Source: an uncultured virus (IMG/VR IMGVR_UViG_3300029925_000021) (lineage: Duplodnaviria > Heunggongvirae > Uroviricota > Caudoviricetes). From it: a DNA stretch of 64,000 bases. Shown in pieces: positions 1 through 64,000 of the stretch. The stretch spans positions 1 to 64,000 of IMG/VR virus record IMGVR_UViG_3300029925_000021; one strand, written 5' to 3'. The position numbers were made by a program, and so were the translations under genes. Under the pieces are notes generated by a model. The model worked only from the letters and a program-made list of their open reading frames with translations, had not been told where the DNA came from and did not search any database. How positions within the stretch are numbered: position 1 is the stretch's first letter; each line of letters begins with the position of its first letter.

Positions 1-6
1 AACACA

Positions 7-26
7 CGGTCTACGAAAGTAGACCG
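7..26 (+). other. GAAA-tetraloop hairpin just upstream of a tRNA
   Basis: CGGTCTAC-GAAA-GTAGACCG, a perfect 8-bp stem. Confidence 0.55.
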
Positions 27-29
27 CAT

Positions 30-97
30 GGCAGACTCACTGGCGTGGAGTCGAGGATCATAACCTTGATAACAGAGTTCGATTCTCTGGTTTGCTA
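30..97 (+). tRNA. tRNA with CAT anticodon (Met or Ile2), short D-arm
   Basis: Acceptor GGCAGAC/GTTTGCT; anticodon arm CGAGG-ATCATAA-CCTTG; T-arm CAGAG-TTCGATT-CTCTG. Confidence 0.75.
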
Positions 98-104
98 CTT
101 GTAG

Positions 105-177
105 GGGTGTATAGCCCAACGGAAGAGGCAATAGGTTTAAGCCCTATCAAGTGAGAGTTCGAATCTCTCTGCACCTA
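105..177 (+). tRNA. tRNA-Leu(TAA), short variable region
   Basis: Acceptor GGGTGTA/TGCACCT; ATAGG-TTTAAGC-CCTAT; GAGAG-TTCGAAT-CTCTC. Confidence 0.9.
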
Positions 178-203
178 CTTATTACTTTAACGGAGGAAAT
201 AAC

Positions 204-449
204 ATGTGGTATTGGGACGGACTATTCTTTTTTGATGGTGAGCGAGTCATCACAAACTTCACTGGGCTATTCATATTTATCTTAGCTACCCAGCTAGGCA
301 GTATAACTCTTGCTATGATAATAGGATGGGGACTATGTGGCCTCAAGAACAAGGTCAAAAAGTTAAGCGCACGACAGGATCAGATGGAAGACCTTGCGTA
401 TCTAATGGTTACGAGAAACAACGCTATATTAGAGCACGACACGGAGTAA
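204..449 (+). CDS. hypothetical membrane protein
   Basis: GGAGG RBS; one hydrophobic segment followed by a coiled tail. Confidence 0.7.
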   Translation: MWYWDGLFFFDGERVITNFTGLFIFILATQLGSITLAMIIGWGLCGLKNKVKKLSARQDQMEDLAYLMVTRNNAILEHDTE

Positions 450-564
450 CTAACGACACGGAAGGAACCGACGTGGATATAAAAGGAGTATTGATCTGGC
501 TTAAAGACCTACTCTTATTTTGGTTAGATTTAATTGGTAATATATTTACAGATAGGAAAATACA

Positions 565-798
565 TTGACACGTTCATCATACTTTACTTTAGGTTGGAAT
601 GCCTCTAAAGCAGGCAAGGCCGAAGATACAAATCCTTTTGTCCCTAAGAAAGGCATATATGAGGAAGAAGAAGTCAAGTCCGCTAGAGCAGAGTGGTGGA
701 CAGACGGATTCCACGCTGCCAACAGGAAGGACATTAAAAAACTAGAGTACCACAAGGAGGAGGCCGATGACGATGATACTGATGGCGACGGGACATAG
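565..798 (+). CDS. hypothetical protein
   Basis: AGGA RBS before TTG start; acidic tail; overlaps next ORF. Confidence 0.55.
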   Translation: MTRSSYFTLGWNASKAGKAEDTNPFVPKKGIYEEEEVKSARAEWWTDGFHAANRKDIKKLEYHKEEADDDDTDGDGT

Positions 799-1246
799 AG
801 AACCATACCCAGGCTTCTCCGAAGATGACGAAAAGATAGTACATCTAAAAGCTAAGCTATCAGAAGAATTACTCAGACTAAAGCATAAAATTCTGTATGC
901 TATAACTGGAGCCGCACAAGGATGGGATACTTGGTTCGGTGAGGTTCTCATAGCAATGGAGATTCCCTTTTGGTGCTTTGAACCGTTCGCTAAACACGGT
1001 GCTGGCTGGGACGATGACTCAAAAGTTAGACATAACAGACTACTGAGACACGGACAGATCAAGTACATCAACCAGGAATACAACAAACAGTGCTTCCTAC
1101 AGCGAGACAGGGCTATGGTACTGGACAGTACGCACGTATTAGCTCTACTAAATCCCGAATGTACTCGTGGAGGAACCCTTTACACGGTTCGTGATGCAAA
1201 GAAGAAAGGCATTCCCGTATACAATATGTGGCAACACATGAAATAA
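767..1246 (+). CDS. SLOG/YspA (DUF1273-like) nucleotide-binding protein
   Basis: TGHR, GAAQGWD, RDRAMV and GGT motifs typical of the YspA/SLOG family. Confidence 0.75.
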   Translation: MTMILMATGHREPYPGFSEDDEKIVHLKAKLSEELLRLKHKILYAITGAAQGWDTWFGEVLIAMEIPFWCFEPFAKHGAGWDDDSKVRHNRLLRHGQIKYINQEYNKQCFLQRDRAMVLDSTHVLALLNPECTRGGTLYTVRDAKKKGIPVYNMWQHMK

Positions 1247-1256
1247 ACTATCCATT

Positions 1257-1289
1257 ACCTCTGATATACCATTATGTCAGAGGTTTTTT
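1257..1289 (+). terminator. intrinsic terminator
   Basis: ACCTCTGATA...TGTCAGAGGT stem followed by a T tract. Confidence 0.75.
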
Positions 1290-1323
1290 CGTTGACGGAA
1301 TTAAAGTGGCCAGTTACCTCAAG

Positions 1324-1333
1324 GGTGTATAAT
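1324..1333 (+). promoter_or_regulatory. GGTGTATAAT extended -10 promoter with no properly spaced TTGACA
   Basis: Same decamer at 5651, 30529 and 33132, each upstream of a gene or RNA start. Confidence 0.6.
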
Positions 1334-1346
1334 AATTTCATAGTCC

Positions 1347-1847
1347 TTGCCAACAAAGAGTTATATCATGACAACTGACGAAGATAAACGCTTAAAGTCG
1401 TTGTTGAGACATATCGACAACGTTAGGTCCAACTGCCTGAAATTGGGCGACCATTTAATAGGAGACGGAGAAGAACAGTTAGGCGTTAAGCTGATCGCTA
1501 ACGGATACAGCCACGACAACTCAAAGTTTACTGGTATAGAGTGGCTATACTTAAATGACGAGACTAAACTGTCCCATCCCGACCTATTTAAGTCCGCGTA
1601 CTTACAGCACGTATCTACTAATAAACACCATCCAGAAGCTTGGATAGGTGGTATTTGCAGTATGGATAGACTCCATCACGCGGAAATGATTTGTGACTGG
1701 GCTGCAAGGTCCAGTGAATTTGGTACTGACCTACGAGAGTATCTTAAAGATAAGGTCACTAAGAAATATAATATCACGACAAGAAGCAAGGCTTATCACC
1801 AGATGAAGACCTTGATAGACATGTTACTTGACACGCCATTCAAATAA
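1347..1847 (+). CDS. HD-like phosphohydrolase-fold phage protein (DUF5662-like)
   Basis: H...HDNSK...NKHHPEAW...EMICDW pattern; true start may be ATG 1368. Confidence 0.6.
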   Translation: MPTKSYIMTTDEDKRLKSLLRHIDNVRSNCLKLGDHLIGDGEEQLGVKLIANGYSHDNSKFTGIEWLYLNDETKLSHPDLFKSAYLQHVSTNKHHPEAWIGGICSMDRLHHAEMICDWAARSSEFGTDLREYLKDKVTKKYNITTRSKAYHQMKTLIDMLLDTPFK

Positions 1848-1861
1848 TCGACGAGGGAAGT

Positions 1862-2551
1862 ATGAATAAACTTACTATTTTCTGCGCTTTGCTGTTTTCT
1901 TTGACATTCTTCTTGAATTTATCGTATGCTGATGTATATAATATAGCGGAGATGACAAAGAGTTCCGTGAGAGTGACAGCTAAGAAACGACTAGGTTCTG
2001 GGACCGTTTTCTCCTCCAGTAAAGACAAGTACTTTATTCTCACTAATGCTCACGTAGTAGGTGGTTCTAGTACCGCTAACATAGATTTATTTGCAGACGG
2101 TAAGCATCAGAAGAGAGTGACGGGCAAAATCATCTGGAAATATCTTAGCGAGAGAAAACGTATAGACCTTGCTATAATAGAGATAGAAAAGAAAGCTTTA
2201 GGAGCTTACAGACCGAAGGTTATTAAGTTGGCTCCAAAAGGCACGAAAGTAAAAGCCAGAGACACCATATATTCCATTGGATTTCCGCATGGAAGATGGC
2301 CTATGGCATGGCTAGGTAACATACAACCTAAGATACACACTCCAACAGACGCACACATACTAAACTTTATGCCAACTCCTTTCGAGGGGCAAAGTGGTAG
2401 CGCTCTGCTGGCGAACATAGATAACGAGACTAGAATAGTAGGCATCATCGGCTGGAAGACGCAAGAAGACAGCATAGGTTACGGTGGTAGACTACGTGGC
2501 AATGGTTTCGCAATGAACATATCAATACTACATGACTTATTAGGAGAGTAG
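1862..2551 (+). CDS. secreted trypsin-like (S1) serine protease
   Basis: Signal peptide; catalytic triad motifs TNAHV, DLA and GQSGS. Confidence 0.9.
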   Translation: MNKLTIFCALLFSLTFFLNLSYADVYNIAEMTKSSVRVTAKKRLGSGTVFSSSKDKYFILTNAHVVGGSSTANIDLFADGKHQKRVTGKIIWKYLSERKRIDLAIIEIEKKALGAYRPKVIKLAPKGTKVKARDTIYSIGFPHGRWPMAWLGNIQPKIHTPTDAHILNFMPTPFEGQSGSALLANIDNETRIVGIIGWKTQEDSIGYGGRLRGNGFAMNISILHDLLGE

Positions 2552-2552
2552 A

Positions 2553-3803
2553 ATGAGTCTTATGCAAAACATAGGGTCTAAATTACTAGCAAGAGCTAAA
2601 CATTCTAAGATGGGCTTAACTGATATCATTACTGGTCTTCTGTATCTAAAGAGATATGGATACATCACTGATGATATAGACGTAGAAGATGCTGGAGAAG
2701 CAATAGCTACATTCCAGTCTATAGCTGGTCTAATAACTGATGGTGTTATGGGACCAAAGACTGTCAGAGCAATGAGTAAGCCGCGTTGTTCATGTCCAGA
2801 CTTCTATAAGCATGACGACGGTAAGCTACACATGGAGGTAGCACTTTCTAGATGGAGAGGTAAGAACCTCACCTACTATATCAGCAAGAGAGACAATGAT
2901 CTATCTACCCTAGAGTGGGATGCTATCATAGAACTAGCCTTCAATCAATGGTCAGACGTAGCAGATTTGCACTTCACGAGGGTGAATAGTTCTCGCGGAG
3001 CGAACTTTATAATTTCGGTGGGTTCTGGCAGGGGTGATGGTTTTGATGGCCCCAGTGGGACGCTGGCATGGGCGCAATTACCTTCTGGCAACAGCTTCCA
3101 GGGTCAACTCTTGTGTCGTTTTGATACAGCCGAGACGTGGGTAAAGGATTCTACACGACGCGGAATTATACTGCTGGCCGTGGCCTGTCACGAGATCGGA
3201 CATCTATTAGGGTTAGGTCATTCACGTATAAACAATGCTCTTATGGCTCCATTCTATGATCCTTCTGTACTAAAGCCTGTATCTAGAGACGATATAAGCC
3301 GCATAGTATCACTCTATGGTAAGGCTACTGGTACTCCTACTCCACCTACTCCACCCGATCCTACCGATCCAGAACCCGATCCGTCTCTACCAGCGCCTAG
3401 TGATCTGGTAGCAACGGTGATGCCTACTGGTAACGTACTACTCCGCTGGCAAGATAACTCTATTGGAGAAGATAGGTTTGAAATATTTAGGAGTGATGAC
3501 GGATGGTTCAAGATACAAGGAAGTGTAGGCCGTGGTCGTACTATTGCTACAGATCAGGTTATACCAGATGGTACACACGAGTACAAGATTCGAGCAGTAA
3601 AGGGAGATGTAACTTCCGCATGGTCTAATGTAGTAGAGGTAGTAACTGGAGATCCAACTCCACAACCTCCCGTTCCTCCTAAGCCCGATCCTCCTAAACC
3701 AAATCCTCCTACTCCCGATGATCCTAGTGAGACTACTATCACTATAGTTGGAGACGTAACCGATATAAAGATACCAGGATACAGAGTAAACAAGATAGGT
3801 TAA
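2553..3803 (+). CDS. matrixin (M10/MMP-like) metalloprotease with PG-binding-like pro-domain, Pro-rich linkers and an FN3 domain
   Basis: FQ..AGL..DGVMGPKT; cysteine switch PRCSCPD; HEIGHLLGLGH; Met-turn ALMAP; FN3 pattern APSDL...W.DNS...YKIRA...SAWSN. Confidence 0.9.
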   Translation: MSLMQNIGSKLLARAKHSKMGLTDIITGLLYLKRYGYITDDIDVEDAGEAIATFQSIAGLITDGVMGPKTVRAMSKPRCSCPDFYKHDDGKLHMEVALSRWRGKNLTYYISKRDNDLSTLEWDAIIELAFNQWSDVADLHFTRVNSSRGANFIISVGSGRGDGFDGPSGTLAWAQLPSGNSFQGQLLCRFDTAETWVKDSTRRGIILLAVACHEIGHLLGLGHSRINNALMAPFYDPSVLKPVSRDDISRIVSLYGKATGTPTPPTPPDPTDPEPDPSLPAPSDLVATVMPTGNVLLRWQDNSIGEDRFEIFRSDDGWFKIQGSVGRGRTIATDQVIPDGTHEYKIRAVKGDVTSAWSNVVEVVTGDPTPQPPVPPKPDPPKPNPPTPDDPSETTITIVGDVTDIKIPGYRVNKIG

Positions 3804-3806
3804 AAC

Positions 3807-5642
3807 ATGAAGAAGATACTATATATACTATTGTTAATGCTTGTACCCAGTGCGGCAAGCGCAGACGACGCATACAACAGACTACGACAGTTGATACTAG
3901 AGAATCAGCCAGCGGGTACTGTCCAGACTATCATAAAGAACCCAGAATTTGAGACACTACGCACTCCTCAGTCAGAAGTAGAGGATGCTATCCTATTCCT
4001 ATCTAAACTACCACAGGATGAGGCTAGTTTTATACGGTTCTTTAGTACCTATGCGGTAGTACCTTCACGTAGAGATGATACTATACTCACTCTATCCTTT
4101 GTAATACATAGCTTAACTGGTATCAGTACTGATCCCGATGCTGGTAATGCAGGAGGCTATTATCCATTAGCTAAGAGAGAAGACGGAAAGTTTAAGTCTT
4201 ACCGTCGAGTCCCAGGCAGTCCTACTCTATGGTGGATAGACCTACGTGAGCACAACTGGACTCCCGCATCCTGGGAGGTGATTAGTAGAGGCGACGGTTA
4301 CTTTGCGGAACCTATTGTCACGGCTGATAGAAGTGGTATCCTTAGATTACTGGCGGGAAATGCAGTGGTTCGTGCTGACTGGTTCATCAAGCACTCCATG
4401 AGCACAACAGATCAACTAGACGTAGGACAAGGGAAGGACTTCTATAGTACCTTACTGTATGCTATGTCCAAGAATCCTACCACCATAGACGAGTGGAGAA
4501 AGGCATGGTCATTAGATATCACAAAGTCGCGCTCTCTAGGCAACGAATTTGCCACTCTGGTCACTAAGAGTAACACAATAGCCAGCCACAACCGTATGCT
4601 ATTTGGATACAGGACCGAGCTAGGCTATCTCTATGAGACCTATGACGTTAAGAACCAACGAGGTAAACGAGACTATCTAGAATCCTTACTGCTCAACGCT
4701 AAGCCAGGGCAACCTCCCGAAATTTCCGATGCTGGAGAGGCATTTGCTAGTAACATACTGGGACTACAGGTGTACGCTCTGAGAAATGAAAGCGGTAAGC
4801 TGGTAGACTTTGGTGATCCGAGTGTGGTCCGTCATGCTAACGATATCATAGGGGATGTAAGAGTAAGAGTAGCTCATTCCTGCATGGACTGTCATGCGTC
4901 TGGACCTATTCCCTCCGAGAATACACTGCAAGAGTTCATTAGTTCTCGTGCTAACATTAAGACTAGAGACAAGCGTGATGCCATCAGACTAAAGAGAAGT
5001 CTACTGTCCGATAAGTTCAGGGACTCTATCAGCGCTAATCAAGACCTGTTTGCTAAGGCTGTAAAGAAAGTAAACGGTTTAGATACCGTCGAGAACGGTT
5101 CTCTATACCTACAGTCTATCGTGCGATACTCTCAGCCTGTTACGTTAGAACTTGCGGCTTATGAGTGCGGTGTCTCAGTAGAAGAATTCGTTGCTGCAAT
5201 AAAGAAACATGTGGGATTTGGTGCTAGGCTAAAGCTATTAGTACAGACTGGTGAGCCTATTCCACGAGATATCTGGGAGTCTCCAGGCAAGGACGGTATT
5301 CCAGGAGCGTTCCAGCAAGCTATGATACTTATCAATGGTCTAACTGTCATCAAGGACGAGGTTCTAGTAGAGCGAGTGATTGATACTTATGTGGTGTCAG
5401 AAGACTGGGAAGATGTACCAATGCAATCTGGCGAAGAGATTCTAAAGATTATGCAGTCTGGATATGAGCTACTCCCAACTGGAAAGGTGACAGAAGGATG
5501 GATTGAGATGTATACTCAAGACGGACAGAGGGGATGGGTGCAGTCTATACATGTGGACAGGGCTCAATCTACCAGTGGACAGATCATTAACAAATTCCAA
5601 TCAGTACCTAAACAGCGCCTGCTCTCAATCTTAGGTGAGTAA
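3807..5642 (+). CDS. secreted protein with a heme-c CxxCH motif and C-terminal SH3-like domain
   Basis: Signal peptide ending ASA; SCMDCH; C-terminal GWIE...G..GWV. Confidence 0.65.
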   Translation: MKKILYILLLMLVPSAASADDAYNRLRQLILENQPAGTVQTIIKNPEFETLRTPQSEVEDAILFLSKLPQDEASFIRFFSTYAVVPSRRDDTILTLSFVIHSLTGISTDPDAGNAGGYYPLAKREDGKFKSYRRVPGSPTLWWIDLREHNWTPASWEVISRGDGYFAEPIVTADRSGILRLLAGNAVVRADWFIKHSMSTTDQLDVGQGKDFYSTLLYAMSKNPTTIDEWRKAWSLDITKSRSLGNEFATLVTKSNTIASHNRMLFGYRTELGYLYETYDVKNQRGKRDYLESLLLNAKPGQPPEISDAGEAFASNILGLQVYALRNESGKLVDFGDPSVVRHANDIIGDVRVRVAHSCMDCHASGPIPSENTLQEFISSRANIKTRDKRDAIRLKRSLLSDKFRDSISANQDLFAKAVKKVNGLDTVENGSLYLQSIVRYSQPVTLELAAYECGVSVEEFVAAIKKHVGFGARLKLLVQTGEPIPRDIWESPGKDGIPGAFQQAMILINGLTVIKDEVLVERVIDTYVVSEDWEDVPMQSGEEILKIMQSGYELLPTGKVTEGWIEMYTQDGQRGWVQSIHVDRAQSTSGQIINKFQSVPKQRLLSILGE

Positions 5643-5650
5643 ACTGAGAC

Positions 5651-5660
5651 GGTGTATAAT
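5651..5660 (+). promoter_or_regulatory. GGTGTATAAT extended -10 promoter
   Basis: Intergenic repeated decamer. Confidence 0.6.
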
Positions 5661-5691
5661 AATACGTACCAACTATAACAAGGACTAAACT

Positions 5692-6342
5692 ATGAAATAC
5701 GCTATATTCTTTATCCTCATGATGATATCTACATCAGCCTATGCTGGTGGACTATTTCAGAATAGGAATGTCTGTGACGACAACTGCTTCATTGAGCAAT
5801 TCAACGTGGGAGAACGGGTCGATGTAATACAGAAGACTGTAGAGTTTGATGCGGAATACTTCCTGGGTCTACAAGGCTATTACGATGTAGTAAATGAGCT
5901 ACAAGAGCGAGAATACACCAAAGATAAAGACATTATCCGTAAGCAGTCTGACCAGATCGACAAGTTGATTCAGTTGTTAGAGCAGTCCCTCAGAGAGAAG
6001 ACTGGCGAAGTAACTAAACCAACGCCACAACCTGAGCCACAACCAGAGGTATCTGACCTGAACAAGCGTGTCTTCGATATATTCACGAAGTCATGCGTCG
6101 ATTGTCATGGAGATAAGTCTCCTAAGAAGGGTCTACAGTTAGTAGGTCAAGACCCAGACGGAACTAAGTGGTTGAGTGACCTGTCATTAGCAAAGAGGGT
6201 ATTGGTATACGATCATACGGCTGGCATTGATCTAAAGTCTAGAGGCAAAAAGCTTATGCCTCTAGGTGGTCCAGCATTACTAGACGCAGAAGTAGAAACA
6301 TTAAGACTGTGGATGATAGAGTCCACAAAGAAAGGTAAGTAA
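5692..6342 (+). CDS. secreted protein with a planctomycete-type cytochrome c domain
   Basis: Signal peptide ending AYA; IFTKSCVDCHG...KGL...MP.GG..L...E...LR.W pattern. Confidence 0.75.
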   Translation: MKYAIFFILMMISTSAYAGGLFQNRNVCDDNCFIEQFNVGERVDVIQKTVEFDAEYFLGLQGYYDVVNELQEREYTKDKDIIRKQSDQIDKLIQLLEQSLREKTGEVTKPTPQPEPQPEVSDLNKRVFDIFTKSCVDCHGDKSPKKGLQLVGQDPDGTKWLSDLSLAKRVLVYDHTAGIDLKSRGKKLMPLGGPALLDAEVETLRLWMIESTKKGK

Positions 6343-6770
6343 TGAAGAATTTAATTATCGCGGTTGTGATGATCTTTGGCCTGTGTATGGTATCAGAAGC
6401 TCAAGCAACCAATCAGAACCAGAGAAATCAACAAAGACAAGGCTTAATCAGTCGTCTTTTACAGGGACGTAACGACGCTCAGCGAGCGAACAACTTCCAA
6501 CGTATCGTCGTAGACAATCGTGGACGACAGCTTATCATCGTTGACAACCACGGACGACAGGTCATTCAGCGGAACGTATTCGTTCAGCAACAGCGTAACC
6601 TACGAGTAGTAGAAGTTCCTAACCTAAACGTTAGAAGCAACCTGATCGTAGTGCGTGACCGATTCGGTAGAGTAGTAGACGTACAACGTCAGAACGTAAT
6701 AGGCGTTCAACAGTTCCGTTCTAATCAGAGCGGTAGAATTATCATTCAACAAAGTATTATCAGGAGATAA
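6342..6770 (+). CDS. secreted Q/N/R/V-rich low-complexity protein
   Basis: Signal peptide ending AQA; repeats VVDNRGRQ, IVDNHGRQ, VRDRFGR. Confidence 0.75.
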   Translation: MKNLIIAVVMIFGLCMVSEAQATNQNQRNQQRQGLISRLLQGRNDAQRANNFQRIVVDNRGRQLIIVDNHGRQVIQRNVFVQQQRNLRVVEVPNLNVRSNLIVVRDRFGRVVDVQRQNVIGVQQFRSNQSGRIIIQQSIIRR

Positions 6771-6772
6771 TT

Positions 6773-7123
6773 ATGTCACACTTAGGCATTCACACAATTA
6801 AGGATAGAGCAGTAGAAGCTTTCACTCATAGAAATCCATCGGCAGCATTCGATCCTGCTACAATTGGTATTTTCATCGAGTTAATCATGGGCTTCATCGC
6901 AGCACTACAGGACTGCAAGAAGACCCCAGAAGAAGCAGCTTTGCTGGCTCGCAATCCTACTTGGCTACAAAAACGTTTTGTTAGCCTAAAGGTACGGAGA
7001 GATTTAGGTCGTAGAGGCTATAGAAGCCACGGTAAAGACATGGTTGCTTCGCTAGTTGACGCTGGCAAGGGAACTAACGCTCTTGAAGTAGCGGCAGCTT
7101 ATGACGACGCTGACAACAGCTAA
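6773..7123 (+). CDS. hypothetical protein
   Basis: GGAG RBS; last gene before a terminator. Confidence 0.75.
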   Translation: MSHLGIHTIKDRAVEAFTHRNPSAAFDPATIGIFIELIMGFIAALQDCKKTPEEAALLARNPTWLQKRFVSLKVRRDLGRRGYRSHGKDMVASLVDAGKGTNALEVAAAYDDADNS

Positions 7124-7136
7124 ACCCAATAAATTT

Positions 7137-7167
7137 TGGACTATCCTTCGGGGTAGTCCATTTTTTT
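7137..7167 (+). terminator. intrinsic terminator
   Basis: TGGACTATCC-TTCG-GGGTAGTCCA followed by T7. Confidence 0.9.
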
Positions 7168-7169
7168 GC

Positions 7170-7198
7170 TTGACAAGTGACCACTTTTACTGTATAAT
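7170..7198 (+). promoter_or_regulatory. sigma70-type promoter
   Basis: TTGACA-17 nt-TATAAT. Confidence 0.9.
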
Positions 7199-7219
7199 AA
7201 AAGAAACAGGAGAACGAAG

Positions 7220-8446
7220 ATGTTGAATCTAAATTTTAGTAGGCGCGAATTCTTACAGGTTGGCTCGGTTGGTGCTGGTGCAACGGCCCTGAGTCTATCC
7301 GATCCTGTCTTTGCGGACGTACAGAAGAACGACAAGTCTATTATCTGGATTTGGTTGAGTGGTGGTCCGTCTCATTTTGAGACGTTTAATGCTGTTGGTA
7401 TAGGCGAAGGATATGAGAGTGTCATTGGCTCTGCAAGACTGAGTACTATAGGTAGGTATCCGATACGTCTTGGAGGACTATGGACAAAATTAATACGTCA
7501 CGCCGATAGGTTCAACGTAGTAGCTAACTTCTCCCATAGAGATTCAAGTCACGCTCAAGCAACTCACTGGGTCAATTCCGCACACTATAGCAGAGACAGA
7601 GCAGCGTCAGCAGGATCAACCTATCCATCGCATGGTTCTATCGTCTCTGCAATACATGGAGCTACCAATAGTAGTGGTATCCCAACCTATGTATCGCAAG
7701 GAAGAATTAATGGAGACGGTCCAGCTTGGCTAGGTGGAGCATACAAAGCATTTGATCCAAAGGCGAAGAACAATTTGTCTCCGAGCGTCGATGTAACACG
7801 ATTAAATACGCGGAAAAACCTACTGTCTCAGCTAGATAAGATAGACATAGCCAATGATTCGGGACGTTCTATGGACAAGTATAAGGATCAGGCTTTCAGT
7901 ACTATACTGGGTGATGCTAAGCAAGCCTTCGATGATTCCGAGTGGGATAAAGCTAAAGAGTTGTACGGAGATAGCAGTATCGGGAAACAATTATGGCTGG
8001 CTAATAGACTTACCCAACACGGTAGTAAGTTTGTCACCGCGAACTATGGTGGCTGGGATATGCACAGCAACATCAAGGACGCACTAGAGCGTAGAGTACC
8101 CGCTATTGATAAAGCGTTGGGAGGTCTACTGTCTAGCATGAACCTGAAAGATACGATGGTCATAGTGACTGGAGAATTCGGTCGTACTAAACTCAATCAG
8201 AGTCAGGGTCGGGATCACTGGCCTTCTATCGTACCTCTTATGATAGCTGGTGGAGACTATGAGTATGGCAGAGTAATAGGTAATGCAGATAAGAAGAACT
8301 ACGTGCCTGACACTACTCCTTATGGTCCGATTGATCTTCAGGCTACCATGTTCCATCACTTAGGAATTGACCCACTAGTGCAACGTACTGATACTGGTGG
8401 ACGACCTCGCTATCTGTTAGACGGGGACTATAGAACGATACTTTAG
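7220..8446 (+). CDS. DUF1501-family Tat-exported protein (alkaline phosphatase/sulfatase-like fold)
   Basis: Twin-Arg SRREFLQ; WLSGGPSHFETF, GWDMHS, GEFGRT and GRDHW motifs. Confidence 0.9.
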   Translation: MLNLNFSRREFLQVGSVGAGATALSLSDPVFADVQKNDKSIIWIWLSGGPSHFETFNAVGIGEGYESVIGSARLSTIGRYPIRLGGLWTKLIRHADRFNVVANFSHRDSSHAQATHWVNSAHYSRDRAASAGSTYPSHGSIVSAIHGATNSSGIPTYVSQGRINGDGPAWLGGAYKAFDPKAKNNLSPSVDVTRLNTRKNLLSQLDKIDIANDSGRSMDKYKDQAFSTILGDAKQAFDDSEWDKAKELYGDSSIGKQLWLANRLTQHGSKFVTANYGGWDMHSNIKDALERRVPAIDKALGGLLSSMNLKDTMVIVTGEFGRTKLNQSQGRDHWPSIVPLMIAGGDYEYGRVIGNADKKNYVPDTTPYGPIDLQATMFHHLGIDPLVQRTDTGGRPRYLLDGDYRTIL

Positions 8447-8456
8447 GACAGAAGTT

Positions 8457-9464
8457 ATGTTGACTAGGAATCATTTTAGGAAATTGGTTTTCGCAAGGGA
8501 TAAAGACTCATGCGTTATGTGTGGTGATGCTGGTGTTGATGCCCACCATATCATGGAGCGCAGGCTGTTTCCAAACGGTGGGTATTACGTGGAGAATGGG
8601 GCTACGGTCTGCTCAAAGTGTCATCTACTAGCAGAGTCTACGGAAATTTCTTGCGATGATCTAAGAAAGAAGATAGGTATTACTGATGTAATACTTCCTC
8701 CTCACCTATATAAAGATGAGAAGTATGACAAGTGGGGCAATCAATACTTAGCTAACGGACAGAGACTACGAGGGGAACTGTTCGATGACGAATCAGTACA
8801 GAAGATACTAGCAAACAAGCATAACTTTACAAAGTACATTAAGTATCCACGCACATATCATCTTCATAACTCTAATCCTTCAAAGGACGATAGGGTTCAA
8901 CATAACCTAGAAGAATTCATCGGTAAGAGGGTTATAGTAACCGAGAAGATGGACGGTGAGAACACCACTATGTATGGAGATCATATCCATGCTAGGTCTA
9001 TAGACTCTGACAGTCATGCCTCACGGTCCTGGGTAAAGAACTTTCATGCTAGTTATGTAGCGTATAATATTGATGAAGGCTGGCGTATATGTGGAGAAAA
9101 CATGTATGCTAAACACGCTATTCCCTACGATAACTTAGACTCTTATTTTCTAGGGTTCTCCGTGTGGAACTCTAGTAACGAATGCTTATCGTGGGACGAC
9201 ACAAAAGAATACTTTGAAATACTAGGAGTGTCTCACGTACCAGAATTGTATGACGGAGAGTGGAATAAAGATTTGATGTATGATTTTGTTCCTAGTGATA
9301 CAGACAAGCAAGAAGGATTCACTATTAGATTAGCTGAATCATTTCACTACGGAAAGTTTAGAGACAGTATTGTTAAATGGGTAAGGCCCAATCACGTACA
9401 GACCACTCACAACTGGAAACGGGAAGTGATGGTTAAGAATCGTCTACGAAAGGAAAGAAAATGA
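8457..9464 (+). CDS. HNH nuclease-RNA ligase fusion
   Basis: N-terminal CVMC...AHH...N...CSKCH; C-terminal KYPRTYH, TEKMDGEN, GE, EGF and KWVR nucleotidyltransferase motifs. Confidence 0.85.
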   Translation: MLTRNHFRKLVFARDKDSCVMCGDAGVDAHHIMERRLFPNGGYYVENGATVCSKCHLLAESTEISCDDLRKKIGITDVILPPHLYKDEKYDKWGNQYLANGQRLRGELFDDESVQKILANKHNFTKYIKYPRTYHLHNSNPSKDDRVQHNLEEFIGKRVIVTEKMDGENTTMYGDHIHARSIDSDSHASRSWVKNFHASYVAYNIDEGWRICGENMYAKHAIPYDNLDSYFLGFSVWNSSNECLSWDDTKEYFEILGVSHVPELYDGEWNKDLMYDFVPSDTDKQEGFTIRLAESFHYGKFRDSIVKWVRPNHVQTTHNWKREVMVKNRLRKERK

Positions 9465-9655
9465 ACAGATCAGATTTTGACAAGGTGATTCAGGCGATCA
9501 GGGACGAAGAGGAACTTGAAGGTGAGCCTTCGCCAGCTTTTCTAAGCAGAATAGAAAGAGTAGGTATCATAAAGGCTTTGAGGTTCACTGTTGTGGCTAC
9601 AAAGAAAGGTATTGAAGACAGGATTACACAATTATTCAGCGAGGACATAAAATGA
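9461..9655 (+). CDS. hypothetical protein
   Basis: Overlaps both flanking genes (coupled). Confidence 0.6.
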   Translation: MNRSDFDKVIQAIRDEEELEGEPSPAFLSRIERVGIIKALRFTVVATKKGIEDRITQLFSEDIK

Positions 9656-10113
9656 CACAGGACTATACATTCTTTTGGAACGGCCCCTTTAGTAACTGGC
9701 ACTTAGCCGACATAGTTATTAGAGGACACACCTTCAACTGCTGCGAACAATACTTTATGACAGCTAAGGCTGCTATGTTCGGAGCTAGTGACATAGCAAG
9801 AGCTATCATCAACGCTCCCGACCCTCGCACTCAGAAGGGTCTAGGTAGAACCATACCTAACTTTGATCCTATTGCGTGGGACGCTGCAAGCCGTGACATA
9901 ATGTTCCGTGCTAACTGGGCAAAGTATACGCAGAACACTGGCCTACGTAAGCTATTGTTGTCTACTATGTGGGACTTAGTTGAAGCTAGTCCCTACGATA
10001 AAGTTTGGGGAATTGGTCTGCCCGAAGACGATCCTAGAGCTAAGGACAAGAGCCAATGGCTGGGTCAGAACTGGTTGGGTGAGATACTTACGGAAATTCG
10101 AGACTATATTTGA
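9652..10113 (+). CDS. NADAR (YbiA-like) ADP-ribose-processing hydrolase
   Basis: FSNW, EQYFM..KA, K.LGR, LVEASPYDKVWGIG, GQNWLG. Confidence 0.92.
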   Translation: MTQDYTFFWNGPFSNWHLADIVIRGHTFNCCEQYFMTAKAAMFGASDIARAIINAPDPRTQKGLGRTIPNFDPIAWDAASRDIMFRANWAKYTQNTGLRKLLLSTMWDLVEASPYDKVWGIGLPEDDPRAKDKSQWLGQNWLGEILTEIRDYI

Positions 10114-10131
10114 GAATTTTCCCTTTTCCGC

Positions 10132-10160
10132 TTGACAAACCCCGACTTCTAGTGTATAAT
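10132..10160 (+). promoter_or_regulatory. sigma70-type promoter
   Basis: TTGACA-17 nt-TATAAT with extended TG. Confidence 0.9.
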
Positions 10161-10228
10161 TAGTTCTGTAACCTTGAAGAAGGACACTTTAATTTTTTGT
10201 CGATCTAATCGAATGAGGAGGAAGAAGA

Positions 10229-11815
10229 ATGGCTAATTCAGCACTATTCTCAACGAAGCATGTGGCTAAAGTATCAGACACCAAGAATGAAGCTGGTGGA
10301 GCAGCGTATAAGCTCGCTGATGCAGAAGCCCTCTGTCAATATGTTGTTACGTCTACATTTAACGATGCCTATTATGTTTCCGCAAAGGAACAACTAGATG
10401 AAGTAGCACGTATCTGCAACAACGTCGATCCAGTTATTATTGCGAAGGCCGCTGTCTATGGTCAAGAAACTGGCGGTATGAAGGACGTTCCTGCTTATCT
10501 TCTAGCTGTACTATCGGCTAAGGGTGAGTTAGATTTGCTTCGTAGTGTATTTCCTCGTGTTATTCGATCACCTAAGATGCTGCTGAACTTTGTGCAAATT
10601 GTACGTTCGGGAGTGACTGGCCGTAAGTCTTTCGGTACTGCCGTGAAGAACTTGATCTGTCAGTGGATCACTAGCCGCTCTGGAGACAGGCTGTTTCTAG
10701 CGTCAATCGGGTATACTAATCCGTCTCTAGCAGACGTGATTAAGATGGTGCATCCACGTCCTACTGACGAGGAGCAGAACGCTCTCTTTGGATATATCTT
10801 AGGTAAAGATTATCAGCCTGGACTTCTTCCTGCACTAACTAAGCAGTTTGAAGCATTCAAGAAAGACAATACTGCTCCTATGCCAGACATGGACTACCGT
10901 TCTCTGACTAACTGTAACCTAACTGACGACCACTGGAAGCAGATTGCTATGAATATGCCTTGGAACACTTTACGTATGAACTTACGTAATCTGAACAAGC
11001 ATGGTGTATTTCTAGACGATGATCTAGCCAGGACCGTTGCCGATAGACTGCGCGACCCAGAACAGATTCAGCAGTGGAACGTGTTTCCGTATCAGTTACT
11101 AACCACATTCCAGAATACTACTGACCTTCCTTCGTCTATCAAGCTTGCCTTGCAGGACGCTCTGGATATTGCATGTAACAACGTGCCAGTACTAGGAAAC
11201 AAGGTAGCTGTATGTGTGGATGTTTCAGGTTCTATGCGTAGTCCTGCAACTGGAAGTAGACCAGGAATGCCTGAGAGTAAGACCTCATGTGGTGATGTTG
11301 CAGCACTGATGGCTTCATCCATTGCACGTACTAATCCAGAGACAGACGTTATCGCGTTTGGTACTCATGCGGCACTGGTTCAGGACTTTAATCCTAGAGA
11401 TAGCATTGTGTCTAACTCTACAAACCTGTCAAGACTAGGCGATAAGCTAGGATACGGTACTAACATAGCTAACGCTATGAACATAGTATGCCAGAAGAAG
11501 TACGACTTTGTACTGTTCGTTGGAGACTCTCAGTCTTGGATGGATCATAATATCAACGGTAAGGCCAGAAGCTATTATAAAGATCAAGGCACTAGCCTTT
11601 CTACATTGTGGGAAAGCTTCAAGAAGAAGAACAAGAGAAGTAAGTTAGCGGAAATTGTAGTTGGACCTTACGCCACAACCCAAGCGCCTACTTCCGACCC
11701 AAGGGTTATGAACATCGGAGGCTTCTCTGATGCCGTATTCGATGTACTGAAAGAATTTGCTCACAGGAACGACAATACTAATTTCTTAAACGTTATTAGT
11801 GCTGTCAAGTTATAA
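10229..11815 (+). CDS. Ro60/Rsr-like TROVE + vWA RNA-binding protein
   Basis: NEAGG.AY N-terminus; LADVIKMVHPRP; MPW..LRMNL; vWA MIDAS DVSGSM; NIGGFSD.VF. Confidence 0.92.
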   Translation: MANSALFSTKHVAKVSDTKNEAGGAAYKLADAEALCQYVVTSTFNDAYYVSAKEQLDEVARICNNVDPVIIAKAAVYGQETGGMKDVPAYLLAVLSAKGELDLLRSVFPRVIRSPKMLLNFVQIVRSGVTGRKSFGTAVKNLICQWITSRSGDRLFLASIGYTNPSLADVIKMVHPRPTDEEQNALFGYILGKDYQPGLLPALTKQFEAFKKDNTAPMPDMDYRSLTNCNLTDDHWKQIAMNMPWNTLRMNLRNLNKHGVFLDDDLARTVADRLRDPEQIQQWNVFPYQLLTTFQNTTDLPSSIKLALQDALDIACNNVPVLGNKVAVCVDVSGSMRSPATGSRPGMPESKTSCGDVAALMASSIARTNPETDVIAFGTHAALVQDFNPRDSIVSNSTNLSRLGDKLGYGTNIANAMNIVCQKKYDFVLFVGDSQSWMDHNINGKARSYYKDQGTSLSTLWESFKKKNKRSKLAEIVVGPYATTQAPTSDPRVMNIGGFSDAVFDVLKEFAHRNDNTNFLNVISAVKL

Positions 11816-11820
11816 TCAAG

Positions 11821-11887
11821 TAGCTGGTGCGATACGTAACTATGCCTCCATATAGTGTAACACCCATCGCATCAGCTATTTTTATTT
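11821..11887 (+). ncRNA. Y-RNA-like stem-loop or terminator directly after the Ro60 gene
   Basis: 13-bp stem TAGCTGGTGCGAT/ATCGCATCAGCTA, inner ACTAT/ATAGT stem, T-rich tail. Confidence 0.45.
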
Positions 11888-11900
11888 AGGAGACTTAGGA

Positions 11901-12167
11901 ATGTTGACAAAATTTGTAGTGATATCTATACTTGTTGTAGTGATATTATCTTTACAGACTGTAGTATCGACAGTAATTCAACCAGAAGTTAGTACCAGTT
12001 TAGCACTGGAACAGTTTGCAGATCCTTCTGTGGCTGTAGATAGTGTTTCTCGCCTTATGGATAGAATAACATCTAGAGTACTCGCTGGTAGTTGGATACT
12101 GTTAGGAATTGGCTCAGCCTTGTGGTTGCGCAAGGATTTACTTAATTATTTTAAGAATAGGAAGTAG
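11901..12167 (+). CDS. two-TM membrane protein
   Basis: Two hydrophobic segments; GGAG RBS; directly upstream of the SPFH gene. Confidence 0.75.
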   Translation: MLTKFVVISILVVVILSLQTVVSTVIQPEVSTSLALEQFADPSVAVDSVSRLMDRITSRVLAGSWILLGIGSALWLRKDLLNYFKNRK

Positions 12168-12173
12168 GATACG

Positions 12174-13463
12174 ATGAAGAACTTAGGAATTTGTATTGCA
12201 CTGTGTATGTTGTCCTTCGTAGTAGTTGGTTGCCGTAAGCCTTATCACGAGAAGATGCTCGTTGATGTTGGTACTTCGGAAATCGCAGTACTAGTAGAGA
12301 CAATTAATGATAACGGTCAAGCCGTTGTAGCTCCACCTACTAAGGTTGAGAAGACTAAGGACGGTAAAGTCAAAGCTAGTGGAAAGAACCTTGATGTTAA
12401 CGGTGAAGCTGTTGACTTCTACAAGAAGCGTGTTGTAAATGCTAGAACCGTAGAGATTCCTTACTACTGGAAGCAAACGCATCGTATTAAGACGTTTTCA
12501 TGGGAACATGCTGGTAATGGTGAGTGGAGACCAGCCGCTAGACTCATTGTAGTAGACACAGCACCAGTCACAAGAGAGTGGGCTTCTGATCTTAATAAAG
12601 GCTCTAGCGCTAAGGACGAGGCTATTTGGGCAGAAAGTAAAGACAGCGTAGGCTTCTCTACTGGTATCTCAATCACTGCGAGAATTGCTAATACGACAGA
12701 CGCTATTAGATTCTTAGCTAACTATCCTCCTCAACAAAATAGAGAATCAGTCACCGAAGGTGGCGCTCCCTTTAAGGTAGAGGTTGCTTCGCTTGAAGAT
12801 GTGATGGATCAGGAGGTACGAACTAAGGTGCAGGAAATTTTCGCCTATGAAGCTGCTGCACACGATATGGATCTTCTAAGAGAAGAGAAGAGACAGATCA
12901 TGGACACGGTACGTGACGGTAAGACGTGGACTGATGTAGACAGTGAAGAAGAACGTACACTTGAAGGAGTAGTAGACTTCTTCAAGAGACGTGGTATCAC
13001 TATTACAACCATTGGTCAGTTCGGTGGATTCACCTACGAGAACAAGCAAATTCAGCTTGCTATCGACAAGGTGTTTGAGGCTCAACAGGATGAAGAAGTA
13101 GCTAAAGCAGAATCTAAGGCTGCTGAGCAACGTAAGGTCGCTCTGAAACTCAAAGGAGAAGGTCTTGCTGAGCAAGCTATTGAAGCTGCCAGAGGTAAAG
13201 CGGAAGGCGTTAAGCTGGAAGCGGAAGCAGAAGCAGAGGCTATTGAATTAGTTGCCGATGCTAAAGCCTACGAGCTAACTAAGCTGTCGGAGAATCCAGA
13301 AGCGTATCTAACGCTGAAAAGTCTGGAGATCGAAATGAAACGTCTGGAAGCCTGGGACGGTAAGTATCCGAGCTATCTGATTCAAGGTGGAGGTGGAGGT
13401 GGATTAGGAGTACCTAACTTACTGCTAACCACTCCTCAACCAGCGGCGTTGAAGACTAAGTAA
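12174..13463 (+). CDS. SPFH/band-7 family lipoprotein
   Basis: Lipobox VVG-C; GITIT; AEAE coiled coil; WDGKYP C-terminal motif. Confidence 0.75.
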   Translation: MKNLGICIALCMLSFVVVGCRKPYHEKMLVDVGTSEIAVLVETINDNGQAVVAPPTKVEKTKDGKVKASGKNLDVNGEAVDFYKKRVVNARTVEIPYYWKQTHRIKTFSWEHAGNGEWRPAARLIVVDTAPVTREWASDLNKGSSAKDEAIWAESKDSVGFSTGISITARIANTTDAIRFLANYPPQQNRESVTEGGAPFKVEVASLEDVMDQEVRTKVQEIFAYEAAAHDMDLLREEKRQIMDTVRDGKTWTDVDSEEERTLEGVVDFFKRRGITITTIGQFGGFTYENKQIQLAIDKVFEAQQDEEVAKAESKAAEQRKVALKLKGEGLAEQAIEAARGKAEGVKLEAEAEAEAIELVADAKAYELTKLSENPEAYLTLKSLEIEMKRLEAWDGKYPSYLIQGGGGGGLGVPNLLLTTPQPAALKTK

Positions 13464-13466
13464 ACT

Positions 13467-13494
13467 ATCCCTGCCCCTTCGGGGGCAGGATTTT
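13467..13494 (+). terminator. intrinsic terminator
   Basis: CTGCCCC-TTCG-GGGGCAG followed by a T-rich tract. Confidence 0.8.
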
Positions 13495-13516
13495 ATCATC
13501 ATTGAAACAAAGGAAT

Positions 13517-13681
13517 ATGACAATGAAGAAGTTAAGTACACTGTTGATTTTGTGTGGACTATTCGTGGCGACCTCTGGTTGCAGCATTAAAGCTGGTTTC
13601 AAAGTGGGGACCAATCGTCCTGCGGATAATTATCAACTTCCATTAAAGTATGAGGGATACGATGCCGATGAATATAAGTAG
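13517..13681 (+). CDS. small lipoprotein (54 aa, not in the ORF track)
   Basis: MTMKKLSTLLILCGLFVATSG-CSIK...; AAGGA RBS. Confidence 0.7.
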   Translation: MTMKKLSTLLILCGLFVATSGCSIKAGFKVGTNRPADNYQLPLKYEGYDADEYK

Positions 13682-14213
13682 AAGAGTTTTTAACGCTGTC
13701 GTGGCTGCTGTACCATTCGTAGGAGTCGCGGCTGCTCAAGCTAACGATACTTCCAAAGCTGTATGTCTAAGTGCTCACTATCAGGTGGGACGAAGAGGAC
13801 GGATCATTAATGTAACGAAGCGTCTAGTTGATAACGACGAATTGTACTATGGGTTCTCCAATCAAGCCTCTTTAGCGAAAGCGTTAGATGTAGACTCTCA
13901 AGTAACCTTGTGGGGCATGGTTCACTATGAGCCGTTCGAATTCGTGACTAAAAAAGAACATCTTAGTATGCTGTCGAAAGGTAAGGACGATTTTTCTTAC
14001 GTTGCAGTACCAATGCTCTGGGAATCATCTGGCAAGAATAAAGAGAGGTCTTTTGAGGAGTGTATCAACGCTTCTATAGATAGTAGTGCAGGCTATGGTA
14101 ACTTCGATGCTATACTCTTAATCAGTAGGTCCAATCCAGGACTCTATGGTATTGTTGTGCGGCCTGTTCCGTTGACAGCGAAGCGGAAGGCAGTTGTCTC
14201 GACTCAGAAATAG
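13650..14213 (+). CDS. putative Tat-exported protein
   Basis: ISRRVFNA twin-Arg signal with AQA cleavage; real start likely 13662 or 13668. Confidence 0.65.
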   Translation: MRDTMPMNISRRVFNAVVAAVPFVGVAAAQANDTSKAVCLSAHYQVGRRGRIINVTKRLVDNDELYYGFSNQASLAKALDVDSQVTLWGMVHYEPFEFVTKKEHLSMLSKGKDDFSYVAVPMLWESSGKNKERSFEECINASIDSSAGYGNFDAILLISRSNPGLYGIVVRPVPLTAKRKAVVSTQK

Positions 14214-14247
14214 TTTGAGAAAATTGAAAGAATAACCCGAAAAGCAC

Positions 14248-14275
14248 TTGACAAATCTCAGAATTAGTGTATAAT
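14248..14275 (+). promoter_or_regulatory. sigma70-type promoter of the RNA cluster
   Basis: TTGACA-16 nt-TATAAT with extended TG. Confidence 0.85.
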
Positions 14276-14280
14276 AAGGA

Positions 14281-14383
14281 TGTCGGTGAGAGAAACTCAC
14301 ACTATCGGCTTGGCTGTAACCCAGGTGACGATAAGTGAGACACATTCAAATGCCAAGCATGACGAGTGTGGCGATCATCGACA
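14281..14383 (+). ncRNA. multibranched structured RNA of unknown class
   Basis: Closing stem TGTCGGTGA/TCATCGACA with internal arms; begins at the expected TSS. Confidence 0.5.
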
Positions 14384-14387
14384 ACAT

Positions 14388-14460
14388 GGGTGATTAACTC
14401 AGTGGTCAGAGTGCTACTCTTACAAAGTGGAAGTCGTTGGTTCGATTCCAACATTGCCTA
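14388..14460 (+). tRNA. tRNA-Val(TAC)
   Basis: GGGTGAT/ATTGCCT; CTACT-CTTACAA-AGTGG; TTCGATT T-loop. Confidence 0.92.
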
Positions 14461-14606
14461 CTACAACAGATACGCCTCAAGATACACGCTCACAGTAGTG
14501 TAGTTTGTTGAGGGGATGATAATTGGAACGACTACTGATCGCCCGATATAGTATTGTTGTTAGCAGCGATGGCTGCAAAATGGTCTCTCGACAGGGGGAC
14601 CGACAC

Positions 14607-14674
14607 GGCTCTAAAGTAGGACTTGTGGCTGTTTTGTAATCAGCTTACTCTCGGATCGTTACCGAGTGGAGCCT
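14607..14674 (+). tRNA. tRNA-Thr(TGT), reduced D-arm and variant T-loop
   Basis: GGCTCTA/TGGAGCC; GCTGT-TTTGTAA-TCAGC; CTCGG-ATCGTTA-CCGAG. Confidence 0.65.
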
Positions 14675-14683
14675 CTTGTGTAC

Positions 14684-14767
14684 GGAAGTGAAGCTAGTTG
14701 GCTAAGCAGGGTGTTTGCTAAACACTTGCTCTTAACTGAGCCGCATGTTCGAATCATGTCGCTTCCG
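14684..14767 (+). tRNA. tRNA-Ser(GCT)
   Basis: GGAAGTG/CGCTTCC; GGTGT-TTGCTAA-ACACT; long variable arm; G73. Confidence 0.9.
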
Positions 14768-14847
14768 CTTACTGCGCCCTGCGCGTTACACTACTTGCGA
14801 AAGCGGTAGGCGCGTCAGACCGAGGCGAATTAAAAATATCGGTTTAA

Positions 14848-14930
14848 GGGTGGTAATGCTCATTGGAGGGCAACAAGGTTTGAACCCTTGGTCACGGTAA
14901 AGCGTGGGCGTTCGATTCGTCTACCACCCG
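14848..14930 (+). tRNA. tRNA-Ser(TGA)
   Basis: GGGTGGT/ACCACCC; CAAGG-TTTGAAC-CCTTG; long variable arm; G73. Confidence 0.9.
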
Positions 14931-15033
14931 CTAGGGAATGCAAGTAACGATTACATGTACCATAATATCATTCGGGGCGACAGCCTCGGCAGTCGTTACA
15001 ACTACTTGTCCCATTTATTTACTTGGGTGACAC

Positions 15034-15126
15034 ATGACACAACAAGAACGAGACCAGCTATCTATCGAGATAGCACAACGACTAGAAGAAACACGTGCTG
15101 AAAACAGTCCGTGTTGCGAGTCATAA
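15034..15126 (+). CDS. 30-aa hypothetical peptide inside the tRNA cluster
   Basis: MTQQERDQLSIEIAQRLEETRAENSPCCES; GGGTGA RBS-like sequence upstream. Confidence 0.4.
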   Translation: MTQQERDQLSIEIAQRLEETRAENSPCCES

Positions 15127-15131
15127 TACAT

Positions 15132-15204
15132 AGCGGATTAGAGAAGCGGTCATCTCGTTAGCCTCATAAGCTAGAAACCGCTGGTTCGAATCCAGCATCC
15201 GCGA
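15132..15204 (+). tRNA. tRNA-Met(CAT), initiator-like
   Basis: 1:72 mismatch (A/G); TTAGC-CTCATAA-GCTAG; GCTGG-TTCGAAT-CCAGC. Confidence 0.9.
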
Positions 15205-15380
15205 CTTTCCCTTCGGGGAATACTGCCTCTTAGCGGAGGAACTGTCAGAACAAAAGCATCCATAGACTAGTATCTATCTGGGAGCTACAAAAAAGACGGG
15301 CGTACTAGCGTTAATCGTTTATCATAAAATGAAAATGGTAATCGGAGGCCATTGGGGACGGGCATCATACCTCCCTATAT

Positions 15381-15451
15381 TACCTGATGGTGTAATGGTT
15401 GCACTAGTGGCTCTGAACCACTCAGTTTAAGTTCGAATCTTAATCGGGTAA
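15381..15451 (+). tRNA. tRNA-Gln(CTG)
   Basis: TACCTGA/TCGGGTA; AGTGG-CTCTGAA-CCACT; TTCGAAT T-loop. Confidence 0.9.
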
Positions 15452-15453
15452 CT

Positions 15454-15590
15454 TAACAACGGGATAACGGAAGTCCTCGGTAGACTATCTTACCGATAGT
15501 TATTGCGCGGGGTGAGTGAAGCTGGTCTTGATACTATATGCATTAGGAACTCAAGGGTAAACACAGAAGGCGAGTGCCAGCACGTTGTTA
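15454..15590 (+). ncRNA. structured RNA of unknown class between two tRNAs
   Basis: Closing stem TAACAACG/CGTTGTTA; arms TCGGTAG/TTACCGA, GCTGG/CCAGC, TCTTGA/TCAAGG. Confidence 0.5.
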
Positions 15591-15593
15591 TAT

Positions 15594-15667
15594 GGTCTAC
15601 GGTCCCTCTGGTTGGGGGTACTAAGCTTATATCTTAGTTGTGCAGAGTTCAATTCTCTGGTAGACTA
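15594..15667 (+). tRNA. tRNA-Ile(TAT)
   Basis: GGTCTAC/GTAGACT; CTAAG-CTTATAT-CTTAG; CAGAG-TTCAATT-CTCTG. Confidence 0.85.
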
Positions 15668-15772
15668 CTTCCCTGCGAGGTTTGTATAATGTAACAGTAG
15701 TTATACTGCTATACCTGACTCTTGTTAGCTGTACAGTGATGGTTACATCCAAATGACAAGCGCAGTGGTTAT

Positions 15773-15846
15773 AGGTGACGCTGAAAGAACTGGGTTCAAC
15801 TAAATCTCCAAAATTTAGATAAGGGGTTCGATTCCTCCGTTGCCTG
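15773..15846 (+). tRNA. tRNA-Trp(CCA)
   Basis: AGGTGAC/GTTGCCT; TAAAT-CTCCAAA-ATTTA; TTCGATT T-loop; G73. Confidence 0.8.
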
Positions 15847-16070
15847 CTCGTTACAGTGTGTGGTTCTTTTGAAACATGCGTGTGCCACATTAAGCACTGT
15901 AACATCGGCTACGTATCTACGGGAGCTTGCTTCCGAGACTATAGATACCGAAAGCTGTTTAGTCGCAGCATGGAAAGTAGCTTCAACGGTTGTGTGCGTT
16001 GGCTTTGCTAAGGCAATTTTGAGGGTGGTCGGTGGGAACTTTTTATACTGTAGCGTGGTCTGCTACTTAA

Positions 16071-16141
16071 TGCTGAATGGTGTAATGGTAGCACAAGGGT
16101 CTTTGAAGCCCATAGCCTAAGTTCGATTCTTAGCTCAGCAG
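16071..16141 (+). tRNA. tRNA-Gln(TTG)
   Basis: TGCTGA/TCAGCA; GGGT-CTTTGAA-GCCC; CTAAG-TTCGATT-CTTAG. Confidence 0.88.
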
Positions 16142-16203
16142 CTTAGGTATTTATACCTTGGGGTCTTTAGCGGTATTTCCCCCACATGAAAGAAAAGCCT
16201 CTT

Positions 16204-16274
16204 GCTTCTGTGGTGAAACGGTATCACGCGAACTTGGTATGTTTGAGTCGAGGGTTCAACTCCCTCTGGAAGCT
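16204..16274 (+). tRNA. tRNA-Thr(GGT)
   Basis: GCTTCTG/TGGAAGC; CGAAC-TTGGTAT-GTTTG; GAGGG-TTCAACT-CCCTC. Confidence 0.88.
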
Positions 16275-16313
16275 CTATTAGTTAGATGCTTCACACGATT
16301 ATAGGAATAAGAT

Positions 16314-16526
16314 ATGGGAAAACCATCCGAGAGAAGAAGACTTAAAGCCAAGAGTAGATCAATTAGGAATAAGCGAGCTATACTAGGCAAGAGACTTACT
16401 AAACGTAAGAAGGCTAGTAATAAACGCAAAGGTATAGTAGACGACAACGTTGATAGTATACTTGAGTCTCCTCATATTAAACCAGAGGGACGTATGATAG
16501 TACTTAAAAGTAATCAGCCTGTATAA
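16314..16526 (+). CDS. small, highly basic hypothetical protein
   Basis: K/R-rich; AGGA RBS; coupled to the next ORF. Confidence 0.65.
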   Translation: MGKPSERRRLKAKSRSIRNKRAILGKRLTKRKKASNKRKGIVDDNVDSILESPHIKPEGRMIVLKSNQPV

Positions 16527-16762
16527 TGGTCTATTGGTGGTACTGCCCCAAGTGTGGCAAAGCGACAGACGAATTCGAAGCTGTCAATACCAAGCTGTGC
16601 TACAAGTGTTCGGCAAAAATGAAAGAGAGAGCAGAGAAGTTTTGGTTGGCTTGGGTTAAGCAGTTAGACACACGAAAGATGATAACGAACGCTCTACTAT
16701 CTCCGCGAATTCATATAGCACGTAAAAAACAGATGGCAAATAATAATACTCGAACCTTATAA
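16526..16762 (+). CDS. small zinc-ribbon protein
   Basis: CPKC...CYKC. Confidence 0.65.
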   Translation: MVYWWYCPKCGKATDEFEAVNTKLCYKCSAKMKERAEKFWLAWVKQLDTRKMITNALLSPRIHIARKKQMANNNTRTL

Positions 16763-16794
16763 CCTCACAGTGATACTGATGGGGTTATTTTTTT
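16759..16794 (+). terminator. intrinsic terminator
   Basis: ATAACCTCA...TGGGGTTAT stem followed by a T tract. Confidence 0.75.
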
Positions 16795-16806
16795 AGGACA
16801 GGACAC

Positions 16807-17436
16807 ATGCTAGACTCACAGGAAACTTTCACGGACCCATGCTTACGTCACCTCCCCACGGAACATGCGGAACACCTACAACAGTACATGGGTTACTATG
16901 CTAACCCAGTACCAATAGATGTCAAGCTAGTCAGCCCCGACGCTAAGATGCCCACGAAAGGTATAGTAGAAGAGAATGACCACATTACGTATGGTGGTAT
17001 TGATTTTATCTTTAACGTTGGCTATGATATTCATGTAGTGCAAGATGAAGGATGGCAGCAGGGATTGCATACCTACGAGGATAATAAGCGTGTTGACTAT
17101 CCATCTGAATTTACTTTGTACCCACACGAATCCTATCTGTTCTCTACTGGTATCAAAGTAGCCACACCTCCTAACTGGGGATTCTTGTTTCGTGACCGTA
17201 GTGGTATCGGCATGAAATGTATTCTTGTTACGGCAGGAGTCATCGAGGGAACGTATCGCAACGAGTGGAAGGTGAAGCTATTAAATATGGGGAAAGTACC
17301 TCACACGTTCCATGTGGGAGATAGAATCATACAGGCTGTACTAGTGCCTATCATTCCTTCGGTAATGAGAAAGGCAGAGGGCGATCTTCCTGAAAGTACT
17401 CGTGGAGAGAAAGGTTGGGGGTCAAGTGGTAGATAA
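16807..17436 (+). CDS. dut: trimeric dUTPase with an insertion
   Basis: GYDI, RSG, GVIE..YR, GDRIIQ and RGEKGWGSSG motifs. Confidence 0.88.
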   Translation: MLDSQETFTDPCLRHLPTEHAEHLQQYMGYYANPVPIDVKLVSPDAKMPTKGIVEENDHITYGGIDFIFNVGYDIHVVQDEGWQQGLHTYEDNKRVDYPSEFTLYPHESYLFSTGIKVATPPNWGFLFRDRSGIGMKCILVTAGVIEGTYRNEWKVKLLNMGKVPHTFHVGDRIIQAVLVPIIPSVMRKAEGDLPESTRGEKGWGSSGR

Positions 17437-18511
17437 TGCGGATGTGTATTCGGACTATAAAATCCTACATCATACCGACAGGATTAATCAAGTCATAAAG
17501 GGAGAACAAGTAGTTCCCGTAATGATTTTCTTAAACCTGTCCGATCTATGTAACCACGACTGTTCTTTCTGTTCGTTTAGAATGTCGGGGTATCCAAACA
17601 ATCAAAAGTTTGCGACTGGAACAATGGCTAAGTTTGGTACTAACAATCCAAACAGAATGATTACTACCGACAAGGCTCTAGAGATCATCAAGGATATAAG
17701 CCTACTAGGATGTAAGTCTATAGTATTTACTGGAGGAGGAGAGCCTACCGTCCATCCTGACCATCATAAGTTATTTGAACATGCTTTAGACAACGGATTA
17801 GAATGCGGTCTAGTAACAAACGGACACCTACTTAATGAGAAGACCATTAAAACCCTGAATAGGTTTAAGTGGATCAGGGTATCAATAGAATCATCAGACC
17901 CTAAAGTTTATAGCTCGATACATAGAGTAAACGAAGCTGCATTTGATAAAATAGTAAACAACATATCTCTACTAGTCCAACATAAAAGTAATGTAGGTAT
18001 GAACTATGTAATCACGGAAGACAATTGTAGTCACGATCAGATATTAAACTTCGCACAGATGGGATTAAATTTAGGCGTCAAGCACATTAGATTTGCTTTC
18101 TGCTTAACTCCCAAGCTACAGTCCTTCTACAGCGACTATGATAGTATCGTAGAAAGTATTAGTATAGCCAGATCCAAATATCAATCTGATAATTATACAG
18201 TCTACGACAATTTTGTTACACGTAAAGACAATGTGTCACACCAGCCAAACTATAGTCACTGTTATATGCAAGAGTTCACTCCAAACATAGGAGCGGATCT
18301 GAATGTCTATAGATGCTGCACCTTATCTTATAATGATAGAGGTCTAATGGGTTCAATATCTAATATGAGATTTTACGACTTCTGGAATAGTAAGCTTAAA
18401 GAAGAAAGCGTGAGTGCGTTTGATCCTACTGGATGCAAGATATGTCCAGTTAATTCTAAAAATCTACTACTGAATAAGATAAGGGATACTGATGACATCA
18501 ACTTCCTGTAA
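17402..18511 (+). CDS. radical SAM protein with SPASM/twitch domain
   Basis: CNHDCSFC; TGGGEP; VTNG; C-terminal Cys cluster; start uncertain. Confidence 0.9.
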   Translation: MERKVGGQVVDNADVYSDYKILHHTDRINQVIKGEQVVPVMIFLNLSDLCNHDCSFCSFRMSGYPNNQKFATGTMAKFGTNNPNRMITTDKALEIIKDISLLGCKSIVFTGGGEPTVHPDHHKLFEHALDNGLECGLVTNGHLLNEKTIKTLNRFKWIRVSIESSDPKVYSSIHRVNEAAFDKIVNNISLLVQHKSNVGMNYVITEDNCSHDQILNFAQMGLNLGVKHIRFAFCLTPKLQSFYSDYDSIVESISIARSKYQSDNYTVYDNFVTRKDNVSHQPNYSHCYMQEFTPNIGADLNVYRCCTLSYNDRGLMGSISNMRFYDFWNSKLKEESVSAFDPTGCKICPVNSKNLLLNKIRDTDDINFL

Positions 18512-19553
18512 ATATATCCTGGACGAGTTAGGACATGCAACATCTATCTATACGGCAGATCAATGGGTTAACGGACTTGGTCCTACCCATATTTACCACT
18601 GGGATAAGACAGAAATAGATATATGTAGGTCCATAGATAAGGCTGGTATAAAAGGTGAAGACATACTGTTTGTACATTGCGATCCCTGTGATAGCGTCCC
18701 TGTTAGAAACTCTAAGCTATCTCGCGCAACCTATATGGTATCATACGGATGGGACATGAGATATATGCCATCAAACACAGTAAGTAATATGAAGGAGGCT
18801 TGCATAAATTTATTTATTAGTCTAGTCTCTAAGCCTCTTACGAAAACCTTTATCTCTGGTGGTATAGACTCCGTATGGATGCCTGCCACGTTTATACAGA
18901 GTAAAGAAAGCATGTCTTGTACTGACTTAGACTTTGAAGACGATGGTAGGATGTATTCTCTAGCGTACACAGGATCTTTTGAAGGTGATGTCGGCAAGTA
19001 TCGTAGAAGTATAATCAATCCCCTTTTAGATGCTATGGTTCCGTTAGACGTACACGCTGACATGTTTTGGTACTACATAGGACAGATAAAACATACTAAC
19101 AGGTTCAATCACCTATCGGAAGAAGACAAGCTTACAGCTATGCGAGAATGCGGAGGTAGGTGCTACTCATATTGCAACGAATTTTACAATAAGCATATAG
19201 GTACTATCAACACATATAGAAAGGCTCAGGATGACAACGGAGAACACATGGTCACCCGCATGTTTAATGCTACGGCTTCTAAAAGCTGCTTGTTCCAACT
19301 GAGACCTACAGAGGACTCTGGATTCTATGAGGTATTCAAAGACATGGATACATGCATTATTTGGAACGACGTTGACCATCTTATAAGCTTAGCAGAAAAA
19401 TATATAATGGAAGACCCACAGGTATCTATAGACATATCTAAAAAGGCGTATCAACTATACGAAGGCATTCTTAATCAAAAGACATTGAGAAGTCAGTTGG
19501 TAGATTTCGTATCAAATAAGAAACCATTACCAGAATTTTGTAGGTACAAATAA
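18492..19553 (+). CDS. CgeB-like GT-B glycosyltransferase
   Basis: YTGS...YRR; RMFNATASKSC C-terminal pattern; located in a glycan cluster. Confidence 0.6.
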   Translation: MTSTSCKYILDELGHATSIYTADQWVNGLGPTHIYHWDKTEIDICRSIDKAGIKGEDILFVHCDPCDSVPVRNSKLSRATYMVSYGWDMRYMPSNTVSNMKEACINLFISLVSKPLTKTFISGGIDSVWMPATFIQSKESMSCTDLDFEDDGRMYSLAYTGSFEGDVGKYRRSIINPLLDAMVPLDVHADMFWYYIGQIKHTNRFNHLSEEDKLTAMRECGGRCYSYCNEFYNKHIGTINTYRKAQDDNGEHMVTRMFNATASKSCLFQLRPTEDSGFYEVFKDMDTCIIWNDVDHLISLAEKYIMEDPQVSIDISKKAYQLYEGILNQKTLRSQLVDFVSNKKPLPEFCRYK

Positions 19554-20509
19554 TGAACAGGATATTAGTCACGGGAAGTCGCGGCCTTGTAGGTACTAGT
19601 TTTATGATAGAAGCCGCAATACCAACTCCAAGTATATTTAATAACTTAACACAAGCACGTCACGAACAATATGATCTAACAGATCCTGTTGATACATGTA
19701 CGATGTTCCGTGAGGCTATGCCAGATATAGTCATACATCTAGCTGGCAAGGTTGGAGGAGTAAAGGCTAACACGTCGAAGATGGCAGACTTCTTTACAGA
19801 GAACATACTAATCAACACTAATGTATTACGTACTGCTCAAAAGTTTGGAGTAAAAAAGTTGATATCTCTTATGAGTACATGTATATTTCCAGACAATGTT
19901 AGATGCGGATGGCCTATAGTAGAGTCGGACCTACACAACGGAGCACCGCACGACTCTAACTACGGGTACGCATACGCTAAGAGAATGTTAGATATACAGA
20001 GTCGCGCATACAGACAGCAGTACGGATGTAACTTCGTCACACTGATCCCCAACAATATTTACGGAGCATGGGATAACTTCCACCTAGAAGACAGTCACGT
20101 TATACCAGCACTCATCCGCAAGATTTATGAAGCTAAGATAGCTGATAGAGACGTTACCCTATGGGGAGATGGAAAAGCATTCAGACAGTTTTCTTATGCC
20201 CCAGACATAGCACAGGTGATACTGTGGGCCATTGATAACTACCACGACGCATCGCCGTTAAACATTGGTAACTCTCGTGAGTATACTATTAGACGGGTAG
20301 CTGACATGATTGCCAATAAACTAGGGTTTGAGGGACGGATACTCTGGGACACTTCCCAGCCGTCTGGACAAGATAGAAAAACTACATCATTTGATAAGCT
20401 GGCTCAAACTGGATGTAGTGTTAAGTGGACCAGTCTAGAAAAAGGATTGGATAATGTTTGCTGGTGGTTTCAAAAGGAGTATCCAGATATAAGAGGGATA
20501 AATAAATGA
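19553..20509 (+). CDS. fcl: GDP-L-fucose synthase
   Basis: TGSRGLVG; HLAGKVGGVKAN; STCIFP; YAYAKR; SHVIPALIRK; WGDG. Confidence 0.92.
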   Translation: MNRILVTGSRGLVGTSFMIEAAIPTPSIFNNLTQARHEQYDLTDPVDTCTMFREAMPDIVIHLAGKVGGVKANTSKMADFFTENILINTNVLRTAQKFGVKKLISLMSTCIFPDNVRCGWPIVESDLHNGAPHDSNYGYAYAKRMLDIQSRAYRQQYGCNFVTLIPNNIYGAWDNFHLEDSHVIPALIRKIYEAKIADRDVTLWGDGKAFRQFSYAPDIAQVILWAIDNYHDASPLNIGNSREYTIRRVADMIANKLGFEGRILWDTSQPSGQDRKTTSFDKLAQTGCSVKWTSLEKGLDNVCWWFQKEYPDIRGINK

Positions 20510-21258
20510 CTACAGCATTATTCACTAAGACACACGAAAGAGACTATCGTTGGCTAGAGCTACTGGCAAAAACGGTAGATAAGTTTGCCGTAGGATTCGA
20601 CAAATGGTATATAGTATTAGGAAGCGATAACAAACCTAATATTAACTTGAGTAACATAGAAGTAGTATATAGCGTTGAACCTAATCCTGCACACATAAAG
20701 GAATCTCCATGTCTATGGAGTAAGGAAGGTAGTCCAGTAGACGGAGTAGGCTATAATTTTCAGCAAGTAGTGAAGGCACAATGGTATAAATATACTGACG
20801 AATCAACCGATGCTGTACTACAATTAGACTCTGACTGTGTAATAACAGACATGATATATCCGCATACTGTAGGTATAAACGGTCGTCCCCTATGGATCAA
20901 AAGAGACTGGTGTAAGGAACTTTACGCAATCTGGGGAGATCCATTAGAACAGTTTTTAGGACACAAATCAAGTCATGAATACATGTTTAATAATGTATTT
21001 TTACTAACCCTAGAAGCTACTAAAGGGTTCAATGAATTTATTAGTAGCAAACATAGCGTTAGTACAGAAGAATATTTTATGACTCACGTAACCACTGAAT
21101 ATAATTTTTTTGGAGCTTACCTAGATAATATTTGTATGCATAACTACTATATGATAGAAAACATACCGATATGGATACCTATTAGTAAGTATTGGTCATG
21201 GGGAGATGATAGTTATGTAGAAGCTAAAGAAAGTGTGGATCAACTATGCCCAAAATAA
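20506..21258 (+). CDS. putative GT-A glycosyltransferase
   Basis: GY..QQVVK; DSD (DxD); TEYN..G. Confidence 0.6.
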   Translation: MTTALFTKTHERDYRWLELLAKTVDKFAVGFDKWYIVLGSDNKPNINLSNIEVVYSVEPNPAHIKESPCLWSKEGSPVDGVGYNFQQVVKAQWYKYTDESTDAVLQLDSDCVITDMIYPHTVGINGRPLWIKRDWCKELYAIWGDPLEQFLGHKSSHEYMFNNVFLLTLEATKGFNEFISSKHSVSTEEYFMTHVTTEYNFFGAYLDNICMHNYYMIENIPIWIPISKYWSWGDDSYVEAKESVDQLCPK

Positions 21259-21959
21259 TAACATCCATATCTCCGAACAACATTAAAAACCAGCGAGTCG
21301 CCATAAATACGTGGCAAAGGCTAGGGTTCGATGTCTATTCTATGAATACTCCGAAAGAAATGCCTAATCTCAAGCGATGCTTTCGTGACGTGACCTTTAT
21401 TCAGGCAAAAGAGACAGCAGCGGACCTATATTTCTATGACATACCCTATCCAACCATCTCAGAGATGATTGAGTTTGCATTCAATCAGGATGAACCTACC
21501 TGGATAATTAATTCCGACATACATCTTAGAGCAGTCGATGCACAGATAGAAAGCATTCAGAACAAAGCTAAAGAGAGCATGGTGTTCGGCAGGAGAACAG
21601 ACATAGTAGATATAGCTGATGCGGGTAACGTATACAATGACGGGTTCGACTGGTTCGTACTGTATAAAGACTTCGACCATCTATTCACGTCTACATATAA
21701 GTTCTGTATTGGTCAACCATTCTGGGACTACTGGTTGCCTATCACCTTTATTAGAAAAGGAATCCCTCCTTTCCTATGTATTAACGAGATAGCATACCAT
21801 ATCAAGCATGAGGCCAACTGGAATTCGGATCAGCTTAAATTTTTCGGTAGCATGTTAGCCAGTGAAACCAACATTAAGATACGATCCCACCAAATCAATC
21901 TACTAACTTACATCTGCAATACAACAATATACGAAGGAGTGAAGCAATGGGAAACTTAA
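21246..21959 (+). CDS. putative GT-A-like protein
   Basis: INSDI; GFDWF; GQPFWDYW; H..H. Confidence 0.55.
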   Translation: MPKIITSISPNNIKNQRVAINTWQRLGFDVYSMNTPKEMPNLKRCFRDVTFIQAKETAADLYFYDIPYPTISEMIEFAFNQDEPTWIINSDIHLRAVDAQIESIQNKAKESMVFGRRTDIVDIADAGNVYNDGFDWFVLYKDFDHLFTSTYKFCIGQPFWDYWLPITFIRKGIPPFLCINEIAYHIKHEANWNSDQLKFFGSMLASETNIKIRSHQINLLTYICNTTIYEGVKQWET

Positions 21960-23044
21960 ATCTTTATGCACCAGTAGGTAAGACTGGATATGGAGTAGCA
22001 GGATACAATATACTTAACGCTCTCAAGGAGCGGGACTGGGATGTGTCTCTGTTTATGCACGGAAATAATGTTGAACGAAACGATCCTAAAGAACTGTCGG
22101 TCATCAAAGAAGCTCTGGAGCAAGCAGTACTGTTTGATAACGATGCTCCATGCCTAAACATCTGGCATCAGTTTGATCTATCTCACCGTATAGGTCAGGG
22201 TAAGTATGTAGCATTCCCCTTCTTTGAATTAGACACTTTTAATGAGAGGGAGAAGCATCACTTAGGATGTCCTGATAAACTATGCGGAACTAGCGAGTGG
22301 GCAGTAAAGGTACTAGAGTCTCAAGTGCCTAATAGAGGAGACGTGTATACTGTTCCTCTAGGTATAGACACTAGTATATTTAACCCTAACTATAGTCGGA
22401 AGGAAAATGAGAACACCGTGTTCTTAAACTGCGGAAAATGGGAGATCAGGAAGGGGCATGATTTTTTAATCAATCTATTCCACGAGGCGTTCACCGTAGA
22501 TGACAAGGTAGAACTATGGATGCTCCCCCACAATCCTTTCCTAACGATGGAGGACATAGCTGGATGGGAGAATATGTATCTGGACACTCCAATGGGTCGC
22601 GCGGGTAAGGTGAAGATATTCGGTTGGCAGAAGGATCATAGTGATGTTGCTAATGTAATGGCTGGTGCTGACTGTGGTATATTCCCTAGTAGAGCCGAAG
22701 GATGGAACTTAGAACTACTTGAGATGATGGCTATGGGTAAACAGATCATAGCTACTAACTATAGTGCTCATACAGAGTTTTGTAATACAGATAATAGTAT
22801 GCTAGTAGATATAGACGGTCTGGAACTAGCCTTCGACGGTAAGTGGTTCTTTGAACAGGGGAATTGGGCCGAGATCGAGGACGCTCAACTGGAAAAGATA
22901 GTAGAATACTTGCAAATTGTGCATGAAAAGTGTCAACGTCCTGGATTATTCGTCAACGATCCTGGTATTGAGACGGGACGAGAATATACTTGGGATAATA
23001 CTGCGAAAAAATTGGAGATTGTGCTTGACATTTCCCAGAATTAG
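21947..23044 (+). CDS. GT4 glycosyltransferase
   Basis: GKWEIRKG; PSRAEGWNLELLEMMAMG (EX7E). Confidence 0.9.
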   Translation: MGNLNLYAPVGKTGYGVAGYNILNALKERDWDVSLFMHGNNVERNDPKELSVIKEALEQAVLFDNDAPCLNIWHQFDLSHRIGQGKYVAFPFFELDTFNEREKHHLGCPDKLCGTSEWAVKVLESQVPNRGDVYTVPLGIDTSIFNPNYSRKENENTVFLNCGKWEIRKGHDFLINLFHEAFTVDDKVELWMLPHNPFLTMEDIAGWENMYLDTPMGRAGKVKIFGWQKDHSDVANVMAGADCGIFPSRAEGWNLELLEMMAMGKQIIATNYSAHTEFCNTDNSMLVDIDGLELAFDGKWFFEQGNWAEIEDAQLEKIVEYLQIVHEKCQRPGLFVNDPGIETGREYTWDNTAKKLEIVLDISQN

Positions 23045-23052
23045 ACTATAAT
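23025..23052 (+). promoter_or_regulatory. sigma70-type promoter
   Basis: TTGACA-16 nt-TATAAT. Confidence 0.8.
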
Positions 23053-23085
23053 AAGAGTGTAACATCACATAATTGGAGACTTGAA

Positions 23086-24222
23086 ATGACGACTTGGCCG
23101 ACGCTTTACAAAATGGACAGCACTGGGAAAATCCGAGAGTGGACAATCTCTACTAGAGATACTTTCGTCTCAGGTACAAGTATACAGGGCGTTTGTGAAT
23201 ACTCACAGACTCATGGAGTTCGCGGAGGTAAATTGCAGACTGTTAGAACTTTGATTGACAAGGGCAAAAACATTGGCAAGGCTAATGAGACAACCCCGAT
23301 GGAACAGTGTGACCTGGAGGCTCAGTCTCACTGGATGAAACAGAGAGACCGCAAGGGCTATACCGAAGCGATCCCCACGTCAAAGCCGAAGCTGCCGATG
23401 CTTGCTAAATCATACTCCAAACAGGGACACAGAATTGTTTGGCCTGCTATGACTCAGCCTAAGTTGGACGGTATCCGTTGTATGGCAGAGATTAAAGACG
23501 GTCTAGTTACTCTCAAGTCCCGAACCAATAACGAGTTCTTAGCTCTGGGGCATATATCGTTAGCTCTACAACAGACAGTCAATCAACTATCAGACAAGAA
23601 TATCACCTTAGACGGAGAACTATACAACCACGATTACAAGAGTGACTTCCAGTCCCTAGTTTCCGCAATCAAAAGAGACGATCCTAGCGTTGACAGTCAC
23701 CTAGTACAGTACCATGTGTATGACGTGTTTACTAAAGAGGACTTCGGGAATCGTTACAGTTTCTTGCAGACTCATTTGGTAGAGAACAAGTCGGTGAAAC
23801 TTGTGCCAACGTACAGCGTCAACAACTTTGAAGAGTTCAAGCTGCGCTACGGTAAGTTCTTAACGGACGGATACGAGGGTGGCATGTTACGAAACGAACT
23901 TGGGCCTTACGACCAGAACAGACGCTCTCCCAATCTCCAGAAGTACAAGGAGTTTATGGACGACGAATTTAAGATCGTTGGAGCCTACGAGAACAAAGGG
24001 AAGCAGGCTGGCCAGTGTACTTTTTCCTGTATTACAAAAGACGGCCAGGAATTTGGAGTTAAGCCTAAAGGTTCGGACGAGAAACGCCGAAGATACTGGA
24101 AGGACTACCAAACTGGCATATTGACTGGCAAGATGATGACCGTCAAATTTTTCGAGTGGACCACGAGCGACAAGCCTGTGCCACGATTCCCAGTGGGTAT
24201 TATAATCCGCGACTACGAATAA
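23086..24222 (+). CDS. ATP-dependent DNA ligase
   Basis: QPKLDGIR, LDGELY, YDV, EGGMLR, K.K motifs; OB domain with PRFP. Confidence 0.93.
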   Translation: MTTWPTLYKMDSTGKIREWTISTRDTFVSGTSIQGVCEYSQTHGVRGGKLQTVRTLIDKGKNIGKANETTPMEQCDLEAQSHWMKQRDRKGYTEAIPTSKPKLPMLAKSYSKQGHRIVWPAMTQPKLDGIRCMAEIKDGLVTLKSRTNNEFLALGHISLALQQTVNQLSDKNITLDGELYNHDYKSDFQSLVSAIKRDDPSVDSHLVQYHVYDVFTKEDFGNRYSFLQTHLVENKSVKLVPTYSVNNFEEFKLRYGKFLTDGYEGGMLRNELGPYDQNRRSPNLQKYKEFMDDEFKIVGAYENKGKQAGQCTFSCITKDGQEFGVKPKGSDEKRRRYWKDYQTGILTGKMMTVKFFEWTTSDKPVPRFPVGIIIRDYE

Positions 24223-24233
24223 TAGGAGATAAG

Positions 24234-24488
24234 ATGTTAGCCTTGTTTTTAATAATTGGATGGTTTGCTAGTGGACTAATTGTTATGCTGTCACTATGTC
24301 TATTATTACACCTTGAAGGAGCTGATTTTTCTAGTATGGGCATAGAGGAATATGTAATGATGGGTATGACTTTTTGGTTAGGGTATATCTCTGTAGTAAT
24401 AGCACTATTTATATGTCTGATATACTTTACTGGCTTAGGTGTTATGAAATTATGTGAGTCAATTTCCGATAGATATGATAGGAGCTAA
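24234..24488 (+). CDS. membrane protein (paralog 1)
   Basis: AGGAG RBS before ATG 24234; GWFASG...FWLGYIS. Confidence 0.7.
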   Translation: MLALFLIIGWFASGLIVMLSLCLLLHLEGADFSSMGIEEYVMMGMTFWLGYISVVIALFICLIYFTGLGVMKLCESISDRYDRS

Positions 24489-24489
24489 G

Positions 24490-24732
24490 ATGTTACTATA
24501 TATACTCCTGTTTGTAGTAGGTTGGTTTGTCAGTGGTGCGATAGCAGCACTTCTTGGGTATATTGATATGGAGATCAAGTCAGAAGATTGCACTGCGGAT
24601 GAAGCTAATACTATATCTCTTTTGTTCTGGTGTGGTTATTTATCACTCATAGTCTTTGGGACCGTCTTTACTTTTCAACGTTCGGGATGGTTCGTCGTGG
24701 ATGTAATCGGACGAATCTTCAAGAGGAAATAA
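24490..24732 (+). CDS. membrane protein (paralog 2)
   Basis: AGGAG RBS before ATG 24490; GWFVSG...FWCGYLS. Confidence 0.7.
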   Translation: MLLYILLFVVGWFVSGAIAALLGYIDMEIKSEDCTADEANTISLLFWCGYLSLIVFGTVFTFQRSGWFVVDVIGRIFKRK

Positions 24733-24733
24733 C

Positions 24734-25228
24734 ATGACTCTAGAGAAAAAGAAAACCGCGAGTGGTGCAAAAGCAAGACAACGACCCGACACGGAGGATC
24801 GTAGTCTAGTATACCGAGACTGGAGACGTGAGGTAGTAGGCAAGGGTAAGGGTCGTTCAACATGTTACACCAGTGACATAGATCAAATAGAGTATGTCAT
24901 AGTCAACAACCAAGTCGTCCCAACTGTCCTACTAGAACTAACACGGTACGACTTCGACGAATACGATGGTCCGTCACAGAATTGGGAGAAGTATCTAGCA
25001 GCGATTCTAGACAGATACTTTTTACGTGATGCACAAGGTATATTTGTCAAGGCAGTCTCCCAGAAGATGGACATACCAGCGTTCATAGTGTTGTTCAGAA
25101 ACGATATGGAGTCGTTCTGGTTGTTTGATGTTAATGATAAAGATGCGTTATGGGTTCATAAGAGTCCCGACGAATACAAAGAGTGGTTATGTGAATTCAA
25201 AACAAAAGCTAAAGGAGAACAGGAATGA
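24734..25228 (+). CDS. hypothetical protein, possible PD-(D/E)XK fold
   Basis: SDID.IE...LLEL pattern. Confidence 0.5.
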   Translation: MTLEKKKTASGAKARQRPDTEDRSLVYRDWRREVVGKGKGRSTCYTSDIDQIEYVIVNNQVVPTVLLELTRYDFDEYDGPSQNWEKYLAAILDRYFLRDAQGIFVKAVSQKMDIPAFIVLFRNDMESFWLFDVNDKDALWVHKSPDEYKEWLCEFKTKAKGEQE

Positions 25229-26313
25229 GTAGTGTATTAGTACTAGGCAGAGGCGGGATGGGGAGACCTATTGCTGACGCGATGCTTCAATTGGGACATA
25301 GAGTAACCACATTCGATAGTCAGGTCTCAGACTCAGACTATGAAAGCGATGCTGTTGTTTGGTGTGGGGATATAAACAATGAGACTTACACTAGATGTTT
25401 AGCAATCGTACAACCAGACATAGTTATCTCTGCACTACCATACTTTCTTAATATACGGGCAGCAACAGAGTGCGTATTAAGAAGCATCCCCTACTGTGAT
25501 CTAGGAGGCTGTGTTGATGTATCCGCACGTATCAATGAAATGGCAAGCGAAAAAGGTTCTTACGTATTCACCGATCTAGGACTGGCTCCAGGACTAGTAA
25601 ACATCTTGGCGGCACACGAGCACAATCACGCTACGTTTACCGTAGATTCGATAAATATGTACTGCGGAGGGATTCCGAAAGATGCAGACAAATGGCCTTT
25701 CGGATACGTACAAACATGGTCTGGTGACGGTCTATACAATGAGTATAAAGACGACTGTAATATTCTAAAAGACGGAGAGATCGTTACCGTTCCTGCTATG
25801 TCAGGATATCAGCTTAGTGGTGATCCAGAGTGGATGGATCTAGAAGCCTTTTATACTAGCGGAGCAGCGTCTCACTCTCTAAAATACTTCCAAGCACTAG
25901 GAGTGTCTAACTGTGCGTACCGCACTATAAGATGGGCTGGACACGTAGATCAAATCAAGCCTCTGTTAGACACGTTAACTAAAAAAGAGTTTACGAACCT
26001 AATCAATGCGGCATGTAAAGCAGAAGATAATAAACAAGACATAGTATTCTGCGGAATTAACATGGCTAACAAAGGCAACAGTACATCAATCACGTCAAGC
26101 AGAAGCGTAAGCATTGAAGGATGCCCTGACGGAAAACTATCAGCTATGCAACGAGCAACTGCTCTACCCTGTGCTGCTGCGGCACACTGGATTCTCAGTA
26201 AGGTGATATTTGACAAACAGTATTCTTCTGGTAAGCGTCCTCTAAGATATCATCACGTAGACTACATCAAATTTTCGAGTACTTTAACATCATTGGGGAT
26301 CAATCTTGACTAG
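25225..26313 (+). CDS. saccharopine dehydrogenase-family oxidoreductase
   Basis: GRGGMG; SALPY; YCDLGG; GLAPG; YCGG; WS..GL.NEY; T.RW.GH. Confidence 0.85.
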   Translation: MSSVLVLGRGGMGRPIADAMLQLGHRVTTFDSQVSDSDYESDAVVWCGDINNETYTRCLAIVQPDIVISALPYFLNIRAATECVLRSIPYCDLGGCVDVSARINEMASEKGSYVFTDLGLAPGLVNILAAHEHNHATFTVDSINMYCGGIPKDADKWPFGYVQTWSGDGLYNEYKDDCNILKDGEIVTVPAMSGYQLSGDPEWMDLEAFYTSGAASHSLKYFQALGVSNCAYRTIRWAGHVDQIKPLLDTLTKKEFTNLINAACKAEDNKQDIVFCGINMANKGNSTSITSSRSVSIEGCPDGKLSAMQRATALPCAAAAHWILSKVIFDKQYSSGKRPLRYHHVDYIKFSSTLTSLGINLD

Positions 26314-26938
26314 TAACATTGACATTGTAAACGTTGGAAATAAAACTAAAGCATTACATGAGTACGACAACAAGGATTTCGGTACTCTGGATGAATATCT
26401 AGAGATAGCTCGTAGGACTATCGTATCATACGCTGGAGAGATTAGACTTGGTTTGGCAGACGAAATGCTAAAGAACGAGGATGCCGTAGCTAATGTAGCA
26501 CACGCTGTTATGATGGCTGACTGGCACTTCGACGGGAGGGGAGATAAGTTCGGCTTTAGGAAGCAACGAATCAAGTGGGCGATTCGGAATTACATTACCC
26601 GAAAAACCCATAGGCAGTACACCACAACTATAGACGGCGGTGGTCATTGTGCCATGTCATTGAAGGACACCGAGGCTAACATGCCAGACGTGAATATTAA
26701 CCGCGAGGAGATGGCAACGTCTCTACATAAGCTATTGGACAGTGGTTCAATATCAAAGCAAGCGGCTAGTTATCTCAGACAGTACTACCTAGAAGGCTCG
26801 TGTTTGCAGCAAATTGCCGACAGAAGAGGTGTGACCAAACAAGGAGTACAGCAACTAATCACCTCATCCTTACGAGTCTTAAAAGAAACTATCACTAATG
26901 ACCACTATTTTCGGGGTATAATAGACTATAATGAATAA
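26306..26938 (+). CDS. sigma70-like factor (region 4 HTH)
   Basis: Region-2-like KWAIRNY; YYLEG..LQQIADRRGVTKQGVQQ. Confidence 0.75.
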   Translation: MTSNIDIVNVGNKTKALHEYDNKDFGTLDEYLEIARRTIVSYAGEIRLGLADEMLKNEDAVANVAHAVMMADWHFDGRGDKFGFRKQRIKWAIRNYITRKTHRQYTTTIDGGGHCAMSLKDTEANMPDVNINREEMATSLHKLLDSGSISKQAASYLRQYYLEGSCLQQIADRRGVTKQGVQQLITSSLRVLKETITNDHYFRGIIDYNE

Positions 26939-27284
26939 GATTTCACTAGTAGTGCTGACCATAGACTGGTCCAACACAAAGTTTTACATGCTCTGTCCCA
27001 AAACTGGGTGGGCTACTTTTACGGAGGACTGTGAAGCACAAATTCCAATGATACTAGCTCAGAAACTACTGGCAAAACACACTAACGTCTCTGCGGAATG
27101 GGCTGATATTAAACTTAGTAATGCAGTGCGAGGGACAGATGGGTTAGTATTAATTTATACCTGTGTAGTTCCGCATGTTACTACTGCCATACATCCTGAT
27201 TACAAGTGGCAAGAGGTTAGTGAGATGCCAGAAGACGTAGACGAACATTCTACCGTGATTAAAGCTATAGGAGGAATACATTAA
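26931..27284 (+). CDS. hypothetical protein
   Basis: Coupled ORF. Confidence 0.7.
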   Translation: MNKISLVVLTIDWSNTKFYMLCPKTGWATFTEDCEAQIPMILAQKLLAKHTNVSAEWADIKLSNAVRGTDGLVLIYTCVVPHVTTAIHPDYKWQEVSEMPEDVDEHSTVIKAIGGIH

Positions 27285-27796
27285 TGGCATGGTTAGATAG
27301 ACTATTCGGAGTTGATAAACTATCCGATGAAGATATAATAGCAAGGCAAGAACAAGTCCAGATTCTCACTCAAGAACAAGTTCTAGGTGAAGACTTCGAC
27401 TTTAACGCAGAACTAACGGAAGACGATCAGAAACTATTAGAATCTTTAGAGGCCAATCAACAGGTAACACAGTCTAGAGAAAATAATATTATGGCAGTAG
27501 TAGACTTTAGTGTAACTAAAGATGGTCAATTAGACATGGAGATTAGATGGGATGAAGAATCAGATTATACTGCTGATTCGTTAGGTAGACTACTATATCA
27601 TATAACATCTGGTACGTTTACCGAAGGTCTCTCTACGATACTGTTAAACATACGTGAGAAAAATCCAAAGGCTACGCCCTTTATTGAGAGGTGCTTTAAG
27701 TCATGGAGGTCTCATAAGGACGATGAAACAATGGTTAAACCTTCTACCGTATTTAAGATGGGTCAACAATTTAGCAAAGGATCAAAACCACAGTGA
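27284..27796 (+). CDS. hypothetical protein
   Basis: AGGAGG RBS; coupled ORF. Confidence 0.75.
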   Translation: MAWLDRLFGVDKLSDEDIIARQEQVQILTQEQVLGEDFDFNAELTEDDQKLLESLEANQQVTQSRENNIMAVVDFSVTKDGQLDMEIRWDEESDYTADSLGRLLYHITSGTFTEGLSTILLNIREKNPKATPFIERCFKSWRSHKDDETMVKPSTVFKMGQQFSKGSKPQ

Positions 27797-28749
27797 AAAA
27801 ATACCTCGATATAGTCAAGCACGTTCTAGACAATGGAAAAGTTAAAAAGCCAGTACGCAGAAACGCGGATGGTAAGTGGGAACCAGTGGATGGTGGAGTC
27901 TCTACTCTCGCTTGCCCCAACGTGTGCTTTAGTCACGATATGTCTGAGGGGTTTCCTTTACTAACCTCAAAGAAGATGGCCTGGAAGGCTATTAGGGTAG
28001 AGCTTGAGGGATTCATTCGGGGAGTTACTTCTAAGACGTGGTTTCAGGATCGGGGTTGTAAGATATGGGACGAGTGGGGTAATCCGAAGAAGGTTAGAGA
28101 ACTTCTAATAGCAGAAGCGGAAAAGCATCCAGGTATGTCTCCAGACGATCCAGCAAATGTTAAGATAGCACAACAAGATGAATATGACCTCGGACCTATC
28201 TATGGCTATCAATGGCGTAGATTCAATCAGGCATACGACGAAGACGACAACGGCTGGACAGACGCTCGCGTATTAGAAGATGCGGATCAACTAAAACGCA
28301 TCGTAGAGACACTACGGACTAATCCTATGGATAGACGCATGGTATGTTCCGCATGGAATCCTCTGCATGTAACGAGGATGGCCCTGCCTCCCTGTCACTA
28401 CTCGTGGAACGTAACAGTCATAGGTGACGAACTTAACCTGTTCTGGGCGCAGAGATCATGCGACCTTATGCTTGGAGTTCCGTTTAACATAGCTTCCTAT
28501 GCACTACTACTAGAGCTACTGGCTCACGACTCTGGTTTCAAGCCTGGGAACCTGTCAGGTATGCTAGTGGACTGTCATATATATGAGAACCAGCTTGAAG
28601 CAGCCGCACAGCAGATAACAAGAGAGCCTAATGAATTACCTACGTTGAAGTTTGACCATAACGATATCTTTAATTGGCGATACCAAGACGCACACATCCT
28701 TGATTACAATCCACTACCTAAAATAGATTTCGGAGCACCTATTGTTTAA
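27793..28749 (+). CDS. thyA: thymidylate synthase
   Basis: GFPLLT.KK; LGPIYGYQWR; MALPPCH; QRSCD..LGVPFNIASY; DCHIYEN. Confidence 0.97.
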   Translation: MKKYLDIVKHVLDNGKVKKPVRRNADGKWEPVDGGVSTLACPNVCFSHDMSEGFPLLTSKKMAWKAIRVELEGFIRGVTSKTWFQDRGCKIWDEWGNPKKVRELLIAEAEKHPGMSPDDPANVKIAQQDEYDLGPIYGYQWRRFNQAYDEDDNGWTDARVLEDADQLKRIVETLRTNPMDRRMVCSAWNPLHVTRMALPPCHYSWNVTVIGDELNLFWAQRSCDLMLGVPFNIASYALLLELLAHDSGFKPGNLSGMLVDCHIYENQLEAAAQQITREPNELPTLKFDHNDIFNWRYQDAHILDYNPLPKIDFGAPIV

Positions 28750-29212
28750 CAAAATAGTAAAGCCCGTTAAGCGGCAGATAGCCTGGGAAAAATGGAGAGA
28801 TCCATTTGGATCAGACATAGAAGCACATGAGCTTCCTAATAGAACCCCAATAGAAGAAGATGACATAGATGATTTAATAGCAGAGAACGAACACGGCGAA
28901 GACATTGATGATCTATTAGATACTGAGAAAGAGGTTAAGATCGCGGTGATGACAACCTCGATGGGCATGATCCCCATGATGGAACACACTAGGGCTGGTG
29001 CTCTGTTTAACTTCTGGACTGCACACACCAACTTCCGCATGACTAAAACTCTCTTTGATATCATAGAAGATACTCACGGAGTAGAGTCTCTAGATGTAAT
29101 GACCAGCTATAGGTGGCGCATAGCAATAGGTAAAGCCTTCAAGAGCCATGTGGTCAAGCAGGCTCTGACACAAAACCTAAGTGCAACGCCTTTAGTTATA
29201 GAGGAGTCGTAA
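28742..29212 (+). CDS. hypothetical phage protein
   Basis: Coupled ORF; FNFW..HTNF motif. Confidence 0.7.
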   Translation: MFNKIVKPVKRQIAWEKWRDPFGSDIEAHELPNRTPIEEDDIDDLIAENEHGEDIDDLLDTEKEVKIAVMTTSMGMIPMMEHTRAGALFNFWTAHTNFRMTKTLFDIIEDTHGVESLDVMTSYRWRIAIGKAFKSHVVKQALTQNLSATPLVIEES

Positions 29213-29880
29213 TGCCAAGACGCAATCTGGATCAACAGCATTCTATTGTAGAAGCTGCGCATGAATACAACATCATGCTGGACAGTCGAGAAATCTTTCT
29301 GCATGGAGAAGTAGGTGAAGACCTGAGTAAGGGATTCCTCACCAACCTCCAGATTCTACTATCTCGTACAGATGAAGCTCCCATTACTATACATCAGTTT
29401 GGTTTAGGTGGAGACTGGTGCTCTGGCGTAGCTATCTTCGATGCTATAACACTGTGTCCATGCCCCATAGTCTTTGTGTGTCATGGTATCGCCGCTTCTA
29501 TGAGTAGTATTATCCCGATGGCATGTTCACAGAGAGAGCAAGCTTATTGTATCAATATGCCCAATTGTGACTGGTTGATCCACGACGGAACAACAGGGAT
29601 CATGCAGGATATGACTCACAAACAAGCTCAATCCTGGAGTGAGTGGGAGAAGAGACTAAAGGAAGACACTCTAGACTGGTACACTCTGTCATGTTCCGAA
29701 GGAGAGGTGTATAAAAACAGATCGGACAAACAGATTAGAGCTTCAATAAAACAGAAACTAGACTCTAAAGAGGACTGGTGGCTTACCGCGAGAGAAGCTG
29801 TAGAGCACGGATTTGCCGATGCTATACTAGGCGACGAAGGATTCGCGTCTTTGAAAGAGATCAGATCGGAATTCATATAA
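29212..29880 (+). CDS. ClpP-like protease
   Basis: REIFLHGEV; AASM (Ser); LIH (His); DWWLTA.EAV..GFAD. Confidence 0.85.
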   Translation: MPRRNLDQQHSIVEAAHEYNIMLDSREIFLHGEVGEDLSKGFLTNLQILLSRTDEAPITIHQFGLGGDWCSGVAIFDAITLCPCPIVFVCHGIAASMSSIIPMACSQREQAYCINMPNCDWLIHDGTTGIMQDMTHKQAQSWSEWEKRLKEDTLDWYTLSCSEGEVYKNRSDKQIRASIKQKLDSKEDWWLTAREAVEHGFADAILGDEGFASLKEIRSEFI

Positions 29881-29883
29881 TCC

Positions 29884-30537
29884 ATGAACGATATACTACT
29901 AGAGTATGCGTGCTATGACGAGATACTGACAGACGTAATCAAGGTAAATGTATTTAAGGCTCTGGACCTCGGAGCTAAGAGTATATCTGTACCGACAACA
30001 CACATGTCTGCCGTAGCAGCTTTCATTCCCGCTGGTATCACACTCTCCTGCCCCATAGACTATCCCAATGGTAGATCAGACACCGCTCTACGAGTACATT
30101 CCGTAGTGAAGTCGGTGAATCAGGGTGCTACATCAGTAGATATAGTGGCCAGTTCAGTGCTGTTCCGAAACCAAAAAGAAAAAGACTTCATACATGATCT
30201 CAAGACCTTAAAGGGTGTGGCAGACGAAAAAAGTGTCACGATGCGAGTCATGGCAGACTATCGTAAGACCGACGACGGTAAGCAATTCCGCAAGGTACTT
30301 GAACTTATTAAAGCTGCGGGAATTGAGTACGTTTACTGCTCTACTGGGTGCTACGTAGACGATGCTGTTGATAATGTCATCTTATGTAACATGGCACAGA
30401 AAGATTTCGGACTGTCTGCTATAGCCAATGGTAATATATATTTGCCTAAACATGTGGAAGCTGCCGAGGGTGCTAATCTCTTTGGTGTTAGGTTCAGTAA
30501 GATTAAAGCTATGGAAAACTGTGTAGTCGGTGTATAA
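29884..30537 (+). CDS. DeoC (deoxyribose-phosphate aldolase)-like TIM barrel, apparently lacking the Schiff-base Lys
   Basis: IDYPNG; GA..VDIV; YCSTG in place of KTSTG. Confidence 0.7.
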   Translation: MNDILLEYACYDEILTDVIKVNVFKALDLGAKSISVPTTHMSAVAAFIPAGITLSCPIDYPNGRSDTALRVHSVVKSVNQGATSVDIVASSVLFRNQKEKDFIHDLKTLKGVADEKSVTMRVMADYRKTDDGKQFRKVLELIKAAGIEYVYCSTGCYVDDAVDNVILCNMAQKDFGLSAIANGNIYLPKHVEAAEGANLFGVRFSKIKAMENCVVGV

Positions 30538-30538
30538 T
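30529..30538 (+). promoter_or_regulatory. GGTGTATAAT extended -10 promoter
   Basis: Repeated decamer upstream of a probable virion gene. Confidence 0.55.
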
Positions 30539-30605
30539 ATACTGAACAGGATTTACTCATAGGAATACTAGGATAAATGCGTTACCAAATATAGAAGGTA
30601 ACAAC

Positions 30606-31418
30606 ATGTCAAATTACACATTATTTCCCGACGCAGATAAGCGTCAAACAGACGACACGGCGATCACAGCCCTTACTTCTACCGTTATAGACGGTGGTAC
30701 TGGCTTCGCTCTCGGTATAGCTGTTCCTGCTGGTCCTCTGACCGCACATCTTCAACTTGGTGGACGCGCAGAAGTTCACGGTTCTCAAGTGATTCAAAGC
30801 CGCGATTTATTCGGTGCTTTCCATGCTGCTGATGTGACTCTTACATCTGTTGCGGATGACGGTAACGGTTTCGCTGATTACACTCTCGTTGGCCACTTAC
30901 TTAGTGTTGGCGATGTGATTAACGTCACTGGTTCTACTGCTGGTGGTGTTGACGGTGTTCAAAAAGTAACATCCGTTCCTGATGCCAACAGCATTGTTAC
31001 TGACCAACCATACGTTGCGTCTGCTACTGCTGGTGTATACAACATCGTGGCTGGTACTTTTGCTACCATGACAGAAGAAGCTTACATCATGCGAGGCTTT
31101 GCTCAAAGTGCCGCTGGTGGTCAGTACACTTACACTGGATTCGGTAACGACTTCGGTATTCGTAGAAGCATTCACAAGCTAGAGTTCATGAGAACTAACC
31201 GAGTGGCTACTGCTATTCGTGCTGGTTTCTGGGATATCTTTGCTGGTGTCTTCACTACCGCTCCTACTGTAGCAAACGACGAACCTACTATGGGTCAAGA
31301 TGATGCAGCTAATCCAACTTACGCTATTCCTGGCGAACTGGTTTATCGTGTATCTGGTCAGCAAGACGGTGCTACCTTCGGTATTATCCAAGATAACTAC
31401 GAAGCTAAAACTGGTTAA
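30606..31418 (+). CDS. probable virion structural protein
   Basis: G/A/T/V-rich beta-type sequence; GHLLSVGDVINVTG module; GGT/ACT/GCT codon bias; own promoter and terminator. Confidence 0.55.
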   Translation: MSNYTLFPDADKRQTDDTAITALTSTVIDGGTGFALGIAVPAGPLTAHLQLGGRAEVHGSQVIQSRDLFGAFHAADVTLTSVADDGNGFADYTLVGHLLSVGDVINVTGSTAGGVDGVQKVTSVPDANSIVTDQPYVASATAGVYNIVAGTFATMTEEAYIMRGFAQSAAGGQYTYTGFGNDFGIRRSIHKLEFMRTNRVATAIRAGFWDIFAGVFTTAPTVANDEPTMGQDDAANPTYAIPGELVYRVSGQQDGATFGIIQDNYEAKTG

Positions 31419-31449
31419 TCAATACTCTTTGAGTATATAGTTTTTATAT

Positions 31450-31485
31450 GGCCATCGGTTAGGCAACTGGCCGATGGCTTTTTTT
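31450..31485 (+). terminator. intrinsic terminator
   Basis: GGCCATCGGTTAG-GCAA-CTGGCCGATGGCT followed by a T tract. Confidence 0.9.
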
Positions 31486-31506
31486 AACCTACAGAGAGTA
31501 CACATC

Positions 31507-31794
31507 ATGGCAACTAAGAACGACTACATGTTAAAACTAGCGGGATATGCTGTAACAGTCTTTGTAACGATAGTTATAACTATGACTGGTTTCTGGATGA
31601 TGGTTGGTAGAGACTTCGTGACTAAATCAGAAGTTGATAAGATGATAGACCTGAGAGTTACTGCCATAGAGCAGCGAGAAGAGAAGTTTGATAAGGTAAT
31701 AGAGAAAAATACCGAAGCTATACAACGACTAGAAATACAGATAGCGATACTAAACAAAACCCTGGAATTACGATATGACGCTGGAAAAGATTAA
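31507..31794 (+). CDS. single-TM coiled-coil protein (possible holin-like)
   Basis: N-terminal TM plus coiled coil; start moved to ATG 31507, downstream of the terminator. Confidence 0.55.
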   Translation: MATKNDYMLKLAGYAVTVFVTIVITMTGFWMMVGRDFVTKSEVDKMIDLRVTAIEQREEKFDKVIEKNTEAIQRLEIQIAILNKTLELRYDAGKD

Positions 31795-32413
31795 CCTAGA
31801 TTTTGCCCAAGCAAAAGAGCTTTTGCACGAGGGAGACATTTTATTGTTTAGGGGGAGTGGTATTGCCTCCTTTTTTATTCAACGTGCCTCAGAGGGCGAA
31901 TACAGCCACGTAGGGGTCGCTTCCTGCCACGGTACTAACGGTGGCAAGATGTGGGAATGCGTGGAGTTTCGAGAATGGAAAGGTGGGCGAGTTGTCAACC
32001 TGGAAAGGTATGTTAAGCAGCACAGTGGACGTATAGATGTTTATAGACCAGTTAGTAGTAAAAAGTCCCTATCTTATGACCCAGAGACTAATATAGTACG
32101 AGAAGTAGAGACGGGTTTCAATGGTAAGGGTGTTACAAACATCATGAGACGCATGACTGGCCTACCATACGGATGGAAACGTATACTGTGGATAGCTCAG
32201 CATAAGATAGCATTTCTAAGACTATTCTATTCTATGGACTCAGTGGTAGACGACTCTACAAAAGATCCTGTATACCCAGTATGTAGTACGGCTCTAGCAT
32301 ACGCAAATTCTCGCGTGAACTACGACATATTACACCACAGAGCGGACAAGGCGACCGAGCCTTCTGACTTCGCGCGCTCCCCGCTCACCCATTATCTTTT
32401 TACTTTGAAGTAA
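31775..32413 (+). CDS. permuted papain-like NlpC/P60 (YiiX/YebB-like) enzyme
   Basis: GDILLF; YSHVG; G.PY; VCST; P.D. Confidence 0.8.
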   Translation: MTLEKINLDFAQAKELLHEGDILLFRGSGIASFFIQRASEGEYSHVGVASCHGTNGGKMWECVEFREWKGGRVVNLERYVKQHSGRIDVYRPVSSKKSLSYDPETNIVREVETGFNGKGVTNIMRRMTGLPYGWKRILWIAQHKIAFLRLFYSMDSVVDDSTKDPVYPVCSTALAYANSRVNYDILHHRADKATEPSDFARSPLTHYLFTLK

Positions 32414-32438
32414 ATTTCTAGATTTATGACGTTTCAGG

Positions 32439-32467
32439 TTGACAACAGGCACTTCTCAGAGTATATG
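32439..32467 (+). promoter_or_regulatory. sigma70-type promoter
   Basis: TTGACA-17 nt-TATATG. Confidence 0.6.
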
Positions 32468-32522
32468 TATTGCAGAGAAAGAAATTGATATAGGAATAAC
32501 TTTACACAGGATTAATGATTAA

Positions 32523-33107
32523 ATGGCCGAAATTATTGATGGGGACAAGCATCATCTAGTATGGCACGACGAGAAGGGAACAGCAAGGCTAAGACTCAAG
32601 AAGTTACAATCGTTACTAGCCGAGTTAAACTATCCAGAACCAGTAGAGACGGAAAAACAGTCTCCTCATACTACATACATGAATCAGGCGTTTGAAGCAA
32701 GCTACCGTAGTCCAGACGCACAGACCAAACACGGTTGTGTAATAGTGTCGGCAGACGGTCATCTGTTATCTACTGGTTACAACGGTTTCCCCAGGAATAT
32801 AGACTATTCTCTTCTGCCCAACACACGTCCCCACAAATACGCCTGGATGCGACACGCCGAGAGAAACGCCCTAGCGTGGTGCGAGACAAGACCTATCAAT
32901 GCCACAGCCTATGTAACTGGAGAATCGTGCAACGAATGTCTTATGACTATGTGGCAACACGGAATCACTAGAGTATTCCAAGCTGAAAGACACGGTAGTG
33001 CTCTTATATCAGAGGAAGATAGAAAAGTCCGCGAAGTCTTCCTACATTTATCGCACATGGCAGTCATAAAACTAGACGTTACAGAACTTTTGAAAAATTA
33101 TAACTAG
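32523..33107 (+). CDS. dCMP deaminase
   Basis: RSPD..T..GCVIV; TGYNG; HAERNA; SCNEC. Confidence 0.9.
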   Translation: MAEIIDGDKHHLVWHDEKGTARLRLKKLQSLLAELNYPEPVETEKQSPHTTYMNQAFEASYRSPDAQTKHGCVIVSADGHLLSTGYNGFPRNIDYSLLPNTRPHKYAWMRHAERNALAWCETRPINATAYVTGESCNECLMTMWQHGITRVFQAERHGSALISEEDRKVREVFLHLSHMAVIKLDVTELLKNYN

Positions 33108-33131
33108 CCACCATGCACAACCTAAGTGCGC

Positions 33132-33141
33132 GGTGTATAAT
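33132..33141 (+). promoter_or_regulatory. GGTGTATAAT extended -10 promoter
   Basis: Intergenic repeated decamer. Confidence 0.6.
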
Positions 33142-33146
33142 AAGTG

Positions 33147-33309
33147 TGAGTCGGGTTAAAATGACAGATAGGCTAAGCCTGATCCGTTAAAGCGACACAT
33201 TCCGACTCAGTTACCATCTCATGCAAGTAGATAAATTTATAGATAAAGCAACATGCTAAAACAATTTTGTTTAGAGGTTGAACACAAACACCTGTATCTC
33301 TTGCGTGGG
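33147..33309 (+). ncRNA. two tandem structured RNA elements in the leader of the nrdJ operon
   Basis: TGAGTCGGG/TCCGACTCA and CTCATGCAAG.AGATA/TATCT.CTTGCGTGGG stems. Confidence 0.4.
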
Positions 33310-33354
33310 AATTGGTGTGTCGCTACATAATAATATGCCCGTGGTGCGTTATGC

Positions 33355-33684
33355 ATGACGGGTTTTCTAATTAACCAGGAGAGATTTAGGATGTTAATAG
33401 ATTTTCACAAGCCTCCAACTAAAGCGTTTGAACTTACGTTACCATTGAAAGATGTTAATGGAGACCTTACGGGTAAGTTTAAGACCTACCGAACAGACAG
33501 TGCTTATAAGCTATGGGAATTCCATCAGGCTAATATGCCTAAGCGTAAGAAGAGAAAGAAGAAGATGGTAAAGACCAAAGGAGGTCGTTACAAAGCGGAG
33601 TCCCTGCCTAATAAGGATCAGGCTGACCAAATTATGAAATCAATTCACAACACGGAAGAAAACAAGAATGTCGAGCGCAACTAA
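33355..33684 (+). CDS. hypothetical basic protein
   Basis: Likely start ATG 33391 after AGGAG; K-rich. Confidence 0.7.
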   Translation: MTGFLINQERFRMLIDFHKPPTKAFELTLPLKDVNGDLTGKFKTYRTDSAYKLWEFHQANMPKRKKRKKKMVKTKGGRYKAESLPNKDQADQIMKSIHNTEENKNVERN

Positions 33685-36025
33685 GGTCTTACAGGATTAT
33701 ATTTTTACTTCAAAGTACGCAAGATGGATCAAAGAAGAACAACGTAGGGAGACGTGGAGAGAGGCAGGAGACAGAGTTAAACAAATGATGCTAGATAAGT
33801 ATTCTGGCATGGGTATAGACGATGACATAGAGTGGGCCTACGACATGATGCGCAAGAAGCGTGTGTTGGGGTCGCAGAGAGCGTTACAGTTCGGCGGCAA
33901 GCCAGCCTTAAAGAAGAACGCTAGAATTTTTAACTGCGTAGCTTCGTACTGTGACAGACCGAAGTTCTTTCAGGAATTCTTTTGGTTATTACTGTGTGGT
34001 TGTGGCGCAGGATTCTCTGTGCAGAAACATCACATAGCTAAGCTGCCAGAATTCAACCCGTTCAGAACTGGTCAACGTAAGAGGATCATGGCCATAAGAG
34101 CTAAAACACACATTATACCAGACACAATAGAGGGATGGTCAGACGCACTAGGTATCCTACTTGCTACATACTTTGACTGTCCACCAGAGGACAGGTTTGA
34201 AAAGTGGCGTAACAATGAGGTCAAGTTTGACTACTCTAACATTCGTGCCAAAGGAGCAGACCTAAGTAGCGGAATTGGTAAGGCTCCAGGACCAGAGGGA
34301 CTAAGACAAGCATTAGATAAGATACGTGAACTACTAAACAGATGTTGTGCAGAGGGACGCCAAAGGTTGAGACCTATTGATGCATTTGACATTTGTATGC
34401 ATACTGCTGACGCAGTGCTTAGCGGTGGCGTAAGACGGTCTGCTACCATTGCCTTATTTTCAGTAGACGATAAGGAAATGGTGCAGGCTAAGACTGGTAA
34501 CTGGTGGCAAGAGAATCCCCAACGGCAACGAGCTAACATTTCTGCTCTACTCATAAGGAATCAGACTACTAAAGAACAATTTGCGGAATTGATGGACAGT
34601 GTTAAGCAGTTCGGAGAGCCTGGGTTCTATTGGTCTGACTCACCAGAGATGGTTCCTAATCCTTGTGTGGAGATAGGGTTCTTTACCTATGATATCATCA
34701 ATGAGAAGAAGTTTCTCAAATGGAAAGAGAATCATGGATGTGAGGCTATTATAGGAGACCCAGAGAAAATCGGTCTCAGGTCTGGATGGCAGGGATGTAA
34801 TCTATCTACTACTAACTGCGCAAATCTCAAGGGAGATACGATAGAAGAGAAGATAGCTTGGTTCATGGACAACGTGAAGGCTGCTACAATACTGGGGACG
34901 CTACAAGCTGGGTTTACCGAACTAGATTATCTGGGTGAGACCTCGGAGAACATTTTCCGCAGGGAAGCTCTACTAGGGGTAAGTATGACGGGGATGATGG
35001 ACAATCATGCTGTCGTACTCGATCCAGAGGTACAAAGAAAAGCCGCATCTTTAGTTAAGAAGGTCAACGCCAGTCTTGCAGCAAAGATCGGGATCAATCC
35101 TTTCGCTAGAGGCACATGTTTGAAGCCAGAAGGTACGGGGAGTCTTATTTTGGGGACGTTAGCTACGGGAATTCACTCGCATCATTATGTGCGGTACTTA
35201 CGTACTGTTCAGGCTAACACCGACGAAAAAACGTATCAGTACTTTAAGAAATTCAATCCTAACGCCTGTGAACCTTCGTTAACATCGGCTACTAAGACAG
35301 ATGACGTAGTGTACTTCCCCATTGAAGTACCAGATGGAGCTAAGACTAAGAATCAATTGCCTGCACTAAAGATGTTGGAGATAGTGAAGAGTACTCAACA
35401 GAACTGGGTGATGAACGGCAAGAGAAAAGAACGATGTACGATGCCGTGGATCGAGAACAACGTCAGTAACACCGTAACAGTAAGAGAAGACGAGTGGGAT
35501 GAAGTGACCAGTTATATCTTTAAGAACCGTAAATATTTTACGGGAATTACCTTGCTGGGGACTAGCGGAGATAAGGACTATCCACAAGCACCTTACTGTG
35601 CTGTATATACTTCAAGACAGATAGCGGCAGAGTACGGAGAGGCTGCACTGTGGACCTCTGGACTGATAGAGTTAGCTCTGAGGTCTTTTGATTCAAAACT
35701 ATACAATGCATGTATAGCTGTTATGACTCCTGATTACAGTCCTATGGACGATGGGACTCTAAGTATGTGTAAATCGTCGGACTTGCTTATAGCATCACTT
35801 CGTAAGGAATTCGTAGAGAGGTCTCATAAATTTGCTCATAAGTATTTCAATAGCGACTTTAAGAAACTGACCTACTGCATGAAAGACGTGTTTAATTGGA
35901 AACGATGGCACGATCTCAACTTATCTTTTACTTCCGTAGATTATACCCAGTTAGTTGAGCGTGAGGATAATACCTCGCCAGAACAACAGGTAGCGTGTGC
36001 GGGTGGAGCGTGTGAAATTGTCTAA
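33668..36025 (+). CDS. nrdJ: class II (B12-dependent) ribonucleotide reductase
   Basis: FNC; GCGAGFSV; GGVRRSA; NPCVEI; CNL; KPEGT; C-terminal CAGGAC. Confidence 0.92.
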   Translation: MSSATKVLQDYIFTSKYARWIKEEQRRETWREAGDRVKQMMLDKYSGMGIDDDIEWAYDMMRKKRVLGSQRALQFGGKPALKKNARIFNCVASYCDRPKFFQEFFWLLLCGCGAGFSVQKHHIAKLPEFNPFRTGQRKRIMAIRAKTHIIPDTIEGWSDALGILLATYFDCPPEDRFEKWRNNEVKFDYSNIRAKGADLSSGIGKAPGPEGLRQALDKIRELLNRCCAEGRQRLRPIDAFDICMHTADAVLSGGVRRSATIALFSVDDKEMVQAKTGNWWQENPQRQRANISALLIRNQTTKEQFAELMDSVKQFGEPGFYWSDSPEMVPNPCVEIGFFTYDIINEKKFLKWKENHGCEAIIGDPEKIGLRSGWQGCNLSTTNCANLKGDTIEEKIAWFMDNVKAATILGTLQAGFTELDYLGETSENIFRREALLGVSMTGMMDNHAVVLDPEVQRKAASLVKKVNASLAAKIGINPFARGTCLKPEGTGSLILGTLATGIHSHHYVRYLRTVQANTDEKTYQYFKKFNPNACEPSLTSATKTDDVVYFPIEVPDGAKTKNQLPALKMLEIVKSTQQNWVMNGKRKERCTMPWIENNVSNTVTVREDEWDEVTSYIFKNRKYFTGITLLGTSGDKDYPQAPYCAVYTSRQIAAEYGEAALWTSGLIELALRSFDSKLYNACIAVMTPDYSPMDDGTLSMCKSSDLLIASLRKEFVERSHKFAHKYFNSDFKKLTYCMKDVFNWKRWHDLNLSFTSVDYTQLVEREDNTSPEQQVACAGGACEIV

Positions 36026-36704
36026 AAGAACCACTAAGAGAATCAAATCTCCTTCTGCTAGAACGGAGAATCAAAAGACCTATGTTAAAGCTATACTAGA
36101 TAACGATATAGTTATATGTGAAGGTCCAGCAGGAACTGGTAAGACACACTTAGCTATAGGTCTAGCTATCTTTGCCTTCAAGAGAGAACTAGTAGACAGG
36201 ATAGTAATAGTGAGACCAGTAGTAGAAGCTGGAGAGCAAATAGGATTCTTACCAGGAGACATAGATAGTAAGATGGACCCATTCGTAAGACCTATCTTTG
36301 ATGAGTTAGCAGAGTACACTACTCCTATGGAAGTAGAAGAAATGAGAAAGAATAAACAGCTTGAGATAGTTCCTATTGCTTTTATGAGGGGTCGCACATT
36401 TAAGAACGCTTTCATAGTTTGTGACGAGTGCCAGAACTTAGGGTTTGAGCAGATGAAAATGATGCTTACTAGATTCGGTACGGACTCTAAAATGATACTT
36501 ACTGGGGACACTAAGCAGTCGGACCTTCTCATGCGAGACCGTGGAGCATTTCGCTACGCTTGTGAGGTATTTGGTTCTCAAGAGGGGATACAGGTAGTCA
36601 AGTTGGACCACTCTGACGTGCAAAGGCATAATTTAGTTGGGAAAATGACCAAATTATGGGAAAAGCACCTTGACAATTTCAAAAACCAGGGTACAATAAG
36701 GTAG
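35997..36704 (+). CDS. phoH: PhoH family ATPase
   Basis: GPAGTGKT; RP.VEAGE.IGFLPGD; MRGRTF; DECQN; TGD..QSD; start probably slightly downstream. Confidence 0.95.
   Translation: MRVERVKLSKRTTKRIKSPSARTENQKTYVKAILDNDIVICEGPAGTGKTHLAIGLAIFAFKRELVDRIVIVRPVVEAGEQIGFLPGDIDSKMDPFVRPIFDELAEYTTPMEVEEMRKNKQLEIVPIAFMRGRTFKNAFIVCDECQNLGFEQMKMMLTRFGTDSKMILTGDTKQSDLLMRDRGAFRYACEVFGSQEGIQVVKLDHSDVQRHNLVGKMTKLWEKHLDNFKNQGTIR
36670..36697 (+). promoter_or_regulatory. sigma70-type promoter
   Basis: TTGACA-16 nt-TACAAT. Confidence 0.65.
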
Positions 36705-36737
36705 ACGACGAAACTATTTTCGCACAGGACACAATAT

Positions 36738-37049
36738 ATGACAATCGGAGAAGACTTACTCGATCAGATAACCAGAGTACACGCCAATAGCAATATGAGA
36801 CCTAAGACTCAAGACCCCATGCTGGGGCTAGTCGAGGAAGTAGGAGAAGTGGCGACTGCCCTGAACGTAACTCGTCACGGCAAGGGTAAAACCCTGACAG
36901 AAAGCGCAAAACAAGAATGCGTTGACGTTATATTGTCTGCACTAGAGCTATTCTTTGACGAGGGTGGTACTGTGCCATACCTAGTTGAGTATATGAGTAT
37001 CAAGCAGAGGAAATGGGAGAGAAGACTAGACGAAAAGCGTGTTGTATAA
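36738..37049 (+). CDS. MazG-like nucleotide pyrophosphohydrolase
   Basis: EEVGEVA...ECVDV; K..KW. Confidence 0.85.
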   Translation: MTIGEDLLDQITRVHANSNMRPKTQDPMLGLVEEVGEVATALNVTRHGKGKTLTESAKQECVDVILSALELFFDEGGTVPYLVEYMSIKQRKWERRLDEKRVV

Positions 37050-37073
37050 CTTGGAAAGACATTTGGATTTAAC

Positions 37074-37655
37074 ATGACTAAACACGAACGAGCACTAATA
37101 TTAAACGCGGACTATACTCCGATAGGACTAGTTAGCTGGGAAAAAGCTATCACTTTAGACTTTAAGGGTCTGGTGAAGGTGGTAGATTTCTACAAGGGTG
37201 ACGAGATCAAGTGTTCTAGCGGGTTTCGTTGGCCAGTGCCAGCGGTTATAGTTCTAACCGAGTACAAGAGACCGAAGAAGAAGAGGATTCCGTTCTCCAG
37301 GAAGAACATCTTCATCAGAGACGGTCTAGTATGTCAGTACTGCAATAAGAGGTTTGATCCTTCTGATCTTACCTTTGACCACGTTGTTCCGAGGTCTAAG
37401 TGGAATGGCAGCGGTACTCCGACTCAGTGGAAGAATATTGTAACTTGTTGCTACCCATGTAACAACAAGAAGGGCAGTAAGCACCTAAAGGATACTGATA
37501 TGCAGCTAATGAACACTCCTAGAGAGCCTAATCCACATGGATTTGTACTAGGACTAGCTCCGTGGAGTAAATTGCAGCCAGAGTGGTTGCCGTACATTCC
37601 AAATAACTACAAAGAAATCATGCAAACTACAGATTTAGAAGGAAACGGTGTATAA
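37074..37655 (+). CDS. HNH endonuclease
   Basis: LILNADY; SRKNIFIRD...CQYC; TFDHVVPRS; NIVTCC..CN..KG. Confidence 0.92.
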   Translation: MTKHERALILNADYTPIGLVSWEKAITLDFKGLVKVVDFYKGDEIKCSSGFRWPVPAVIVLTEYKRPKKKRIPFSRKNIFIRDGLVCQYCNKRFDPSDLTFDHVVPRSKWNGSGTPTQWKNIVTCCYPCNNKKGSKHLKDTDMQLMNTPREPNPHGFVLGLAPWSKLQPEWLPYIPNNYKEIMQTTDLEGNGV

Positions 37656-37998
37656 ACCTATGCCCACATACCAATATATATGTGACTCAGACGACGGTGG
37701 ATGCGATAACGTAATCGAGTTCACCTGTCTAATGTCCGAAAAAGACGACAAGCAACCCAAATCCTGCCCTGCCTGTCGTAAGAGAAAACCCCTCCATCAA
37801 TTGTTCGGATGTGCAGAAGTTCACGTACACACCACACTAGGCGTTTATGCCGACAAACAATCCACCAAGCTAAGTGCAGATGAACGTCATCACCTTACGA
37901 ATAAGCATAACGAATATCGTAAGAGCGATGGACAACCATCTTTTGTGCAACAGTCTGATGGTTCGATTGTTCATAGAGACAAATTAGAAGGGAGATAA
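37648..37998 (+). CDS. FmdB-type zinc-ribbon protein
   Basis: MPTYQY.C...C...CPAC. Confidence 0.8.
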   Translation: MYKPMPTYQYICDSDDGGCDNVIEFTCLMSEKDDKQPKSCPACRKRKPLHQLFGCAEVHVHTTLGVYADKQSTKLSADERHHLTNKHNEYRKSDGQPSFVQQSDGSIVHRDKLEGR

Positions 37999-38001
37999 AC
38001 C

Positions 38002-38469
38002 ATGACCTGGGAACAAGATATGAAAAGAGGTCACATACAATCGGTTAAATCACTCAAAGACATACCTAATCGGTTCGACAGTATGCCAGAGAGAGAGTCT
38101 TGCAAGGAAGACGTAGAAATAGATAGGCTAATGCAACTTCCAGGTGATAAATTTCTCAAGGCTGGGAATATGGGTGTAACTACTGGAGAATCCAAGCCTC
38201 GCAAACGTCTATCGGAAGGTGTTCCAGTTCCAGATGGATACTACGAAGAAAACATAGGCTATGTTAGATTATTTTTCAAGAAAGAAGACCCACTGTGTCA
38301 ACTAGAAACAACATTAGTAAGGAAGCGCCGCACCAAGCTATTGTCTTGGTTAGGTACGAGAATTATCAACTGGATACGACGGGGCGCTGCACTGGTCGCC
38401 CTAGTACTGCGGAATCCAAAACATTTACTTTCACTGGCGCGACACATAAAGAAGCGCAAGAAAAAGTAG
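38002..38469 (+). CDS. hypothetical protein (C-terminus possibly read in another frame)
   Basis: GGGAG RBS; see finding on 38002-38507. Confidence 0.55.
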   Translation: MTWEQDMKRGHIQSVKSLKDIPNRFDSMPERESCKEDVEIDRLMQLPGDKFLKAGNMGVTTGESKPRKRLSEGVPVPDGYYEENIGYVRLFFKKEDPLCQLETTLVRKRRTKLLSWLGTRIINWIRRGAALVALVLRNPKHLLSLARHIKKRKKK

Positions 38470-38507
38470 ACGAATTTATAGAAAGGCTGAATACAAAAGA
38501 TGGCTAA
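38295..38507 (+). CDS. hypothetical protein or -1-frame extension of the 38002 ORF
   Basis: Natural-looking composition; stop overlaps ATG 38500. Confidence 0.5.
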   Translation: MSTRNNISKEAPHQAIVLVRYENYQLDTTGRCTGRPSTAESKTFTFTGATHKEAQEKVDEFIERLNTKDG

Positions 38508-38991
38508 GAGAAAATACGAAAGTGGTAGAGTAAACGTGAGAGACGCTGATAAGGCAATCTTTCGTCCTAACAGTCAAGTACAGGACGACTCTCCAGAACA
38601 GAATTTCAATACAGAGATATCTCGTGAGGTAGTGTGTTATACCATGTTTGGTAATCACGATTACATAGACGGGGACGACTATCCGATTCTTGGAGACTCC
38701 ACGGACGATAAGGGAGTGCAGACAGACGCAGAAAATAGGACTCTTTCCTTTGCTCGAACCGTCAGTACCAATAGTCGCAACCTAAAGTACTATGTTAAGA
38801 GTGCGGTAGGTGGCAAATTTTTCAATCCTTTAGGCATGGACGAAGGCAGACACAATAAGGTGCTCCATCATGCAATTGGAAACGAATTCACATATCACCA
38901 AGTAAACAAAAGTTCTTTTGATTACTATATTCAATTCTTGAAGACAAAGAACAAGGCGCATTTACTTAATGCAGAAAGAGAAGATTCGTAA
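38500..38991 (+). CDS. hypothetical phage protein
   Basis: Coupled ORF; FFNP...F..Y..FL.TKN...L..AER. Confidence 0.75.
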   Translation: MAKRKYESGRVNVRDADKAIFRPNSQVQDDSPEQNFNTEISREVVCYTMFGNHDYIDGDDYPILGDSTDDKGVQTDAENRTLSFARTVSTNSRNLKYYVKSAVGGKFFNPLGMDEGRHNKVLHHAIGNEFTYHQVNKSSFDYYIQFLKTKNKAHLLNAEREDS

Positions 38992-39563
38992 TGGCTAAAA
39001 AAGGTAAACTAAGCAACACGGATAAGATGGCTATCCAAAAGGGAGTGTCCAAGGGACTGACCGTAGACAGTATTGCTAACAGTCTAGATCGCACAACTAA
39101 GATAGTGGACAATTATATTAGCGGAGAGTTGAATGACCTACTGTCTACTATAGCTGGTGCTCAGATAGATAAGGACGAGGCACAAACTCCTGCCTCTTAT
39201 GATGAGTCTGATCTAAGTAAAAAGTATGACCACATAGACCCGCGTACTATAATACACGTAACTAATAAGCTTATTACGGCGGGACTTACCGAGAATGATA
39301 CTAGACAGCTTATAATCTCTGCTCTAGACAGTTCTAATGGCGATCCCAGTATGAATAACGACGAATTGTTATACACTAGATGTATATCTCGTATGAGTGC
39401 TGGCCACTTTATCACTAAGAAAACTCAGGGTGGTAGGGAAGGTGTGGCGATCATGTCTGAGGCTGCGTCTATCAGAGGAGATATGCACGCAAAGAAAAGC
39501 TTGGGTAACTCGCGTTCCTCACGAGGTAACGTGTTTAATCCGAAAACTGGAGAGTACATGTAA
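38991..39563 (+). CDS. hypothetical protein with N-terminal HTH-like segment
   Basis: GLTVDSIANSLDRT; GVAIMSEAAS..GD; TAATG coupling at both ends. Confidence 0.7.
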   Translation: MAKKGKLSNTDKMAIQKGVSKGLTVDSIANSLDRTTKIVDNYISGELNDLLSTIAGAQIDKDEAQTPASYDESDLSKKYDHIDPRTIIHVTNKLITAGLTENDTRQLIISALDSSNGDPSMNNDELLYTRCISRMSAGHFITKKTQGGREGVAIMSEAASIRGDMHAKKSLGNSRSSRGNVFNPKTGEYM

Positions 39564-39766
39564 TGTCGCAGCAGCCTTGCTACGAATATAAAGATACTCC
39601 AGAGTTCACAATAAATACACTTCTGGATAGTGGCAAATATCCACTTATGTATCACTATCAAGTAGACGGGAAGCCTTATACTTGTGCAGATATAGCCATA
39701 CGAAGGTGGGATACTATGCAGAGAAAGGAACGGGAGAGACTCTATGGGAAACGTATCGACTCCTAG
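39563..39766 (+). CDS. ERLYGK-array unit 1
   Basis: Ends RKERERLYGKRIDS. Confidence 0.8.
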   Translation: MSQQPCYEYKDTPEFTINTLLDSGKYPLMYHYQVDGKPYTCADIAIRRWDTMQRKERERLYGKRIDS

Positions 39767-39953
39767 CGTGAGTCAGTCATGGGCTCCTATTGCGAATCAG
39801 TATGACTGGATAGATCATTCATTCTCTACTAGAGAGCGTGAAGAAATATCTGCCGCACTTAATAAACGTTTGAAACGATGGGACCGTCGAGAGAAGAAAG
39901 AACAGGAGAGACTCTATGGCATCAAACCTATGGACTCCTATACCGTTAGTTAA
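39744..39953 (+). CDS. ERLYGK-array unit 2
   Basis: KKEQERLYGIK. Confidence 0.8.
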   Translation: MGNVSTPSVSQSWAPIANQYDWIDHSFSTREREEISAALNKRLKRWDRREKKEQERLYGIKPMDSYTVS

Positions 39954-40212
39954 TAATGCACCAGACGGAAAAGGTAACGGCCTTTCTAAGCTGGGTAATC
40001 AAGGTCCGTATGTTCAATACGCGAAGTTTCCCGTTCCCGTCGAGCTAGAATCTTTTATGACTAAGGTGCATATTCCAACATACGATATAAGTGATAATTT
40101 CAAATTTGTGCCACTCAAGAAAAATATGCTAACATCTGTTTCGTTTACTATGCGGCAGAATCGTAGAGAAGAAAAGGAACGGGAGCGTCTTTATGGCAAA
40201 CGCGACACGTAA
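39916..40212 (+). CDS. ERLYGK-array unit 3
   Basis: EKERERLYGKRDT. Confidence 0.8.
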   Translation: MASNLWTPIPLVNNAPDGKGNGLSKLGNQGPYVQYAKFPVPVELESFMTKVHIPTYDISDNFKFVPLKKNMLTSVSFTMRQNRREEKERERLYGKRDT

Positions 40213-40387
40213 TATTACAATGGACGATCACACTCAAATTGTGCGGTCTAAAGTAACTCTAAAAGACGACGGGAATCTACCCCGTAATGATGCTGAGTGG
40301 GATAAGATATTCGACGATATGAACAGAAGTACTCGTAGGTACTACAAGAATCGGGAGCGTCTATATGGCAAACGCTACACTAAATGA
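40193..40387 (+). CDS. ERLYGK-array unit 4
   Basis: YKNRERLYGKRYTK. Confidence 0.8.
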   Translation: MANATRNITMDDHTQIVRSKVTLKDDGNLPRNDAEWDKIFDDMNRSTRRYYKNRERLYGKRYTK

Positions 40388-40568
40388 TCTTATATGGGGA
40401 CCAAAGATAATCCCTATGCCTTTAGTACATACTGCCATAACCTTACCAGAACATGAAGCTCGTGTTAATCTTAGCATCTGGCTCGATAAGATAATGAACA
40501 CTCGTAATAGTTACTATAGAAGAAGAAGTCAAAAAGAACTGGAGCGTCTGTATGGCAAACGCATCTAA
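40365..40568 (+). CDS. ERLYGK-array unit 5
   Basis: QKELERLYGKRI. Confidence 0.8.
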   Translation: MANATLNDLIWGPKIIPMPLVHTAITLPEHEARVNLSIWLDKIMNTRNSYYRRRSQKELERLYGKRI

Positions 40569-40707
40569 TATACCAATTGCTGTATATGGACATGTTACCA
40601 ATACGGGTCATCTTATTCGTATGGTGAAGGTAGATGTGCATAAAAACTGTAGGGTAACAGCACGTAGAATAAAAAGAGAACAGGATAGACTTTATGGCAA
40701 ACAGTAA
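40552..40707 (+). CDS. ERLYGK-array unit 6 (51 aa, not in track)
   Basis: MANASNIP...KREQDRLYGKQ, translated by hand. Confidence 0.78.
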   Translation: MANASNIPIAVYGHVTNTGHLIRMVKVDVHKNCRVTARRIKREQDRLYGKQ

Positions 40708-40858
40708 TAAGCCACCAACCAAATCTGAAAATGCGAGGCGTGCCAAGCAACTTGCGCGTCAGTTGGAGAGAGCAAAGAATAGAGACCCTGTGAAGGCAAT
40801 GAAACGTAATTCACGTATGCTGATGAAAGAATGGGAGCGTCTGCATGGTAAACCATAG
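40694..40858 (+). CDS. ERLYGK-array unit 7 (54 aa, not in track)
   Basis: MANSNKPP...MKEWERLHGKP. Confidence 0.78.
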   Translation: MANSNKPPTKSENARRAKQLARQLERAKNRDPVKAMKRNSRMLMKEWERLHGKP

Positions 40859-41030
40859 AGACTTTCCATTAAGTATTTCCGCTAAGGCGAGAAGTTTACG
40901 GCTGCACACATCTATTATGCGTAGATGGAGATTAAAGAGAAAAGATGCTGAAAGACTATATGGTAAGGGTACTGCTCCAGTATTGAGTAAGCCTTTTGCT
41001 TTACGACTATCGAGGTATGTAAACCCATGA
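40845..41030 (+). CDS. ERLYGK-array unit 8 (motif internal)
   Basis: MRRWRLKRKDAERLYGKG plus a C-terminal extension. Confidence 0.78.
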   Translation: MVNHRDFPLSISAKARSLRLHTSIMRRWRLKRKDAERLYGKGTAPVLSKPFALRLSRYVNP

Positions 41031-41206
41031 TAACAGCAACAGATATACGTGTGAAACGTCAGTCAGCCATGATGCGACGGTGGCGCATAAAGAGAAAGAA
41101 CGCGGAAAGACTATACGGTAAAGGCTCAATTCCTAATCCTCGTAGAATCTTTGGTGGACGATTGAACATGGTTCGCACTATAAAGGACATATTCGGAAAA
41201 TGTTAA
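41027..41206 (+). CDS. ERLYGK-array unit 9 (59 aa, motif internal, not in track)
   Basis: MITATDIR...MRRWRIKRKNAERLYGKGSIPNP...; ATGA overlap with unit 8. Confidence 0.75.
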   Translation: MITATDIRVKRQSAMMRRWRIKRKNAERLYGKGSIPNPRRIFGGRLNMVRTIKDIFGKC

Positions 41207-41340
41207 ACAACAATAGTGCGTTGAGGTCTGCTATGTATGCGTTAAGACAGTCTTACCAAATAGTAGACAAGGCTACGAAAGCAAGGGAACGTAGAGAAAG
41301 AAAAGAACGGGAGAGACTTTATGGTAAGCAAGGCACATAA
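41200..41340 (+). CDS. ERLYGK-array unit 10 (46 aa, not in track)
   Basis: MLNNNSAL...RKERERLYGKQGT. Confidence 0.75.
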   Translation: MLNNNSALRSAMYALRQSYQIVDKATKARERRERKERERLYGKQGT

Positions 41341-41491
41341 CGATGCTTTTGACGCATTGATTCTTGCTGCGGCTAGAACGAAAGATTCTTGGGAATGTGT
41401 GACGAAAGCTATAAAGGTAATGAAGCGTGGCTTTGTAAAACTGGAACGTAAACGAATAAAGAATCAGGAGCGTCTGTATGGCAAACGTTAG
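41321..41491 (+). CDS. ERLYGK-array unit 11 (56 aa, not in track)
   Basis: MVSKAHND...IKNQERLYGKR. Confidence 0.78.
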   Translation: MVSKAHNDAFDALILAAARTKDSWECVTKAIKVMKRGFVKLERKRIKNQERLYGKR

Positions 41492-41627
41492 ATGGAATCC
41501 AGAACAATTCAAAGCGATTGATAAATACATGAAATCGTGTGTACGCAATTATGAAATACGTAAAATGGTTGATATACGTACAAAGAAGAAAGAAAGGGAG
41601 CGTCTGTATGGCAAACGTAACAGTTAG
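41478..41627 (+). CDS. ERLYGK-array unit 12 (49 aa, not in track)
   Basis: MANVRWNP...KKERERLYGKRNS. Confidence 0.78.
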   Translation: MANVRWNPEQFKAIDKYMKSCVRNYEIRKMVDIRTKKKERERLYGKRNS

Positions 41628-41790
41628 AATAGGTTCTACAATACCACATCCACAATCCGTACTTGGACTAGCTCAGCTTCCAGCACTAATAAGGTCCAAG
41701 AAAGACTTCGAAGTACTAAGAAGACATCAAATACAAATATGGCGTAAGCATTGGAGAGAGAAGGAGCGGGTGTATGGCAAAAGGAATTGA
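41608..41790 (+). CDS. ERLYGK-array unit 13
   Basis: MANVTVRI...WREKERVYGKRN; start at the junction ATG rather than 41539. Confidence 0.78.
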   Translation: MANVTVRIGSTIPHPQSVLGLAQLPALIRSKKDFEVLRRHQIQIWRKHWREKERVYGKRN

Positions 41791-41959
41791 TGTACATTAC
41801 AGCAACTGGAGCGTAGATGGCAAGTTGTATAAAAACGTTAACACCAAGATATATGCTCCATACGGACTAGATATGGTTCCTTACCTAAGTATGAGCCTTA
41901 AACAAATAAGAAAATGTAAGACAAATTGGGAGCGTTTATATGGCAAAGGAAGTAACTGA
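41774..41959 (+). CDS. ERLYGK-array unit 14
   Basis: KTNWERLYGKGSN. Confidence 0.8.
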   Translation: MAKGIDVHYSNWSVDGKLYKNVNTKIYAPYGLDMVPYLSMSLKQIRKCKTNWERLYGKGSN

Positions 41960-42434
41960 TAAATCAAGATACCCCTCCAAGTATAGCCCTAGCGAGTACG
42001 TCACTGGAGCACAGTACATCATCGAACTCGTGTGTGAGTACCGAGCTAGACATTTGAAGATAGACTTACCTAGACAATTCTGGAAGCTTCCAGAGTGGGC
42101 TAGTTATTTCTCTGCTCAAACTAGGTCTGTTCATAAACTATTAAGCAGTTTCGATGAAAGGGCCATAATAAATACAGTTAAAAATAGCAAGGTCAGGAGT
42201 TTACTGCCGAGGTGGATACCTTCTGCCGTGGCTAAGGAACAGAAAAAAATAGATGGAGCAAAAAAACAGAAAGAACAAGAAAATATCAACAAACCTAAGA
42301 GCAAGAAGGGTATAATAGATATACCGACGAGACGCACTGTCCACCACGGCACTTCTGCTATGGACAAGCTCTTAGCACTTGATATTGAGGCATACGAAAA
42401 TGGCAAAGAAGACTGCGAAGAAAAAAGAGACTAA
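41940..42434 (+). CDS. hypothetical phage protein starting at the last array junction
   Basis: YPSKYS...AQYIIE..C...LP..FW...W; lacks ERLYGK. Confidence 0.8.
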   Translation: MAKEVTDKSRYPSKYSPSEYVTGAQYIIELVCEYRARHLKIDLPRQFWKLPEWASYFSAQTRSVHKLLSSFDERAIINTVKNSKVRSLLPRWIPSAVAKEQKKIDGAKKQKEQENINKPKSKKGIIDIPTRRTVHHGTSAMDKLLALDIEAYENGKEDCEEKRD

Positions 42435-43476
42435 AGAAGAACCTAAAAAGGTACTGACGATAGAAGACAAGTTGAAGAAGAAGTTTGGAGATCAAGCATT
42501 TACTACTGGTCGTTACATTACCGAAGCAAAGAAAGTTATAGTGCCAGTTAGTCCCGTTATAGATTGTATGCTCGGTGGAGGAATTCCATTCGGGTCTTTT
42601 GTGATACCTACTGGCCCTCCCAAGGTCGGTAAGACCGTTACGGCACTAGATATGGCTGCTACTGCCCTGAAAATACCTTCCGAATTTGAAAACAAGCGTC
42701 ACCTATACTTCTTCAATATAGAAGGTAGGCTTAACGCTAGAGACCTAGCTGGTATCCACCACATGATACCACATATAGACGAAGATGTTACTGTTATAGG
42801 ATCGTATCCTGGTAAAATCTATACCGCAGAAGACTATTTAGACATAGGTGAACAACTTATTAATGAGAAGCCTGGATGCATCTTTATATTTGACTCCTTC
42901 TCTCAGCTATGTAGCAAATCTGGCAGAGCAAACGAATGGGACGGAAAAGCTTATCGAGACGATGTACCTAAAATGTTATCGCAGTTCTGCAAGAGAATCT
43001 CTAACGTCATACCTATCAACAAGTCTATAGTAGTAGGAATTACACACCAGATAGCAAACACTGGCTTCGGATTTTCGGCATGGGCAGAAGCGTCTGGCAC
43101 AAAGATTCAATATCAGGTAGACGTAAAACTAAAAGCATGGAGTAACGACTGGAAGGACGGAGAGACTGATACTGTTATAGGTAAGAATATCGAATGGCAG
43201 TGTCTATGTTCTCCGCTACTGAACGGTCCTAATGTGCCAAAGTGTACGTCTAAGTTTAGATACGGGTACGGACTAGACAAGCCTTTAGAATTAGTGAATA
43301 TGGCTATAGATTTAGGTATTATTCGTAAGGCTGGGTCTTGGTATTATTTTCCAGACGAAAGCAAGGTGCAAGGAATCGAATCCGCGAGACCAAGACTAAT
43401 GGAAGATGACGTACTGTATCAAACTGTCAATGAGAAATACCGTGACATGATGGGACTGCCTAGTGTTAGTATATGA
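42400..43476 (+). CDS. RecA/UvsX-like recombinase
   Basis: LGGGIP.G; Walker A GPPKVGKT; Walker B IFDS; G..IQY; I.KAGSWY; start ATG 42400. Confidence 0.9.
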   Translation: MAKKTAKKKETKEEPKKVLTIEDKLKKKFGDQAFTTGRYITEAKKVIVPVSPVIDCMLGGGIPFGSFVIPTGPPKVGKTVTALDMAATALKIPSEFENKRHLYFFNIEGRLNARDLAGIHHMIPHIDEDVTVIGSYPGKIYTAEDYLDIGEQLINEKPGCIFIFDSFSQLCSKSGRANEWDGKAYRDDVPKMLSQFCKRISNVIPINKSIVVGITHQIANTGFGFSAWAEASGTKIQYQVDVKLKAWSNDWKDGETDTVIGKNIEWQCLCSPLLNGPNVPKCTSKFRYGYGLDKPLELVNMAIDLGIIRKAGSWYYFPDESKVQGIESARPRLMEDDVLYQTVNEKYRDMMGLPSVSI

Positions 43477-43858
43477 TCTAGAAAATAATGAAACCAAGTG
43501 GCAGATGGCAGGCAAGGAAGTTACACTCGATACTAGACCGCGATCAGCGTTGCATGTAAAGGCACGAGGTCTAATAAAAGAGAGGTTCCCTACACTCCTA
43601 GTATTAGAAGAAGTACCTATAAAAACACATAGGACTAAAACCCTGTACCTGGACTTCTATCTACCACTGAGAAAATTAGTGGTGGAGGTCCACGGCCAGC
43701 AACATTATAAGTATAGTAGTCAGTTCCATTCCACGGCACTGGAGTTTTTGAAGCAACAGAAAAATGACGAAGAAAAGATACTGTGGTGTGAGATTAACGG
43801 CATAGAAATTTTAGTACTACCTTACGATACGCAGAAAGATTGGAAAGAACAGTTATGA
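43463..43858 (+). CDS. PD-(D/E)XK (Vsr/DUF559-like) endonuclease
   Basis: LDFYLP...VEVHG.QHY...D..K..WC..NGI. Confidence 0.8.
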   Translation: MLVYDLENNETKWQMAGKEVTLDTRPRSALHVKARGLIKERFPTLLVLEEVPIKTHRTKTLYLDFYLPLRKLVVEVHGQQHYKYSSQFHSTALEFLKQQKNDEEKILWCEINGIEILVLPYDTQKDWKEQL

Positions 43859-44343
43859 GTATAACACAAAAAGATAAGTTAAAGATGCGTAACCAAGTGT
43901 TGGACGACTACGAAGGTAAGGTAGGTCTCCCAGAGAACAATGCTCCAGGAGACAACGCTGAGTTGCAGGAATATTTAAGTATGGATAGACAGGTGATAGA
44001 AGCTATGAGTCCTAACAGGGCTATATCTATTTCTATTAGACTATCTCAGTATCAGTTTTATCTACAGAGATGTCTCAATAGGGAGAAGGCTATTAAAACT
44101 TGGTCAGAATCTGAGTTAAATTCTATAGCCGCCGTGAGTATATCTCAGTATGATAAGTTCCTCAAACATGACATGAAAATGGCTTTGATAGCAAAAGATA
44201 ACTCAGCAGCTAAAGAGCTATACAAGATGCTTGCGTATGCTACCCAGAGAATAGACAGACTGTCTGAACTATCTAGTGGTATTAAGAATCTGTCATACGT
44301 GATCTCTCTCATATATAAACACAAGCTAGGAGAAGCTTCATGA
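43855..44343 (+). CDS. helical protein, possible UvsY-like recombination mediator
   Basis: All-helical composition and position near the recA-like gene; function is inferred. Confidence 0.45.
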   Translation: MSITQKDKLKMRNQVLDDYEGKVGLPENNAPGDNAELQEYLSMDRQVIEAMSPNRAISISIRLSQYQFYLQRCLNREKAIKTWSESELNSIAAVSISQYDKFLKHDMKMALIAKDNSAAKELYKMLAYATQRIDRLSELSSGIKNLSYVISLIYKHKLGEAS

Positions 44344-45059
44344 CGCAGAAGAAAATAATACAAGACCTATCACAATTGTCCGATGAAGAACGGGCCAAGA
44401 TAGAGAGCATGATCGGCTCGATGCTGGAAGAAAAACCTAAGAAAAATAAAGGTCCGAAGAAAAAAAGTAAGGGTCCGCAGCAGCAAAAACAGCAAAATAA
44501 GTCAAGGAAGAAAAGAAAAAAGTACAAGAAGGTTGACAATCCTGATAATGAGGTGATAATTGAACAGGAGGTTGGTCGCTCAGGACCACGAAAGAAAATT
44601 CAACTACCGAACGAGCCAGAGCAAAGTAAAGGTTCCGCTGGAGTCGGCAGGACAGCACCGAGAAATCCCGAAAACCAAATAACAGAGTCTCCAAGACGAG
44701 GAGGTAGTAGTAGAAGACGAGGAAGTCCAGTACAAATGGGAAGAGGGAAGGGAAACATTCAGGCAGTAGGTCAGAAGGTAGTACTAACTGGCGAAAACAA
44801 GTTTGAGAAGATGAGAGATAGGAACAGTTGTAAGAGCGACACTAAGATAGATAAAAAACTATGGACAGATAGAGAAGCTTTACAAAGACCAGATGACTTT
44901 AAGTTTGTAGAGGTACAATGCACTGGACCGTTTCGAGACGACGGTGTAATTGATGGTTGTGGACTATGGTTTGACGTAAACCCTGCGTTACTATTAAGAG
45001 ATGAAGAGACGGGTAATATTACATACACTTGCAACAATTGTACGAGATCAGGAAGATAG
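44340..45059 (+). CDS. basic, disordered protein with C-terminal Zn ribbon
   Basis: K/R-rich; C...C...CNNC. Confidence 0.7.
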   Translation: MTQKKIIQDLSQLSDEERAKIESMIGSMLEEKPKKNKGPKKKSKGPQQQKQQNKSRKKRKKYKKVDNPDNEVIIEQEVGRSGPRKKIQLPNEPEQSKGSAGVGRTAPRNPENQITESPRRGGSSRRRGSPVQMGRGKGNIQAVGQKVVLTGENKFEKMRDRNSCKSDTKIDKKLWTDREALQRPDDFKFVEVQCTGPFRDDGVIDGCGLWFDVNPALLLRDEETGNITYTCNNCTRSGR

Positions 45060-45065
45060 AGATAA

Positions 45066-46532
45066 ATGGCAGTAACATACGACGTAGCGGCTGAAAGAGC
45101 TGTGCTGGCTGGAATATGTCAACATGGCGCAGACATGTTTTTGGACATAACAGATTTGGTAAAGGTAAATACATTTTTTGGTGATTCTAATAAGATTATC
45201 TTTAAGTGTTTAGAGCATATATGTAAAGCAGATAGTTCGGCAGTAGTTGATCTACCGTCTATATTATCTGCGGCATCTGAGCTAAGCCTTAATCATATAT
45301 TTGAGAGGAAAGAGGAAGGTAAGCATCTTAATAGTATTCTACAGTTAAGAGTAGAGCAGACTAACGTTAGAAAGTTCTCTGCCAAACTTAGACGCTTGGA
45401 GATTGCTAGACTGATCCACAATCAGGGAGGACTTCTACAAGAAAGAATGTCCGACATAGATGGTTCGGAACCTATCGCTCAGCTTATAGGTATAGCAGAA
45501 AATACTATCTTTGATTTTACCTCACTGTTCGAGGGAGAGACCGAGCTAAAGCCGAAGAAGATTAGCGATGGCATTAGAGAGTACATACAATACTTAGAAG
45601 ATAATCCTTGCACTACTATTGGCATACCTACTGGCTTTCCATCCTTCGATGAAAGCATTGGAGGTGGAGTAAACCCAGGCGTTACGATGCTAGGAGCTAG
45701 ACCTAAAGTAGGCAAAACTACTCTGTCTATGAACATGGCTAAGAACATTGCTCGCAACGGTATCCCAGTTCTATACCTCGATACGGAAATGATCGAGAAG
45801 GGTAGATACCGAGATATCTCAGACAAGCTCACCGCTATGATAGCGGACGTAGACATTAAGACTGTAAAGATGGGGCAGTTCAAGGAGGACGAAGCGGAAA
45901 GGGCTCGTGTGTGGGAGGCTGTTGACGAGATTGAGAAGCTTCCTATCTACCGCATGGACATTGCGGGTAAATCTTTTGAGGATCAGTTGTATGTTATGAG
46001 ACGATGGGTACAGAACACGGTCGGACTCAACGCTGATGGTACTGCAAAGGACTGCGTTATTCTATATGACTACTTAAAGGTTCAGGACACTAGCGGGATT
46101 ACTGAGTCTATCAAGGAGTATCAGGTTCTGGGTTGTATGATGACTGCACTACAGAACTTCGGTATTAGATATGCGGTTCCTATTATAGCTTTCACTCAGC
46201 TAAACAAAGATGGCATTGACAGTGAGACCTCGGCTGTTGTGTCAGGATCGGACAGGCTGTCATGGTTCTGTATCAGTTTCAGTATCTTCAAGTATAAGTC
46301 TAATGAAGAGATAGCAGAGGATGGAACGAACAAGGGCAATAGAAAGATTGTTACTGTGATGTCACGGTACGGTCCAGGACATGACTTTGGAGAGTACGTA
46401 CATGCTTACATGAATAAATATCGTGCTCAGATAGACGAGGTTGACCTTAAAAATCTAAGCGTGGGAGATGATTTCATATTCGATAATGACGGTGAAGACG
46501 GAGAGATGGTAGACGAGATACCTTTTGACTAG
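45066..46532 (+). CDS. dnaB: replicative DNA helicase
   Basis: AERAVL; GIPTGF; ARPKVGKT; DTEM; DYL; QLN; SGSD. Confidence 0.92.
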   Translation: MAVTYDVAAERAVLAGICQHGADMFLDITDLVKVNTFFGDSNKIIFKCLEHICKADSSAVVDLPSILSAASELSLNHIFERKEEGKHLNSILQLRVEQTNVRKFSAKLRRLEIARLIHNQGGLLQERMSDIDGSEPIAQLIGIAENTIFDFTSLFEGETELKPKKISDGIREYIQYLEDNPCTTIGIPTGFPSFDESIGGGVNPGVTMLGARPKVGKTTLSMNMAKNIARNGIPVLYLDTEMIEKGRYRDISDKLTAMIADVDIKTVKMGQFKEDEAERARVWEAVDEIEKLPIYRMDIAGKSFEDQLYVMRRWVQNTVGLNADGTAKDCVILYDYLKVQDTSGITESIKEYQVLGCMMTALQNFGIRYAVPIIAFTQLNKDGIDSETSAVVSGSDRLSWFCISFSIFKYKSNEEIAEDGTNKGNRKIVTVMSRYGPGHDFGEYVHAYMNKYRAQIDEVDLKNLSVGDDFIFDNDGEDGEMVDEIPFD

Positions 46533-46553
46533 TACGTAAATTGGGAAGAGATA

Positions 46554-47732
46554 ATGAAGACTAAAGTAAAGATACATGACAAGATGGACCTGCGTATCCT
46601 GGAGAAGGCAGCAGGACACAAGTTAGAATCCCTGTTAGAGACTCTAGGAGTAGAGGGTCTCAGTCGTCGTAGTAGATTCTACGTGGGTAAATGCCCTATA
46701 CATGGAGATGCAGACAACGGTACGGCTTTCAACATCTTTCATACTGGTCACGAAACCATTGGTAACTGGAGATGCTTTACTCACTCATGTCACAAGCACT
46801 TCCAACCTAATATTATAGGATTCGTTAGAGGGTATATATCCAGGAATAAATACGGATGGACAGACCCTAAAGACGTTGATAAAGAATGTAGTTTTGCAGA
46901 CGCTATATCGTTCTTAATGAAGTTCGTAGGAGGTCAGGACTTATCGGAGATTAAGATTGACTACCAACAGATAGAACAAGGTAGGTTTGTCAACAGCATG
47001 ACCAGTACTTACGCTAGAGAAGAACCAGCGCGTAATCTAAATATCTCTAGACGCACAGTCAGAGACGGACTAAGTATACCAGCGGAGTATTATGTTAGTA
47101 GACACTATACTGCCGAGATATTAGAAAAGTATGACGTTGGACTATGTACGGAGATGGGTAAGCAGATGTTTATGAGAGCGGTAGTTCCCATTTACGACGA
47201 TGACCATAAGAACGTTGTAGGATGTAGTGGTAGAGCAATCTTTGATATGTGTCCTATCTGTAATTCATATCACAATCCAACTCACCAGTGTCCCGACGAT
47301 AAGAACAAGTGGAAGTTCTGCAAGTGGAGACACAACTACGGATTTAAGGGAGAGAACTATCTCTATAACTACTGGTATGCCAAGGACTACATCCGTAAAT
47401 CTAAGGTTGCAATAATCGTAGAGAGTCCTGGAAATGTCTGGAGACTGGAGGAAGCTGGCATCCACAACTCAATTGCGACGTTCGGAGCGCATTTAACTGA
47501 CGGTCAGCGATATATTTTGGATAAATCTGGCGCTTTAGCACTTATTGTGTTGACAGACCCCGACCACGCGGGTAGATTAGCACTAGAGAACATTCGTGAG
47601 TCGTGCGGCTCCATATATTCCATCCACAGTCCCGTGATTAGCGACTCTGATATCGGAGAAGCCACGGTTACTTTATTACACAACAAATTAGTACCAATAA
47701 TAAACAAAATAGAAAGTGGATTAGCATTATGA
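46554..47732 (+). CDS. dnaG: DNA primase
   Basis: CPIH...CFTHSC Zn finger; SGR; LYN; TOPRIM VES...DPDHAG. Confidence 0.88.
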   Translation: MKTKVKIHDKMDLRILEKAAGHKLESLLETLGVEGLSRRSRFYVGKCPIHGDADNGTAFNIFHTGHETIGNWRCFTHSCHKHFQPNIIGFVRGYISRNKYGWTDPKDVDKECSFADAISFLMKFVGGQDLSEIKIDYQQIEQGRFVNSMTSTYAREEPARNLNISRRTVRDGLSIPAEYYVSRHYTAEILEKYDVGLCTEMGKQMFMRAVVPIYDDDHKNVVGCSGRAIFDMCPICNSYHNPTHQCPDDKNKWKFCKWRHNYGFKGENYLYNYWYAKDYIRKSKVAIIVESPGNVWRLEEAGIHNSIATFGAHLTDGQRYILDKSGALALIVLTDPDHAGRLALENIRESCGSIYSIHSPVISDSDIGEATVTLLHNKLVPIINKIESGLAL

Positions 47733-48619
47733 CAAATATTATAGCCTTTAGCGGTAGAAAGCAAAGTGGTAAGAATACCGTATTCAACTTCCTTCTTGGA
47801 CTAGAGCTACTTAAACTAGGAGTAGTTAGAAAAGCCGTAGAGGTTAGACCAGAAGGATTATTCATTAGCGACGTATTGGGTAACGCTGATTACGAAGGTC
47901 TCTTCGATATAGATCGTAACAACGACACAACACGACAGTTTAATGAAGAATTTATCTATCCGTTCATCAGGAACTATAGCTTCGCGGACTGTCTCAAGAC
48001 CGACGTATGTATCAATCTTCTAGGACTAACTCACGATCAATGCTACGGTACGGACGAGCAAAAGAATAGTATCACGCATCTTATGTGGGAAGATATGCCT
48101 GGAGTATTACCACAGGCTCCACCCAAAATGAAACAGGCTCAGATACCATTCTGGGGCAGAATGGGTAAGTACTATGACACGTATATGGTAGAAGGTAAAT
48201 ATTTCATAGTGCATGAGCCAGGACCGATGACCGCTAGGGAAGTAATGCAGTATGTTGGTACTGACCTATTCCGCAGGATGTATGACAAGGTATGGTCCGC
48301 TGGAACAATCAATCGCATCAAAGACTACGCTACTAAACTGGCTATTATTACAGACTGTAGATTCGTCAACGAGGTAAAAGCTACTCAGGAAGCTGGAGGC
48401 AAAGTCATACGATTCACTCGTAATGGCGACGATGCAGACGCACATGAAAGCGAGAGAGCATTAGACCGCGATAGATTCGATTGGAACAAGTTTGATGCCG
48501 TGGTAGATAATGCGGAAATGACCATCTCGGAACAGAACGAAGCAACCTACAAGGTTCTTGAGGGATGGGGATACGTAGATCAGATAGGTAACGCAAGCCT
48601 TACGGAGGCAGTGTCTTAA
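47729..48619 (+). CDS. deoxynucleoside monophosphate kinase
   Basis: SGRKQSGKNT; SFAD.LK; REVMQYVGTD; TDCRF.NE; HESE. Confidence 0.88.
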   Translation: MTNIIAFSGRKQSGKNTVFNFLLGLELLKLGVVRKAVEVRPEGLFISDVLGNADYEGLFDIDRNNDTTRQFNEEFIYPFIRNYSFADCLKTDVCINLLGLTHDQCYGTDEQKNSITHLMWEDMPGVLPQAPPKMKQAQIPFWGRMGKYYDTYMVEGKYFIVHEPGPMTAREVMQYVGTDLFRRMYDKVWSAGTINRIKDYATKLAIITDCRFVNEVKATQEAGGKVIRFTRNGDDADAHESERALDRDRFDWNKFDAVVDNAEMTISEQNEATYKVLEGWGYVDQIGNASLTEAVS

Positions 48620-49668
48620 TGTCAATTATTACATACCTAAGAAGTAGCTCGTATGGTTGTCACGATATGTGTCCCATGAAATACTACCTGGAATACAACC
48701 TTGGGCATAAGGGTCCACCAAACATTAAGGCAGAAAAGGGTACTATCGTTCATAAGGTACTAGAGGTATTAGCCGATGTAAAGCTACATGGACAGAACGG
48801 ACGTAAGAGATTTGATGACGAGATCGCTGGTAGAATTAACCTAGCTAACTACGACATAGATAAGATCGTTGACAAGTGCTATGACTACTATTCTTCTCAC
48901 TCCGTCAATACATGGAAGCCTCTTGACAGGAAGCATTGTCGAGCATGGACCTACAAGGCTCTTGAGTATAACAAGGGAGAGCACGATCCGCGAAATTCAG
49001 ATATCGTAAAAGCGGAACAAGCGTTCGACATAGAGATCACTAAACCGTGGGCTATGTATGATTACGAACTACCCGATGGAGAACGTCTCAAAGGTTTCTT
49101 ATCCATCAAGGGAACAATAGATCAAGTGTCCCGCATAAATAAGAACACCTACCAGATACTAGACTGGAAGACTGGCAAACGTATCAACTGGGCTACTGGA
49201 GAAGAAAAGGATTACGCGGCACTTACTAAGGATCATCAGTTAATGATGTATTACTATGCTGCCACACACATTTATCCAGAGATAGACAACATACAGTTAG
49301 TGATCTACTTCATCAATGATGGTGGTCCGTTTACTATATGCTTCTCTAAGGAAGACATTCCTCGTATCGAAGATATGTTACGTCGTAAATTTGAAGCGAT
49401 TAAGAACACGGCGGCTCCAGCGTTAAAGAAAACGTGGAAGTGTACTAAGTTCTGTCACTTCGGACGTACTAGTTTCGAGGGAACTTCTGTACTACCAATA
49501 ATAGAAAAGAGATATGGACAGCCTAGTAAGATAGGAGAACCTATGACAAAGTGTGAACAAGTTAAGTTCTGTCTAGAGCATAGAAGTTCTGAGTTAGTCA
49601 TAGAAAATATGTCTGCTCCTGGTCATCATGTAGACTACTATCAGAAGCCTGGAGACGTAGAGAAATGA
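48619..49668 (+). CDS. RecB/Cas4-like PD-(D/E)XK exonuclease
   Basis: CP; G..VH..LE; GTID; DWKTG; QL..Y; CTKFC. Confidence 0.85.
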   Translation: MSIITYLRSSSYGCHDMCPMKYYLEYNLGHKGPPNIKAEKGTIVHKVLEVLADVKLHGQNGRKRFDDEIAGRINLANYDIDKIVDKCYDYYSSHSVNTWKPLDRKHCRAWTYKALEYNKGEHDPRNSDIVKAEQAFDIEITKPWAMYDYELPDGERLKGFLSIKGTIDQVSRINKNTYQILDWKTGKRINWATGEEKDYAALTKDHQLMMYYYAATHIYPEIDNIQLVIYFINDGGPFTICFSKEDIPRIEDMLRRKFEAIKNTAAPALKKTWKCTKFCHFGRTSFEGTSVLPIIEKRYGQPSKIGEPMTKCEQVKFCLEHRSSELVIENMSAPGHHVDYYQKPGDVEK

Positions 49669-50486
49669 GAGTATTGGTAACTGGAGGTACTGGATTCTTA
49701 GGTAGGGCATTGATACGGAGTTTGCCTTGTCCAGATGATTGTATTACGGTCGTCGCTCGTAACGAGGGTAAACTGACTGACTTACAGAATTGTCATCCTT
49801 GTATAAACATTGTTTGTGGAGACATAGCCGATCCCCACATAGCAGAAAAAGCCACTAGAAATATAGATAAGGTGTATCATCTAGCAGCTTTTAAGCATGT
49901 AGGATTAGCGGAAAAGGATACGTTTCAATGTATCAATACTAATATTATTGGAACCATGAACCTACTAGAGAAAGCTTGGGTCTCCAGCTTCGTATATATC
50001 AGTACAGATAAAGCAGCTAGTGTAACTGGAGTGTACGGAGCGTCTAAATTTATAACAGAACGTCTAGTGCAAGAATATCAGAGAATGAGACCTGCAAATA
50101 GATATACTATCGTTCGTTATGGAAACGTTTTGTATTCTACTGGGTCAATTCTACCAAAATGGAAAAAGGCTTTGCAAGCAGGAGAAGAGATAGTCATAAC
50201 TGATCCAGAAGCTACTAGATTCTTTTGGACCGTAGACGAAGCTATCAGGACTGTGTTTGATGCTGAAAGAATGTCACAAGATGCAAACGCTTGGTGTCCA
50301 TATATAAAAAGTATTAGCATGGGCAACTTACTTACAGCTATGCAAAACAAGTACGGCGAAGCAACAAGCATTAAGAAGATTGGACTCCAAGCTGGGGAAA
50401 ATCTTCATGAGAAAATGTTTACAGACGGACTAGACAGTAGTGAAGTAGAACAATATACTATAGAAGAAATAATGGAAAAGATATGA
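49665..50486 (+). CDS. PseB/CapD-like UDP-GlcNAc 4,6-dehydratase
   Basis: TGGTGFLG; HLAAFKHV; STDKA; YGASK; RYGNV; TRF; GENLHE. Confidence 0.9.
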   Translation: MRVLVTGGTGFLGRALIRSLPCPDDCITVVARNEGKLTDLQNCHPCINIVCGDIADPHIAEKATRNIDKVYHLAAFKHVGLAEKDTFQCINTNIIGTMNLLEKAWVSSFVYISTDKAASVTGVYGASKFITERLVQEYQRMRPANRYTIVRYGNVLYSTGSILPKWKKALQAGEEIVITDPEATRFFWTVDEAIRTVFDAERMSQDANAWCPYIKSISMGNLLTAMQNKYGEATSIKKIGLQAGENLHEKMFTDGLDSSEVEQYTIEEIMEKI

Positions 50487-52390
50487 CGTACTTCCCACTA
50501 CACGTACACTCGCACTTTAGTCTACAGGACGGACTTAGTACACCTGAGCAAATATCTACTCGCTGTGAGGAGATAGGAGTAGAAGGTTCTGCAATCACAG
50601 ACCACGGAACAATGTCTGGACATATCCAGTTCCTGTCAGAGATGAAGAAGTCAAAGGAAAAGTCGGCACAAAAAGCGTTGCTAGGATGCGAATTCTACGT
50701 ATGTAAGGAAGACGCAGAGATACAAACCGAGAGAAATAGAAAACTATCCGACCTGTGTATCATAGCACGTAACAAGGACGGATGGAGAGATATGGTCCAG
50801 ATGATGTCTAGGGCTAATGATAAGAATACCTTCTACCATAAGCCACGACTAGACCTCGACAGGATAGCAGAATTTACAACTAGCGGAAATGTAATGGCTT
50901 TCAGTGGTCATGTTGGATCTTGTATGGCCAACATACTATTCGATGAAGAGGGAGAGATCTCTAGTCAGTGGAGGATAGAAGGATGTCGTTTAGCTAGGTG
51001 GTTTGAAAACGCCTTTGGTAAGGACAACTTCTTTCTAGAGGTACAGTTGATAGACTCGGCCACTTTTCCCAGACATAAGATTATTGCAGAGTGTATTAGA
51101 GCCATCAGTAAAGACACGGGAATTCCATGTGTGGCAACACCGAACTCTCACTACGCCAGAAAAGAAGACGCTGTAGATCAACAGATTCTTATCTGCTCTA
51201 AGATGAACTCTACCTTGCAACAAGCAAGTAAGGCATCGTTTGGAGTTAACGGATTCTTTAGGTGTTCACAGTATCATATACCATCGTTCGTAGAGATGCA
51301 AGAGTTTCATACGGCGGAAGAGTTAGACAATACATTACTGTTTGCATCTAGAGTGGATGACTACAAGGGGATATTAAAGAGTCCTATCCTACCTAACTTT
51401 CCATGTCCTGACGGAATGAATGCCGACTCATATTTGAGGCACTTATGTAAAGAAGGGTGGCGTAATAAGGTTCAGGGAGTAGTCAATCCTGCGAAGTTTC
51501 AGGAGTATGGAGATAGAGTTAAGAGGGAGTTGGAAGTACTACAGGGAGCTGGACTTTCTAGTTACTTCCTTATTGTAGCAGACATCATTAATTTTATTCG
51601 TAGAAACAAATGGCTTGCAGGCCCAGGTAGAGGGTCTGCTGCTGGTAGTCTAGTATCCTACTTGATGGATATCACAGCTATTGATCCTATGCCTTTTGGA
51701 CTACTCTTTGAGAGGTTCTATAACGCTGGTAGAAATACAGCGGACCACATATCTATGCCTGATGTTGATATGGACGTGCCTAAGTATGCACGAGAGCATG
51801 TCCTCAAGTATATGAGAAAAAAGTACGGAGAAGATCATGTTGGGCAGATGGTAACATTCCAGACGATTAAGGGACGTGGAGCTTTAACAGACGTGCTTCG
51901 TGCTCACGGAGGTATATCCTTTCAAGAGATTAAGATGGTGACTAAGAATATCGTAGAAGAACATAAGATCACAGACGAACTCCAGAAGATGAAACAGGAC
52001 ACAGGAGAATCTTCTATCTTACAATGGTGTCTAGAACACACTCCAAAGAAGTTAGACCAGTGGTGTAGTATTGGCGATGACGGTAACCTCATCGGTCCTC
52101 TTGCTCAACGCTTTACTCAGGCAATGAGGCTAGAAGGGACAAAGACCGTACAGTCTAAGCATCCAGCGGGAGTAGTTATAGCACCAGAACCATTGGGCAA
52201 TATGTGTCCTATGATTTTCGATGTTGAAAGCGGTCAGAAAGCTGCGGCGTTTGAGATGGAAGACCTTGAAGCTGTAGGAGGTCTAAAGGTTGACGTACTA
52301 AGTATTACGTCACTAGACAAGGTCATGGGAGTTTGTCAAGGTTTAGAGTTTGGAGACATACATGAAATTTCAGGAACTATCTGTGAGTAG
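50483..52390 (+). CDS. dnaE: DNA polymerase III alpha, N-terminal part (PHP + palm)
   Basis: HVHSHFS; TDHG; GRGSAAGS; LLFERF; MPDVDMD; HPAGVVI; LKVDVLS. Confidence 0.92.
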   Translation: MTYFPLHVHSHFSLQDGLSTPEQISTRCEEIGVEGSAITDHGTMSGHIQFLSEMKKSKEKSAQKALLGCEFYVCKEDAEIQTERNRKLSDLCIIARNKDGWRDMVQMMSRANDKNTFYHKPRLDLDRIAEFTTSGNVMAFSGHVGSCMANILFDEEGEISSQWRIEGCRLARWFENAFGKDNFFLEVQLIDSATFPRHKIIAECIRAISKDTGIPCVATPNSHYARKEDAVDQQILICSKMNSTLQQASKASFGVNGFFRCSQYHIPSFVEMQEFHTAEELDNTLLFASRVDDYKGILKSPILPNFPCPDGMNADSYLRHLCKEGWRNKVQGVVNPAKFQEYGDRVKRELEVLQGAGLSSYFLIVADIINFIRRNKWLAGPGRGSAAGSLVSYLMDITAIDPMPFGLLFERFYNAGRNTADHISMPDVDMDVPKYAREHVLKYMRKKYGEDHVGQMVTFQTIKGRGALTDVLRAHGGISFQEIKMVTKNIVEEHKITDELQKMKQDTGESSILQWCLEHTPKKLDQWCSIGDDGNLIGPLAQRFTQAMRLEGTKTVQSKHPAGVVIAPEPLGNMCPMIFDVESGQKAAAFEMEDLEAVGGLKVDVLSITSLDKVMGVCQGLEFGDIHEISGTICE

Positions 52391-52550
52391 TCAGTTTTCA
52401 ATTGACACGTCTCCACATATTGTATTCACTAAGGTGCAGCACGTCAAGGGAACGTGTTGCAGTAAAGAATATAACGCTACATATAAGAACAGCGGTGGAA
52501 AGCGTAAGGTCATGCAGTTCGCAGCTAACAAAGAAGTACATATCATTTAA
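52362..52550 (+). CDS. small hypothetical protein
   Basis: GGAG RBS before ATG 52362. Confidence 0.65.
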   Translation: MKFQELSVSSQFSIDTSPHIVFTKVQHVKGTCCSKEYNATYKNSGGKRKVMQFAANKEVHII

Positions 52551-52573
52551 CTAATTTAATTCAGGAGTTTAAT

Positions 52574-53011
52574 ATGAGACTAGCAGGAGTCCAACCAGGA
52601 CAGAAATTTACCTACGATGGAGCGACCTATGCACATGATCTAGCAGGAAGATCGGGTGGAGGAAAAGTCGCAGTAGTCAACATAGACACAGGAGAATGTT
52701 CTATGCTACACGGACTTACCGAGGTTGATGTAGTAGTAGAAAGTGAAGTCGTTGTAGATGAAGACTTTAGCGTAACGGACAGGCAAGAGCCAGTTATGGT
52801 TACAAGCATCGGGTCGTTCGGTCCAGAGGAAGTGATGAACATGGAAAACATACCTTTTGAAAAAAGTCCAGCGAATCCTAACTCCTTAATTCTGGATGAC
52901 ACGATAGAAGGAGTGACAGAAATAACAGACGAAGAAGTACGTAAGGATTTCTTTAACAGAAGATATTCTCAAGCAATGGACCTAAACCCTAAAGAAGAGA
53001 AGGAAGAATAG
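52574..53011 (+). CDS. acidic hypothetical protein
   Basis: AGGAG RBS. Confidence 0.7.
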   Translation: MRLAGVQPGQKFTYDGATYAHDLAGRSGGGKVAVVNIDTGECSMLHGLTEVDVVVESEVVVDEDFSVTDRQEPVMVTSIGSFGPEEVMNMENIPFEKSPANPNSLILDDTIEGVTEITDEEVRKDFFNRRYSQAMDLNPKEEKEE

Positions 53012-53013
53012 AC

Positions 53014-53280
53014 ATGAGTAACGCAGTGAAACCGAGAGGTGATAGAATCACAGTTCGTAAAGTTAAGGCTACTCCAGTATCTAAGAATGGTATTATATTA
53101 CCAGAAGGTACGGTAGAAGATAATCCAGTTGTAGAAGTAGTCTCTGTAGGAGACGGGCCAGACGTAAAAGATATTAAGCCTGGACAGCTTGTAGTTATCT
53201 GCCAACTGTTCGAGAGAGATCAGATTGGCGACCTGTACATCGTTGACGAAGAAGACATTCGCGCAATATACGGAGAATAA
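53014..53280 (+). CDS. groES: GroES-like co-chaperonin
   Basis: KPRGDRI.V; GIILP; VVSVGDG; IKPG; EEDIRA. Confidence 0.85.
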   Translation: MSNAVKPRGDRITVRKVKATPVSKNGIILPEGTVEDNPVVEVVSVGDGPDVKDIKPGQLVVICQLFERDQIGDLYIVDEEDIRAIYGE

Positions 53281-53282
53281 CA

Positions 53283-54014
53283 TTGAAGAACTATATATGT
53301 GTTTACGATTTTGAGACAGATAGTCCTAAGCCAGAAACGTGCGAGCCAGTACAGATTGCTGCTCTCATGCTTCACCCTCACACTTTGAATATAGTAGAAG
53401 ATTCGGAATTCGTATCGTACATGCGTCCAGAGGGGATAGACGATAAGAATTACTTGAAGAAGAACTACGACACAATTAAGTGGCACGCTACAAACTATCA
53501 TCCAGACTTCTATGAGTTAAAGAGTGGAGATCAGGATGAAGCTGTAATGGGTATCTTGCAGAAATGGAAAGATGCTCCCAACCAGAAACAGGTGTGGAGT
53601 GACTTCTGTACCTATCTGCTCAAGTACAATAACAATCAGGCTAGACGTAGTAAGTTCTCCGCTCCAATACGTGCGGGTGCAAACATCAGACGCTTTGATA
53701 ATACTATCGTAGATCGTATGTGTACGAGGTTTGGTACTGTTACTAAGGATGGGGAGCAGAAGATTTTTCAACCTCGTGACGTAGTAGACATTATGGAACT
53801 AGCCTTCTACTGGTTTGAGAATCTGCCAGAACCCAAGGCTTACAATATGGGTGCTTTGAGAGAATTCTTTGGAATGTCCGATGAAGGTGCTCATGATGCT
53901 CTCGTTGATATCAGAGACGAAGCAGCAATGATTCAGAAGTTCTTGAGACTACACAGGTCTATAGCGGCCAAGGTTAAATTTCGTGGGGCAATGATTCCCA
54001 GGTTGAGTTCATAG
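53283..54014 (+). CDS. DEDDh 3'-5' exonuclease (DnaQ-like)
   Basis: YDFET; N...FD; HDALVD. Confidence 0.9.
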   Translation: MKNYICVYDFETDSPKPETCEPVQIAALMLHPHTLNIVEDSEFVSYMRPEGIDDKNYLKKNYDTIKWHATNYHPDFYELKSGDQDEAVMGILQKWKDAPNQKQVWSDFCTYLLKYNNNQARRSKFSAPIRAGANIRRFDNTIVDRMCTRFGTVTKDGEQKIFQPRDVVDIMELAFYWFENLPEPKAYNMGALREFFGMSDEGAHDALVDIRDEAAMIQKFLRLHRSIAAKVKFRGAMIPRLSS

Positions 54015-54025
54015 TTGGAGAAAAG

Positions 54026-55729
54026 ATGGTTGAGATTAAAGACGGATACGCTCATTACGAATGTGGGTGTAAGTTTGAAGTAACGCAAAATGGTCCACCG
54101 ATTAGACTTAGGGTAGACCCTCGTATAGAGACCTTACCTAAAGACTGTAGTAGAACGTGGAATCTATTCGCTACTGGTAATACTAAAGGTGTATTTCAGC
54201 TTGAGACCAGATTCGGACAGCAGTATTCAAAGAAGCTGATGCCCGAAAACATAGAGCAGTTAGCTGCGTTGATGGCTATCCTACGACCTGGATGTACGCA
54301 AAGTTATCGAGGCAGTAAGAACATTGCTGAGCACTACATAGACAGAAAGAATGGCGTAGAAAAGGTAGAGCAGTTTCATGAAGCACTAGCACCTATTCTT
54401 GTAGGAACTTTTGGTGAGATGATTTACCAGGAACAGGCTATGCAGATAGCTCAACTCATAGCTGGCTTCACCTTACAACAGGCTGACGTACTACGTAAGG
54501 CTATTGGTAAAAAGAAAGCCGACGTTATGGCCGAGGTTAAGATTGAATTTATAGCAGGCTGCAAGTCCGTAGGTATAGTAACTAAGGAAGAAGCGGAAGA
54601 AATCTTTGGGTGGATCGAGAAGTCACAGAGATACTCGTTCAACAAGAGTCATGCAATCTGTTATGCGTTTAATGCATATCAGACAGCATACTTCAAGGCT
54701 CACTTTCCCGTAGCTTTCTTTACTTCTTACTTATGGTATGCTAAAGACAAGTCAAAGAAGTTCGACGAGATTAAATTACTCATAGCCAATACTAACCAGA
54801 TGGGTATTAAGGTTCTGCCTCCTGATTTTAATAGCGACAACTCTAGATTTAAGAGAGTGTACGATAAGATCAGCGACAATTATAACGATTACGACGACAG
54901 TATCTACTTTGGCTTCGGTGACATAAAGAGTGTTGGAGAGAACCGTGTCAAGAAAATGAGTAATGCTATATACATAGCGGAAACATCTCTAGATAAGCAT
55001 AGAAGTAAGTGGACCTGGATAGAGTTTCTAGTACATTTCTCTCAGCAGGTAGACAGTACCATAATGAAAGGTATCATAGAAGCTGGAGCACTGTCTCACT
55101 TTAAGATAGCTCGTACTAAGATGTTGTTTGATTACGAACAGTACTCAGTACTAACTAAGAAGGAACAGGCATGGATTAAACAGAATCTCACTGCCGATAA
55201 TATCATAGAACTACTGGAAAAAGCTGTAGCTCCATATAGTAAAGGAGGTAAGAAGATTAATGGTCCTTGCAATAACTACAAGAGAGTACAGAAACTAAAG
55301 GATATAATAGTACTAGCTAAAGATCCTCCTTATTCAATGGAGGACTCTACAGACTGGATAGCCCGTATAGAGGAAGCTAGATTAGGAGTATCTATCACAG
55401 CATCTGTACTGGACTCATGTAAGGACTTAGATCAGGCTAATTGTACCATACTAGAGTTCAATAAGCAACAGGAGAAGTCTAGTGGAATCTTCATAGCTTG
55501 TCAGATAGAGGAGATCAGGACGCATATCACTAAGACTAAGCAAGAAGAGATGGCTTTTGTGACCGTCAACGACCAGGAGGACTCCCTAAGCTGTGTGGTT
55601 TTCCCGAAAGATTGGCCAGAGATCAAAGCTTGTGGAGCATGTGTGACAGAAAACACTGTTATTATAAGCGGAGACAGGTCGAAAAATAAAGATAGCTTTA
55701 TTATTAAGAAAATGTGGCAGTTAACTTGA
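54026..55729 (+). CDS. dnaE: DNA polymerase III alpha, C-terminal part (fingers, HhH, OB)
   Basis: TKGVFQLE; ILRPG; IYQEQ; LRKAIGKK; YSFNKSHA; IK.VG; MAFVT..D. Confidence 0.92.
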   Translation: MVEIKDGYAHYECGCKFEVTQNGPPIRLRVDPRIETLPKDCSRTWNLFATGNTKGVFQLETRFGQQYSKKLMPENIEQLAALMAILRPGCTQSYRGSKNIAEHYIDRKNGVEKVEQFHEALAPILVGTFGEMIYQEQAMQIAQLIAGFTLQQADVLRKAIGKKKADVMAEVKIEFIAGCKSVGIVTKEEAEEIFGWIEKSQRYSFNKSHAICYAFNAYQTAYFKAHFPVAFFTSYLWYAKDKSKKFDEIKLLIANTNQMGIKVLPPDFNSDNSRFKRVYDKISDNYNDYDDSIYFGFGDIKSVGENRVKKMSNAIYIAETSLDKHRSKWTWIEFLVHFSQQVDSTIMKGIIEAGALSHFKIARTKMLFDYEQYSVLTKKEQAWIKQNLTADNIIELLEKAVAPYSKGGKKINGPCNNYKRVQKLKDIIVLAKDPPYSMEDSTDWIARIEEARLGVSITASVLDSCKDLDQANCTILEFNKQQEKSSGIFIACQIEEIRTHITKTKQEEMAFVTVNDQEDSLSCVVFPKDWPEIKACGACVTENTVIISGDRSKNKDSFIIKKMWQLT

Positions 55730-55754
55730 CACTTGTGCTCTAGTCGAGTATACT
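55726..55754 (+). promoter_or_regulatory. sigma70-type promoter
   Basis: TTGACA-17 nt-TATACT. Confidence 0.85.
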
Positions 55755-55792
55755 TATAGTGTAATTGGTAATTTTAACGAGGAGATGAGAAG

Positions 55793-56230
55793 ATGAACAT
55801 TGTAGTCCTAAAAGGCAACTTAACTAAAGACCCAGAAGTCAAGACCATTAATGCTAATGGCAAGACAACTAGCGTAGCTCAGTTTAGCATCGCGGTTAAC
55901 AGACACTACAAGAAGGCTGATGGCTCTAAAGAGCAAAGCGTCACCTATGTAGACTGTGAAGCATGGGACACTGGAGCAGAGACTCTTGGTAAGTACGCCA
56001 AAAAGGGAGACCCGTTACTTATTAACGGAGCACTCAAACTAGACCAATGGGAAACAGACGGACAAAAAAGGTCCAAGCTGAAAGTCCGCGTAACAAACTT
56101 TGAGATGTTACGAACCCGTAAGGACAGGGAAGCACTAGCCAGTGCTGGTGGAGCAGAATCTAATGACGCTCCTACCGAGCAACCAGTAGCTCCAGATGGT
56201 CAGCCAGTGGACGACGACATTCCTTTCTAA
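55793..56230 (+). CDS. ssb: single-stranded DNA-binding protein
   Basis: GNLTKDPE; AVNR; KG..L.I.G.L; C-terminal DDDIPF. Confidence 0.95.
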   Translation: MNIVVLKGNLTKDPEVKTINANGKTTSVAQFSIAVNRHYKKADGSKEQSVTYVDCEAWDTGAETLGKYAKKGDPLLINGALKLDQWETDGQKRSKLKVRVTNFEMLRTRKDREALASAGGAESNDAPTEQPVAPDGQPVDDDIPF

Positions 56231-56727
56231 TGGTGGTGTCTAATATTAATCAAGATCAACTAGCCTCATTACTCGAAGAGAACATGGGGCTAGTTGTTTT
56301 TCTAGCTAAGTCTTTCAACCCCACTAGCCACTACGACCTAGAAGAATTTATACAGATAGGTCGTATAGCAGCATGGAAGGCTATTCTCAAGCACGACCCC
56401 GAAAGAGCCGCGCTGAGTACTCTGATATGGCATCATGTAAGATGGGCCATACTAAGAGACCTAGACAGACGTAAGAAACAACACGTACAGTTAGATGACA
56501 CCATTCCTATCGAAGATAAATCAGTAAGTTCTATAGTGTGGGAGTATGTACCAGACTATCTAACTAACAACGAACAAACAGTATTAGACATGCGTATGCA
56601 GGGTCATACGTTTGTAGATATATGTTCTACGCTGGGGTTCTCCAGAGGGTGGTCAAACAACGTATTCAAATCTGCGATAAAAAAGATCAATGAAGCAAAC
56701 GAGAAAAAAACGAATCTTAATGTGTAA
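56230..56727 (+). CDS. ECF-like sigma factor
   Basis: ENMGLV...EEFIQ.G....W.A; region 4 LT.NE..V..MR..G.T...I...LG.S. Confidence 0.82.
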   Translation: MVVSNINQDQLASLLEENMGLVVFLAKSFNPTSHYDLEEFIQIGRIAAWKAILKHDPERAALSTLIWHHVRWAILRDLDRRKKQHVQLDDTIPIEDKSVSSIVWEYVPDYLTNNEQTVLDMRMQGHTFVDICSTLGFSRGWSNNVFKSAIKKINEANEKKTNLNV

Positions 56728-58375
56728 TGATGCTCATTTCCTATACACTGGCTATGCCAAGTATGGGAATGAGGTGTTAAGTCGTCTAGCTAAAACTAAC
56801 AAGTTTGAACTAGCTGAGCTATCTTGCTATGGGTACGTTAACGACCCTAGAGACAACCATGTGCCGTGGAGATACTACGCCAACTCGATAAAGGAGGAGG
56901 CTGACCTGCAATTTCCCGCATACAAATCCCATCCTCAGAATCCTTTTGGTAACTGGAGATTCGAGAGAACATGCGTAGACTTTCGACCAGATATCGTGTG
57001 GGATATACGTGATCCGTGGATGCTTGCATTTGAAGGTACTTCTACTTTTCGTCCCTTCTTTCACTGGGCGATCATGCCGACCGTAGACTCCGCTCCTCAA
57101 CAAGAGGACTGGGTATCTATCTTCTCTGGTGCTGATTCGGTGGCAACTTATTCCGACTATGGAATGAAAACGTTACAGAAGACAGGAAGCAATATACCTC
57201 TCACTTCTGTTGCGTCACCTGGAGTTGATCTAGATGTATTCTCACCAGTCACCGATAAAGCTGCGCATAGAAGAAAGTTAGGATTCTTCCCTAACGCGAA
57301 TATCATTGGTACTATCATGCGTAACCAAGCTCGTAAACTATATCCAGACTTGTTTCAAGCCTTTAGAAAGTTTATAGATAACTGTTATGATAAGGGTGAG
57401 AAAGATCTCGCCAACAATACATACTTGTATCTTCATGTAAGCTATCCAGATTTAGGATGGGAAATTCCGTCCCTGCTTAGAGAACATGGTTTAGGCAGGA
57501 AGGTTTTATTCACCTACATCTGCAAAAATTGTGACAGTCCGTTCGCCAGCTTCTTCAAGGATGCTCGAACCGTATGTCGTCGATGCAATCACGCTAGTGC
57601 TGTACTTCCCAGTCCAGATAGAGGACTTACTCCATCTCAGCTATCGGAAGTAATTAATACGTTCGATGCATACATACAATATTCAGTGTGTGAGGGTTTC
57701 GGTATGCCTCAAGTAGAAGCTGCTGCCTGCGGAGTACCAGTCATGTCAGTAAACTATTCTGCTATGGAAGACGTAATTAAAAACACCAAGGGTATGCCTA
57801 TACCAGTAGAGAGAATGTTTAGGGATGTAGGTACTCATGCTTATAGAGCCCTGCCTGACAATGATGCCTGTGCAGAGATAATATACAAGTTCTTCAAGAA
57901 GCCTTCTGCTATACGTAGGGTCATGGGTAACAAGGCTCGTAAGGCAGCAGAGAAATATTACAACTGGGATGCTACGGCCAAGATATGGGAAGACCATTTT
58001 GATAGCATTGAGCTAACCAACCTACAAGGTAAGTGGAGTGCTCCTATGTTACCATGCGGGAAACCTCCCACTATGCCAGATCCTAAACGTATGGTTTCTA
58101 ATTCTCACTACGTTGACTGGCTAATATTAAACGTGTTGAAGGAACCTAAGCATCTTAATAGCAGATTCGCCCTGAAATATCTGCGTCAATTGAATTATGG
58201 GTCTCGTCAATCGGGTGTAGATATGATTCCAGTCACTAGAAAATCTGTATATGACGAAATGTCTGCATACGCCTATAATAAGCTTGAGTACGAGATGGCT
58301 AGAACTGGACAGTTAGAGCTACATAACGCGGACTTTATTGAGTACGCTCACCAGAGAGATAAGTATCTAAAATGA
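56690..58375 (+). CDS. GT4 glycosyltransferase with Zn-finger insert
   Basis: TGY; RNQARK; CKNC...CRRC; EGFGMPQVEAAACG. Confidence 0.88.
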   Translation: MKQTRKKRILMCNDAHFLYTGYAKYGNEVLSRLAKTNKFELAELSCYGYVNDPRDNHVPWRYYANSIKEEADLQFPAYKSHPQNPFGNWRFERTCVDFRPDIVWDIRDPWMLAFEGTSTFRPFFHWAIMPTVDSAPQQEDWVSIFSGADSVATYSDYGMKTLQKTGSNIPLTSVASPGVDLDVFSPVTDKAAHRRKLGFFPNANIIGTIMRNQARKLYPDLFQAFRKFIDNCYDKGEKDLANNTYLYLHVSYPDLGWEIPSLLREHGLGRKVLFTYICKNCDSPFASFFKDARTVCRRCNHASAVLPSPDRGLTPSQLSEVINTFDAYIQYSVCEGFGMPQVEAAACGVPVMSVNYSAMEDVIKNTKGMPIPVERMFRDVGTHAYRALPDNDACAEIIYKFFKKPSAIRRVMGNKARKAAEKYYNWDATAKIWEDHFDSIELTNLQGKWSAPMLPCGKPPTMPDPKRMVSNSHYVDWLILNVLKEPKHLNSRFALKYLRQLNYGSRQSGVDMIPVTRKSVYDEMSAYAYNKLEYEMARTGQLELHNADFIEYAHQRDKYLK

Positions 58376-59490
58376 AAAACATACTATTCGTAGGACCATA
58401 TAGGCAGACCGATGGATGGGGTAATGCCGCAAAAGAATACATCCGAGCCTTACGTCTCACTGGACATAACCTAGCTGTAAGACCAGTCTACCTTAACCAT
58501 CAGGAGAAGTGGGATCAGATAGAAGAGTTTCGGGATTTAGAATCCGCGTCGTATGAATACGATGTTATCATACAGAATTGTCTACCTCACATGTTTAGAC
58601 GGTACGGTGGAGTCAAGAATATTGGACTGTCCTACTTTGAATCTACAGTTAGATATACTCCCTGGCCAGCATCTATCAATCTGATGGATAGAATGTGGGT
58701 TACCTCCAAATTTGAACAATGGATGTTAGAGAACTCTAAGGTCAGTACAGATATAGACGTGATCTCTATACCTTGCGATGCGGAGAAGTACAACAAGGAA
58801 TATTCCTACGAACTACTGAAAGAGCATCATGGTCATGAGTTTAAGTTCTACTTTATCGGAGAGTTCATAAGCAGAAAGAATCTCAATGCATTAATCATAG
58901 CGTTTCATAGAGAATTCTCTCCCAATGAGCAAGTACGACTAGTCCTAAAGCTGAACAGGGTTGGTCTTGGAGCGGAAGACACACTGAGACAAGCACAAGC
59001 AATGATACAAAGTACCCGAAAGTCGATGGGAATGTATAAGAATCAATCATCATACAAGTCGGAGATACTATTGCTCAAGTACCTGTCTAACGATGAACTA
59101 TACGGTCTACATAATGACTGCGACTGTTTTGTTATGCCTAGCAGCGGCGAGGCTTTTTGCATCCCCGCCTTTGACGCTACAATGTTCGGGTCTGCTCCTA
59201 TAATAAATGTGAATTCTAGTATGGTGGAATACGTAGACGGTGACGTGGGATATTTTGCACGTAGCTATAAGACTCCAGCTATAGCAGAAGATAGACCTCT
59301 ACCTTACCTGTATAACACCAGAGATACTTGGTTTAAGGTAGACATACTGTCCCTACAGACACAAATGAGATGGGCCTATGATGACAGGAACAGGAAAACT
59401 AGAGAAGAAAGAAAAGAGTATGCTAGGAAAAACATATTACCAAAGTTCACTTACGAAAGCATAGCTAAGAAGATGGCGGAAGTACTATGA
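58372..59490 (+). CDS. GT4 glycosyltransferase
   Basis: RKN; PSSGEAFCIPAFDA. Confidence 0.85.
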   Translation: MKNILFVGPYRQTDGWGNAAKEYIRALRLTGHNLAVRPVYLNHQEKWDQIEEFRDLESASYEYDVIIQNCLPHMFRRYGGVKNIGLSYFESTVRYTPWPASINLMDRMWVTSKFEQWMLENSKVSTDIDVISIPCDAEKYNKEYSYELLKEHHGHEFKFYFIGEFISRKNLNALIIAFHREFSPNEQVRLVLKLNRVGLGAEDTLRQAQAMIQSTRKSMGMYKNQSSYKSEILLLKYLSNDELYGLHNDCDCFVMPSSGEAFCIPAFDATMFGSAPIINVNSSMVEYVDGDVGYFARSYKTPAIAEDRPLPYLYNTRDTWFKVDILSLQTQMRWAYDDRNRKTREERKEYARKNILPKFTYESIAKKMAEVL

Positions 59491-60467
59491 AAGATGCAAT
59501 AGATAACGTGATTAACAAGGCTATTAGAAAGCCTGGAGACGACACTAATCTACTATACATTCCATACGACGGAAACTTTGAGTGGATGATGTCTAGCGTT
59601 CCAGTACGTCTATACGCACCTAGTAATTCACTATCCAGAGAATGGCCTTGTAATAATTTTCCGCAGTCATTAAACTGGCTACCCGCTGGCGCTAACTTCA
59701 TTCCTAACAGGATAGACATACAAGCCGTAGTAGTTAACTTTAGAAAAGAAGCGGTACATAATGCGGCAGGCATAGCTCATCGTTTCCATGTACCTCTAGT
59801 AATAGTAGACCACGAACTACCAACCAAAGAAGCCAGTTCTAATCTAAAGAGATTTATAAATAGTCAACTACCTCCTGGTTCCGTATACGTTACTCCGCAC
59901 AGTATGGTGAATGAATCGTGGGCGTACTCAGATACTATGGAATCTTATAACATACCATACGGATTCGAAAAGCAGGAACAATCAATAAAACAGAACGATG
60001 TATTAGTAGTTGGAGACTACGCTCCAGAAGACGCAGGGTTACTATCAGAACTTCTTAACTGCCATACAAAAGTAATGGGCATTGGACATAATGGAAGTCG
60101 CACCACTCCGTATACATCCATGAAGGATTTGATATATCACATGTCCAATTCACAAGTATGTGTGGTGATATTTCAGGAACATCGTCCACCGTTTTTCGCT
60201 ATGCTTGCGGCTGCGTGTGGGTGTGCTGTAGTAACAAACAGAACCAGATGGACCGAATCCGTATTCGAAAATAAAACAAACGCTATACTGTTTGACAATA
60301 TAGACTCTGTCAAGAGACTTGTTAGAGAGCTGATACATAGCGATACGTTAGACGACATGGCTCTTGCGGGACAAGAGATGATAGAAAGGGATCACAGTAT
60401 TAATAAGTTTAGAGATGGCTGGATAGATCTTCTTAATGACCTAAGTACAAGGATATATATTAGATGA
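59487..60467 (+). CDS. degenerate GT-B glycosyltransferase-like protein
   Basis: IPYG; AAACGCAVVT; C-terminal GT-B helix pattern. Confidence 0.6.
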   Translation: MKDAIDNVINKAIRKPGDDTNLLYIPYDGNFEWMMSSVPVRLYAPSNSLSREWPCNNFPQSLNWLPAGANFIPNRIDIQAVVVNFRKEAVHNAAGIAHRFHVPLVIVDHELPTKEASSNLKRFINSQLPPGSVYVTPHSMVNESWAYSDTMESYNIPYGFEKQEQSIKQNDVLVVGDYAPEDAGLLSELLNCHTKVMGIGHNGSRTTPYTSMKDLIYHMSNSQVCVVIFQEHRPPFFAMLAAACGCAVVTNRTRWTESVFENKTNAILFDNIDSVKRLVRELIHSDTLDDMALAGQEMIERDHSINKFRDGWIDLLNDLSTRIYIR

Positions 60468-60889
60468 AAATAGCAGTGAAGCATCAGAATTTAACGTCTG
60501 TCGTAGACAACGATCAGACTGTAGTATCGTTGCAAGAACTAGATACGGTAGAAAATGCTAGTTGTATATCAGTACATCTAGCGGACTGTGCCGACTATGT
60601 ACCTCTTTCAGAGCGCGCAAAGCTTATAAAGAAAGCTATAGGTAAACTTAGATACGGAGGTGAGATTACTATCAGTGGGACTGACTTGATATCCGTAGGA
60701 CAGCAAATTATGAGCGGCAATATGAGTACTGCACGTTCTAACGTTGTACTGTTCGGAGGTAGGTTGTCCGCAGATACAATCAACGACGTTATTAAAAATA
60801 TTCAGGCAGCAGGATTAAATATCGTTAATGCTAAACTAGTGGATGAACTATACTACTCAATTAAAGCGAGAAGACCAGATGTCAAATGA
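60464..60889 (+). CDS. truncated methyltransferase-like protein
   Basis: DYVP...LRYGGEI.I...D...AGL pattern; SAM motif I absent. Confidence 0.45.
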   Translation: MKIAVKHQNLTSVVDNDQTVVSLQELDTVENASCISVHLADCADYVPLSERAKLIKKAIGKLRYGGEITISGTDLISVGQQIMSGNMSTARSNVVLFGGRLSADTINDVIKNIQAAGLNIVNAKLVDELYYSIKARRPDVK

Positions 60890-61679
60890 TACCTCATGTA
60901 AAGCGTGCGTCTTTGCAGAATACGATGATATGACCCAGGTTGGATGTTCTAGGGGTATGCTTAAAAAATATAAAGATGTTGGTGCAAACGTTGTAGAAGC
61001 CTATGATGAAGACAGGGAGTTTATGGTCATAGAAAATAGACTATGTCCTTTCTATAGAACTAAGGGATGGATTGATAGGATACCAGAAGAAGACTTCGAC
61101 GCAACGGTAGAACGTATGCTGGCTTTAGAGACTCGCTTATCGTTTCATGCAATAGTATTTGTAGAAGACCATAATATTGAGTCTGTCTGTAGCACTATAG
61201 ATAGTTTATACGCTCAGAATAATCGGCCAGCAAGAGTAACAGTAGTTAGACCACGGACCAGTACTATAAAACCTAGAGATATACGAGAACTGTTTAATGA
61301 AGACTGCGGATTCAAATGGAGGATTGAGAATCTAATAGGACCAACTCCAAGAGACGTAGTGACACACTCGGTACATAAGAAGAGTGGTAGGGTACAGCCC
61401 TGTCAATACTATGCAGTAGTAGATGCTGGACATGTATTCGACGAGCAATACTTCTACGAGATTAATGAAGCAATAATAGGTTCGTTGTTGCAATTTGCTA
61501 TGATCGAATCAAAAGAGTGTATTGTTATACCTAATCCAGTACATCAATACTGGCATTTCCACGGCAATCATGAAATAACTATAGCGGAAAACATAAGAGA
61601 GTACCAATGCAAGAACAAAGAGAAAAAGGTAGTACTGAAAATGAGTCAGGTACAGGGTCTGTTGACGCAAAAGTCATAG
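60843..61679 (+). CDS. Cys-rich N-terminus plus GT2-like domain
   Basis: CKAC...C...C; TIDSL.AQ...P..V.VV; likely start ATG 60879. Confidence 0.5.
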   Translation: MNYTTQLKREDQMSNDTSCKACVFAEYDDMTQVGCSRGMLKKYKDVGANVVEAYDEDREFMVIENRLCPFYRTKGWIDRIPEEDFDATVERMLALETRLSFHAIVFVEDHNIESVCSTIDSLYAQNNRPARVTVVRPRTSTIKPRDIRELFNEDCGFKWRIENLIGPTPRDVVTHSVHKKSGRVQPCQYYAVVDAGHVFDEQYFYEINEAIIGSLLQFAMIESKECIVIPNPVHQYWHFHGNHEITIAENIREYQCKNKEKKVVLKMSQVQGLLTQKS

Positions 61680-62212
61680 TTGCTATTGGAGGTTCTAAGA
61701 GAGACATCCCTTGCGACTATCCCTTAGCTGACTTTATATTTCAGGACGAGTACGACGTTAATCTGCCAGCGATGTTTAACCAACTCAAGAATAAGAGTAG
61801 CTACGACCTATTCGTATATATGAGTGAAGAATATAACTTTGCGTCGGAGAGTTCTTTGAGTAGGATGGTAGAGAAGTTTTGGTCCTTAGATATGACTAGC
61901 ATTGGAGCGGTATATACTGACATACTAGTTAAGCATAAGGATAAAGAGATATGCGTTAAGGTTAATCCAGCCTACAGATCGAGCTTCTATGAGGAAAGGA
62001 TAGTCCTCAACATACCATTCATGGCTAAGTCTGCGATACTACCTACCTTTAACGAAGAGGTGGAACAGTTGTGTCTGTGGGACGGGATGTTATGGCTCAC
62101 ACAGAACACGTTACTATACCACATACCAGAAACATTATTCCAGATAGAAGATTCCATGGAATTAAAGCAAATAGAAAAAGAGATAGGAATAGTACATGGC
62201 ACGCACTACTAG
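61607..62212 (+). CDS. GT2-like protein fragment
   Basis: GAVYTD; YHIPE.L. Confidence 0.45.
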   Translation: MQEQREKGSTENESGTGSVDAKVIVAIGGSKRDIPCDYPLADFIFQDEYDVNLPAMFNQLKNKSSYDLFVYMSEEYNFASESSLSRMVEKFWSLDMTSIGAVYTDILVKHKDKEICVKVNPAYRSSFYEERIVLNIPFMAKSAILPTFNEEVEQLCLWDGMLWLTQNTLLYHIPETLFQIEDSMELKQIEKEIGIVHGTHY

Positions 62213-62924
62213 AAATATAGTAGCACCAACTATCAGACCAGACAAAAGAAGGGTCTCCATAATCATTCCCGCTGCTGGAATAGGCAGTAGGATGAAGTCG
62301 TATGGACCTAAAGCCCTGATAAAGATTAAAGAAGACCTGACCATTATCTCTAATCAGTTGAAATATATCAACAAGTATTTCCACAAGCCAGAGATCATAC
62401 TGGTGGCTGGATTCGGGTACTCTAAGGTTGAGGCCGCTATGTCTCGCAAGAAGAACGTTAAAGTAATAGAGAACGCGGCATGGGCAACTACTAATGTCAT
62501 GTCAAGTATAGCTATCGGAATGGAACATGCTAGTTACGACAATATACTATGGCTATATGGAGATCTAGTATTTAACGCCTGGGCTCTAAAAGTCCCCTTT
62601 GGCAGTTACTCTATAATAGTGACAGACAAAAAAGGATTTATGAAGGACGAAGAGGTAGGATGTATAGTAGAAAGTAATATAGTAGAACACATGATGTATG
62701 GCCTGCCAAACAAGTGGGCTCAGATAGCATATTTTACTGGGAACGAAACCGACATTCTAAAGGACTTATGCAGAAACCCTGAGTATTATCAGTACTTTGG
62801 CTTTGAGATAATAAACAAGATCATCGGTCAGGACGGTAAGTTTACCGCATACTCCAATAACCGAATAAGAATAACAGACATAGACTCATCAAGAGACCTA
62901 GTTAAGATACAGGACATAATATGA
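62196..62924 (+). CDS. NTP transferase (LicC/GlmU-like)
   Basis: IIPAAGIGSRMKSYGPKALI; GD; DIDS..DL. Confidence 0.88.
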   Translation: MARTTRNIVAPTIRPDKRRVSIIIPAAGIGSRMKSYGPKALIKIKEDLTIISNQLKYINKYFHKPEIILVAGFGYSKVEAAMSRKKNVKVIENAAWATTNVMSSIAIGMEHASYDNILWLYGDLVFNAWALKVPFGSYSIIVTDKKGFMKDEEVGCIVESNIVEHMMYGLPNKWAQIAYFTGNETDILKDLCRNPEYYQYFGFEIINKIIGQDGKFTAYSNNRIRITDIDSSRDLVKIQDII

Positions 62925-63811
62925 AGATAATATCTACTCCACTATCAGACAGATACGATGGTATCATTAACGCCTCTGCCGAAGTGTTTGACAAGGTTGT
63001 TCTGTGGGAACCTCACGCTAAGCCCATGTTTGATTTGTTTGACGAGGTTAAACCAGACGTTGTATACTGTGATATCAAGTACGTTACTAAAAGCTTTATG
63101 TCGGCATGTAAACAATACGAAGATGTCAAATTAGTTCTGTTTGCCGAAGGAATACCTAGAGATTTTGAACCCGATCTAGTATGCGCCCAACCTAATCTAT
63201 CTCCAATGCTAAAGAAGCATTTAGAACTAGGGGGCCATAAGGTAGAATACATACATGACTACGCGGATATAATTATGTACTGGACTGGAGAAGCAGACGA
63301 TACTATAGCTTCCGACATAGCCTTCGTGTCAAACGGAGACATGGCTAGTAGTCCCGTGCAAAAGATCGAGCTGTTCTCTACCGTAGGTCGTTTAGGCCAA
63401 TTGAAGATTGCTGGATCATCCAGGATACCTATACCTCAATACATAGGAACCATTAAGGACGATAGGATAGTGTCATTCTTAAAGTCAACTAAGATTGCCA
63501 TAGACTGGAACGGTGAGAACCTACTTACCTGTGCCGCAAACGGAATATTCACTATGTCCACCATTCCCAACGATCTATTTCCGCATATAACCGTAGACAA
63601 TGCCGCAGAGATCATTCCTAAGACTCTGAAAAACGGAAAGTTTATGAGACGTACTAGCAGAAAGGCCCAGCAACAAGTGTTGAGGTCTGGTACGTGTTAC
63701 CACAGACTTATGCAGATCACATCAGCTCTAGAGCTAGACGAATATACTAAAAAGGCACAAAGTCTATTAGACTCAAAATTAGAGGAGGTGCGACCATGCA
63801 AGCAGGCATAA
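62921..63811 (+). CDS. CgeB-like glycosyltransferase-related protein
   Basis: FDEVKPD; DIAFV; STKI; TCYHR. Confidence 0.5.
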   Translation: MKIISTPLSDRYDGIINASAEVFDKVVLWEPHAKPMFDLFDEVKPDVVYCDIKYVTKSFMSACKQYEDVKLVLFAEGIPRDFEPDLVCAQPNLSPMLKKHLELGGHKVEYIHDYADIIMYWTGEADDTIASDIAFVSNGDMASSPVQKIELFSTVGRLGQLKIAGSSRIPIPQYIGTIKDDRIVSFLKSTKIAIDWNGENLLTCAANGIFTMSTIPNDLFPHITVDNAAEIIPKTLKNGKFMRRTSRKAQQQVLRSGTCYHRLMQITSALELDEYTKKAQSLLDSKLEEVRPCKQA

Positions 63812-64000
63812 TGATAGACGCTCTAGACACGTCTCAAATGGCGGTAGAGCTAGTTAGGGAAGTTAATAAGGTTACACTCCTAGATGAATACTGGGACATC
63901 ATAGTATTCTATCACAACTACGGAAGGACTACGGCCTTTCCAGAATTTGCCATGATACAAGAACAGGAGTTGTGGTCCTACAATGCTCCAGTGATGGCTA
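63796..64000 (+). CDS. hypothetical protein, truncated by the window end
   Basis: GGAGG RBS; MQAGIMIDALD... stays open to the end. Confidence 0.65.
   Translation, partial: MQAGIMIDALDTSQMAVELVREVNKVTLLDEYWDIIVFYHNYGRTTAFPEFAMIQEQELWSYNAPVMA

Follow-up and report, generated by a model that had tools for sequence, protein, structure and literature searches.

A probable lineage-specific array of 14 small phage proteins whose shared tail motif also encodes the start of the next gene

Results

Positions 39563-41959 of the window, the whole 64,000-nucleotide stretch analyzed here, carry 14 consecutive plus-strand ORFs of 46-98 aa (U1-U14). We regard them as probably one family of small and, for the most part, strongly basic proteins that has expanded in tandem and is specific to its lineage. 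The record belongs to an uncultivated phage of ~150 kb. Each protein would combine a fast-diverging front of 8-71 aa with a conserved tail, a basic helix of ~20 residues that ends in [ED]R[LV][YH]G[KI] in every unit. Because the tail codons also spell a Shine-Dalgarno box and an ATG, each unit would carry the translation start for whatever gene comes next. The tail itself, at a probability of roughly 60%, is a docking module, composed of helix and hook, that would take all 14 proteins to one shared partner. The original prediction had suggested a docking or packaging tag, and in this general form we favor its suggestion.

Anatomy of the array

The original prediction for this DNA described 14 consecutive ORFs in this size range with unrelated N-terminal parts and a shared C-terminal tail, and all 14 were recovered by ORF listing and motif scan. 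Upstream gene B ends in ...GEYM*, with its stop overlapping the start of U1 in ATGTAATG. The row opens with U1 (39563-39766, 67 aa, tail ...RRWDTMQRKERERLYGKRIDS), U2 (39744-39953, 69 aa, ...KRWDRREKKEQERLYGIKPMDSYTVS), U3 (39916-40212, 98 aa, ...RREEKERERLYGKRDT) and U4 (40193-40387, 64 aa, ...STRRYYKNRERLYGKRYTK), which were delimited by ORF listing, motif scan and codon phase. The same evidence delimits U6 (40552-40707, 51 aa, ...ARRIKREQDRLYGKQ), U7 (40694-40858, 54 aa, ...SRMLMKEWERLHGKP), U10 (41200-41340, 46 aa, ...ARERRERKERERLYGKQGT), U11 (41321-41491, 56 aa, ...LERKRIKNQERLYGKR) and U12 (41478-41627, 49 aa, ...IRTKKKERERLYGKRNS), while U5 (40365-40568, 67 aa, ...YYRRRSQKELERLYGKRI) rests on profile search and pairwise comparison with an outside homologue, P0135. 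ORF listing and motif scan gave U8 (40845-41030, 61 aa) and, together with a repeat search, U9 (41027-41206, 59 aa). In these two units, which share a 61-nt repeat, D3, at 75% identity, the motif is internal, with 21 aa after MRRWRLKRKDAERLYGKG in U8 and 28 aa after MRRWRIKRKNAERLYGKG in U9. The listing and scan likewise gave U13 (P0008; 41608-41790, 60 aa if the junction ATG at 41608 is taken as its start, ...IWRKHWREKERVYGKRN) and U14 (41774-41959, 61 aa, ...RKCKTNWERLYGKGSN), whose junction supplies the start of conserved gene C. For U13, the ORF listing reports a longer GTG-started frame from 41539. The predicted variants ERLYGI, ERLHGK and ERVYGK are present in U2, U7 and U13, and U6 reads DRLYGK.

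Codon-usage phase ranked the annotated frame best in 14/14 units, like 17/17 control genes, in a test that benefits from the chosen frame being free of stops. The isoelectric point is at least 9.2 in 13 units. Front parts were indeed largely unrelated: only two of the 105 pairs formed by the 14 units and P0135 exceeded z>4 relative to shuffles (U1-U10 and U5-P0135), and the residues common to the N-termini are only M-A/G/V-N/K/S, as imposed by the junction. The longest front, 71 aa in U3, had no tblastn match in phage records. U9, U10 and U12 are little more than tail; hence, the picture of a variable head on a constant tail may be wrong, and the array could simply boost the dose of one peptide.

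No unit matched a named family in Pfam (at E up to 1), PHROGs, PADLOC, PDB or Rfam, consistent with the earlier failure to recognize a named system. The best PHROG E-value of any unit was 0.031, with hits to unrelated families for one unit each, and no fold or solved structure was matched. A profile search of 1.84 billion protein representatives, of the kind that the original prediction had proposed, returned the 14 units themselves and a single outside homologue, P0135, but no other member. Of the units, U5 alone has a full-length homologue beyond the array phage (38% identity to P0135 over 64 aa, E 5e-8 in a single comparison). By this search, the array is restricted to its phage lineage. 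Ribosomal protein bS21, whose C-terminus reads ...RLY, was a candidate relative, but its Pfam family PF01165 had no match in the entire 76-kb record, even at E as high as 10.

Dual-coding junctions

At 12 of the 14 motifs, the codons contain a T-ATG-G whose ATG starts the following ORF, in the +1 frame, and a GGAG-type Shine-Dalgarno lies 7 nt upstream of this ATG. The tail codons G-GAG-CGT/AGA-CTN-TAT-GGC-AAA are at once the Shine-Dalgarno box and ATG of the next gene, and the last of the 12 ATGs starts a 164-aa gene at 41940. Two motifs depart from this design: at 40950 (U8) the ATG opens only an 8-codon frame, and at 41105 (U9) ACG stands in place of ATG because Tyr is encoded by TAC. The junction DNA pattern had 10 matches against 0.10 expected. 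Motifs are spaced 115-277 nt apart, with 11 of 13 spacings equal to 1 modulo 3, and ORFs overlap by 14-38 nt at the 11 internal junctions and by 4 and 7 nt at the two atypical ones. These measurements bear out the predicted spacing of roughly 115-280 nt and the doubling of motif DNA as ribosome-binding site and +1 start in 12 units, and the junction anatomy supports the chained translation logic that had been proposed.

The row is probably read as one translationally coupled chain. Because the array sequence was in no RNA run, the translation of any unit is something we infer. Predicted base pairing was higher at junction starts than at 57 starts elsewhere in the genome (0.61 versus 0.47, Mann-Whitney p 0.0013), a difference that may partly stem from the G+C-richer junction sequence. 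Ordinary overlapping phage genes likewise place the downstream start and its Shine-Dalgarno inside the end of the upstream gene, but the array uses the same ~20-40-nt junction 12 times in succession, and read in the upstream frame this junction encodes a conserved peptide. Overlaps with the downstream start inside the upstream gene are numerous in the array phage and its relatives. As a substrate for recombination, the junctions offer an exact 21-nt run common to three of them, and 9-11 align over 41-53 nt. If junctions recombined unequally, units would be gained or lost whole and intact, a presumed route of expansion; no gain or loss of a unit was seen in the contigs of four sequencing runs, leaving such crossing-over unobserved.

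The shared tail

In six frames of the 64-kb window, the pattern [ED]R[LVIM][YHF]G had 15 matches, of which 14 lie inside the array, all on the plus strand, and the other is DRLFG at 27296. Across 100 shuffles, the number of matches averaged 0.61 and never exceeded 4. No more matches came from the remainder of the 76-kb record or from the extra 28 kb of a near-identical 93.7-kb record. The tail is a helix, amphipathic and rich in Arg, Lys and Glu, in which a Trp often precedes the Leu by ~11 residues and which is capped by RLYGK. AF2, supplied with an alignment of paralogues, predicted a helix at residues 41-61 of U1 (mean pLDDT of 92 over residues 51-60) that ends at RLY and is followed by G-K-x(1-4). 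The motif lies 2-10 residues from the stop in 12 units, and the 21-28 residues that follow it in U8 and U9 imply that a free C-terminus is not required.

Codon choice within the motif shows that the peptide itself is under selection. Arg is encoded by AGA six times, CGT seven times and CGG once, Leu by CTC, CTT, CTA, CTG or TTA, and the start-less motifs at 40950 and 41105 still read ERLYGK. Protein-level selection thus acts on the tail.

Candidate partners

For the partner of this putative docking module, we tentatively place a structured nucleic acid or other polyanion first, a host protein hub second, and the interior of the phage's own procapsid, as a lead only, third; each taken singly is improbable. 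It is possible, albeit at well below even odds, that the units are nucleic-acid-binding proteins for host takeover, in which RNA or DNA would be bound by the Arg/Lys-rich helix and its Trp and Tyr, by analogy with arginine-rich motifs, and the fronts would modulate the host early in infection. The net charge of the tail (+3 to +14) and the high isoelectric points are consistent with this idea, as is the position of the array among replication, recombination and nucleotide-metabolism genes. Phage early genes are typically ORFans, as are the units. However, the hexapeptide is fixed and its Glu, Leu, Tyr and Gly are invariant, which argues for a specific interface over plain charge, and no similarity to any nucleic-acid-binding family was found.

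Rather less likely, the helix and RLYGK would form a procapsid-docking signal, by which the 14 small basic proteins would be brought into the head and then co-injected with the DNA. The tail would then be, by analogy, a C-terminal counterpart of the T4 capsid-targeting sequence, which is N-terminal and removed by the prohead protease. The T-even internal proteins are described in PMC3012670 as a diverse set with the targeting sequence as their only common part, which lends this idea some support. In that description IPI, IPII, IPIII and their polymorphic relatives, like the array, are small, basic, otherwise unrelated proteins sharing a short terminal peptide address, and their locus differs between related phages (PMC3012670). 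In contrast, the array's shared part is a C-terminal helix and hook without sequence similarity to those proteins, its tag is also the next gene's start signal, and packaging is only hypothetical for it. Without a shared N-terminal targeting peptide, the units do not belong to the T4-type internal proteins.

Scaffolding systems offer a second parallel. The phage 80alpha scaffold (SP) and SaPI1 CpmB, as characterized in PMC5644958, bind coat protein by means of an amphipathic helix at the C-terminus and, after it, a short basic-hydrophobic hook with a conserved RIIK; the hook is common to more than one protein, so the same site is reachable. The array tail, with its AF2 helix at residues 41-61 of U1, has this helix-and-hook architecture, which we take as functional likeness and not membership. 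In phrog_458, an unrelated epsilon15/BPP-1-like scaffold family whose gene lies directly upstream of the major capsid gene, 23/23 homologues have x-[RKLM...]-Y-[GASPN] 3-12 residues from the C-terminus (YG in 16/23). Two members, L005 and Nostoc phage Nsp-JY18, have exact ERLYGK, and in L005 and BPP-1 the C-terminal peptide of the scaffold recurs in a second small protein of the head module.

Several observations nonetheless weigh against docking to the procapsid. The exact match in L005 is partly selected, since L005 was found via the ERLYGK DNA pattern. Family-wide, the x-R/L/M-Y-G endings of phrog_458 resemble the array hook in only about Y-G plus one residue, with no homology beyond a few motif residues, and they are preceded by a Pro/Ala-rich linker where the array has a basic helix. 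The phrog_458 profile matched none of the 14 units, and the array sits not by a major capsid gene but between B and C, upstream of UvsX. In the near-identical record, the phage's own head module is on the other strand, >40 kb from the array, which sits in the replication block. The head-module proteins checked there (portal, 96-aa, 530-aa and 150-aa proteins, and a 336-aa capsid candidate) are without such an ending, and the capsid candidate had no phrog_212 match.

Genomic setting and stability

The array is flanked by gene B (38991-39563, plus strand, 190 aa, N-terminal HTH-like, no family) and gene C (41940-42434, plus strand, 164 aa, no family), which starts at the ATG within the last ERLYGK motif and itself lacks the tail. 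Next comes a UvsX/RecA-like recombinase (42400-43476, plus strand, phrog_97), which served as the anchor for finding relatives. Gene B has homologues in 21 related loci, each of which keeps the gene order A-B-C-UvsX, with B invariably ahead of C and UvsX. B and C are adjacent in 8/12 distinct relatives and separated by 1-2 unrelated ORFs in the remaining 4/12. None of the 34 loci with UvsX identity of 33-61% contained the tail. The array site is probably an insertion-prone spot between two conserved genes of a replication/recombination block.

A second IMG/VR record was identical to the array record at 17,074/17,074 bases. Logan contigs, which can hide rare variants, from four runs of two studies were identical wherever they covered the array and had no joints skipping or adding units; hence, no cassette turnover was seen. 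The array is thus not an assembly artefact, which the original prediction had named as a possible refutation. The only hints of variation were P0135 and a minor 208-nt contig (depth 7 versus 72) in the probable source run, which matches one junction at all but 5 of 64 nt before diverging into other sequence, still reading ...ERLYGKRS* followed by MANAREIL....

The original prediction went further in proposing an active, cassette-like diversity array, in which inserts captured between junctions are automatically expressed and tagged, generating diversity between genomes. The analysis does not support this reading, which we consider unlikely. The junction design would express and tag any in-frame insert, the site between B and C takes different ORFs in different relatives, and the minor contig differs beyond its shared junction, as such an array would predict. 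Yet all covered pieces were identical, and a comparison of unit number, order and content among relatives, as had been suggested, yielded no differently composed array. No second array was present in IMG/VR or among the matches listed (118 metagenome loci and 120 genome loci), and no integrase-like or other capture enzyme lies beside the array. Homology between U5 and P0135 extends through the front part, which fits ordinary vertical descent of a gene family rather than free insert capture. Integron-type gene cassettes can be set aside: PHROG annotation of the 68 window ORFs contained no integrase, and the inverted repeats amount to four weak, scattered pairs.

The promoter-early stem-loop (PeSL) cassettes reported from hyperplastic regions of T4-type phages resemble the array, in the description given by PMC2839356, as rows of small ORFan genes between conserved core genes, with a repeated short element at each gene boundary that carries expression signals and can mediate recombination. 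PeSLs are described there as intergenic promoter-terminator units, whereas the array repeat is coding, contains a ribosome-binding site and start codon rather than a promoter, and is under protein-level selection. Neither promoter-like sites (11 versus 14.0 +/- 3.8 in shuffles) nor terminator-like sites (4 versus 4.2 +/- 2.0) were enriched in the array, none fell at junctions, and the genes overlap, so the array is not a row of PeSL cassettes.

Remaining explanations

The motif could be an RNA-level translation signal only, with ERLYGK as a by-product and small ORFs lacking protein function. GGAG, a 7-nt spacer and ATG-G alone force E-x-x-[YHND]-[GAVDE] in the upstream frame, and the same GGAG-type sites are used by other genes of the array phage. 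However, within the free spacer Arg is kept in 14/14 and Leu in 13/14 units through synonymous codons, ~12 further residues upstream are conserved as basic, both start-less junctions retain the hexapeptide, and all 14 frames are open with gene-like codon phase. This pattern largely refutes the signal-only explanation, to which we attach very little probability.

Equally improbable is a RiPP-like nature of the units, raised in the original prediction, in which they would be precursors with a conserved C-terminal follower recognized by a modifying enzyme. A tandem row of small ORFs, each part constant and part variable, would suit such precursors, and a radical-SAM gene is present at 17402-18511, but it lies 21 kb from the array in a nucleotide/sugar-modification cluster. 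The array's neighbors are B, C, UvsX and an HNH endonuclease; no modifying enzyme, protease, transporter or cyclase adjoins it, and the peptides are long Lys/Arg/Glu helices without Cys/Ser/Thr-rich cores.

Least plausible of all is one long repeat protein made by serial +1 frameshifts, or a gene broken by frameshift errors or assembly artefact: the frame does advance by +1 at 11/13 steps behind a Shine-Dalgarno-like box of the kind also used in prfB frameshifting, but every working junction has its own ATG at optimal distance from GGAG, separate starts follow the two that are ATG-less or non-working, the zero-frame stop comes 2-5 codons (10 in U2) past the motif and not at the shift site, and two IMG/VR records and four runs agree in sequence without a difference.

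A row of small ORFs linked by a dual-coding junction

Positions 39563 to 41959 hold 14 small ORFs in a row on the + strand (U1 to U14), ranging from 46 to 98 aa, of which six are shorter than the 60-aa cutoff of the ORF listing. A six-frame scan of the 64-kb window for [ED]R[LVIM][YHF]G returned 15 matches. Fourteen of these fell in the array, all on the + strand, compared with 0.61 expected from shuffles, and the lone match elsewhere in the window was DRLFG at 27296. The nucleotide form of the motif, GAGMGNSTNYAYGG, matched 10 times versus 0.10 expected. No copy of the motif was found in the remainder of the 76,292-base record, nor in the 28 kb added by a near-identical IMG/VR record of 93,666 bases.

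In the upstream frame, the motif is encoded by GAG/GAA/GAT, AGA/CGT/CGG, CTN/TTA/GTG, TAT/TAC/CAT, GGC/GGT/GGG, and AAA/AAG/ATC. In 12 of the 14 copies, the following ORF begins in the +1 frame at the T-ATG-G that spans Tyr-Gly. The GGAG box 7 nt upstream of the junction ATG is formed by the last G of the preceding codon plus the Glu codon, and the same type of ribosome-binding site is used by many other genes of the phage. The twelfth working junction provides the start of the conserved gene at 41940, which encodes 164 aa. Two copies do not start a gene: at 40950 the ATG opens a frame of just eight codons, and at 41105 the Tyr codon is TAC. Motif spacing varied from 115 to 277 nt and was 1 mod 3 in 11 of 13 intervals, as required by a chain of +1 steps, with adjacent array ORFs overlapping by 14–38 nt at 11 junctions. 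The array is a real, unusual, and well-defined feature, and inspection of the ORFs, motif copies, and junction codons bore out its anatomy as originally predicted, including the 12 copies that double as Shine-Dalgarno sequence and start codon. The stretch 40853-40867, just past the U7/U8 junction, is a 15-nt copy, in reverse complement and at 87%, of GGAGAGACTCTATGG, a sequence of the U1/U2 and U2/U3 junctions.

Several observations bear on whether the ORFs are genes. Each of the 14 is open exactly from one junction to slightly beyond the next. The annotated phase was the best codon-usage phase in all 14 units, as it was in 17 of 17 control genes, in a test that is favored by the choice of a stop-free frame. 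The front parts are mutually unrelated, as had been proposed, with only 2 of 105 pairs reaching z>4. No RNA run was listed among the sequencing runs with array sequence. One unit has a homologue outside the array: P0135, a 70-aa protein ending ...RRYYKEQERLYGKRT, is a full-length relative of U5 (38% identity over 64 aa, E 5e-8). It is encoded on a 693-nt contig, and a search for related loci returned solely an off-frame match within the capsid gene of an unrelated virus.

Selection on the tail peptide

Each unit carries a tail comprising a basic helix and the ERLYGK-type motif, which raises the question of whether the peptide is simply a by-product of the start signal. By itself, the RNA signal (GGAG, 7-nt spacer, ATG-G) would fix no more in the upstream frame than E-x-x-[YHND]-[GAVDE]. 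The first free spacer codon nevertheless specifies Arg in all 14 copies, by way of AGA (6), CGT (7), or CGG (1), and the second specifies Leu in 13 of 14, by way of CTC, CTT, CTA, CTG, or TTA. ERLYGK is retained at both non-starting junctions (40950 and 41105), and approximately 12 residues upstream of the motif are kept as Arg, Lys, or Glu in the alignment, often with Trp. Taken together, the spacer codons, the non-starting junctions, and the conserved upstream residues show that the tail peptide is selected in its own right, with the start signal layered on top. Selection on both readings is directly visible in codon choice.

AlphaFold2 with an alignment of the paralogues predicted residues 41-61 of U1 as a single helix ending at RLY, with a mean pLDDT of 92 over residues 51-60 and a poorly predicted front part. 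The pI was at least 9.2 in 13 of the 14 units, and tail net charge ranged from +3 to +14. A two-copy complex prediction for the U1 tail (residues 30-67, paralogue alignment) scored 0.02 relative to a mark of 0.42.

Rarity of the array

Of 1.84 billion representative proteins, a profile built from the 14 units matched 15, namely the 14 units themselves and P0135. A word-indexed homologue search with the same profile returned only nine proteins, all of them the window's own. Scanning IMG/VR with the DNA pattern returned 31 stretches, with multiple matches solely in the phage's other record. The same scan of metagenomes (at least 118 stretches) and of species genomes (at least 120 stretches) revealed no second array among the matches listed, which were single, chance-like, and inside unrelated genes. 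The array had no blastn match in phage records; tblastn against 50,697 phage records gave no match for U3 or U5 and seven chance matches for U1 (E 0.4-0.9).

The view that no named system matches the array held up across searches of Pfam (sub-threshold noise only), PHROGs (best E 0.031), PADLOC (none), the PDB, and, for the array as RNA, Rfam (no family at E up to 1). The best PDB sequence match (E 1.4) was a chance TEQERLYGLK in the replication terminator protein of B. subtilis. ESM Atlas scores were below 0.9, and the Atlas model of U5 had a pLDDT of 0.54. Identity with bS21, a lead that arose from the RLY ending of that protein, was rejected for want of a PF01165 match. In a literature search ERLYGK did not turn up in any paper, and the matches to RLYGK or ERLYG were common words or a CK2 peptide with no relation to the array.

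An insertion-prone site in an uncultivated clade

The source record, an IMG/VR virus contig, has an estimated completeness of 51%. It encodes tRNAs, ribonucleotide reductase, thymidylate synthase, PhoH, a UvsX-like recombinase, a DnaB-like helicase, primase, a split DNA polymerase, SSB, and a sigma factor, with structural genes on the strand opposite to the array. No cultivated relatives were found in phage records, with the best identities being 33.5% for the polymerase and 25% for UvsX.

We fetched 34 related loci through homologues of UvsX (42400..43476 in the window). The order of gene A (38500), gene B (38991..39563), gene C (41940..42434), and UvsX was preserved in 21 of them. In eight of the 12 distinct relatives, B and C were adjacent, separated by 3–33 nt, and in the other four the gap held one or two ORFs unrelated to one another and to the array. 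These inserts, in loci L033, L039, L040, and L044, encode 146 aa, 56 and 68 aa (Cys-rich), 175 aa, and 159 aa. The B/C boundary is a hot spot for insertion throughout this clade of uncultivated phages.

The relatives had no ERLYG-type tail by regular expression, and the best match of the tail HMM to 13,779 six-frame ORFs, drawn from the relatives and the remainder of the two records, was spurious (E 0.015). Differently composed arrays were not seen in the relatives, and the tail-HMM and junction-pattern searches that had been proposed yielded no second array, for metagenomes and species genomes among the matches listed. Because B and C in relatives are adjacent or flank unrelated ORFs, and the tail is absent there, the array is a lineage-specific filling of an insertion-prone site. 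We also considered descent of the tail from the small, conserved gene at 38295-38507, which ends ...FIERLNTKDG*. The homologues of this gene in relatives end variously (FLDRIY, FMEKIKN..., FIEDVKN...) and so lend no support to that origin.

Stability and variation of the array

Logan contigs from four runs belonging to two studies, one run being the probable source, were aligned to 38900-42500. All contig pieces over the array were identical and without joints, although contigs drop rare variants and low-frequency gain or loss of units could escape such a comparison. This uniformity across runs and studies does not support the dynamics of a "diversity cassette" put forward in the original prediction.

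In the probable source run (X1), two contigs span the array and break at 40140-40169. At this break we found a 208-nt minor contig with a depth of 7 versus 72, which matches 40140-40203 with five differences and then diverges. A 30-letter part of it still encodes ...ERLYGKRS* and, in the following frame, MANAREILETQSS... The contig shares one junction and then differs, yet has both a tail end and a fresh MANA... start. The probable source sample therefore also contains a related variant of the array, in which the following unit is different or diverged. This minor contig and P0135 make up all of the variation that was seen.

Proposed working and function

The array would probably be transcribed together with its neighboring genes, and promoter-like and terminator-like sites showed no enrichment in it. 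The row may then be translated as a coupled chain. Predicted base pairing from -13 to +3 was higher at the 12 junction starts than at 57 other gene starts of this genome (0.61 vs 0.47, p 0.0013), a difference that may owe something to composition but fits starts opened by the upstream ribosome. An exact run of 21 nt is common to three junctions, and 9–11 junctions align over 41-53 nt. The family may have grown by unequal recombination at junctions, where exchange would yield whole, expressible units.

We favor the interpretation of the tail as a putative docking module for one shared partner, to which we assign a probability of roughly 0.6, because E-R-L-Y-G-K is fixed and the helix has a Trp upstream of it, a pattern resembling a specific interface. 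If the tail is such an address label, it offers a handle on 14 proteins at once and a single peptide with which to pull down the partner, and might further be used as a compact natural tag to load or target proteins.

A concrete version of docking comes from capsid assembly. In L005, an unrelated podophage contig, the protein directly upstream of the major capsid gene ends ...SLTERLYGKV*, and a 71-aa Lys-rich protein two genes past the capsid gene ends ...HERLYGKEI* (L005:3300-6370). The former belongs to phrog_458, which is annotated "protease" and occupies the scaffold position in epsilon15/BPP-1-like phages. Its homologue in Nostoc phage Nsp-JY18 ends ...PPEERLYGKTTPTSKRG* (L186, 3090-3896). 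Bbp18 and bbp20 of BPP-1 both end ...[RQ]RLY[AG]AS[NS]M... (L188, 1573-2938), and gp6 and gp10 of epsilon15 each have ...AFYP... close to the end (L187, 2135-4951). In BPP-1, epsilon15, and L005, the ending thus recurs in a second small head-module protein of the same phage. The motif x-[RKLM...]-Y-[GASPN] lies 3–12 residues from the end in 23 of 23 phrog_458 homologues, with YG in 16, and the repeated ending looks like a shared docking peptide. A single literature listing contained no description of the C-terminus of the BPP-1 scaffold. PMC5644958 describes how the scaffold of 80alpha and the SaPI1 protein CpmB bind coat protein through a C-terminal amphipathic helix and hook with a conserved RIIK motif, and PMC3012670 describes diverse internal proteins of T-even phages that share only a targeting sequence.

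These parallels make procapsid docking a concrete reading of the tail, but only a lead. L005 was picked up by matching the pattern, and the family-wide likeness amounts to two or three residues. In phrog_458 the motif is preceded by a Pro/Ala linker and not by a basic helix, the phage's own head proteins are without the motif, and its capsid candidate is not of the phrog_458-linked capsid family. We consider it unlikely that the tail is a C-terminal loading signal of the helix-and-hook type, sending the 14 mini-proteins into the procapsid for injection with the DNA as first-minute effectors. Were this so, the array would be a self-extending chain for expression and addressing, since the following gene takes its ribosome-binding site and start codon from the tag codons, and a unit that was duplicated or recombined at a junction would automatically be translated and addressed. 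A phage clade without a cultivated member would then possess a C-terminal and dual-coded equivalent of the T4 internal-protein system.

Irrespective of the partner of the putative docking module, the closest designs are the T4 internal-protein/capsid-targeting-sequence system, the PeSL cassettes of T4-type hyperplastic regions (PMC2839356), scaffold helix-and-hook endings, and ordinary overlapping-gene coupling, and the array belongs to none of these. As a class, it is akin to the ORFan rows of hyperplastic regions and to tag-sharing sets of phage proteins. What sets it apart is that the codons of a conserved peptide also provide the start signal for the gene that follows. Large phages commonly carry rows of tiny ORFan genes, most of them unannotated; here one conserved peptide links 14 of them, in a system so far confined to one phage lineage. 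The junction illustrates how a phage gene family might expand with every copy kept expressed.

Other features of the genome

HNH/homing-endonuclease-like genes lie approximately 2 kb upstream (37074-37655) and 1.5 kb downstream (43463-43858) of the array, and an RNA-ligase gene with an HNH-like N-terminal region is located at 8457-9464. The DNA polymerase (phrog_405) is split between 50483-52390 and 54026-55729, covering profile positions 42-611 and 623-1064. Between the halves lie an ORF of 145 aa and a gene resembling an exonuclease subunit (53283-54014). Ten tRNA genes occur at 105-178 and 14388-16275, nine of which are clustered (Val, two Ser, Met, two Gln, Ile-tat, Trp, and Thr). The nucleotide-metabolism block contains, at 29212-31418, a "head maturation protease" gene of ClpP/S49 type and, after it, ORFs of 217 and 270 aa belonging to no family; the head module lies far away, on the opposite strand and beyond the window.
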